From Diadema antillarum (Eukaryota), in contig NW_027270902.1 of assembly GCF_040938485.1 (NCBI RefSeq), forward strand, positions 1,364,001 to 1,428,000: a stretch of 64,000 nt of DNA. Direction: 5' to 3'. This document shows, one piece after another, positions 1 to 64,000 of this stretch (positions are counted from its first letter, which is position 1; every line of letters starts with the position of its first letter). The translations under genes and the position numbers were made by a program. Under the pieces are notes generated by a model. It was not told the DNA's origin. It saw only the letters and a program-made list of their open reading frames with translations, and ran no database searches.

Positions 1-1639
1 CAAAATGTTGTAATTCTTTCTCTTTACATAACTAAGCATGTAAGTAGGTATACCTAAAGATGGTGATGTATCAGAGAAGCATGTACACCTACTCTTATAA
101 AATAGACTGAACCATGTAAACGGTCAATGCAGGGAGAAACAATATTTCTGCATTATGTCACGTTGCAGAGAACAATGGCATAATACACCTGTACATGCAA
201 TAATTCTTCAATATTGCGGTCGAAATATTTACACTTTCACGTCTGTTCATGTTGGCGAGCGACATGCGAATCGGAAAAAAAAAAACCTTCGTACTGAATT
301 CTATGTTTGAACATTGTAGCACACGACGAGCAATCACTATTCACTCTATAGGAAGGTTACAATTATATGGGAGTATGTGGTACATTGCGTAACTGATTTT
401 AGGAGATTAGCGCAATTTTTTTTTAAGTGTTACCGCATGCTTTCATGAGCATATAGTTCTACAGTGAAACATGCATAAAGACCACATTGTAAATACAGCA
501 AAAGCAGTCATAATGAGGGGTAATCTTTAAATAGAGAGTTTCATTAAAATGTAAAATACCTTGAACGGAAACAGATTAATAGCGGTCTTGAAGGAGAGGT
601 GTGGTCTTTACAGACAAGTGGTCACTAAAGCATGGTTTTTATTGCATCAACACAATAATATCATGGAGGAGGGACAAGTCACTTTGTTCATCTTTAAAAG
701 CAATCTTATCTTTGGTGTCTTTTATACAGAAGACGACTCGTGTCCCCTTTATTGCATAATAAAATAAAGTTTAGTGACACTGCTGACTTCCCAAAGTAGA
801 AATTGGTCAGTGTGTCTGATTTGCAAAAAACAAGCAAACGTCATATACAAGTACGTTTAAAAATGACTGCACATCGATAACCGTAGATTTTATATCTCTA
901 ATCTTGTGGTTATCATCGTAAGCAATTGAATCATTACTACTAAACTAAAATTCTTTATTGAAAAGAAGCTGTTCTGAAATCCATACGTGAAAGATTATGA
1001 TATAGCATTCGGTGACACTTCCATTCTGAAAATATCATTTACAACATACCCACAACCATTCAGTCCTTTCTTGGCATATTATGTTGCTCTATCAATGACA
1101 TAACATTCACTATCCCTGGATAAACACATGTGTGTTTTTTTATCTTAAGGTTTCATCCGCACACAAAGCTATACTTTACAAAGGATAAAAGAGTACTAGT
1201 ATAAGCCAAACACGTGTGTTTTCCACTAGTACGTCTGATGGGTAATTTGAACCTCCATCTTCCTTCGTTCAATGTTAAAAAAAAACAACACATAAAGAAA
1301 TATGTAATTATAGTAACAGTTAGCGTCTACACCCGTTTTGAATCTACACTTTTCTTGCTCAGAGTAAAGCAAATAAAGCTAGATGTAAGACATGCTCTCA
1401 TATATAACCATTTTGTCATTATATAGGTTCGAAAGAGAATGTTGACATATAATCATGTAGCTTCTTGAGGTGGGTATGTAATTGTTTGTGTTTTTTTTTT
1501 TTTCTTTCAAGGATCTACAGTTCTATTACACATTTGATGGGAACAGGAAAATCTATAGACGAAATAGTCTAGTAATAGCCTGAGTCGGAAAATACTTTGT
1601 CTGAGTCTCAAGTACTCTCGCAAAAAGCTTTGAGGGAAT

Positions 1640-1900
1640 TCATGACACTCTAGAAGAAATAAGGCAGCTGTGCTCACTTGGAACGATGGCTTGTGAAGTC
1701 GCCTGCTGGATGACAAGGACGACGAACGTGACAAAAAACTTTGCTTGGCTCGTCATCGTCTCAGACACGATCAGCAATCAGACGACGTTCTCGAACGGTA
1801 ACGTGATGATCAGTATCCTAGTCAAAGAAAGGCAAACAATCGTAAGGCTCGTTGCTGTTAAGGAGAAAAGATATAAGAGAGTGAGGACTGTCAGACTAAT
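1640..1900 (-). pseudogene. Possible decayed rhodopsin-family GPCR fragment (TM3-ICL2-TM4-like)
   Basis: Minus frame reads ISLTVLTLLYLFSLTATSLTIVCLSLTRILIITLPFENVV*LLIVSETMTSQAKFFVTFVVLVIQ, with one in-frame TGA. SLTIVCLSLTRILIITLPF resembles the S..T...S..R...I..P pattern around the DRY position. Confidence 0.25.
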
Positions 1901-1958
1901 TTACTGCACTCAAGCAATCCACTTCTTGAAAGAAAGATATTATTCAGAGGGGTGAAGG

Positions 1959-2167
1959 TTCAGGTGTGAGTTTCTTCAATTTATCTCCCTCTACAAATTA
2001 AATTTGTTAAGATCGCGACTGCTGACCTGTAAATTAACAAACATGTCGGAAAAAGGAACCAGTGGGACTCAAACGTGTCGTGTTTGTTAATTTACAGATC
2101 AGCAGTTGCGTTCTTAACAAATTTGATTTGTATAGAGGGAGACAAATTGAAGAAACACACACCTGAA
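1959..2167. mobile_element. Fold-back MITE-like hairpin, ~88-bp arms around a ~33-nt loop
   Basis: The reverse complement of 1959-2045 aligns with 2079-2167 (tgtttgttaatttacag.tcagcagt.gcg.tcttaacaaattt...gaagaaac.cacacctgaa). Confidence 0.8.
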
Positions 2168-3559
2168 TACACTTCTTATTTAGATGTAGACAAGATTCTC
2201 GACCGAGCCGTTAAAAACGAACTATCTGAGGACACTGTGTTCGTTGTTTTGTACTGTAGTTCTGCTCTCCTCTCTTTATCTTCTTCTGTGTCTCGTTTAC
2301 ATTAGTACCTTCCTCTTGGTCTTACCTGTATGTTTATCTACATCTCTATGTCAATCTTATTACCCCATTTCACTTTCCTCACCCCCCTTTGATGTAACAT
2401 ACATTTCCTGTGTTGTTTCCTTTTCCCTTTTGGGACTTCCTAATAAAAGCAATCGAGTTAGGTGTTTTCAGATGATAAATGCTCTATGACAGAAAATGAG
2501 CAATTTCAAAGGAGATGTTATTATATCTCATCGATCTGCTGCAGGTAATTTCCATATCATTCATGCAGTCGGATGACTGAAACAGACTGAAAGTTGTAAA
2601 ACAAGTGCATAGGTATAGTCTCTGCACATATATTCTAACACGATGTAATGATTTGTGCAGATTCAAAGCCCCTCTTCACACAATGATGAATGGAAGATTT
2701 TTCACAAATCGCCTGCGAAAGTTAAAGAAAATAATTTAAAGAAAACGCTTCAGAATAAAATATATTGATTCTCAGAATTTCGTATTAATGGCTATCATGA
2801 TAACAAATGATTGTGCTCTTCACGGTAAACGACATTCTGCACACCGGTTGAAAGAAAAAAAAGCGATCTTCATGACTTGATTTATTGGTTAGATTGATGG
2901 TGACAGGTTCAGGGCCAGCATCTAACCCGAAAGGTCTCAAATCAGTGTTATGCCCTGAGGAAAAAATTCAGAAACAAGAAAGAACACGGAACGAAGTAGA
3001 CCTTTGTCCTACGAACCATGCACGATCAGTGAGTCATTTACTATGCACCCTACAGCCCTATGGACGATTAGACAACTGGAAATAATTATCACGTGATGCG
3101 TACAGCAACAGCAAACATACGCAAATCCATACACAACATACAAATATATTATCTAACTCAAACGGCCGTACATCTTCCACATAAAGTTAAATGAAACTTA
3201 GGTATAGATCATTGTTTTACTGTCTTGTGGTGTGAATAAGTGCATTAAGTTTTTCGTGCCATTATTTTTTTTTTTTACCTCTTTAAACACAGACACAAGG
3301 TGTATTCTGTGTGCCTACAGTGTAGTATGCTGTTTTGAATAAAAGTTGAAGACTAAAGTATTTCATTTCAATGATTGCATGAAACTTTCCAGCCAACAGT
3401 CTGCACGGTAAAGAAATATCATCTTATAAAGGGGCCTACAGGCTATACACTGTCTGTGATGAGCAAGACAGAGTACAGATCACATCGATATTTCTTTGTA
3501 TAGATGAGCAAAGTCAGAGCAATTCCTTTACTCAAAATGTCACTCAAAAGTTTTCAGAC

Positions 3560-3850
3560 AAGAATAGAATGTAACTCACCGGCTGAAATTGTATATCCGT
3601 CACTGTAACTTTTCGCCACCACCCATTCGCTCACGTCCCTGGCTGCCTCTACATGTCTGCCTATGCCTAGCCGTCTGTGCTAATCAAGCGATTCGACGGC
3701 AGGCTTTGGTACTTAGCTCTGTGCTCTCAACTAGGATTGGTTGGCAGGAAGTCGGGAGGAAGCGGAGACAGAATACCACTCACCGCCGCTCTCTGGCGTG
3801 CTACTAATGACAACCTCCATCAAACAACTGGCAAAAACAATCGGAAATTG
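3560..3850. promoter_or_regulatory. CpG-rich promoter/first-exon-like island of an unidentified transcript
   Basis: Local GC/CpG rise, tandem ETS-type GGAAGT/GGAAGC, reverse CCAAT (ATTGG), and two minus-strand G|GTGAGT donors near 3580 and 3785. Confidence 0.35.
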
Positions 3851-4291
3851 AGGGTATAGCCAAAACACACTTCTCATTATACGCAATGATAAATATCTTC
3901 CTAATCTTTTTTTTTTTTAATATAAAGCCATGTTGTCATTCGGTGTTTAAGCTTGTTTTCGTTGGGGTTTTTTTATTTCGTTTTCACACAATTCATGTTT
4001 TTCTTCTATTTCTTTTCAGCAACATTTGTTGTTGTTGTTTTTTTGGATCTAGAAAGTGGACTATCTGACTGACTGGAGTAAAACAACAGAGAAAACATCT
4101 AAACCTGGACTGTAGATAGCAGGGACACAGGCCAAGTAGAGAGTTTCAAACTATATGTGGCTCACTGTAGTTTACATAATTTCCATCAAGATTTTCACGA
4201 TCGCCGCTTAAGATTCTTAATTTCTCTAATCGCTTGCTCAGACAAAGAGTTAGCTGAGCAGTGTTTTTTTACATCTCAACATGCAGACCCC

Positions 4292-4820
4292 TTAAGGGAT
4301 AAGTTCACTTTGGATTGAGTAAATGCAGCAATATTAGTAGAACACATCAGTGAAAGTTTGGGGAAAATCCGACAATCAATTCAAAAGTTAGGAATTTTTG
4401 AAGTTTGTGAGCAGTCACTGGTAGATGAGAAGACTACTACAGTGTTTGAGGGTCACATGCGTAGAACGATATAGGGAAAATATAAAGAGAATTTAGTTTT
4501 TGAAAAAAGTGCCACATTTCCTCGACTTGTCACTGACGTATGTTTAAGGAAATAATTATTCCCCCTGCCCTTTTGGAATAGGCAAGTCAAGTTTTCTTTT
4601 ATTATTGCGAGAAAAGTAAAAAAAATGTTGAATTTTCTTTATACTTTCTATCATATCGTTGTACACAGTCATGTGACATCACAAGCTTTAGTAGTCTTCT
4701 CATCCAGCCGTGACTGAGCAGAAACTTCAAAAATTCATAACTTTTGAATGGACTGTCCGATTTTCCTCAAACTCTTACTGATGTGTTCTACTAAATAATG
4801 CAGTATTTACTCAACCCACA
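4292..4820. mobile_element. Non-autonomous DNA transposon with long (~180 bp) imperfect terminal inverted repeats
   Basis: ttgagtaaatgcagcaatattagtagaacacatcagt...gatgagaagactact on the left mirrors agtagtcttctcatc...actgatgtgttctactaa..atgcagtatttactcaa on the right. Begins ttaaggg. Confidence 0.75.
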
Positions 4821-6831
4821 TGTCCATGAAGGTGGACAACTCCACAATTTGGCCTTTGCTGTTTTTTTTTGATAAAACACGTACATCCTTAGAAAGTGTC
4901 TGGATGTATGAAATTCATTGTGAACAAACAAAATGAATATCAAATTAATGTTTGCAACACATCAACAGAGAATGCCCACTTACACAATATACCAAAGAAA
5001 TTCAAATCTCTTTGATAGCTACCCATTTAGTCAGAAAATCGATCTTCCTGCGTGGGCGAATTTGCTTTTTATGACTTCCTCTTTCAGACTTCGGTCTTAA
5101 TAACACAAGACAGAGATTCCTCAAACTTTCTAAGCTTATGACTGTTTTGATATAACGTGAACAATGAATTCAAGTCAAAGTTCATGATACATGATATATG
5201 ATAAACAAGAAGCTAGTGGAAACCCGAGTCATTAAGGTAGAAGTCTTTTTCACATTTTGGACATTCAATAAGAAAATTAAAATATGTGAATTATTTTTCA
5301 CATACATTGACGGAATCATGATATTAATTGAAATTGCAGTGTATTGATTTTGATGAAGTGTTCATATGTTTTCACATTCACGCAAACACAAATAGTCATT
5401 AGATTTCCCTTTGTAAGAATGAAAAAAAAAGAAACAAAATATCCGTTACATCAGAGTATTGTGGTGTCAGCCTTGCAATAATGAAGGCTAAAGAAATTGC
5501 CGTTACTAATTGTGAACAAGAAGAAATGTCATTTAGATCATAATATTTCTATTTACAAACCAACAGAAGATTAATCTTTTTTTTGTCGTGGTAACGGAAT
5601 CATTTGCATTAGGCCTATAGAACTAATTCAATTTCATTGAGTTATATGAAAAACGATGAATTTTTAAAGTGCTGTATAACCTTGATTGTATCATAATTAT
5701 CATGATTAGCCAATTTTCATACCTAAAGCTTTTACCATTCTCTGTGTAAGATTTCAGCTTCAACATCAGGTGAAATCATACTTTAACCATGAGGTGAAAC
5801 ATGAGATCATATCACGTGCGATGTGTTTACATTGACCTCAGTGCCACGTTGAGGTTTATCTGGAAATCTGAGCGGGCGAAGTCAGTTTGGATTGTATATA
5901 AGTATATGTTATAGGGTTTAGCAGGGAGGTTTAGCAAACGGGATGTGTTCAATATTAGAAGTCATTTGCAATATCACTATTGTTGAAAATGACGTGTTTA
6001 GTAAAGTTGACGGCACGTGGATACACCATAAGACGTATCCCCAGAGTGTATGTACATGTATAATAAAATGATTTCAGAGCAATGTCACACAGTAAAGTTC
6101 CATTAAACCACAACAAACTGTGACGTATACATGCCTTGACCCTGCGTCCGGAAAGAGAATAGAACCTTCATCTGTGTAGTCTAAACTGTTTGTCGTTATG
6201 GGAATGTATTCCATCTGATCTGTCGTCCTGAAATTATGTAAAAGAGACAGCATTAACGTCAGGCCGAGGGGTCAAAGTTCAAGCACTCTTGAGAAAATTA
6301 TGTGTTTTCCAGCAGACGCGTAGAATAATATCTACATTTCGCAGAAGTTGCGTTCCAAGGGTCAAAGATTATGTCTGTTTTTCATGCATGCTCCTACGGA
6401 TGAAAGAGGGGGGAGTAGATGGAGAGATTTTCCGTTGTATTGGGAGGCATTGGTTAGAATGCACAAAAACTGTATCCTCAGTCTTCGGACCTTCCCTTAT
6501 GATAGTTTCACGTGTAGCATATACTGTTTACTGTCACCTGTTCACGCACTCTAGAATGCCAGAACTGCAGAATCTTTGTCCCACTTTGGGAAAGGAATAT
6601 TACTGAACAGGTAAATTGATTTAGGTAACTTGATTTGTAGTATTACATGGCTGCGTAACCTACAAACCCTAGCTCTATAGTTAATTTGTGTGAAAAGTGA
6701 GTGAGTATTGTTTACATCAGATCTTCCTATAATGAACCTTACCATGAACTTGAAAAGAATAATAAGCAAAGGAAGTGATCTTTCCAACTGATCGAGCCTT
6801 CGTAACGGCTGTGCTAATAAGAGTACAAAGA

Positions 6832-6974
6832 NNNNNNNNNNNNNNNNNNNNNNNNNNNNNNNNNNNNNNNNNNNNNNNNNNNNNNNNNNNNNNNNNNNNN
6901 NNNNNNNNNNNNNNNNNNNNNNNNNNNNNNNNNNNNNNNNNNNNNNNNNNNNNNNNNNNNNNNNNNNNNNNNNN
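6832..6974. other. Assembly gap (143 N)
   Basis: Run of n characters. Confidence 1.
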
Positions 6975-8029
6975 TAAAGCGCATAATAATTATCGTAAAT
7001 TCTCTGTGCGCTTGACATAACATACAATCAAACACAGCATAACATAACATCTACTACTAGTATTATACAATCATCAATACTTGAACAGGTAAGTTTTCAG
7101 TGCCTTCTTGAAAGAATCAAAGGAAGATGCTTCTAATTGAAAGGGGTAATGAGTCCAGAGAGTGGGAGCAGTGCTGATGATGTGAAGTTAGTATACTTAT
7201 TCAGACAATGAAGGGATATGTCTAGTTCGTGTTTAGTGGGGGGGGGGGGGGGCTAGGTGCGTATCAGTGCTCCCCGGTCTTGTCAAGAGTCAATACTCCC
7301 TTCTATTCATAACAAAAATAAACACTGCCGGTGCTCTGCCGTCACTCTCTTAAGGGCTCACACCTATAAATAAAACGGACTGTCCCAGACCCCTTCACAA
7401 ATTCGTACCAAAGATACCAAAATAAATGAAGAAAAAAATTAATTGAAAATCAATTATGTAGTTTGGCAAAAACAGAATAGCTGTAGACATTGAGTATGAA
7501 TTCCTCTACAAACTGCATTTTGGTTGGAAGATGAAAGCTTCTCTGATGGAATTTGAGGGGACTATATTCATTGGGTACGTGTACGGAAAATAGGTGATTT
7601 TTTGAGTGACAAGAACTCGTAGTCTGGCTTTGCGGACCCTTGGACAGAATTAGAGCAGAACAACCCACCCTGGAAATCTGATGGATGAAAGGATATATCT
7701 CACTTATTCAGGGTTAGTGAAGATGAAACACCTCATTTCTCCCAGCTATTTTACAGAATTTGTTTTTTGAAATTTGAATTTTAACACACGTCTCTATGGG
7801 GAATTCTTTACCCTCATTACATTTTATTTTCCGCCTGTCGAGACTAGACCTGAAAGAGGGCGCTGTTCTTTTCGGTGATCTTCTACCCCAGCCTCGGGCT
7901 TACAAACTGCTGACGTGCTGGATAGATCAGAGTTCCATCTTAGATAATGTTGGCACTGTCAGTACAGGTATGATATTTTATTTCATCTATATTTTTGGTG
8001 TTCTCCACGGTAGGAGGAGGACCCTAGGA

Positions 8030-9670
8030 CAGGGGCGTCCTATATCGGGGGGGGGGGGAGGGGACGGGGGTATAAATAGGCTTAGGGATAATGGGGGCAT
8101 CATTTTGCCCCCATCCGACCGTAATCATCGAGTTATGGAACATTTCCTTTTTGTTCAGATATTTCAGCCAATGTGACGTGCACCAGATCGTTGAATCTCA
8201 ATTCAAACAATAAAATAAAATAAGATAAAATAAAAAATCTCCCTCTCCCTCCTCCGCCTGTTCCCTTCCATAGATTTGGTACACTTTTGAGATCGACAGC
8301 TTTCCGAAAGATTTTAGTCAAAAATGTGCGTGCTGCCAACCAGATCTGTCATTTCAATTCCAAAAATGCAAAATTTGTTGTGTCTACAGATTAGATACAC
8401 GGCATATTCAAATCATGTTGTGTCTAGATAATGTAACAAGTCATACTATGTAACCGCATGCTGTCTCGTGCTATTGGCCTGTTCCGTGTCATGTCATTAC
8501 GCATGAGCTTCAGCATATTTTATGTCTCAGCATGCATTCCAACATTTCCACCCATTGACAATGTTGCTCACAAGTATTATTACATGATTGGAGACGGTGA
8601 GTCTGCAATAAACACTGGAGACAGTCAGACCACACCTCATTCTGTTCCTTCCTTATTTTGGAGTAACTATTTTCCAAAGTATCCCAAGATACAAGGCAAA
8701 GTTCCTAGCCTTTCATGGTGGGAGGGGTTTATCCCCTTCCAAATTGTTAATCCTCCCCCTTTTGGTTCCCCTCCATAATACAACAGTTCTCCCACACATT
8801 ATGATAATCATTATAATAATTCTAAAAATGCAACAGCCCCCTCGAATGGGGGAGGGGTGCGAATACCTACTCCCTTCAACACATCCTCTCCTTGTTCGGA
8901 CTCCATCAGAGTACACATTGGGGATAGACTATTTTCTGAATATGCACAAAATGTATGCGTCAGTCCGTTTTATTGAATTCAAAATTGCAAAAGCTCCGTC
9001 GTGTAGGAAGGGGGTAACTCCTCCCACCCCCATCCAGTTCTCCTCCGTAGACTTAGTACACATTGATGACGCCTGCGCGGAACAAGAAGTAGAGATAACT
9101 GATGCCGCGATTTTGCAATTCCTATTTTCTTGAATACATTTTTCTTACTTGTTTTTTAGATAGAAAATTTCCTAACATTTAACCAAAAATGTGCTAAATT
9201 AAGATCACTGAATTTCAGTTTTGAAAGTAGACAATTTCCCTCGTGTGGGACCCGAGGATGCCACTACCACATATACTCCACTTGCGTGACCCCATCCAGT
9301 ATACACTTGGGGGATTGACAATGTTAAAAAACAGAAACCTATAAATATGATAAAACATATGCATCATATCGTTGTATTCGATTCTAAAAATGTAAAAGCT
9401 CTGCCATGGCCTTGTCGCGTGGCTATATAAGCAGCCGTCTCCCATACACACTCCCCACCCCCACCTCCATAATTTATTAGACTAATTCGGTACGGCCCGC
9501 AACAAGATGTGAGATACCGAGATTTAGCCATTCACAATCAATGAATATTTCTGTTTCTTACTTATTTGATGGAAAAATCCAAATATTTCACCAAAAGTGT
9601 GCACCAGTGCACCAGATCCTCACCTCTCCCCCCGACCATCATTATGCATGAAGACTGATCGACGCCCGTG
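8030..9670. mobile_element. hAT-like non-autonomous element, ~1.64 kb
   Basis: Termini CAGGGGCGTC ... GACGCCCGTG. The flanking 8-mers ccctagga / cccaggga match 6 of 8, consistent with a decayed 8-bp target-site duplication. Internal G/C runs and tgcaccagat motifs. Confidence 0.6.
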
Positions 9671-10188
9671 CCCAGGGAGCAGCGGTCTTTTGGGAGTCAT
9701 AATTTTTCCCTAGATACGAGAAATATTAATTTTACCCTCAGCTCTGTACAATTGGAAAAATGATAATGAGAATGATAATTGAGAAAATTATCTTGGAGAA
9801 AATTATAATTCCCGCCAGGATATCACCTCTTACACATCTGTAATAAAAAGGTACGTGTAAAAGTACATAATACAAAGCGTGTAATAGGCCTATAGGAGTG
9901 TACTATAACTTATATGTTTCAAACATGTTTAACAAAAGACATATAGGTCAGAAGAGATTGTATACTCTTCGCAAATTTAACTCTTTTCATGTTAACCGCT
10001 CCACCGTGCATTTGTTTTATAAACCTGTCATAAACAGAGTATCTCTGTATTATTATGACTGGGTGGTGTGGTTTACCGCCTGTCAAAAGGTAGACTTCTC
10101 TTTGCTTAAAAAAGTAGCTAGAGAGAGAAGAGGGGTACAATTACATTTTAAAAATTTCTGTAAGAGCAGAATTAAGTGACAAAGTTAA

Positions 10189-10312
10189 ATCTATGATGGG
10201 CCTCGTCCTCTGAATTTAGCGTTGAGGTCAGGGGACAGGCTGAGATCTCCATGATGTTGAACAAGAAGGTTCCTTTGACTCGTGAGTTATAATCTATCCC
10301 TGCTGAATGGAG
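10189..10312 (+). ncRNA. Candidate box C/D-type RNA (C - hairpin - D' - C' - D)
   Basis: ATGATGG at 10193, CTGA at 10240, ATGATGT at 10251, CTGA at 10303. Internal 12-bp hairpin gcctcgtcctctg/caggggacaggc. Short closing stems atct/agat and ctcca/tggag. Confidence 0.3.
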
Positions 10313-10959
10313 GGACAGTGCTCAGATTGTATTTTCATTTGTTTCCGTATAAGCTTTGAGTTAATATTAGTAAATTTGTATCATATTACCCGTTAGATAC
10401 GTAACCTAAGAATGTTATTTTGAATATGGGGAAGTTTTATAAGGTTAAAGGTTTGAAGGCTAATGCATATGTTTTGATAAGTATAGTAACATAGCAACTG
10501 CGGTGTATTTTTGATAATGATGCTGGTTTTGAATAATTTTGTCAAGTTTGACAAAGTTCACAGGAAAACTTATTATATAGTCAATGAACTCTATCTGATT
10601 TACATGTAGTATTATAGTAAAACTTGTATATTGATATTGTTTTGAAATTCGGATTATTATCATCGTTCTAATGTTATGATTTTTCTGTAATTTGATTCAG
10701 GAATAGAATGATTATGACTGTGATGTGATATAATTTTTTGTTTAGATGTGTAGGCCTACATAACTATTACTTTTTTTTTGCACATTCAAACATAAAACAC
10801 ACATATTCATATTTACAACTGTGTAACCTTCAATATTTTTATACAATTATTTTTTCAGGTATAAGATACATTAATTCATATTGTTTATAACATAGTTATA
10901 ATCAATTTGACATACACGCATAATCAACACTGATAACCGAGTGTTTCTATTATGGGACC

Positions 10960-11500
10960 TTTGGCTTGCCATTATGCGCGTCTCTTCAGTCGAGGTACCG
11001 GTATTTGCCTCATATAAACACTGCTCATGCTAACAACTGCATTGCATGCATGCTGTGCTATCGATGCTGCATAAATGTATTTTATATGCAGCACCGCAGC
11101 AGCAGCAGTGCGAGCGAGCGATCATAGCCTTGTCCATGTGCATGCGAGAGACACGTCTACTCACAGTCACAATATCATCAAAATTGCCACCAACTTACTT
11201 TGTTCGACTGGGCGCTCCTTTTGATCTGGTTTACTCCACTTTACGTAGATGTTCAGAAGAGGTGTGTATTTGCGGTTTTGTGCAACTGCTCTTCAAGGCC
11301 CTAACTGAAATATTCTGTAATTTACGTGATAACTATAATAGCAGTACAGTCAACGGCGAGCTGTGCTGTTACTGTGGTGCCACGTACACTGCGTGCAGGT
11401 TTTTAGCGTTTCTTCACCCGAGCCGGCAGGCGCAACACACGGTGAAGTTCCGTTATCTCTCGGTGGGAGGCAGTGTGCAGTAACCAAGGCCACCAGCGAT
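10960..11500 (+). promoter_or_regulatory. Likely GUK1 promoter / upstream exon region
   Basis: CpG-enriched block about 2 kb upstream of the GUK1 acceptor at 13321, which needs an upstream exon. Several candidate donors occur here (gag|gtaccg, acg|gtgaag). Confidence 0.4.
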
Positions 11501-12260
11501 TAGTGTGATTACATTATTACTATTAGCGAGGGGGACAGCTAGCTAACATCAGTTGATTCAGTGAAATCTAATTGCCATGTGATTTTTGACATCGTTCCAT
11601 TTTTTTTTTTCACTTAGCCATTATCTTATCATCGATTGAAATTATTATATCAATCTTCTTTGACACGGGCAGCATGATTCTTGCCTTGCCATTTCACAAT
11701 AGTATTAGTAACTTAGAGTAGGCCTAGATTCTAGATCTATTTTTTTACTACGAATACTGGAGACCCTAATTGATGAAGCTCTTTTGTATTGCAGTTTAAC
11801 GTTTATCATATTAACCTCAGACTGAATGTTTAGTTAACTACATGTAGCTGCATGCTAGTAAACAGTTGAAAGAGGTGGTTTGCCATGCTATTTGACTCAT
11901 ATAAATTTAGCCAGTCGGTAACTATACACAGCCCAGTCGCTGTACATGGTACGTCGCGACATAGCGTAACAGCGTCTGGTCGGGCTAGCCAGTCGGTTGC
12001 TTAGCCTAGAAAATGGTGATGTACATTTAATACACTGTGTACAACAAGACTGCCAACCTTGCTTCTATAAAGTTCTACTGAGCATGAGTGTGGAGGAGAC
12101 ACTAGCACAAGGTCAAGGAAACAAAGGCAACTGTGCCGTGGTGGGGTCGGATCGGGGTGGGGTCGGGGGGGGGGGGGGGGCTGGATATGTATACCCCGTT
12201 CTGCAGAAGGGAGGTTTGGTTACAAGTTAGAAATGTACTGTACAGTTTCACTTTTATGTT

Positions 12261-12642
12261 TTAAAGGGACTGTACAGTACTGGTTGAGATGGGGATTCTT
12301 GTTTGGAACATTCCTAAGTGAGATAATGAGAAACCTCTTATGAAATATGAAAGAGCATGGAATTTCAAAAAGGATCCAACATTAATTTGATGAAAATTGG
12401 TTTTCAAATGGCTGAGATATCCCAAAAAGTGCTAGGCGACATGCCACAACTTTATTAGGATCTCTTTGTTTCACGTTGTTTTTGGATATCTCGGCCATTT
12501 CAAAACCGATTTTCATCAAATAAACTTTTGCTACCCCTTAGAATTGCATGCTCTTTGACATCTCATAGAGTGGTTTCTGAATATCTTGCAAAACGTTAAA
12601 TGCTAAATCCTCACCTCGACCTGAACTGTACACACCCTTTAA
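12261..12642. mobile_element. MITE with ttaaaggg...ccctttaa ends (family copy 1)
   Basis: TIR ttaaagggactgtacagt / actgtacacaccctttaa. Internal inverted gatgaaaattggttttcaaatggctgagatatcc. A related copy lies at 45947-46386. Confidence 0.8.
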
Positions 12643-12644
12643 AG

Positions 12645-12811
12645 TAGTGGCGGACCCAGGTGGGGGTGCACGCACCGGGCGCCCCCCCCCCCCCCCCCTT
12701 ATTTTTTGTTAAAACAAAAGAAATAAAAAGAAAATATGAGGGGGGCACGTGCTCCCCCCTTTCTTTTTGTAAAGGCGCCCCCTCTTTATGGAATTCCTGG
12801 ATCTGCCCCTG
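12645..12811 (+). mobile_element. ~165-bp GC-rich MITE with (C/T)AGTGGCGGA.CC ... GGATC.GCCCCTG ends
   Basis: Short TIR. A second copy in the opposite orientation lies at 59279-59444. Confidence 0.7.
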
Positions 12812-13332
12812 CAAAAGGTGTTGCAGTTTAGCTGGTGCATGATAAATATACCAGGTACACACTTGCACAGAGTGGGTGCACCTGCCTGCTGTACCTGGAT
12901 ATTCAAACTTACCCCTTGGGTATATTAAACATTCAGAGTAACACAGATTTTGTTCAGAGACATTTTTTTTTTTTGGGGGGGGGGGGGGCGGTTCGGCATG
13001 AGAATTTGTTTATCGGAGTATTCAGACACCTACAATGGGGTGAATTTGGTGAGTCTTACATCAACTATTGATTGCGTGAGAGTTGGCAGCCCCTTGTATT
13101 AGAGAGGGGGTATGTCGTAGGCTGTCTACTGAGAGTGTAAAGACAACCTTGGATATTACATTGTATACATTGAACTGTAGAATGTTACATCCTGGTAGGA
13201 ACCACCCTCCATCTACCCCATTCAAAAAATCACATGACTGTATGATATCCAACAAGAAACAGATTTTGCATGGTAAAGTAATCTTGAGGTAGTGTCACAT
13301 CACGTGTATCTCATTTTGCAGGTCTAACCATC

Positions 13333-16300
13333 ATGGCTGAATACATTCCAAGACCTTGTGTATTCTGTGGTCCATCAGGGTCAGGGAAGAGCACTTTGAT
13401 CCAAAAACTCATGGCTGAACACAAGGACATGTTTGGATTTTCCGTCAGCCGTAAGTAATTCTCTTTACAGTAAAATCCACACTTCCGGCATGAAAAGAAC
13501 AAATCTAGACCCAATCTGAAAAAAAGAGAGGTTCATGTAGATGAAGCTTCTTGGTTGTTTCCCCACTGTCTTCCTAAATCTTGCCATGAGGTGAGAGATG
13601 AAGGTTACAAATTGGTTTAATACAAAAAGCACCTCAGAAAGACTTTGACAGGTTGCATCATATTTATATCAGTGCTGGTTTTCTTATCAAATCAATATAT
13701 CTAATATTTGGCATTAATTGATTTTATTGCCTAAATGTCTTCTACTTTCCTTTATTGACCAGTGAGCAATGTGTCAATGAAATTCCACTTAACATTATTT
13801 CAGAAACTGCTCAATACCATATCTAAGAGCTTCTGCAAGAAGTAAAAATAGAAAAAAGAAAAAAAAGATGAATAAATGAGATTCATAGTGCATATTATCG
13901 ACTACCAAACAGTCATTGTTTGTACAGTACAAAGTACTGTAAAAGTGGTTTCTTTCGCGTACAGAAACTTTCGCGGTTTCCATCGGTGCCGACTTTTTCG
14001 CGTGTGTTTAAATTCGCGGTCGGTAATGATAGCGTTGTAACAAGCCACGAGTTCAAAACATTTTCGCGTGATGTTAAATTCGCGGTTCAACCTCAAAGCG
14101 CGAAAATAAAACCACCGCGAAAGAAACCACTTATACAGAAGAGTTCATCAAGAGTACCATAGTTTAGCTTTGTATACTATCAAATGTCTTGAAATGATAA
14201 TATTAATGCCAGCTATAGTGTACCATCCCTAAGAAAATACATGACAAATTTTATTTTATGTTGTCAGATACAACAAGGAAGCCAAGGCCTGGGGAGGAAG
14301 ATGGAGTCCGTAAGTAAAATGCTATCATCACCACTTTAGAGAGATTGTCATATTATAATCTCTTTAGATTGACCATTTCTGTTATTGTTCATTCCAATTG
14401 ACAGTTTGTTCTTTTACAATGTGATACTGAGGTTTGTGTGTTTGTGTGTGTGTTTTTATTGAATTGAGATCCCAAAAATGTTTAATCAAAATGTGACAGA
14501 AGGAACAGCCTGGGTGAATCTAATGTTGCTATCAAAATACAACGTATCTGTTCAGGAATGGCACCTGATTAATACCATTTGATGGCTAATTTTCCAGTTA
14601 GGTCTAACAAAGTTCTGAATAGAACTTTATATACCATGATCTAGTCGTCTTGTTGTTGTTGTTGTTGTTACCCATATGGCGGTCTCTCTCCTCTGTGCAT
14701 TGATCTGAAATCTTGATCCCATATTCAAGGCCCTTGCCTTCTTTTATCACCTCTTCTGTCTTTTTCAAATTCTACTTCAGATTTAATTGCATTTAGTATG
14801 TGAATGCCATCTGTCCATGTTGCAAGGAAATAACTAATTATTTAAAAGCAAATGGAAATTGATATTCACCTTAAATATATCTCATTTTGGTAGAAGAGTC
14901 ACCATCATCTTCCAGTTGCCCTGAAGCAAAACTTTGAAATAATGTTAAAGTCATTAAATACAATTTGCAGATTTTGAAGCAAAAACCCAGCTTTAGTGCT
15001 TAGGGATATTAGCAACCAGTGTAAAAATATTTAGCAGTATAATGAATGTTAAGTTTTGTTAGACAAACTGTGAACATTAGTTATTACAAAATTGTTTCTA
15101 GAATAAACCATCTACTGTTATGGTTTATTGAGAAATATAGTAATATATCCTCACATTTTAGGCTTGATTGCAAAGTTTTTATATGGTACCGATTGGTAGG
15201 ATGTTTTGTGATACAACTGACCTGCACATTGATTCATCAAATTTTTTAAATCACTGCTCCTAGTGGTAAACAATACGTTTGAATTAAAGCTAATTGATCC
15301 TTGGGAAAAATGTCAAATATTTACCAGAAGAGTAGTAGAATTTTGAAAACCTGAGAACTGTCTGTGAAATTAATCTGGTGATTTCTTTTCTTCTTCTTCT
15401 TCTTCTTCTTTAGATTATCACTTTACAACTCGTGAGGATATGGAGGCAGCTATAGCTAATGGAGAATTCCTAGAGAGTGCACAATTTTCTGGCAATTTGT
15501 ATGGAACAAGGTAAGTATTGGTCGTAGAATACTTAGTATTGTTTTCATTACTTGATTTCTGAATGATAATGACTTATGTACTTAAAATGTTCCCATCTCA
15601 ATGTAATTTTAAGCTTGTTAATGTAGGTTTTCATTACCCCCAATTCCTGAATAACGTAAGACCAAAGAGGAAAAAAAAAATCAAACCATCAGGAGAAACA
15701 AAAGATTGATAATTACATGTACTTTGTAACAATGTACAGATTAAAGTATACAATGATAGTAAAGATGGAGTATTGTATAGGAATCTACATGTCTCCATAC
15801 CATTTCCAATCGTTCTCTATGTTTACAGTGTGACAGACAGCACTATTCTCAGGGCATATTGTAGTCTTGATTCCAGTTTGAGTATGTCAATAAATAATAC
15901 AAAGTCACTATACTGTTGTTAAGCCCATCAAAACCTTCAGAGTAGCTTCAGGATCAGTGTGTCTGGGGTGCATTAAGGGCTTAATTTACCATTTGCAGAT
16001 AAAACAAACACCCAGCATTAGTGCTTTGAAATAGTTCTAAAATGTGAGTTAGGGATAGAGAAAAAAAAGACTGTAAAAATTTGAATCGGTAAAATCGATG
16101 TTAAATATATGTGAACAATAGTTATAGTACTTAGAAATGTTTCCAGACTAAACCATCTACAGTTACGGTTTATTGAGAAAATACAGATATCTCCATATAT
16201 TTTAGGCTTTATCTTGAAAGTTTTTATATGATAGGATGTTTTGTGGTACAACAGACCTAAACATATGCATTAAATGTCATATCTTGAAAAAAAATTAAAT

Positions 16301-19300
16301 CACTGTTCTCCAAACTAAACAAGACCTTTAAGGCTATTTAACACATTCCTATTGTCTGTGGATAAGGTAACTCACCAGTCATAGAGTCAGTTTCTCTGGG
16401 AGCAATCATAAACTTCTCATGTATGATCTATGATTTCTTGGACAACTAGGTCAAGCTCTTCTCTCATGACATATATTCCTTAGTCATCAATTTGTATGGA
16501 TCTACCCAGAGTGTTTTTTTATTTACAGTATATCTCATTGTAGACAGCAATGTTGACTGTTTAATTTGGTCATTGTGTGTGATGATAACCTGTGAAAGTG
16601 TGTTATGAATAATCTTTTTTTTTTTTTTTTTTTACAGTGAGTAATTAATTTCATTTATTTGGAATGTGCTTTTAAGAGTATCTTGACTTTACAGTATCTG
16701 TGATGTGTGGGAAGGTGTTCTAGTTTTATTTGGCTACCTTGTTTAACAGGTAGGCCTATGACATGGCCATTGTGGATGTGTTGAAGTGTAATAGTACAAA
16801 TATTTGAGTAATCCCTTACAACTAACCATGAAGCATACTGTCCAGAGTATATTTCTGAAGCCATAAAACATTTCTATTTATGCAGCTGAAGCAGTACCAC
16901 ACATACCGTACTCAAACATGCATGCATTTATAAAGTATATACAAATATACTGTGCCTTGAGAGTTTTTTGTTCAAACCAAGGACAGAGTTGACTCCACAA
17001 TAGTGCTTTAGGAGGCACCATGGCCTACACGGTTTTAACCAGAAACTCAAAATTAGACAGCTGCAGAGTATTTTGTTTTATATTTTGATCAAAACTTTTA
17101 AACAAAAGAAGGGGAAATTTAGTATGTGAGGTGAGAAGTTGTGTGATGGATGTGCTGTTGTGAGGGTTCCTACACTGACCATACAAAGCAGCACTTGATG
17201 GCTGTCAGAATTGCTTTATGATGTCGTGATTGTTTTGTTAAAATTGTTACATGTACATTTCACAGAGTGATGGTAAACAGCAGTGTGCTATGTCAGATTT
17301 GCTCTGTGATGTCACAATTGTTTTGTTAGAAATTGTTACATTTCAAAGAGTGATGGTAAGAAGCAGCACACAATGTGAGAATTGTTTTATATTGTGACAA
17401 TATCTTTGGGACATCATTTCACAAATATGATGTACTATTTGGAAAATGTCATTATAAAAAGTGACATCAAGTGTACAAACAGTATGCCACAGAGAGTCCA
17501 GCATGCCAGCATTCTGACTTAAACTGAAAATGCCTATAATCATGTGAGGCTCTTTCAACCTATCATTAGAGGATGATTTTTTTTAATTCAAAATCATGTA
17601 CCTAAACTACAGTACTTCATACAGAGCACTCAAATTTTACTACTTCTGCCACTTAGGTTTGTGTACTCATGCAAGTGGATAGTAACTCAATTATACAGCT
17701 GGTATGACTAAATTGTGACAAAACTACCTGGATCCAAGTTATGTAATGCTACTAAAAAAAAAAATGCACAGTAGGTTGAGATTATTATGACTCGCTGTGA
17801 ATTGTCTTCACCTGCCTCAACAGATGACTGGATCTTTAAATCTATCATTCATCCAGTGAATGTAAAAAGGGTGTTGACCTCTATTTACATTATATATAGT
17901 GCAGAATCATTTAATTTAGATTGTTGCTGTGTATTATAAAATAATATATATACCCAAACTCTCACCAACTTCATGATGGGCCAGTACTACAGGGTGACAT
18001 GAAGCAAACCAGGGCTTTAGACTATTAATGTGTACAGTTTGTACCCACAGTATAGTGTGTCATGGATAGCAGCTACAGTACATCATATGGAACAGAAAGA
18101 TTATTAAATACTCTGTTTCATCTATAGTATGTGTTAGCATATATTATAAATTTATAGTACTAGATGCAGAGGTTTAACTTGATGTTGCTCTGAACACTGA
18201 AGACCAATGCTGATTTGACTTCATATAGCTCAAAATTAGCATTTGATTTACATGGCTATAATGTTGCTTCAATTGCTTGCACTTTGTAGTTATCGGTATA
18301 ATTATACATACGTACATTTCATTCGAACCAAATTATCACCTTTTTAGATTCTGGTGAACAGTATTGACTATTTCTGCCATGGTAATGAGTAGGGTCATAA
18401 TGCTCGTAGATATTGTTATTGTAATCTTGTACAGTCAAAAACAAATTGATGTCTCTCTCTCTCTCTCTCTGTCTCTTTGCTTCAATATTTTTTTCGTAAG
18501 ATGAATGTCAAAGGAGTATTGATGCAATAAGCAGTACTTTCTTGTGACTATTGGAGCTCTTTTAAATGCCTACTACACGTGTACCCTTTGAGTATTAATG
18601 ATTATAGTACGGATCACTTACAAGTTGCTTTGTGAGATATAAAATGCAAATTTTCACTCCTTTTCTTCTGCAGTATTTTCTTGTGATTTTTTTTAATTAC
18701 TTTTATTTGAAATGAGATTGTTGTGGGGAAACAGTTTTCATCTATCCTATTTGCAGTTTAAGTAAGAAAGAAAAGGAGTCAAAGGGCAACAAAAGGCATT
18801 TTCCATCAAGAACATTGGTGTTATGGTTACCCTGGAGTCAAGTACAACTGAATGGTGCTAAGTGCAGAATAAATTGGAAAAGGAACACAAGATCAACATT
18901 GCTAAATGGCAGCTGCATAAAGAGGGTAGATTCCTGATGGTGTAACAGTGATAACCAGTGATATACTGTACACTGTGTATAATACATGCTTTCACAAATT
19001 GCCACTGGCATTCAATGTATTGTGTAGCCAAAAACTTTTCATGCATTTTCACCAATCTTGGCTCCTCACAAAATTTGTGAAAGTTTCATTAATATGAAAG
19101 TTTCTGATTTGCATTATTCAACTTTAAGACTAAACTTGAATCAAAGAGTCCACAAAGAACAGAGAAAGCAAAACAAAAATGTGTAATGAAGTGCTCATAT
19201 AAGATAATTTAATTGATACTATAGCATCTGTGGCAGATAGCAAGAAGCAAAGAATGTATAGTGTCAAGCCATTTGTGATGACTGTAAAGTAACATTCAGT

Positions 19301-21618
19301 GTATTGTAGAAGAAGCAAATACTCTTATGACTTCAAGAAAAAATAGAACTAGCCAAGAAATGGAAAGAATAGCAGAGGTGAGAGGAAAGTCTGACATCAC
19401 CTCTGACTGGATGATATCCAAGGTTGTGTGTTTGTAATCATGAAGTATTGTGTTATTGTTCACAGACCCATTGTATTCACAGCCCAGTCAACCTTGAGCT
19501 AGTAGTGCCATGCCTGCTTTCATCACGCAGTTAATTTGATTATTTCCCAAGAGCTGCCCCTTGAGGGATGGGGTTGCCATAGCAATGCCCATTCCAAAAC
19601 GTCTACAGTGCCCCATTTGCTGGTTATCACCCCTGAGTATGAAATTACCTTTTCCGTTTCATGTACACGTACAGTGTAATTGCTGCACAGCACTCTCTCC
19701 AGTACATTGTATGATGTCAAGGCAAAAAATGTTCAGTCAAAACTGACAAGCGCTCGTGAAATAAATTACATTGGCAGGTCTTTTGGACAATTTATGGCTT
19801 GGCCATTCTTTCAATGCTTTCAGGCCTTTGATCATTATGCATAGTGCTCTAGAATGCATTCACTGTTCCGTACATGTAATGTTCTTTTTTTTTTCATTAT
19901 TTTGCTTTAGAAAACTTTTTTTTTTTTACTGTACATGTATAGGCCTATTTCATCAGTTTTACTGGTTGCTAAGATGCAGGATAGTGGGCATATTTCATCT
20001 CTTCCTGTTTTAAAGTAATTTTCCACATAAAGCAGTTTATAAAAACAAGAAACTTGCACACTGCATTTCGATGACGTATTTAAATTGGCAGTGATATCAG
20101 TGTGATTTTTTTTTTTGATGTTATGTAAGAATCAGTGTCAGAAGTCTTTTTCTTTTTTGCCATAAAATCAATGATAATGTCATGATTTGATTATAAAAGC
20201 TCATAGAGATATACAATGGCACATTAAAAAACAGAGTGATTTCGTCCTTGGCGTTCAAATTCTGTGTGGCATGTTCTCATGAGTTTTATTAGCGTCATTG
20301 ATCCTGGTAATCAAGTTGTCAAGTTTGGGGACCAGAATATATTCTACTCTTTGCACAAAATTACAGGATACTTCTCATCATTATTATGCTCTGTTAAATT
20401 GTTATCAATCTGTGTAAATTTATACAGATACACGTGCATGTACATAATTTGTACTAAGATGAGAGACCAAGAATTTCATTCTGGCATTTTGTTAAAATGA
20501 TTTTGTATTTTACCTACTTGATAGTGACTTGGACTTGTCAGTAACATGGGTGATGAGGTTATTTCAGTTCCATCAGATGTTGTTTAACAAACTCAAAATC
20601 TGGTGTTGTATGTATTTTACAGCAAGAAGGCCGTACAGGACGTGCTGAATACAAGGCGGATTTGTATTCTCGATATTGATGTTCAAGGAGTGATCAGCAT
20701 CAAGAAGACAGACCTTAAACCAATCTACATCTTTGTCAAGCCTCCTAGCCTCAAGATCTTGGTATGTTACCACCACCATTACATTTGTATTATTTTGCAT
20801 ATATTCTATTAAATAAATCTTTTGCTTATCACCAGTTAGGGCTATCTTTCATGACCAGTTCATCTGTGTAACAACAAACAGTCAAACAAACAGTCAAACT
20901 CTAAAACCCAGCCTGCAAGAGAAAATGACTTTGAGAACAGTGATTCAGAATATACAGCTGTACATCTTTCTATGTACATTAAACCAAGCTGAGAATATGA
21001 AAAAGGGTATCAATTGACAGGCAGCTATTAAAAGAGATTGATAGTGTTATGCCAATGGGGGCAAAAACAGAAATTTTCATAATTTTTATATTGAATTATA
21101 TCTTGAATATCAAGCACTTTCTAGCTTGATATTTTGCAAACATATCGGAATCCATAAAATTGTTTATAGTTTCTAATTAGTACAGTAACCACTGACAAAG
21201 AAAAATCAATGTGCACCATCTTGCTGTCCAAACTAAATAGTCCAATGGTGTGTTTTATTCTAGACTGAGTTTTCATGTATAAAATGGAGAATAGACATGT
21301 GTGAAGAGGAAATAAAAGATTGCACTTCTTTTGATATGGCTTCTGAACATAATTATGTTAATAATACAATCTAGATCCATATCAATGTTTCTAGAAATTA
21401 TGATGCGTAAAAATAAACGTTATTAAACATTCTTATGTCTTTAGAACATACCGTATACCAGGGATGACATCTCATAGTGCTTTGTATCCAGTGGAAAAGG
21501 CACTCTAAAAATATCAACTGCATGTGTTATTATTATTATTATTATCAGTTATTATTATTATTAATGCAATTATTATTGTTATTATTGTCATTATTGTCAT
21601 TATTATTATTGTTATTAC

Positions 21619-21667
<49 letters not shown>

Positions 21668-22659
21668 TAAAAAAAAAAACAACCTAAGACTCTACTTATC
21701 CTTCTGCTCCATAGACAGCTATATGACCCACCCTTTCTGTGAGAGTCTAAACCTTTGTAGCCTTAATCACAGGATCTTGCAGGGTACGTTGGGCATTGGG
21801 TTAAAGGGAGAGATCAAATCCCAGCTGTAGTATATATACACCTTCATTTCGTACAGACTTTTATGAATGTTAGCAGCTGATGATAACTGTATTTGATCAT
21901 TGTCTTCCTGTCTGTGTATGACTGGATAAAACTCAACTCTTCTGTACATTGTGTCTGTAGGAAGAGAGATTACGTGGGAGGAAGACAGATACGGAGGAAG
22001 CCATACAAAAACGACTCGCCACGGCAACCAAAGAACTTGAATACAGTGAGTATGATGATGTATGTGGCCATTGTTTCTCAGAGCTGTGTCTGTATTCTTG
22101 AAAGTAATCTGACAGCTTTAATATAAATCAATCTCAAATTAGACACGTTGCTGTGATGTCCAGATAAAAGCTCAAATACAGCTTTGTATATTCACTTTCA
22201 CTGTGTGTGGTGGAGTTGGGAATGGTATAGGTAGAGCAAAATAAAGGGGGAGAGTAGTGATTAATTTTGAATCCTTACAATGTCATATTGAAGCTGTATG
22301 ATAGTCATGAGGGGGCATGGTATGTGTGAGATGTGAAGTAGATATAGAACTACAACACTCAAATGTGCTGGTAGTCAGTGTGACAAAAGATATGATGTGC
22401 ATGATATATACCCTGCATACCCTTTGTATTGATTGGAAAACTAATAACACTGTATATAACGTGTTTAATTTTTCTTTTCAAGTAAGTCTTTACAAGTGTT
22501 TCTTATTGTGTAAGTGCATGCCTCATGTACATGTAATATCTAGCACTATAAGATGGTGAGTTGCAGTTTGTATTATAGGCAAGTGGATGTATCTAGTTGT
22601 GTGTGTACTTGCTATTTATTAGTGTGTACACTGTGTCATCTTGTGGCCATTGTATGTTG

Positions 22660-22703
<44 letters not shown>

Positions 22704-25700
22704 TGACTTGTTGGTATATGTGACAAATGACTCCTTGCATGAACAAAAAACAAATGGATATCTTTTTTCAGTACAATACATACCTGATACTTTCCTAGAT
22801 TGTGTTCGATCAACTATGAGTTGTTTGATTCTTTTGTAAAAAGTACAAAAAAGAAGTATTCAACAATGATTGTTAATGTAACAGACTTTAAATACATATC
22901 AGGGAATAATTCTCCAACTCAAATTTGATTAGCAATTTCAGCGGGTGATCAATCTGTGCACTTCTATGGAAAAAAACTGCTACACAAAAGATAGTTTGTG
23001 TAGCTGTGGTAAAAAAATGCATAGCAAATTGCGATGCGATACCAGGAAAATTATTCCCTGCATATTGTATATCAATTTATCAACAGTATCCATGATTCAT
23101 ATTATAAACAATCAGAAAGATAAGTAATGAAAAAGAAACTAAGAATTTCTTTAAAAATTTTATTCTTCAGTTTTATCGACAGTATATCTATCGCTTTGCA
23201 AATTGTGACAACACTGTATTATTGTAATAATTTTTCTCTTCAATTTACAGTTAGCAAGGAAGAACCTCTAGAGGGCAGCACATATGTTGTCATAAATGAC
23301 AACTTACAATCGACGTACAGACAGCTCACAGAAATCCTAAATGATGAAATTGTCAGACTAAAGGCAGGCTAAGCAATCAAACAGTTCTGTTCTTTCAGTG
23401 TGCTTTGGTTCAGTAACACAGTTGAAAATAACCAATTAACAATATACAAAATGTAGATAGCCTAGAATGTTGCAATTTTAATGACATATAGACAGAGTAT
23501 TTGATAGTTTTTTTAATGATTACAGTGATAAATACTAATATGTAACAGACAGATGCAGATGAATAATGGAAACCATCAATTGAGGCATTGAGGTTTGGAA
23601 ACAACAAATATGCCATGAACCTCCTGAAATTTTAGTTATGAACACATTTTGATTTTTCACTAATGTAACACGAGTTGTTGTCAGTCAGTTTCATTCATAT
23701 AAATGTAGATTTGTGTCCATTTACAGTGGACTCGGATTATTCTGAAGTCCTCGGGACTGGCAGTTGTTTTTTTTTTTTTCGTTATATCGAAATTTTGTTA
23801 TACCGAACAAATAAACAATGATAAACATGGAGTGGATAATTTTTCGTCCTCATTTTTTACTTTGTTGTAACCAGAATTTTATTATAACCGTGTTCATTAT
23901 TTAGAACGGGAGTGCTCTGTAATTGGACCATATTATAGGAACCAGTTACTTTGTAGATATGTACAAAACTCAGACAATGGTTGTATGTTCTGCAAACAGA
24001 CTATGACTGAGCACTTAAGAGTCATAACCCCTTGTTTATGTGCCTTTAATTCTGGTTTTTTATTTGGGTTTAACTTTTGTCGTGTTTACTTTGCTGTAAG
24101 ATATTCTTGCTGTACATTTCAACCTGTTCCAACAACACTCATTAGCTGCCTTTTTTTACGGACTAAATATTCCATCTGTTAACATTCCCTTCTTGATAAT
24201 TTTTCTGTAGTTACCTTTTAGTTATTATTTAGTCCTGTGTATCAAGTTTTCTGTTTTATTTCACCAATATTTAATTAAATTTTCATTTTGAAGATATGAT
24301 TTTAGTGTTGTTATCACATGGAAATCATAACTTGTTGTAAATCTAGAATGTTAAATAGTGACAAGTATGTGCAGTCAAAGTTGTCTATAGCAGCCACCTA
24401 GAGAAGATGAAAAAAGTAGCTGTTAAAAACAGATGTATATGCTGTATACTGGGTCTTTAATGTGGCTTTCCTCTTGGGGAAAATTTTTTGATGGCTGTAC
24501 GTAATATGGCAGGTGGCCTCTATAGACAGGTGGCTGCTGAGGCAAGCTTGACTGTAATTGTTCTCCCTTCCAGTTTTACAATGATCTAGTTTGTGGAAGG
24601 TTTTACTCTGAAATGAAACCATACTAAACCTCTCTGGATGTGTACACTTGAGGGCCTGAACATCATAAAGTCCATAATAATCTAGACTTGATGCACTAAT
24701 GCTTTTAATGAGTGAAGGTATTTCTGTTACAGCTCAATACCCTGTCACAAAATTCCCATCCATGAAACAACACAAATCATTACTATCTATATTTTCTAAT
24801 TTGGCAATTTATGAGCACTCTTATGCGAATCAGTCATTTCAAGTGCATGCTGAATTGATGTATGCCAAGTAGCAAATTCCAACCATTCTTCTGTAACATG
24901 GTAACCTTAGTCGAGATCACTGTCACCATATCATCTTCAAATGTGGCCAAGGAGAGCATCAATGAGAATAATGGTCCCGAGACATCATCATTCTTATAAA
25001 GTGACATGAACACTTGATTTATGTACCCTACCATGTGTAGAGGCTTTTACAGAAAATAGAAGGAGATATTTTAGTCTGACACAGCTTCATATCAATGTAG
25101 GTTTATCCTGTGTCAAAAATATTGTGATATTGCCATAGCAGAGACAGCACTTGGGCTTAAGTGAGTGCTACAAATTTAAAGAAAAGGGCTCCATGCTACA
25201 TTCACATTACACCATATTCTGGTTTCAGGAAATGTTCATACAGAATAAAGGGGGAATTTTTTAACCAGTTAAGAAGTTTGTCTGATAAAGCAAGAGTTCA
25301 ATCTTCTAAGTACAGCAGTGAAAATTTGATAGAAATGAAGGAAGTTATGATATTGTGGAGTTTTGCTCATTTTCATAAAAATCTTTTTAAGCAGTCAATT
25401 CGAATAAATGAATGAGTTGAGGATGTCATCACCATACAATTTACCATGTAGTTTTACACAAAATCTTGCTTTAATTTTCTAGCTTTATTGTTCAAACTTG
25501 CTTATGTTTTAGTCTCATACCCTAATACAGTTGTATATGCTGTACATCTACCCAAGTATTCTGGTTATTCAACCAGGAAAAACATTATTTTTTGAACTTT
25601 AATAGCAGAAAATTTTTGATTTTTGTCAGTTTATTGTATAAGATCAAAGGAAATTTTGAGATAATGTCATCATCAGTTCACTCATTTGCATATCTGCTTT

Positions 25701-26004
25701 TTCATATTTTCATATCTTTGCTAATTTTTGTCAAATTTTGATCAAATTTTTACATCTTACTATTTCTTTTTGGAGATTAAGTTTGAATGGGTTTTAAATT
25801 CCACTGTAGGTCATAGATGAATTTCATTTTAAAGTTGAATTTGTTTCTTCTTTACTTTTCTCCCCGACAGTCAACAAGGAGACCGATAGCCAGGGAACTT
25901 TCATCATCGTGAATGATGATGTGGATGTCGCATATGAACAAATCAAAGGTATCCTCAGCACTGATATCATCAAATTGCGTGACCTGAAATTCAAGACCAA
26001 GTGA
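13333..26004 (+). CDS. GUK1: Guanylate kinase, spliced. Shared coding exons 13333-13450, 14268-14309, 15414-15510, 20623-20761, 21961-22045, then either terminal exon A 23251-23372 (200 aa) or terminal exon B 25871-26004 (204 aa)
   Basis: Joined translation [27 protein letters not shown]...[26 protein letters not shown]...[10 protein letters not shown]...[10 protein letters not shown]...IFVKPPSL...[19 protein letters not shown]. It contains the P-loop GPSGSGKS, the guanylate kinase signature SHTTRxPRxGExDGxHYHF, the YGTS motif and the LID arginines. All introns are GT-AG with matching phases (1,1,2,0,1). Confidence 0.96.
13935..14140. mobile_element. TA-flanked MITE with CTGTA...TACAG ends, CGCG-rich
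   Basis: TIR tactgtaaaagtggtttctttcgcg / cgcgaaagaaaccacttatacag. Related elements at 57259-57500, 58676-58886 and a decayed copy near 18963-19110. Confidence 0.8.
15098..16310 (+). repeat. Pair of ~165-bp diverged direct repeats (15098-15262 and 16143-16310) bracketing the GUK1 exon at 15414
   Basis: Both contain taaaccatctac.gtta.ggtttattgagaaa...ttttaggctt...aaagtttttatatg...taggatgttttgtg.tacaac.gacct...taaatcactg. Confidence 0.75.
21527..21666. repeat. (TTA)n microsatellite, imperfect
   Basis: Direct inspection; explains the poly-Leu ORF 21477-21830. Confidence 0.95.
22661..22700. repeat. (TG)n microsatellite
   Basis: About 20 TG units. Confidence 0.95.
23251..23372 (+). CDS. GUK1: GUK1 alternative terminal exon A: (I)[39 protein letters not shown]
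   Basis: Acceptor tttttctcttcaatttacag. Phase 1 matches the donor at 22045. Matches the guanylate kinase C-terminal pattern (hydrophobic strand-N-D-x-L...A/T-Y-x-x-L...I-L). TAA at 23370-23372. Confidence 0.85.
23722..23921 (+). mobile_element. pogo/Tigger-like MITE (TA-CAGT...TG-TA), copy 1, in the 3' region of GUK1 exon A
   Basis: tacagtggactc ... gagtgctctgta. A homologous copy lies at 34096-34291. Confidence 0.75.
24372..24554. mobile_element. Tigger-like MITE
   Basis: cagtcaaagttgtctatagcagccacct ... aggtggctgctgaggcaagcttgactg-ta. Confidence 0.6.
25871..26004 (+). CDS. GUK1: GUK1 alternative terminal exon B: (I)[43 protein letters not shown]
   Basis: Long polypyrimidine acceptor ttgtttcttctttacttttctccccgacag. 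Phase 1 matches the donor at 22045. The [14 protein letters not shown] segment matches the guanylate kinase C-terminus. TGA at 26002-26004. Confidence 0.88.
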
Positions 26005-29000
26005 TGGCCCAGTTCTAGCAGGGCTCCCTCTGAATGTAGAGTGCAAAGAATGTGATCGTGGAGTTAGACTGGGGCTAGCTATTGCACCTTGATTCGGCAT
26101 TGATTTCTGTCTTGTGAACGTGGTTTACATGCACATTTTATATTTATTATACTGTACTTTAATGGATGTTTCTGTAGTGTGGCAAAGGCATTGTAATAAT
26201 CACAATGTAGACTGTATAATGTTACAATCTTGCCCCCAACTAGGCATCAAATGCAACTGAACAAACTTGTAACTTATCAAAGTCATTACTGTGTGTGAAT
26301 TTTGTCCTAGAACTCCCTGTATTGATCATAGTGGCTTATATCTTTGTTGTGTTGTTTTCCTTCTTAGATACAAAGTGTAATAGAAAGTTGTAATGGTTTT
26401 TGTGTCAAAAGGGGTACTAACTGCTTTTTGACAGTCAGAATAATTACAGAATGTCTCATCTGAAAGGCTTGAAATTTTTAACCCTGAGATTAGCGCATTC
26501 AGAATATCCGTTACAATCTAAGCCATTTATGTTGTTGATGTAGTGAATATGTAAAGGTTACAGTTTTCCATGGCAGCCATTTTCATAACATTACTTCCAG
26601 AACAGCACAGGTTGCACCTGCATTGTCTCCCATTTTATTGCTTTCCTAACCCTCATCAGGCTCGGCTTTTTGGCTAGATGCTAAAACCGGAGGGGGGTGA
26701 ATTCCGCACACCCACCCCCCAACATTGGTGGCTTGTACATCATAAAAACTTCCAAAAGTCATTTCAATTCTTATGTACACCATTATTGTGTTCAGAATTT
26801 CTTACGTAATGTACTTCCTTGCTTTTCAACTTTTTTTTTTTTTTTTAATTGGATATTGTCACTGACCACTTTTCTACTATAATTAGCCTAAAATCATTCA
26901 ATCAAAGTGATCAATCGTAAAAATAATCAAGTTTTCTTTAGTTTCATGACAGAGCACGGTTTTCCATAGGAAGTGTACACAAAAACACAAAATTATGACC
27001 ATTTTGAGGTGATGCGCTGTTATAAAACCGGGCGTGGCTTTGTTAAAAAGTACGCATGGACATCGCAAATTTGGTCTCAAAAGTTGCGCAAGACATGAAC
27101 GAGAAAAGTCTTAAAGATAGCACCATATGTTCAATCATTTTGTATTATTTGGCACATGGGTATGTTAATGTGAAGATGTTCTGTCTATGGGCAAACATAA
27201 GCAAATACTCCACTTTCACACAGTTATGTTAACATTCAGTGTATGTATGAATAGTATTTACATAATTTGTATTACATGGAGAGACCAATTTAACTCACCA
27301 ATGAACCTTTTACTGTTGATATCTGTCTCTCTAGGTAAGACACAAATTCCATTGATACTTGTAATCCATTGTCACTGTCTTGGGCAAGCCTCAGAAACTC
27401 AAGCTTTCTCATTTCTTTTTTTGTTTTGTTTTGTCATTTGACCTTCTTTAAACTACAATGTATGTGTTTATAAGTTATGAGTACTTCAGAGAAAAAAAAA
27501 GAAGAGTGTATGAAGCAGTTTATATGAGCAATGCAAATCATAAATACACTAACCATTACGACACAAGTGTTTGTATAGGATTTGCATCTGTAGTGATTTT
27601 TCTTATTTGTCTGTGATATGATACACAGATTGCTGCGAGGAACAAGAAAAGGATTATGTTTTACAAAGCTAGCATCTATGAAATGATGTGGCAGATGTGT
27701 GATATATTTAGTTTTGTCAAAATATGTTTGATGTATAGACACAGTTGAATAAGATATATGGTAAAAAGTTCATCATGTTCAAGAAGTAATTTGTACAGTG
27801 ATGCATGGCTGAAATCTTCACCAGCGAATACATTGGTTAAGCTTACAACCTGTACAAGTCATTCAGGGATGTATTTAAAGTGTGACTGGTCTGTTCACGT
27901 AGCTGCGTGTACCTAATGCATGTAATGTCTGTAGGTTGGAGGAGCTCATCAGGCAATGTTTAATGTTTGAAAATACTGTGAGAAACGTGTCGTACACTGA
28001 AAGTATTTGCTGAAATGGCAGAGGAATATCAGAACAGTTTGAAATTGATGCCACAAGAAAACAATGTCATCTCAATGTTTATTATGTTACACAGTATGCT
28101 ATCTTTAATATAGATATAAGTGGTCAAAATTATATGATTTGGTACATGATGTGTGTCTCATTACACTTTGATTGTATCTCTTGTTTGCATGATAATGTAG
28201 TGGAAAAGGAGACACGAGACCTGAACAAATCACCCGTTATCAGATTTGAATTTTACCTGCTTTTAGTCTTTGTTGCAGATATGTGTCATACCCATAGCTA
28301 TCAAGACAAACAGGATGAATGTCGAGTCTGTATTCTTCATGGACCCGATGACATGATGGGTCGTAAAATGAAAGTTATGTACTTGCAGATGTACAGTTTA
28401 GGTTTGTGTGTGTGATGTTTCCCAGTGGTACAGATATGAGTGTGGTGAGCTTTTAAACAAGAGAATATTAGTGGCTTCAAATGGTGTCTTTACGATTGTG
28501 AGTTTGTTTATGTACATTTAGGCGATATTCAGACATACATAGGTCTTGATCATAAATGGTAATTGTGGGAAATTTCCTATTTTGCACAGTGCAAACACAA
28601 ATACAGCATATGAAGGTATATCAATGAATGAGCAATACAGAAAACTTGACTGTTGTATTTCCTACAGGCAATTTCTTCCCTGAATTCTTCGATAGCATTG
28701 TATGATATAGTACATGTATGACAAAATATCAGTGCCAATAAGCTGCTGCAGTACCTTGTATGTATGTTTAAATTTGCGTATGAAAGATCCTTCAAATTAT
28801 GATCAATTGTAGAATAACTAGATAACAATTAAAAAACAAGTTTCTCACACTCCAGTCTCACCAATATATGTAATAACCACCATCATTGAAAAGATGGTTA
28901 TGATGTGATTAATATGATTTATGAAGAGGGAGTGATCTGTTGATAAATTGTACAAGTGTATTTGGAAGTAAATCGAACAAAGTTTGATACATGTAGTGGA

Positions 29001-29351
29001 ATAACCGTGCACATATCCGTATAAGCCTTCCACATGTTTGGTATTCAGCAGAAATTCTCTACATTTATTATGGACAGCATTATCATGGTTCAGTACATTA
29101 CTAGTACAACATGTAATGGATAAATTGTGATGTTAAAGTACACTTCTGTATTGTTTTAAACATGTTCTATATCTTCCAGTGAAATTAACTAGTATTTCTT
29201 TATTGTTAAGTTATATCAAGATTGCAGGCTTTTTTCTTAGTTGTCTTGTTTTACTGAAGTTTTGAAGCTGTTATTATAAAGTGACAGTTGTTTCTTACAC
29301 TTGGAAGATTTAGCAAAAAGCTGCTCATGAACATAAGGTAGGATGATACAA

Positions 29352-29441
29352 AGAGTATGTCTACATAGAGTATGTCTCCATAGAGTATGTCTCCATAGAG
29401 TATGTCTCCATAGAGTATGTCTCCATAGAGTATGTCTCCAT
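29352..29441. repeat. 15-bp minisatellite AGAGTATGTCTCCAT x6
   Basis: Six tandem units, the first with one substitution. Confidence 0.95.
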
Positions 29442-31073
29442 AGATTCTTGTCATGGTGAATGTGTCACTGAAGATTCTTATCTTGAGAATAGTGCGTTCA
29501 AATATAACGTAATAACAGTACCAACTATGGGTAAATGGAACATACTGGTACATGTATTTTAATGATAAAACAAGGAAATATAGATTTGTTAGGATTCATG
29601 CACTCTTCAAGTTATAAGTTCTTCTCCATTGTCTTGAAAAAAAAAATAGATTGTGTGTGATTTAAGCTAAACTTATAATTTCATTAACAGGGTGTCTGTT
29701 GGTCCATTCCAAGGCATTTTCTAAGAGCTGTATGACATTTTCTATTTCTCCATGACTAGAGAAATAGTTTGTATGTGAAGAAGCCTTCCTATGATTTGTG
29801 CTTGTCAAGAGGCATGTTTTGCAAGGAGAGTACTAGCATGTGATGCACACTTGAATGTTTGTGCCTTTGTAGTATTTGTTATTTTTTAAATCAATTTATA
29901 ATTTGTCATCCTCGATGTTGTAAGATGTGAATGATGAGGTAACATTGTAGGTGCTTATAATTCATCAGTTATTAGTAAATAGAAAAGTGCTAACCAGGGG
30001 TGCTGCTTTTGCCTTTTAGCAAAAATCACATCTATACATGTATCTACACTGTAGTATAAGTGTACATTGTGTGTATGACCCATCAACATTTACTGTTGCA
30101 GATGAGCTGATTCCCATGACACACATTTCCTACAGACAACTGTTAGAGAATACTCAGAACTTGCTTTATTAAATGGGTTAATTCAGATTACAAGTCAAGA
30201 CATTAGACTCAAAAAGATACGGGGAGATGATTTGCTAACATTTTTACAGTAATTACTACAAAATTTAAATTTCGTTATCACATTCAGGCCAAATGTCAGA
30301 TTCAAAGGATTATATTAAAGCTTTTTGTTATCCATGAAGCATGTATTCAGTAACAGTGGTGTTTAGAATTACATGTACATATTGTAGGGCCTACCCATTG
30401 TCTTTATAGGCTGTATTGTCTACATGCTTGGCTGCATCTGTAGATTTCCTCTAAACTATTTTCTGAGTGCTCGCTATGTTACTGTTGTGTGGGTCAAATT
30501 AGACTAAGTAGGCACATTAGAAATGATGGCCATATTCTGAACCCAGCAAGGGAGTACCCTGGATCTGCCATGAACAAACTTGCAGTTCATGAGGATGATG
30601 GTAGAGCCCAATTTTCAAATACCCACTGTATTGATTTTATCGTTTTATTTTGTGTATTCTGGATACACAAAAGTAAGAAAAAAAGGAGTAAAAAAACAGT
30701 TAAGTAGAGAAACCGAAATAAGCAGCTTACTACTGCTGTAATGGTACAGCAGTTTCCATCTGAAAAAAAAGCAGTGTTTTCTAGAACTCCTTGAATAACC
30801 AATGTTTTCATGACTTTGTAGAAAATATGGTCAAGTTTTTATAGCTTAATACATTATTATCAGTTCAAATAGGAAGAAATCTGTATATTTTGGATGAATT
30901 TGAATTGCTGTTTCTATTGTAATCATTGTACTGTAGAATATTTTGATTATTTGATATTGGACCCTTAGTAACATGTAGCCATTGTTTTCAGCTTCCTGGA
31001 GTTCGCTGTGTCCTTGTGTTGCAAGTAATGAAAAATCACTACAAGTAGGAAAGAAAATCATGTTAGACTGAAA

Positions 31074-33841
31074 TACAGTCAACCTCGCGTAAGTCGACAT
31101 AATCGGGACTGAGCAAAACACGTCGACTTACGCGAATGTCGACTTACGCGTAAGTCGACATTTTGTCGACTTATAAATGAAAACTAATTTCCCCTGTACA
31201 GAGTAAGATTTGGATCACGATGCGGATCGCTACCCAAATCTTACTCCTTTTGCCGCCAAAACATGCCTACTGACATCAGCAACAATAATGTTTTAGTTCA
31301 TGCATAAATCTCGCGCGGGTTAGTAACGACAACGCACAATTCCCAAATCTCTAGAGAGATTTTGAGAGAGCGGGATCGGAAACCTAGGCCCGTTTCTAGA
31401 CACTTTACGTCTTAAACTTGATTTGAAATATCAAACGCAAATTCCCCAAAATTGCATTAAACTTTGCGATTTAAATTCAAGTGCGTTGCTGCGAAGATGT
31501 GCGTGTGGTTTCGCATGATTCTGTCGAGATAAGTTTTCAGTGCCGACTGAGTTGAAATATGTGTCGCCATATTTGTTCTGTTTAAATTTGTATTGCCATA
31601 CTCTGAAAATGAATTGTTCTCGCGCTCCTATTCGCAACATTACAGCTCTGTACGGCGCGGGCCCGTCTGAAATAAAAAGAAGAAGAAAAGTTTGTTTGAA
31701 AACGACATCTTTCAGACTACTATAACCTTCGTAAAAACAAACCTCTTTCCATTGTCGGACTAATTTAATTAACTTTGGACTGAGATTTAAACCTAAATAT
31801 TCGGCATAACGAACTTTAACAATAATTCGTTGTCATTTTTTCATTGACATTTTGTGAAGCAGCATGCGTTTCGGCAGTTTGAAACGTGTGAATGTTGCGA
31901 TGTCTTTCCCCTGCAAGTGCAGACTAAGTTCGGTCACGGCGAAAGTTCCGTTACGAAATAAAAAATAATGCTAGACTTTTCTACCATAACGCACTTCCGT
32001 AAATTTTTATGCGTGTAAACGCAGTTTCTGGTTTCGGACAAAACCTGCAAGTCTTTTCTGCAACGCTCTTGCTTTTTAAATACAGCGTTGCTTGTGATTT
32101 GACGGACTTGCATTTGATTTTTAGAGTTGCGTTTAAACGCAAATGAGTTTAAATTTCATACAATTTTCTAGTTTCGTATGATTATCAAACGCAAGTCTTT
32201 TCAGCGTTCCGTGTGATTTGATGGACTTGCATTTGATTTTCAGATTTGCGTTTAATTTTTAATTTTGCTTACGAAATGAAAAATAATGCAAGTCTTTTAA
32301 ACAATAACACACTTCCGCAGATGTTTAGAGATGCGTTTAAACGCAATTTCTTATAGTTTCGTACAAAAACCGCAAGTCTTTTCTGCAACGCTCTTGCGTT
32401 TGAATACATGGTTATGTGTGATTTGATGGACTTGCATTTGATTTTTAGAGTTGCGTTTAAACGCAATTGAGTTTAAAAAAGTTCCCTACAATTTTCTAGT
32501 TTCGTATGATTATCAAACGCAAGTCTTTTCAGCGTTCCGTGTGATTTGATGGACTTGCATTTGATTTCTTATTTTGCTTACGAAATAAAAAAATAATGCA
32601 AGTCTTTTAAACAATAACACAACTCCGTAGATGTTTAGAGATGCGTTTAAACGCAGTTTCTTGTAGTTCCGTACAAAAACCGCAAGTCTTCTCTGCACCG
32701 CTCTTGCGTTTAAATACAGCGTTACGTGGATTTGATGGACTTGCATTTGTTTTTTAGAGTTGCGTTTAAACGCAATTGAGTTAAAAAAAGTTCCCTACAA
32801 TCTTCTAGTTTCGTATGATTATCAAACGCACGTCTTTCAGCTTTCCGTGTGATTTGATGGACTTGCATTGGATTTTCAGAGTTGCGTTTAATTTCTAATT
32901 TTGCTTACGAAATAAAAAAGTAATGCAAGTCTTTTCAACAATAACGCACTTCCGTAGATGTATAGAGATGTTTTTAAACGCAGTTTCTACTTTCGTACAA
33001 AACCGCAAGTCTTCTCTGCAACGCTCTTGCGTTTAAATACATCGTTGCGTGTGATTTGATGGACTTGCATTTGATTTTTAGAGTTGCGCTTAAACGCAAT
33101 TGAGTTTCAGGTTCGTACAATTATTTTCTAGTTTCATATGATTATCAGACGCAAGTCTTTTTAGCAACGCACTTGCGTTTAAATGCAAAAGTTGCGTGTG
33201 ATTTGATACACCTGTATTTGATTTTTTTTTAGTTGCATTATTAGTTGCATTGTAATAAATTTTCTAGAAAGGGCCTAGGTTTTAATACCGCTTCGGAATA
33301 ATTAACGTCAGAATATTCGGATTTACAAAAACATTTCATGTTCGGATAATGAATACCTACTGGGTCATAGTTAAGTGTACAGAATTTTTGCGTTTTGAGA
33401 AAAACGAGAGGGAGAAAAGGGGTAAAGTGAACTGCCTTGGGTATTACATGTAATACTCCAGTGTAAATGAGTGTATGCCCTTTCTATTCTGGGATACAAG
33501 ACAACGGACGCATGGCGCGAACGCTATCCCGCGCCGTACACTAGCGAATAACCGAATAGAAATGCAGCGAATCGGAGCGGGAAAACAATTCTTTTTCAGA
33601 GAATGGCGATAAGACTTTGAGCGAAAAATTATGTCGACTTAGACGAGGGAATTAACACGTATTTCCGCTCAGTTGGCACTGAAAAATCAGGTCGACTTAC
33701 GCGAGTTGTCGACTTATAAATGTCGACTAAGACGAGGAAATTTTCAAGGAATAACAAAGGCAAAAATCGGGACTTTTTTATTGTGTCGACTTAAGCGAGT
33801 TGTCGACTTATGCGATGTCGACTTAGGCGAGGTCTACTGTA
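31074..33841. mobile_element. 2.77-kb non-autonomous pogo/Tigger-like element with subterminal GTCGAC repeats and an internal satellite
   Basis: TA-flanked TIR cagtcaacctcgcgtaagtcgacat / atgtcgacttaggcgaggtctactg. Clusters of gtcgactta at both ends. No transposase ORF. Confidence 0.85.
31951..33240. repeat. Higher-order tandem repeat: four ~310-330-bp units, each built from shorter subrepeats
   Basis: Unit starts ttacgaaat.aaaaa.taatgc at 31951, 32269, 32578 and 32905. The subrepeats gtgatttgatggacttgcatttgatttt..agagttgcgtttaa and aaacgcaagtctt recur two to three times per unit. Confidence 0.9.
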
Positions 33842-34095
33842 AGTCCAAAGTGTTTGTGAAAGCAATGTAAGTTCCTCCATGTAATTTCTTGTCACATGAT
33901 CAGTAATTATGCAGTCCACTGAACAAAATAAATTAGAAGGTAAATGTGTAAAATGATGTATCAAATGCTTGCGTCAACTGTTCTCTTTATTAAGATATAT
34001 GAGTGACAATTCGAGACTGGGTGACATGTGGTAAACAGGTACAATGTATGTGGGTAGTCAATCCCTTGACAGAAAGCCAAAATGCACTTACACAG

Positions 34096-34291
34096 TACAG
34101 TGCACCCCCATTATATAACGAAGTCCTCGGGACCAGCAGTTTTCTTTTGTTATATCGAAATTTTGTTATAACCAAACAAATAAACAATAAAAAAACATAG
34201 AGCCAATAATTTTGCAACCTAGATTTTTATTTCCTTGTATTAAACCAGAATTTTGTTAAAACTGCGCTTGTTATAATGGGAGTGCGCTGTA
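34096..34291 (+). mobile_element. pogo/Tigger-like MITE, copy 2
   Basis: tacagtgcacccc ... gggagtgcgctgta. Shares gaagtcctcgggac..gcagtt and gttatatcgaaattttgtta with copy 1. Confidence 0.75.
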
Positions 34292-36401
34292 CAAAATTTG
34301 ATGTCCTTTATGTCAGGACTGATGACATTCAGAAAGTACATGTAGAAGAAAATCTTCAGAATTGATGAGATAGGGAAAGAAAAATAGACTGAGGCTACAA
34401 TTAAATGAACACACAGTGTCTTCCTCCTTGAAGAAAAACAATGCTGTGAGTGCCAAGAGAATAGGGGGAAGAAAATACAGCTGTAAATGCAAATTTTATA
34501 ACTTTCTCTCTGCACATATATTTTGAACTCTTTCGGTATAACATTCGCAAAGACATTAATTCCCTATACAGTGTACATTGTACAGTGTTACCATGGTAAT
34601 CTGACATCATCTACTTAAATAGGTAGTGAAGCTCATCAGATGGTCTTCATGGATACAAACTCATGGGCAACATAGTCACAAAGTATTTCACTTTTAGAGG
34701 AGACTCAAACCAGTCATAAAAATCAATATTTCATACAACTAGGTATGGTTGATTCGGGTGAACTGCAAAGACACTGTAGTGGGTTAAAGCCGGCTCACTT
34801 TTGCAAGATTTTTCTAGAATATGCATTAAACATGGTTTGCAAATTGATGAGTATACAGAGGTCATGTAAGGGCATATGGCTGTAAGTTTTGCAATCAAAT
34901 GTACATGTACATTGTATCATCACACTTTTTGTACAGTATTCTGCACAAAAAGTGAGCTTTCTTACCAGTACTCCTAAATCAGCATCACCTATACAGGCAG
35001 GATTTTAATCACTTCAGATCATAAACAAACTGTGGCAATTCTATGTTTGAACCAGATTGCCTTTCTCAGATATAGTGTGCAAGAAATATAAGTGGAATTC
35101 ACTGTTAACATGGGCATGCATATTTTGGAGTGTAGCAGGTACATTAAGCACCTGCTACAAATTGTACCTGTATTCCTCTGTAAGCTGCAGGTTAAAAAGT
35201 GTATAAAGGCTGAGTAGGTATACAACCTACAGGGACAATAGTAGTCTTTGGCATAACACACTTGCCTGCCCACTTTACTTTTCTCTTTGAGAACATAATT
35301 ATCACTCAATAATTATAAAATCACTCTTGACAAGTGTTACTCTTCCCTCTCCATATTTTATTTTTTGTCAATGTATAATCATATTCACATAATCATTGCA
35401 GCAAAAAGAAAAAGCAAACTTGTTTCTTTAAAACTGTGTCAAGATGATGCAATTATTCATCACAGTCACTTTTATTTGCTGCTTTTTTGTACATCAAAGA
35501 AATGACATTATAGGCAAAGGTGATGGGATAATACTTCATCCACTGGAACAGGCCATTGACACTAGATAAGCTTTTCCAATTTTACGAGAGGGAATAGAGT
35601 ATCAAAATCAATCATATGTATGTAGATGGCTTGTGAAATAAAACAGCGATTCACACACAACACCAAGTGTCTGGGACACTCGCCACTATGGTCATTACAA
35701 CGCTGACATAAATTTTTAAAAAAAAGAAAATCCTTCGAAGATATTGTCACAAAAAAATACATACATGTGCACAAATGGAGCTTTACGACATGCACAATGG
35801 CTATGATTAAAGTAAATACACAGATTTGCTGTCATTTTATCTCTTCTTTTTTTTTATATTTTGCACTTGAGAATGAGTGTGCGCATTGACAGGCAGTTCA
35901 GCTGACCCATCTTGATATCCAACCACTCACAACAGTTTACAAGAGTTCTCTGTCTGTCAATGCTATGTAAAGGTAAACTAAACTTCAATGCCAAAATGGA
36001 GGCAAAGCTTGATAAATAATATCCTATATGATATATTAATATGAGATATTTGCAAGCTCACAAAAAAGGGGTATATTATGACAGAGAGAAAAAAAGGTGA
36101 ATAAATAAGAAACATCTGGGCAAGATCTCTTTCCAAACAATCTTTAAAGATTCAGACAGAACAAATCTTGAACACCATCACCTGATTTCTCAAAGAGCAA
36201 ACTGGGTTGGAGTGACTGTGCAGCACAGTGTTGGTATGTAGATGAATACACTGTAGTTCTGGATATGAATATTTCATTGGCAAAGGCACACATGCATACA
36301 CTTGATCATTTTTCATGATCACACTACCATTTATGGAACTGAATTGGAGAAAAAGGCTGAACTTACTTATCATATTATCTGTTTAATTGTTTTAGCATAT
36401 T

Positions 36402-36407
36402 TTATTT
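36402..36407 (-). terminator. Probable polyadenylation signal (AATAAA) of TSFM
   Basis: tttatt on the + strand, about 85 nt past the TSFM stop codon. Confidence 0.45.
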
Positions 36408-36489
36408 TCAAATACTGATACATGTACTATAGGGCTCCAACAATTGGAAAGGATTAGCTTTATATGTCAGGTATTTAGAGTTCTTTTAA

Positions 36490-38470
36490 TCAGCTGTCAC
36501 CAGCAGATTCTCCACACTCATATCGCACAAAATCCAAGACTTGGATGTTTTCTTGCTGCAAGAGCTCTCCTACAGTGAGACTTGGATCCAACAGGTACTC
36601 CTGGCTTAGCATCTCATCGCTCTCTGTCTCCGCTGCCGGTGGTGGTGGGGTAGTCTCCTCTGAGGACTCTGATGGAGGTTGTGTTTGCTCCTCCTTGGTT
36701 TGGACTATTTATGATGATAGTAAAGACAGAGGAGGAGAAAGTCACATTAACCTGTTGAAGACGAGTCCCAAGAACACTCTGGCAGGTGTCTGTGGGAAAT
36801 GTGTGTTACAGCAAAATCATTCCATCCTTGGTTATTCAGACTGCAGCTGTAGAGTCATAGTAGGGACAGATTGGTTCTACTGAGAATGACTTAACCCTAA
36901 CTAGGCCGGGGGGGGGGGGCCTTCGAGGCCCCCCCCCCTCGACGTTCCGCGCGATGTATCGCAATCGCAAAAAGCTATCGCCGCGACGTTTCATGACTTT
37001 TTTCTTTCGAGTCTCCCGCATCTTTTGACACCAAATTCGCGCGGTTCCGAAGTTACGCATAAATATGTACATGCATGTCAGACAAAAAATTGCTCAAAAA
37101 CGTTAATTCGTGTACAATTTCAATGCAAACTGTGCTTTACTGGCAAATTTCATAAAAGCATGATTATTTTGGTGTTTTATTGATTAAAATCAATGAATAA
37201 CATATTTTCTTGTTCGGAGCGATGTCGCGGACAAATTTCATCGAAAAAACAATGAAAAACATAAAGTCGAAAAAAACAAAGAAATACATAAGAAATTCAA
37301 AAAAACAATAAAATACTTAAGAATTTTTTCTGATATCACAATTTTTTTAAATTACATTTGCTAAGGACACTAAAAAGAATATTTACACAAAAAATGTGCC
37401 TGTTTTGAGCTTTCTTTTGTGATTTATACCAAATAGTCTGATTTTATGCATTATCATGCATAAATTAGCATAATTTAGCATAAATGATGATTTTTTGAAA
37501 AATTAACTTCATGGTATTTAGATTACATCATAGGAAATGTGTGCGCCAATTTTCGTCGCGATCGGGCGGTCGACGGCCGAGATCTGGAGGGGGGGCCTGG
37601 GAGGCCCCCCCCCCCCCGGCTCTATCAACTACCTAAATAGCCCGGCCTAGTTAGGGTTAACTAAGGGCACATGATTAATGTTTGAAGATATAGTGGATGG
37701 TTGATACAGTGCATCATCACAGAGCGTTGACTTCTGCATTCACCAGTCACTTTTTAAGCAATCTTAGCTGCCCATCTAACTTGTAAGAAACAGTGCTCTC
37801 TCTTTTAAGTGTTGCATTCCAGAATATGCAATTCTTATTTTGTTCTCATATGTATTACAAACAGACCTCATTATTAATGGGCTATTCCTGATTCTTAAAT
37901 CTTTTTTTTTTGTCACTGAGCACTGTCTTACAACAGCAGTAGTCACCACACTTGACCCTATGATCAACAAGTCACACAGTGGAGATCAATATGATTGGTT
38001 CATCCTCTCTTTGGCATGTGGTTGTTTCAAAGTTCCATGATATGACAAGACTTCTTTTGCTTAATTGCAGAAACTTCTTTTCTTCATCAAATCTTTTGAC
38101 TCACCCTCAGGATCTGGTGGGGTGTACACCCCTATCCTAAGTGGATTCATTCCAACTACATGCTGTGATAGTCGTCTTCCAAGCACCTCAGGCCTAAAGT
38201 TTGCTGATGTGTCGCCCAGCTTGGTGAATACAACAAGGGCGCCATATTTCCCCATAGTGCATTTGCTAGACTTCTCCTGTTGAGGCTTTTGGAGGGCTGA
38301 ATGAACATAGGAACCTACAGGCACATAAAAACACAATACAATTGTAATTCATTACTAGCTAGGCATCATCACTGCTTGTCAAAATGTGCATTACAGATTT
38401 ACGACACTTCTCCATTGAAACTGCACTTTACATAAACACTATTCCAGAGAAAATTTTTCCAATTTCATTT

Positions 38471-38530
<60 letters not shown>

Positions 38531-41500
38531 TTAATTCAAAATATGATTTAAGAATATAGCTCAAAAAAGAAATAATAAGTATTGAAGGAGACAACCTTGA
38601 CAGTGAGGTTGGATACAAGAATCTGCCTTACAGTACCACAAGGGAATTCATCAGGTCCCATATAACCTTGCATGCTAACCTATGGGAAACTGAAGTTTCT
38701 TTTCTTACTCTCATTCGGACAGCTGCAATGAGCTGTGCAGAATAGAAGCAGAGCTCCACTTTCTACATATTGAACATAATTCAAGTTTTTTTAAACACAT
38801 ATGCGATGCATGAAAATAACATGATCCTACATGAGTTCCTTCTGATCATGGAAATGCTTGATTTGATGATGACTTACTGTACACAAAGAAGGAGATAATA
38901 ACTTACCAATAAATGAATCTTGGGGAGATGACAAAAACAGGGCTCTCCTCACTGACATATTCTCACCAACTTGACCGATGGTCAAAGCTGTTGAGTCTTC
39001 CACAGTCTTGTTGTTTTCATCCACAAGAGTCTTCAGATCATCTCTTCCTAAAGAAATCTATAGAGGAACCAAAAATGCATTATCACACAATGATAGATGA
39101 ATATTTATACCATTGCATCAAACACTTTTATTTCTTGGTTACAGTGGCAGATAATCAAGATTGACCATTAAATTTATTTGAGAATACAAAAATTTAAAAT
39201 AACAAACTTTAAATTGATTACATTCATAAAACATGCTGGTTGAACAAAACAACTCACTGAACCACCTTGAAATTGAAAACTTCTCAATCATGATTAAATT
39301 GACAATACCAGTATTACATACTGGTGCTTGGCATGAGCACTAACACCTTTAGAGTGTATGACAGTATGGCTTTACCTCACAAGGGTAGCTCACTTTTACT
39401 CACTTTGACTATTTCTTGGTTGGAACTCTTCTCTCTTTGGCTGGCTAGAGTTGTGGCAGCAACATGGCTAACAAGGTGCTGGAATTTGGAATTTCGAGCG
39501 ACAAAGTCAGTCTCACAGTTCACCTGTGAAGTAGGATAGAAAGTCAAATGTAAAACTAGAGAATAACTTAGAATCACAAACACAACTAAACTTTGTGACT
39601 CACATTCTATAACACAGTAACATTTCAAGGAGAATGAAATCCAAACATCATACATACAGAGACTCCAACCCAAAGCACCTTTTGATCTGGAGATTCTCCC
39701 GCCTGAAACCCCTAGCAAACGGGAGACTCCAAGTTGATGTGTGCGAAGCGCGAAGTTCCTAGGGTTCTAGATGCTCTCTGGTGCTATCTAAGGCTTATTT
39801 TTTCAACATACAATAGCAATAGGTAAGAAATCCTTTCCAACGGGAGACACAGAGCCAGGGCGGGTGAAATTAAATCTCAAACGGGAGAACGGGAAATTTT
39901 GCAAAAATGGGTTTTCGGCGGGAGATCTCCCGTCGAAAACGGGAGAGTTGGAGTCTCCAGGCTGTGATGTCGAGCATGGACAACCATTTACAGAAAATAT
40001 AAAGAAAAATCACCATATTTTCACTTTTTATGCCTCCGCCAACGAAGTGGCCGGAGGCATTATTTTAGTATAAAATCAAACAGCACTTGACTTACCTCTT
40101 TAAGAAAGCAAGGGGGGGAAATATTATCCTTTACATATAATGTTCATCAGCAGCAAGTCAAGGAAATGTGTACTTTTAATGACAAATGAAATTTTGTGGA
40201 ATTCGCTTATATATTCTTTATATTATTGTCCTTCAGTGACATCACAAACTGTTGTAGCCTTCTCATCAAGTGATGGCAATGGTGACTCTTTTCAACTGAT
40301 TGTCAGATTTGCCCCAATCTTCATTGATGTGTTTAACTAATATTGCTGCATTCACTTAATCAACAAACCACATATTTCGGTTTCATTCCTCTTTAGTGAA
40401 CTCTCTGCCACATGAGTTAAAATCAATAACTGAGGTAATTTGGTAATTATGAAAGCATCTTGCTTGCTATATGCAAGAATAGAGTCTTTACTATCTAAGC
40501 TGGGAAGAAATGACACTAGCTTTGAAACTTGAAACACTGACAAGACAACATCACATAGTTTCTAAATGAAGCAGCCGAGCTCACCTCTACCATGACAGCT
40601 GCATTGTCTTGACACAAGACTCCGATCAAACCCTGGGCTGTCACTCGTCCTTGAAGCTTGGTGGCCTTACTCCAGCCTTCCTTCTGGGCCTGCTCTCTCA
40701 ACCAAACCTCAGCCTGAAAGAAAATCAAAAATATTTAAGTGCTGTACCTGTCCATTGTCCTGGAAACACATACTCATGACATGTTTAAGGTTATTAGATA
40801 GTGATAAGATATATGATTAGAATATTCATGAACAAGAAAGCAAATCTAAGAGCACAGACCTCTGCCGAGCAGCTCATTTCCACCAATGATCTAGATCAGT
40901 TGTGCTTCCGCAAGAGATCTGTGATTTCCACTCATAATGCATGCATGCTAAAAATTGCCCATTTTCCCAATATAGAAGCCCTTTGTTTACATCACAAGCT
41001 TCCAGCTGCAGGGTGCCTCATCCAAGTAGAGAATGCATTGTAGAGTGTGTATACATGCAAACCCCAAATATGAGCAGCTTGAACGCCCAAGTTCAATGAC
41101 ACTATTTGTCAAAAGATTACAAATTCCTAGACCAGTACCAAAACTCTATAATCTGTTCCCCCTGTCATTATCAACTTTTCCTGAAGGTTTCGGGCAAATC
41201 TGTTCATAACTTTTTGAGTTATTTTATATACAAACAAACAAAAAAATGAATGCTGGCAAAAAAATTACCAAAAAAAAAAATAACATAAAACATAACCTCC
41301 TTGGCAGAGGTAATTAACTGGAGGTACCGGTACATGAACACTTTATTTGCAGTTCACATTGTCACTTTTATAATTTCTCTCTGAAAAAAAAAAGGGAATC
41401 TCTATGCAAATTCATTTAAATAATAAACATCATATAATAGAAACAAATCTTCACAATCAAAACAAAGAAAGTGACATACAGACATATGTAATCAGATAAT

Positions 41501-43534
41501 TGATTGTGGAAAAGTATGGCACCTTTTCAACATCATTGTCAAATTTCTCCAGGGCTTTCCTGCAGTTGACAAAGCTGAATCCAGTTTTCTTCCTCAACTT
41601 TGCCAAATTAGCCTTGCTGCTTGACACTGCGGTAGCAGCTACCAGCTTTAGCAGACTGGATGTGTGGAGATGTCTCACTGCTACACATAATGACAAGCCT
41701 GCAGAACAATAGGAGGAGGCAGGAACAAAGCAAGAGGTGAAAAACAACAAACAACAAACAAACAAAATACATCTCAACTGGATAATAGGCAGTGATCATT
41801 GAAACTTAGGCAATCCTGGGTTTTAGGGGGCTGAATTATTTTAGGCTTCTGAACCTCAGCACAGCCATATCCACATGTACCCCACTAAAATTGAAGAAAA
41901 AAAAATAAGTGATATGTTTCACAGCAGTACTTAGTTTAATAGTGCCCAGTATGTTTTTATCTGTTTCTACTATATATAGGTGGCTTTATGGTTTACTAAG
42001 CTATGGTTGGGGTTAGGTTAGGGGCTGTGCTGAAGTTAGAAGCCTAAAAATGAGTTAAATAATAATTTTCAGCCATCCCCCCCCCCCAAAAAAAAAAAAC
42101 ACACACACACACACACACAAAAAAAAGGGGGGGGGGGTCCAGGCACTGACGAGGCAGGGACTGCCCTGAAAAAGGGCTAACACGTTAGAATTAAATTTAT
42201 AAATTTGGGATTACCCAACATTGGCAACAAAGCCAAAAAGATGTCTGGTTCTGGTTCTGGTTGTGTACAGTGCAGGACCGTTGTGGTATAGTGCACCGGA
42301 GAGAGAGAGGGCTGATGAAGATTACTGGTACTGAAGAAACTGGTCCCCGGGCCGACTGCAGCCTTGAAGATTGCTACTGTTTGGGAAGTTGCTATGGTGT
42401 CTGGAAGATGATTCCAGTCCACCGTTGTCTTACCAAAAAAAAGAGTAGTTATACTGATCTGTGTTTGAACTTTCAACAACAAAACACTTACTATGATTTG
42501 TGACTTGCCTTTCTACTAGGTTGTCTGCCTCAAACCCAGTAAATTTCTTTGCTTTGATTTGTCTTTTTGGTCGTATAGGTCTGAGAAAATTATTTACAGG
42601 GAGGGCTGGTACCAACCCCCCGACCACTTTGAAGTAGGAAGATAGTCTTGCGCATCTCCGCCTCGATGCTAATGTGTGAAGGTCAAGATTGGTCAGCATC
42701 TGCGTCATACTTCCTGGGTCTCTCGACTGGTAGTCTCCAGTGATGAAACGGCCCTTAACGGGCTCCTCTTCTCCTCGTCTCTGACTCTAGCTCTCATATG
42801 CCACATTTTAGCTTAATAATATAACTCCATTTTCATGTGAAGTAAATTAAATATCGCTATATCAACAAGGTTTCCATTCTGACCGAAGGTTAATCATGGC
42901 ATGTTGGTTTTCTTGTAGGCACTGCCTTTATTGTATTGTTGTGTTTGGTTGTTTTGGACCACAACAGTGCAGCGCAGCGGGTGTTCCCCCAAACATAGAT
43001 CCAAGCATGTGGGACTATGTGTACAGCTATACATAACTTCACCATATGAAATGGATATTTCGATATTCGCGGGTGCATCGGCTCGTGTATGATAATTTTT
43101 TGTCGCTATATATATCTGGTGCAATAATTCTGAAATCACAATACGTAAAAGGTAACGAAACTGGCTATCAACGTACCTTTTATGATGAGCATTGCGGTCT
43201 CCCAAGCAGATCTAACGTTACATGTGATGTGCCTGACGAAAACGTGTGTGATGAATCCACAATACGCAAAAGGATGAATCAAGAGACCATTCACAGCGCC
43301 AGCTAGCGGTGTATGCATGCCATGTACACAACGCTGCCTGCACTGTGGGCTGAGATCACATAGCCACTGTAGTAGCTCAGCGGTGGGCGCCAGCCCGCCG
43401 GCCGAGCCCCCGGTGCCGCTCGCTAGAGGTAGGTAGGGTTGGGGGTACCACGTATCGACACCCTAAGGATCTGTAGCTTGTTTATTCTAAAAATATAATA
43501 CAAATCCGCCTAATTCTTACCTCAAATATGCCAT
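36490..43534 (-). CDS. TSFM: Mitochondrial translation elongation factor Ts, 356 aa. Exons 43534-43521, 43232-43177, 41698-41523, 40713-40585, 39523-39404, 39057-38907, 38314-38105, 36704-36490
   Basis: Joined translation includes [20 protein letters not shown] (UBA-like N-domain), [23 protein letters not shown]-like [18 protein letters not shown] (EF-Ts signature), [30 protein letters not shown] and [11 protein letters not shown]...FVRYECGE. All junctions are GT-AG and phase-consistent. The first two short exons (MAYLR / [19 protein letters not shown]) are less certain, but they were the best phase-compatible pair found and give a presequence-like N-terminus with RHLHTS. Confidence 0.95.
36747..36835 (+). 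mobile_element. Decayed copy of the 93-bp MITE
   Basis: ttaacctgttgaagacgagtccc...ggcaggtgtct.tgggaaat...gcaaaatca; the right TIR is eroded. Confidence 0.65.
36891..37660. mobile_element. piggyBac-type non-autonomous element (770 bp including TTAA sites) in the last TSFM intron
   Basis: TTAA-CCCTAACTAGGCCGGG ... CCCGGCCTAGTTAGGG-TTAA: perfect 16-bp TIR with TTAA target duplication. Confidence 0.9.
38474..38512. repeat. (AT)n microsatellite
   Basis: Direct inspection. Confidence 0.95.
39657..39959 (+). mobile_element. ~300-bp MITE with CAGAGACTCCAAC termini, copy 1
   Basis: TIR cagagactccaac / gttggagtctcca. Near-identical reverse copy at 56738-57040. Confidence 0.85.
41090..41317 (-). mobile_element. 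Possible Helentron-associated (HINE-like) fragment
   Basis: The minus strand begins ttaattacctctgccaaggaggttatgtttt, a terminal hairpin motif I recognise from HINE-type repeats. Confidence 0.35.
41822..42080. mobile_element. Decayed MITE-like inverted repeat
   Basis: ttttaggcttctgaacctcagcacagcc mirrors ggctgtgctgaagttagaagcctaaaa. Confidence 0.55.
42244..42800 (-). mobile_element. 5'-truncated non-LTR retrotransposon (LINE) 3' fragment in TSFM intron 2
   Basis: Minus frames read [48 protein letters not shown]...YNYSFF / [11 protein letters not shown]...FK. This is the typical post-RT C-terminus of LINE ORF2, frameshifted at a T run and ending in a (CCAGAA)n tail. Confidence 0.85.
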
Positions 43535-44014
43535 AAATACTGCAGTTTTGAATGTCGTGACCGTCTCGTTGATTATGAATCTCCGTTTTAAAATAGCGCA
43601 ATTTTAGTGCGTGCGTTCCGTTTTCTTCGCGCAGCTAAAAAGGGAACCTTGCGATCGACACCCCCTCTCCTCCATAGGTATACACGTGAATTTCACAGCA
43701 TAGGTATACACGTGAATTTCACAGGCCATAGGTAATACACGTGAATTTCACAGCCATGCGTCGTTACTGATCGGATGTGTAATTTTTAGCTTGGTTTGTT
43801 TGAGTTTGATTTTCGTTTCTTCGTTTTTATTGTTTTTATAGCTAATGACACTTAATCCCGCGCGTACTTTTTTGTTCTATACGCAAACAGCCATGATACG
43901 CAGGGTGTCGATGGGAAGGTGCCCTGTCGATAGGTGGTGCCCCAACCATACTCGCTGAGGTATACTCCTCCACCGAAAACCGCGATTGTACTCAGCTCTC
44001 AGACAGGAGCAATC
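43535..44014. promoter_or_regulatory. Bidirectional promoter shared by TSFM (-) and ACAD11 (+)
   Basis: The two start codons diverge 480 bp apart. The interval is CpG-rich relative to its flanks and contains three CACGTG E-boxes. Confidence 0.75.
43673..43753. repeat. Three tandem ~26-bp units CATAGGTATACACGTGAATTTCACAG
   Basis: Units at 43673-43698, 43699-43724 and 43727-43753 (third has one extra A). Each contains CACGTG and the odd palindrome GTGAA-T-TTCAC. Confidence 0.9.
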
Positions 44015-47000
44015 ATGGCAGTAGACGCAAGCAAAGTTCGGAAGCAGCATCGCTTCGACGAAGACAGTCTCCATGAATATCTTAAGAAGAACGTCTACAA
44101 CTTTCCTGGAGGGCCATCGAAGCTCACAGTACTGCAGTACCGGTAAGGCAGTTGTGACTAATTCTTGTAAAATATCGTAGTATTTAATCTATGAGTATGA
44201 ATCGGCTGCTGCGAGTCTGACGAGACCCACATCCACAGGCACAGCCCAAGGTGGAGCCACACAACCCACCAGCCAGCGCCAGGTCAGGTTACATTGTAGC
44301 TAGAGCCAAGAGAGCTGACACTTGCACGATTCTGTGGCACGCATTCGTGCCAGTGCAGTGCGCAAACTAGTCGTAAACTGGCGTGAAGTGTGCGTATTAA
44401 AACCCGTCGTGACTGCGTGCCATGTCGGGACGAGAATTTTGAAATTGTGGAGGATTTTAACTACCAATATATTAATACAGAATGTATAATTCTTGCGTGT
44501 ATTAGTATTACCTCCAAAAATTACTTTACCAGAGATCGGTTGAGACAACACAAAGACAAATGTAAACAAAAGGAATTAATTAAATAATCAATTATTCTTT
44601 TATTATTCAAAAAATGAAATATTAAACTCTTTAGTGAATTTCTTATTGGGAACTTGAAATTATATTTGTTTGAAATCAATGACAAGAAAATAAGGATTTG
44701 ATGATTATATTGGGATCAGAAATAAATCTAATATACACGTATACACTCTCTTTGATTATAAACAACTTCAATATATATACACTCGTCAAGTTAGATTACG
44801 GGTACTTTGAACTGTAACGTTAGAGGATGCTTGCCAGTGCGCGCCATGCCACGACTGTCACGAACTGTCACGAATAGTTCACGAATAGCTCACGTTGAGT
44901 TCACGAGTAGTTCACGAATTGGTGCGCATCGCAGCGTGGCCGTGCCTTCCCACTGACACGGTCACGTGTACTTCACGTATTGATGGCACAAGCATTTCAC
45001 GACTAGTTTACGCACTTCACGAACAGTTTGCGCATGGCACGAGCAGTTCACGACTACTGCGCGACAGTGGCGCTTGCGTTGGTGCGGGGACTTATAGGGC
45101 TTCCTGGACACTGCTTGCTATTCCACCCGGAGATCGCCAGTGAAGAGACAACGATGACCAGGGTTGGGGAGGCCCCCTTTTTATATGGCGTGCCCAAGTC
45201 GGCATGACTATGTGCAAACTATGAGCAAACTATGCATGAACTCGTCGTGCCAGTTCGTGTCAATGTGGACACTGATGGGCAAGCATTCGTGAACTCATCG
45301 TGAAGTAGTCGTGAACAGTGCGGGAGCCTCCCAGTTCGTGCCCCAAAATGGCACGACTTGCCACGACAAAATCGTGGCCAAAAGTCGTGCAAGTGTCAGC
45401 CTAGCTTTAATAGTAAGCTAGGTGGTAGTCGTGCACTCGTATTGTATCAAAGCCCAATTCCAAGGGCTCACTCTGGTGCTTCCTGGTCGTTGGACGCCGT
45501 AAAGTTGTACTCCTGAACGAAACTAAAGTGCTTTTTAGTGTTAAAATTGTTTTATGTGTTGTGTGTAGAGTAGCCTACTAATGTCGTTTGCCTCTTTTTT
45601 TTTTGGGGGGGGGGGGGGGGGGAGTGCTCGTGCACTCAGCCTCCAAAGCTCCATGTAAACCGTGATTGTACTGTTGAAATTGGAAACCATCCTGCTTCTG
45701 TCAGTCTTGTTATTGTCATCATTATTATGATTATCACCGTCATTAGTGTTATTGATATTAGTATCAGTACTAACCCCGGTGCGGGGCGCTGTAACAACGT
45801 ATTGGGGTCACTGGTGCGGTTATATCAGTACCGGGTACTATCATACGCATGCAGTTGCAACTTATTAGGGACCTACAGTGTCTTATTAATTTTTATTTGA
45901 TATTTAGTACACATGTCATTTATTGTTATGATAATTTTTATTAAATTTAAAGGGATGGTGCAGTTGTGGTTGATGTGGGACTTCTTTCATGCTTCAGGTT
46001 GCCAACGTTTTTTGATGATGATTTTTGAGATAATGAGAAATTTCTTTTCGAATGAAATGTGGCAGACCACATAATTCTATAATAAGAAGACTAAGAGGAA
46101 TTCGAAGTTTATTTGATGAAAATTGGTTTTGAAATGGCTGAGATATCCAAAACTGAGCGATTCTAATAAAAGGTGGGACCCACTTTACATCACATTTGTT
46201 TTGTTTTACTACGGTACTTTGTGTTTGGACATTAGTCATTTCAAAACTGATTTTCATCTGAAAATAAATTCTGAATTCCTCTTAGAATTGTATACTCTTT
46301 AACATTTCATAGAGTGGTTTCTAAGTATCTCGTAAAAAGTTAAAAGCTGAATTCTCACCTTATCCAATACTATGCCATCCCTTTAATATTTTAGACCATC
46401 AATTTGATATAATGTGAAAGGATAATTGTTAGAAATGTTGCTATTCATAGCACTTAAAGACCATGTATTCCTTTTGCATATGTCACACAATTTTTGTGTG
46501 TTTAAAGACTAATAGTTTCCCAATATCATAGATATGTATGAAATCTTACTTGAATACACCTCGAATTAAAAAAAAAAAGAAATGCAAAAGTAACCCATGT
46601 CTCTGGAGAATTACAATGTATGCTCCCCTTTTATACCGAGAACAATGATTTTTTTCCAGGTCCAACAAAATTACCGGTAACCAGATATATACAATATTGT
46701 TTCCCAGAGCTACATCCTAAAGAGCTTTCAATTTTGTTCTGAAAAAGATCTACAAGTATGTATTAAAACCTACAATGTACAGTACCTCTACAATGACAGG
46801 AATCCAGTTTTTAGGGCTGCAACAACGACACACAAACTTAAAACCAATTTCAGTGCATTTACTTGACTTATACAGTTCACAAAAAGATATTCTGTGTATT
46901 ACATTGATATCACCATGATACTTTCAAGACTTTAGTTTTGCACTGTAGTTGTCACTGTAATAGTAAAATGCAAAAGTTATGAAAATTTTCAAACTGTACA

Positions 47001-50000
47001 ATATTCCAGGTTTTAGAGACTCAGTGTTGTGAGGGGTGGGACCAATTACATCATGTTCATGTGTATCATATGCCATAGAACTGATAAACATGTGGTACAG
47101 AGAGGAGCACTCTACAATGTATCTATGAACTGTTTGAGGACTTCTCACAGCATAGCATCAATGTGATTATTAATGGAATCTACTTACCTTTAAGGTTTGA
47201 TTTCTTTTTAATGGTTGAATGAGGTTGTATGGGTACCGATACCTACAGATTACATCAAATTTGTATTCTCAACACTACTTTGCACCTGCCTGGTTATGTT
47301 GTCTTTTGACCTGTGTTTTTGTAGGTCAGGTCAGTCCAATCCAACTTTCTATGTAAACAAAGATGGAAGAGAACTTGTGATGAGGAAGAAGCCACCAGGA
47401 AGACTTCTTAAAGGGGCTCATCAGGTAAGAATATTGAGGATTGGGTCATAGAGTTACAATCTACTGTTTAGTTTCATTGTATAGAAATATTCATTCAAAA
47501 CATATGTAATAATGATAATATATTGATGTATTACATATATTTTTATATAATTTTCTTTTCTTGTCATCTGCAACAAGCAACACAGCCTGTCACAAATGCT
47601 TAGTCTTCAATAGCAACAGGAGTGACAGTAAAATTATTTGTATTTTTTCAGAGAATGAATGTTGGCAGTTAAACAAGTTCTGGTAAAATCATATCTTTGG
47701 AGCTGGAGTTAACTGCAGATTCAAGGAAGGTGTAATTCATATGGGGATAGAACATAGTACACAGGCAGTCTTTCATATTTTTTCTTGGTTTATGCGTTTT
47801 CTAATTCATGTTGTGATTTTCTATTGTTTCTAAACCATTACTGAGTTTTGAGAAGAAAGTGAAGAAATACTAGTAGGCAAAATTGCAGACAGTAGCCAAG
47901 GGGACCATTGAGTGATTTCAATGGTCAAAATCTTCTTTTTCCTCTTTACTTCCTGAGATAAATTTGCAATCCTTAAGGAACTGATAGAACACAATTTAAG
48001 AAGTCAGTGCAAGGGAAGAATAACCTTAGGTATTAGAGTTGAATACAAGGTCAAGTTCAATTACAAGTTAGGTACAATCTGTTCTTCACATAGTTCCTGT
48101 CAATTCATTTTCCATTTATTTTCTCCAATCAGAAATTTATTCACAATGCATCACAAATTAAAAAAAAAAAAAAGTTTGCATACTTCTTTTTGCTTTGAGT
48201 GAAAGACAAAGTACCAGTACTGTCAAATTTATGTTTTGTTTTCAGTGAAGACAAACTAAGTGTCCAAACTAGATTTGTAGTAGTAGAACATTTCTGATGA
48301 TCCTTGTGTGTACACTTCCTGCATATGCATAAGTTGCATTGCTTTTAGAAGAGTTTACAAATAGTTGACCCTCATTTTAGTCATGTCTTAATATCAGAGT
48401 TTGAGATTGACTTCACACCCATACTCTTCTTTATCTTGAGGGGTTTTGCAAGGTTTAATAGTTTATGTGACATTTTAGGAGACAAAAAGTTTTGCTTGGG
48501 AAAGTATGTTGATATAAGAGTGATGTGAAATGTAAAAGGGATATCATTCTCCATTTTGAGCTTTATCAACCACGGATGCTAGAAGTGATATGTCATTTAT
48601 TAGTACCCATTATGTAATGTTCTAGTCTGCTGAATATCATAAACTATATTAAACTTGAGTTGTGAGTTAAAATGCTTCTTGATGTTGGATTAAATGTATG
48701 CATCACCATGACAATAGATAGATAGACTGCAAAAACTTTCACTGAACAATGAATTTTGCAAATGTTATGTTTTGCATCTTATGTCAGGTTGGCAGAGAGT
48801 ATCGTATACAGAGCGCCCTCTATGGGGCAGGATTCCCTGTTCCTAAGCCCTTGGCACACTGTGAGGATCCATCAGTCATTGGAACAGAGTTCTATGTCAT
48901 GGAACATGTCAGGGTGAGTCATAGTTTGGGTGTGCTCCCTGCAAACTGGCCAGTTCCAGCAGCCGCTTTATCTGGAAGATTGATGCAATAGTCTTCTCAT
49001 GTTCCCTCTTAGATCATTCATGATAAACATTCTGTGGCAGACTTCTGTGGTAGGATGACCCCATAGTGTTCTGTTTGTCTAACAGATTTATTTAGATGAA
49101 AGGTGTTGTTTATTTCTTGCTGATAGGAATATGAGCTATTCTCGATGCAGATATTTTTCTCATTTTACTGATTTTCGTTTGTGCTTAATTTTGTATGCAG
49201 TGTCTCTTTCTCTTCCTCTTAACCCGTTGAGGATGAGTCCTGAGTATACTCAGGCAAGTTTCTATAGGAAATACCTGTTGCAGCAAAATCAGCCTATCCT
49301 CAACAGGTTAATGTTTGTCATATTCTTAGAGACCATTTCATTTTGTTTAGTCTGATTGTTGCTGTTTCGAATTGTGTCTCTGTTCTGTTCTGTGTATAAT
49401 AATTTCTCAATGAACCTTTCCGCTTCTCATCTCTTACTTAGGGGCGTATCTTCAGGGACCTCGCCCTGCTGGACCTTAGTCCAAATGAGAGGAGGGAGAT
49501 TTACTTTGCAATGATCAAGACCCTAGCACACCTTCACTCCCTAGACTACAGCAAACTTGGTCTCCATGGTTACGGCAAGGTTGGAGGTTTCTGCAGGCGA
49601 CAGGTAGGCCAGTGTTGCTAAGCAATGACTGACTGGTTGTTGTAGATACAGGTCTGTGTTGCAGACCGAAATTTTTTAGATTCTCTGTGCAGCCCAAGAT
49701 GTATCATGATTCCTTTATACCAGGGTGTACAAGAATGATACTCTTTCAAATGTATTGTTTGTTTTTTCTAAAGATGTTCTCATTTTTTCTACTTGCATAA
49801 GATGTAGCAGTACTTGAAGTTTGGACCAGGAGGCATAGACGATTAGAGTCTTCTTCTTCTTCTTCCTCTTTGTTGTATCCATCATCTACATATTTAATTA
49901 GATATATAGCAATTAGATATGCAATATTTTTACAAAAGAGTTACACTGCTTTCAGAAGATCAGTTCTATGTAGAACCTTGTATTGCTATGGAGAGAGAGA

Positions 50001-62000: not shown

Positions 62001-63608
62001 TATGCAAAACTAATTCCTTTCATTCTTATATACCATACTCTGGTCATGAATAGCTTATATATTTTATCCACAGTGGTTAGCATCTGACTATATATGACTG
62101 TCACACATTGTCTGAAGTGTCGGTAAATATTCAACTGCTGCAAGTACAATTAAATGTGAAGTAGTATGGTACAATGCAGAAAACTTTCATCGGGTGGGAA
62201 GATCATACAATAGGAGATTTAGGCTTCTACCAACCTTTAGTGACTTGCTGGCTAGCTTTCGTCCTCTCCTGTGGATTTCTTCAGGCCAAGTGTCAGAGAA
62301 ACGGTACAATCACTTGGCCTGAAGAAGTCCACAGGAGTAGACAAAAGCTAGCCAGCAAGTCATGTACGGTTTGTAGAAGCCTAAATCTCCTATTGTAGTA
62401 TGGTACAAGAAATGTAAGAATAACATTCAGTTCCAAGCCTTGATAGTTATAGCTCTACATGAAATATGTATTTATTGTCAAGTGAGGATACAAATGTTAA
62501 CTCTCTGGACTCTGGTCTTAATGTTTGTGTGACCAGCAAGTGATCCAGCACCAGGTAGCAGAGAGTCGGATTGAGCTGGACATGGCCAGGCTACTGGTGC
62601 TCAAGGCGGCCCACATGCATGACAAGTTTGGCTCCCGGAGAGCCAGGAAGGAGGTGAGGAGAATACTTTGTCTCCACTGAACCAAGCCCAGCCCACACAG
62701 GGCATGGCTTCCCTATGATGTAGAAACCCCATCTATATCTGATGTCTTAATGAACTGGTATCAGTTCTTGACTCTTTGATTGTTTAATAGGACGACACTC
62801 CCAGTTTTAATTCAGTTTTATGCTGAAGATTTCCTTTCCAAAAGTCATATCTTTTACATTATTAAAGTGTACATACAATGTAGCTCCATCTAAGGAGTCT
62901 TTAGCCTTCATTTGTCATGAGGCACATCTGATGATCAGCAGAAAGTAGCAGAGAAGTATAAATCATATTTCGTCCCGCACTAGATGACCAATTTTTGTGA
63001 GGTTACAACTAAGCACCTGGTAGTAAAGTCTCTCAGAGTTAGAAGCACGAATTCACAGCATTGCACAGGCTATTGTCATCAAAGAGGACCTCTTTTATTG
63101 ACACATGAATAAGATATCGTGAAGCTGATAAAGGGGGAATTAGAAAAATCTATTTCACTCAAGTGTGGGAGAGAAAATTGATATTGTTTAATTTGTTGCT
63201 GATGAGTCTGTGGATATGCAGAATACTTTTCTAGATGCTTCACCAAATCCATCTCTTTTTTACCAGTTTTCTCATTCTTATGGTATTCTAGCTTAATTCC
63301 TTTTTTTTTGACAAATATTCCTTGTATCATGTCACAAGGTCAGTTAACACTACTTCATAGCAATGCGTTCCTTGCTGTCTTTGCTCCAGATTGCGATGAT
63401 CAAGATTGTGGTGCCTCGCATGGCTTGTGGTGTCATAGACCGTGCCATCCAGGTTCATGGTGGCGGTGGGGTGAGTGATGACTTCCCCCTGGCTGGGTTC
63501 TATGCCTGGGCTCGCTCCCTCAGACTGGCCGATGGTCCTGATGAGGTTCACTTATCCGTTGTAGCCAGACTAGAGCTGAAGGAGCAGTTTAATAAGTCCA
63601 TGCTGTAA
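44015..63608 (+). CDS. ACAD11: ACAD11-type protein (aminoglycoside-phosphotransferase-like kinase domain fused to acyl-CoA dehydrogenase), 786 aa. Exons 44015-44142, 47325-47424, 48788-48913, 49442-49603, 50452-50628, 51157-51283, 52629-52780, 53478-53584, 54981-55134, 55949-56017, 56421-56559, 57796-57903, 59025-59123, 59897-59963, 60433-60518, 61124-61192, 61581-61735, 62537-62653, 63390-63608
   Basis: Kinase motifs [37 protein letters not shown] and [16 protein letters not shown] motifs [55 protein letters not shown] and [11 protein letters not shown]...DGPDEVH. The 19 exons sum to 2361 nt in frame. There is no N-terminal HAD domain, so it is ACAD11-like rather than ACAD10-like. Confidence 0.95.
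44310..45410. mobile_element. ~1.1-kb non-autonomous element (PIF/Harbinger-like) in ACAD11 intron 1
   Basis: gctgacacttgcacga on the left mirrors tcgtgcaagtgtcagc(ctagctttaa) on the right. Many internal cacga/tcgtg repeats. Confidence 0.6.
45947..46386. mobile_element. MITE with ttaaaggg...ccctttaa ends (family copy 2), in ACAD11 intron 1
   Basis: TIR ttaaagggatgg / ccatccctttaa. Shares internal sequence with 12261-12642. Confidence 0.8.
49219..49311 (+). mobile_element. 93-bp TTAA-flanked piggyBac-type MITE
   Basis: ttaacccgttgaggat...cctcaacaggttaa with the internal palindrome cctgagtatactcagg. Confidence 0.85.
51334..51426 (+). mobile_element. 93-bp TTAA-flanked piggyBac-type MITE
   Basis: ttaacccgttgaggacg...cgtcctcaacgggttaa (perfect TIR). 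Confidence 0.9.
52204..52402. repeat. (GATA)n-type imperfect microsatellite
   Basis: Degenerate tagatagatagg arrays ending in pure (gata)n. Confidence 0.95.
53034..53202 (-). mobile_element. 93-bp MITE copy interrupted by a 78-bp insertion
   Basis: The left and right halves match the family. Insert 53092-53169 ends in (GAA)n and is flanked by duplicated gagtat. Confidence 0.75.
55229..55321 (-). mobile_element. 93-bp TTAA-flanked piggyBac-type MITE
   Basis: Reverse-orientation copy with cccgagtatactcggg. Confidence 0.85.
56738..57040 (-). mobile_element. ~300-bp MITE with CAGAGACTCCAAC termini, copy 2, with 6-bp target duplication
   Basis: tcttac|CAGAGACTCCAAC ... GTTGGAGTCTCTG|tcttac. Confidence 0.88.
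57259..57500. mobile_element. TA-flanked MITE with CTGTA...TACAG ends
   Basis: tactgtatacgcc ... ggcgtatacagta. Confidence 0.8.
57563..57678. mobile_element. ~115-bp hairpin MITE
   Basis: ggtgttgcaagaaagt ... actttcttgcaacacc, flanked by taa/tta. Confidence 0.7.
58676..58886. mobile_element. TA-flanked MITE with CTGTA...TACAG ends
   Basis: tactgtaaaac ... gttttacagta, with internal ttcgcg repeats. Confidence 0.8.
59279..59444 (-). mobile_element. ~165-bp GC-rich MITE, second copy
   Basis: caggggtggatcc ... ggatccgccactg. The reverse complement aligns to 12645-12811. Confidence 0.7.
59981..60073 (-). mobile_element. 93-bp TTAA-flanked piggyBac-type MITE
   Basis: Reverse-orientation copy starting 17 nt after the ACAD11 exon 14 donor. 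Confidence 0.85.
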
Positions 63609-63947
63609 TCACAGCTTCCTCATACCTGTACCCAAGGATGTGATCTATGTTGTCTGCTTAGTTTTGCTTCGATCCATCTGTCTGCTCCAAACTGTTATGT
63701 CTTCCATTGGAACTATTGTAATCACCTGTTTTCTTGTTTTTGCTTCAACTCTTGTTTTTTTAACTCTTCTAACTGTAAGAAAGCTTTGCTGTAACCAAGT
63801 TAAGACATACCAAGCCAAATGTATCATAGGTGCACTTTGAAGATTAATGTCAATGTTTCATCATATTCATGTTCCAAAGACTTCAATATTGCAATCAAAA
63901 TAATTTTCACAGTTATTGTGAAACCATATACTTTCACACTGAAAAGA

Positions 63948-63953
63948 AATAAA
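63948..63953 (+). terminator. Possible polyadenylation signal (AATAAA) of ACAD11
   Basis: AATAAA about 340 nt after the ACAD11 stop codon. Confidence 0.4.
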
Positions 63954-64000
63954 TCAGATCGTAAAGTTGTCATATTAACAAGCAGTCTTCGTTAGATGTG

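What the first reader, a model, noticed from the sequence alone, without database searches (positions are those of the whole stretch)
23251..26004. Guanylate kinase with two duplicated, deeply diverged alternative terminal exons
Seen: after the shared exon ending ELEY(a| at 22045 there are two separate phase-1 acceptors. Each opens a stop-terminated frame homologous to the guanylate kinase C-terminus. A = [40 protein letters not shown]; B = [44 protein letters not shown]. By hand they share only about 13 of 40 aligned residues, yet both keep the strand-N-D motif, the Tyr and the amphipathic helix pattern. No other GUK exons lie between them, so this is exon duplication, not gene duplication. 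Established: this C-terminal segment of GMP kinases completes the CORE sheet and carries the ND motif next to the ATP adenine site. Inference: both exons have stayed under selection for a long time, and alternative 3' end choice switches between two enzymes differing in nucleotide-site loop, C-terminal tail (B has a basic KFKTK tail) and 3' UTR. I do not know of this arrangement being described for GUK1.
Basis: partly seen in the sequence, partly recalled or inferred. Interest (0 to 1): 0.82.

Follow-up and report, generated by a model that had tools for sequence, protein, structure and literature searches.

The report
Sea-urchin guanylate kinase alternative end exons
The guanylate kinase gene of the sea urchin Diadema antillarum carries two old, diverged copies of its last coding exon, a pair shared by four of the five echinoderm classes; gene models of other echinoderms already list both protein forms, so this is a real but unstudied example of a well-known kind of alternative splicing.

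Summary
The window is Diadema antillarum (100% identical to GCA_040938485.1). It holds one guanylate kinase gene: five shared coding exons, then two homologous, stop-terminated exons, A (23251-23372) and B (25871-26004). Both open at a phase-1 acceptor after exon 5.

A is not a relic. It sits at the same place, in the same phase and with an intact frame in four other sea urchins, two starfish, a brittle star and a crinoid. I did not detect it in a sea cucumber or an acorn worm. A tree groups all A copies together, which points to one duplication in the echinoderm stem. B is the ancestral type, with a basic K-F/Y-K tail.

RefSeq already lists A-type and B-type proteins as X1/X2 isoforms in at least eight echinoderm species. 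Diadema has only B annotated. I found no paper on the pair.

In three sea urchins the models splice A onward to B through a GC donor 9 nt before the end of A's stop codon, and other classes have GT donors at or just after A's stop. A therefore looks like a stop-carrying cassette exon, as in KRAS 4A/4B.

I could not test transcripts in Diadema: no run was listed. The scan found the same kind of event in this genome before (AUH, cathepsin C).

The parts
11249..11261 (+). Upstream first coding exon (ATGTTCAGAAGAG|gt). It gives the 8-residue N-terminal extension MFRRGLTI of the annotated protein.
   Evidence: sequence and donor. The Diadema RefSeq proteins P0252 and P0408 begin [12 protein letters not shown]. 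The gene starts at L005:10001, which is window 11249.
13322..13450 (+). Exon with the internal ATG (13333) and the P-loop GPSGSGKST. The donor is phase 1.
   Evidence: Pfam PF00625 E = 4.3e-7.
14268..14309 (+). Exon 2, (H)[13 protein letters not shown], part of the GMP-binding region.
15414..15510 (+). Exon 3, (H)[31 protein letters not shown].
   Evidence: Pfam PF00625 E = 4.5e-9.
20623..20761 (+). Exon 4, (S)[46 protein letters not shown].
   Evidence: Pfam PF00625 E = 5.4e-12.
21961..22045 (+). Exon 5, [28 protein letters not shown] plus one base. This is the shared phase-1 donor (gtgagt) used by both A and B.
23251..23372 (+). Exon A: the alternative, derived copy of the last coding exon (39 codons plus TAA). 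It ends ...RLKAG and has no basic tail.
   Evidence: Conserved in D. setosum, S. purpuratus, L. variegatus, L. pictus, Acanthaster, Patiria, Amphiura and Anneissia.
23364..23369 (+). Candidate GC donor (AAG|GCAGGC), 9 nt before the end of the TAA. If used, A (113 nt) joins B and B is read out of frame, giving ...[17 protein letters not shown].
   Evidence: The same site, AAG|GCAGGA, is the only junction that fits the RefSeq X1 proteins of S. purpuratus, L. variegatus and L. pictus. The Diadema read-through was computed. Its use in Diadema is inferred, not shown.
25871..26004 (+). Exon B: the ancestral-type last coding exon (43 codons plus TGA) with the basic tail LKFKTK. It is the only end annotated for Diadema.
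   Evidence: The K-F/Y-K tail is shared with starfish, a crinoid, one sea cucumber (Holothuria), acorn worms and a ribbon worm.

Best explanation
This is a tandem-duplicated last coding exon used for a homologous C-terminal swap.

The duplication happened once, in the echinoderm stem lineage, after the split from hemichordates. B keeps the ancestral form and is the default last exon. A lies in the last intron and is included only in some transcripts.

When A is included, translation ends in A or just after it. The last ~40 residues are then replaced by a diverged homologous copy that lacks the conserved basic K-F/Y-K tail. Those residues form the final strand of the CORE sheet, with the adenine-binding Asn, and the C-terminal helix.

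In sea urchins the most likely route is cassette inclusion: exon 5 joins A, and the GC donor AAG|GCAGG (9 nt before the end of A's stop) joins B. B is then read out of frame for 12-13 codons. A-only termination (...RLKAG*) may also occur. Because the upstream exon carries the stop, the two ends exclude each other at the protein level without any need for mutually exclusive splicing. This is the KRAS 4A/4B arrangement.

Shown: the exon pair, its conservation and age, and the fold compatibility of both ends. Inferred: which junctions Diadema uses, and that the two enzymes differ in function. The confidence given covers the core claim, that A is an ancient, selected, alternative coding exon. For the cassette route through the GC donor in Diadema itself I would say about 0.6.
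For: - **Anatomy.** Searches give the exon structure and show that only the last exon is duplicated.
- **Conservation.** Exon A has the same position, phase and length (39 codons plus TAA...RLKAG*) in S. purpuratus, L. variegatus, L. pictus and D. setosum. Between exon 5 and B, S. purpuratus and L. variegatus align only at exon 5, at A (with 47 nt upstream and 22 nt downstream) and at B.
- **Selection.** For A, dN/dS is 0.15/0.35 (S. purpuratus vs L. variegatus). Against Diadema, dN is 0.28-0.39 with dS saturated.
- **Depth.** The order exon 5, A, B holds in Acanthaster, Patiria and Amphiura and in the crinoid Anneissia. Holothuria and Saccoglossus show a single end exon.
- **Tree.** The A copies form one clade (support 82/76) and the outgroups separate (94/89). 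Class-wise duplications fit worse (lnL lower by 7.2 and 12.9; p-AU 0.07 each).
- **Public isoforms.** A-type proteins include S. purpuratus X1 (XP_030829768.1), L. variegatus X1, L. pictus X1, Acanthaster X2, Asterias X2, Patiria X3, Amphiura X2 and Anneissia X2. B-type partners exist in the same genes.
- **Donor sites.** A donor-like site lies beside A's stop in every class.
- **Structure.** AlphaFold models give strand plus helix at pLDDT above 90 over most of the swapped segment for both ends (it falls to 86 and then 58 in B's tail). The A-type model matches human GMPK over 195-197 columns, TM 0.83-0.90.
- **Active-site residue.** The adenine-binding Asn is present in both exons and invariant in 35 aligned sequences (PMC12297293).
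Against: - No transcript evidence for Diadema. No run was listed, and the RefSeq annotations of D. antillarum and D. setosum give only the B protein.
- The RefSeq isoforms elsewhere are computed models, and I could not see their read support.
- AAG|GCAGGC is a weak, non-canonical donor.
- Between the two Diadema species A has 4 non-synonymous and 0 synonymous changes, while B has 0 and 7. That could mean relaxed protein constraint on A in this genus, although A's DNA is still more conserved than the intron (3.3% vs 8.6% substitutions, P = 0.02).
- The tree rests on 43 columns, and the AU tests do not reach 0.05.
- The AlphaFold alignments mixed A and B types, so similar folds were partly to be expected.
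Confidence: 0.8

Rival explanations
1. A is a true alternative last exon with its own 3' UTR and poly(A) site, and the choice is made by alternative cleavage and polyadenylation. The A protein then ends ...RLKAG.
For: - The TAA stop sits at exactly the same codon in all five sea urchins. A site used only as an intron would not need that.
- An older L. pictus RefSeq protein (XP_054751962.1, P0391) ends ...RLKAG.
- An AATAAA lies 438 nt after the stop in D. antillarum.
Against: - Conservation between S. purpuratus and L. variegatus stops 22 nt after A's stop, against 104 nt after B's.
- No poly(A) hexamer is shared in position among the species, and none exists between A and B in Acanthaster.
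- The current RefSeq X1 proteins of three sea urchins require an A-to-B splice.
- GT donors lie 0-39 nt after A's stop in starfish, brittle star and crinoid.
Confidence: 0.25
2. A is a regulatory 'poison' cassette. Its inclusion mainly lowers the output of the B enzyme, through an early stop and mRNA decay, and the A-type protein has no role of its own.
For: - A carries an in-frame stop upstream of the last exon junction.
- Synonymous change in A is low: dS is 0 in both close species pairs and 0.35 against 0.75 for B. This fits RNA-level constraint on an alternative exon.
Against: - A regulatory stop exon has no need to keep a guanylate kinase C-terminus for about 500 million years. A keeps the hydrophobic strand, the invariant Asn, the A/T-Y pair and an amphipathic helix in four classes, and it models as a normal strand plus helix.
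- The stop lies within about 40 nt of the candidate donor, or the frame runs into the last exon. By the mammalian rule (my own knowledge, untested in echinoderms), that position escapes decay.
Confidence: 0.1
3. A is a dead relic in Diadema. It once functioned but is no longer spliced in this genus, and its open frame is left over.
For: - Only B is annotated in both Diadema species.
- All four A differences between D. antillarum and D. setosum change the protein.
Against: - Frame, acceptor (tttacag), length, stop and the GC-donor motif are all intact in both Diadema species.
- A diverges less than the surrounding intron.
- There are no indels or stops after more than 200 million years of separation from camarodont urchins (that age is from my own knowledge).
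Confidence: 0.05

Closest known systems
KRAS exons 4A/4B (and CDC42): alternative homologous last coding exons
   Same: Two tandem, homologous 3' coding exons. The upstream one is optional and carries its own stop, so the downstream one is then untranslated or out of frame. The enzyme core is unchanged and only the C-terminal segment is swapped. One version has a basic tail. The pair has been conserved for hundreds of millions of years (PMC9882654).
   Different: Here the swapped part is a structural strand plus helix of a nucleotide kinase and includes an ATP-contacting Asn. It is not a disordered membrane-targeting tail. The event is specific to echinoderms. In sea urchins the models use a GC donor upstream of the stop, so a short out-of-frame tail from B is added.
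Tandem duplicated exon substitution events (Kondrashov and Koonin 2001; Letunic 2002; Abascal 2015; Martinez-Gomez 2021/2022)
   Same: A homologous exon pair made by tandem duplication, ancient, with conservative changes and one used per protein. C-terminal swaps are a known and enriched subclass: 77 of 236 human events (PMC9741552).
   Different: GUK1 does not appear in the main text of that paper. I did not check its supplements, and I did not open the 2021 paper. This event is absent from the vertebrate-type genes seen here. It lies in echinoderms, which have no such catalogue.
RefSeq isoforms X1/X2 of echinoderm guanylate kinase (e.g. XP_030829768.1 / XP_030829769.1 of S. purpuratus)
   Same: They are the orthologous exon pair: same position, phase and length. 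The A peptide is 55-58% identical to Diadema's and the B peptide 61-64%.
   Different: They are computed models without published study. The Diadema annotations lack the A isoform, so for this genome A is a new, unannotated exon.

Membership tests
Guanylate kinase (GMP kinase, Pfam PF00625) | P-loop GxxGxGK[ST] and a Pfam match above the curated cut-off | tested here: met
   GPSGSGKST lies in exon 1. Exons 1, 3 and 4 each score above the 25.2-bit cut-off on their own (30.2, 36.7 and 46.2 bits). The spliced protein is 99.5% identical to RefSeq 'guanylate kinase-like [Diadema antillarum]'.
Guanylate kinase (GMP kinase, Pfam PF00625) | GMP-site residues (S-H-T-T-R, the Y..Y pair, E) | tested here: met
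   [21 protein letters not shown] is present. S39, H40, T41, R43, R46, E49 and Y55 are invariant in the 35-sequence alignment.
Guanylate kinase (GMP kinase, Pfam PF00625) | Adenine-binding Asn (human N171) after the last CORE strand, in each alternative end | tested here: met
   The N of VVINDN (A) and of IIVNDD (B) both align to chain position 171 of human and mouse GMPK. The residue is invariant across A and B types (N176 of alignment A5). Its role is taken from PMC12297293.
Guanylate kinase (GMP kinase, Pfam PF00625) | Catalytic activity of each isoform | not testable with these tools
   This needs recombinant enzyme assays.
Tandem duplicated exon substitution (homologous alternative exons) | Two neighbouring exons homologous to each other, with the same splice phase | tested here: met
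   32% identity, 70% similarity, E = 4e-8. Both have phase-1 acceptors after the same donor.
Tandem duplicated exon substitution (homologous alternative exons) | Both copies conserved in other species under purifying selection | tested here: met
Tandem duplicated exon substitution (homologous alternative exons) | Transcripts that use one or the other copy | tested here: inconclusive
   No run was listed for Diadema, and no short A-containing protein fragments were found. RefSeq models of at least eight other echinoderm species show both forms, but I could not see their read support.
Alternative last exon with its own poly(A) site | A cleavage and poly(A) site between A's stop and B | tested here: inconclusive
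   AATAAA lies 438 nt after the stop in D. antillarum, but no hexamer is conserved in position and Acanthaster has none. Conservation ends 22 nt after A's stop.

The most novel reading that the evidence does not exclude
Echinoderms have kept, for roughly half a billion years, a splicing switch that makes two GMP kinases from one gene. One has the ancestral basic K-F/Y-K tail. The other has a rebuilt adenine-site strand and helix and no tail. The two would differ in ATP handling, partners or location, and sea cucumbers would have lost the switch. This would be a rare case of isozyme-like regulation of guanine nucleotide supply through a swap that touches the active site of a housekeeping kinase.
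Probability: 0.4. Interest if true: 0.55.

Novelty: new member of a known kind. Interest (0 to 1): 0.4.

Why it matters
Guanylate kinase is the only route from GMP to GDP and is usually treated as a one-form housekeeping enzyme. Here one gene offers two C-terminal ends, both including the Asn that holds the adenine of ATP, and echinoderms have kept both since before their classes split. That gives a clean natural experiment on what the C-terminal strand, helix and basic tail do. It can be tested directly in sea-urchin embryos. It also adds an unannotated coding exon to the Diadema gene model. It does not change how alternative splicing is understood, because C-terminal swaps from tandem exon duplication are a known and common subclass.

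Tried and rejected
- **Sequencing runs.** The look-up of sequencing runs on 20500-26400 listed no run and used the only search. Read laying was therefore impossible and no junction reads were seen.
- **Pfam on the terminal exons alone.** No hit at E up to 1, because the peptides are too short.
- **Exon-4 search.** phmmer of exon 4 against the 50% representatives gave only distant GUKs, at most 77% identical. It served just to obtain a full-length protein id.
- **First profile search.** It was dominated by the bee protein used as scaffold, but it still surfaced the Diadema protein.
- **MAFFT fragment alignment.** The last three exon fragments were misplaced, so they were left out.
- **Short protein fragments.** A search for fragments carrying exon 5 plus A found nothing. 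This is uninformative.
- **Non-longest isoforms.** The look-up of encoding contigs failed for them. The longest isoforms had to be found through cluster lists.
- **Repeat or transposon origin.** No repeats link A and B, and there is no DNA similarity outside the coding part. I rejected this.
- **Second GUK gene in the window.** Rejected.
- **Independent duplications in each class.** These fit worse but are not formally rejected (p-AU 0.07).
- **Literature.** Searches found only MAGUK papers and nothing on a GUK1 exon pair.
Full report
**1. What is in the sequence**

Exon 5 ends ...GAA TAC A at 22045 and is followed by gtgagt. Two acceptors follow.
- At 23251 (after tttacag) the frame reads (I)[39 protein letters not shown], with TAA ending at 23372.
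- At 25871 (after ccccgacag) the frame reads (I)[43 protein letters not shown], with TGA ending at 26004.

I located the rest of the gene from stop-to-stop frames and splice sites.
- ATG at 13333; exon 1 runs to 13450.
- Exon 2: 14268-14309.
- Exon 3: 15414-15510.
- Exon 4: 20623-20761.
- Exon 5: 21961-22045.

Splicing these gives proteins of 200 residues (A end) or 204 residues (B end). Exons 1, 3 and 4 each pass the Pfam guanylate kinase threshold on their own.

The two terminal peptides are 32% identical and 70% similar, E = 4e-8. Every Protein Data Bank match of each is the C-terminus of a guanylate kinase, residues 167-192, at weak E-values. A tblastn of both spliced proteins against the whole window finds exons 1-5 once and only the last exon twice. 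No repeat or DNA similarity links the two copies outside the coding part, so the duplication is old.

**2. Whose genome, and what is annotated**

The window is 100% identical over 14 kb to D. antillarum assembly GCA_040938485.1, contig JBFRCO010000014.1. The RefSeq protein 'guanylate kinase-like' of D. antillarum and D. setosum has 212 residues. It equals my B isoform plus an 8-residue N-terminal extension (MFRRGLTI), which comes from a tiny upstream exon at 11249-11261. No A-type protein is annotated for Diadema.

**3. Is exon A alive?**

I fetched the orthologous loci and searched them with both ends.
- In S. purpuratus, L. variegatus, L. pictus and D. setosum, an A-type exon lies between exon 5 and B. 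It has the same acag|TT acceptor, the same phase and exactly 39 codons plus TAA, and it ends ...RLKAG.
- Between S. purpuratus and L. variegatus, only three blocks align from exon 5 to past B. These are exon 5, exon A (with 47 nt upstream and 22 nt downstream) and exon B (with 104 nt downstream). A is therefore a conserved island in an intron that otherwise cannot be aligned.
- Pairwise rates are:

| Pair | Exon | dN | dS |
|---|---|---|---|
| S. purpuratus vs L. variegatus | A | 0.15 | 0.35 |
| S. purpuratus vs L. variegatus | B | 0.12 | 0.75 |
| Diadema vs camarodonts | A | 0.28-0.39 | saturated |

- The close pairs are odd. D. antillarum vs D. setosum has 4 non-synonymous and 0 synonymous changes in A, against 0 and 7 in B. 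L. variegatus vs L. pictus has 3 and 0 in A. These are small numbers. Low synonymous change with a raised dN/dS is what is generally reported for alternatively spliced exons (my own knowledge), and A's DNA is still more conserved than the Diadema intron (3.3% vs 8.6% substitutions, P = 0.02).

**4. How old is the pair?**

The same order, exon 5 then A then B, is present in the starfish Acanthaster and Patiria, the brittle star Amphiura and the crinoid Anneissia. In the sea cucumber Holothuria leucospilota and the acorn worm Saccoglossus, only one terminal exon was detected.

A maximum-likelihood tree of 29 terminal-exon peptides (43 columns) puts all ten A copies in one clade (support 82/76). 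All B copies fall on one side of a branch (79/74), and seven outgroups stand apart (94/89). Forcing A and B of sea urchins together costs 7.2 log-likelihood units, and of starfish 12.9 (p-AU 0.07 each). That is disfavoured but not formally rejected. With the shared position and phase, one duplication in the echinoderm stem is the simplest reading.

B keeps features of the outgroups. These are a Gly in ..K/R-G-I/F-L.. and the basic K-F/Y-K tail seen in acorn worms and a ribbon worm. B is therefore the ancestral type and A the derived copy.

**5. What public models already say**

Cluster listings and the C-termini of the members show both forms as RefSeq isoforms.
- A-type: S. purpuratus X1, L. 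variegatus X1, L. pictus X1, Acanthaster X2, Asterias rubens and A. amurensis X2, Patiria X3, Amphiura X2, Anneissia X2.
- B-type partners exist in the same genes.

The arrangement is therefore in the databases, although I found no paper on it.

**6. How inclusion works**

The three sea-urchin X1 proteins end ...RLK-SMTRPPPTQPSS or ...RLK-SMKRHPQTQPSL. Those tails are exon B read in another frame. The only junction that gives them is a donor right after the Lys codon, AAG|GCAGGA, which is a GC-AG intron into B's normal acceptor. Diadema has AAG|GCAGGC at the same place. Its use would give ...[17 protein letters not shown].

Other classes have a GT donor at or shortly after A's stop.
- Acanthaster: TAG|GTATGT, 38 nt after the stop.
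- Patiria: TAG|GTATGT, 27 nt after the stop.
- Amphiura: GTAGGT, about 27 nt after the stop.
- Anneissia: TAG|GTAAAT, at the stop itself.

Acanthaster has no poly(A) hexamer between A and B. All this points to A as an optional penultimate exon that carries its own stop, with B then serving as 3' UTR. This is the KRAS 4A/4B design (PMC9882654).

The TAA is conserved at the same codon in all five sea urchins, and an older L. pictus model ends ...RLKAG. I could not decide between the models for Diadema. The single run search listed nothing, and a search for short A-containing protein fragments was blank.

**7. What the swap changes**

In human GMPK, N171 makes two hydrogen bonds to the adenine of ATP and is needed for ATP binding (PMC12297293). 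That Asn is the N of the ND motif in both exons and is invariant in 35 aligned A-type, B-type and outgroup proteins.

AlphaFold models give a strand and a long helix for the swapped part in both forms.
- A-type protein (L. pictus P0391): strand 171-175, helix 179-199, pLDDT 91-97.
- Diadema B protein: strand 178-182, helix 186-211, pLDDT 97 falling to 58 in the tail.

The A model matches human GMPK over its full length, TM 0.83-0.90. The alignments mixed both types, so this shows compatibility rather than proof. Both forms should therefore be active kinases. They differ in the residues around the adenine-site loop, in the surface of the last helix, and in the presence (B) or absence (A) of the conserved basic tail. 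What that tail does is unknown.

**8. Comparison and verdict**

C-terminal swaps made by tandem exon duplication are a known and enriched class: 77 of 236 human events (PMC9741552). This is a new, unstudied member of that class. It is notable for three things: its age, its location in a housekeeping nucleotide kinase, and the fact that the swap includes an ATP-contacting residue. For the Diadema genome it adds an unannotated coding exon.

Earlier notes of this scan describe the same kind of event in two other genes of this genome, AUH and cathepsin C. I did not test them.

Noticed in passing
window 11249-11261: A 13-nt first coding exon (ATGTTCAGAAGAG|gt) adds MFRRGLTI before the internal start at 13333. 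Starfish, crinoid and acorn-worm orthologues have longer N-terminal extensions rich in R, F and L that look like mitochondrial presequences, alongside short-start isoforms. The gene therefore seems to vary at both ends.
   Followed up: partly
L010 (Holothuria leucospilota) 39664-42114; L011 (Saccoglossus) 29821-31130: Only one terminal exon was detected after exon 5 in a sea cucumber and an acorn worm. The sea cucumber lineage may have lost exon A. Apostichopus also has an unusual B tail without the K-F/Y-K motif.
   Followed up: partly
P0252 vs P0408 (D. antillarum XP_071488592.1 and XP_071488618.1): The D. antillarum assembly encodes two near-identical guanylate kinase proteins on different contigs (3.8 Mb and 2.15 Mb), one residue apart over the 204 compared. 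This is probably an uncollapsed second haplotype rather than a paralogue.
   Followed up: no
P0288 (L. pictus XP_054749674.1, withdrawn model): This old model reads exon 2 in the wrong frame (QDLGNRMEF) and rejoins the frame in exon 3. It looks like an artefact of an assembly error, and it was filed as a separate gene from the B isoform.
   Followed up: partly
P0412 vs P0287 (Lingula anatina X1/X2): The brachiopod guanylate kinase isoforms differ only in the last ~11 residues (...DIDTLRKDKLKQH vs ...DIQKLRGGMEGY). This is a separate, smaller alternative C-terminus in another phylum.
   Followed up: no
window 21505-21684 and 22650-22702: Long simple repeats lie in the introns on either side of exon 5. 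One is a trinucleotide run that reads as poly-Y, poly-I or poly-L in the three frames. The other is a (TG)n run of about 50 nt.
   Followed up: no
window 6832-6974: A run of 143 N (assembly gap or masked stretch).
   Followed up: no
L001-L004, L006, L007, L009 downstream flanks: The gene for mitochondrial elongation factor Ts (EF-Ts) lies tail-to-tail downstream of guanylate kinase in sea urchins, starfish and a crinoid. A Beclin/APG6 gene lies upstream in starfish and the crinoid. This is a conserved micro-synteny block.
   Followed up: no
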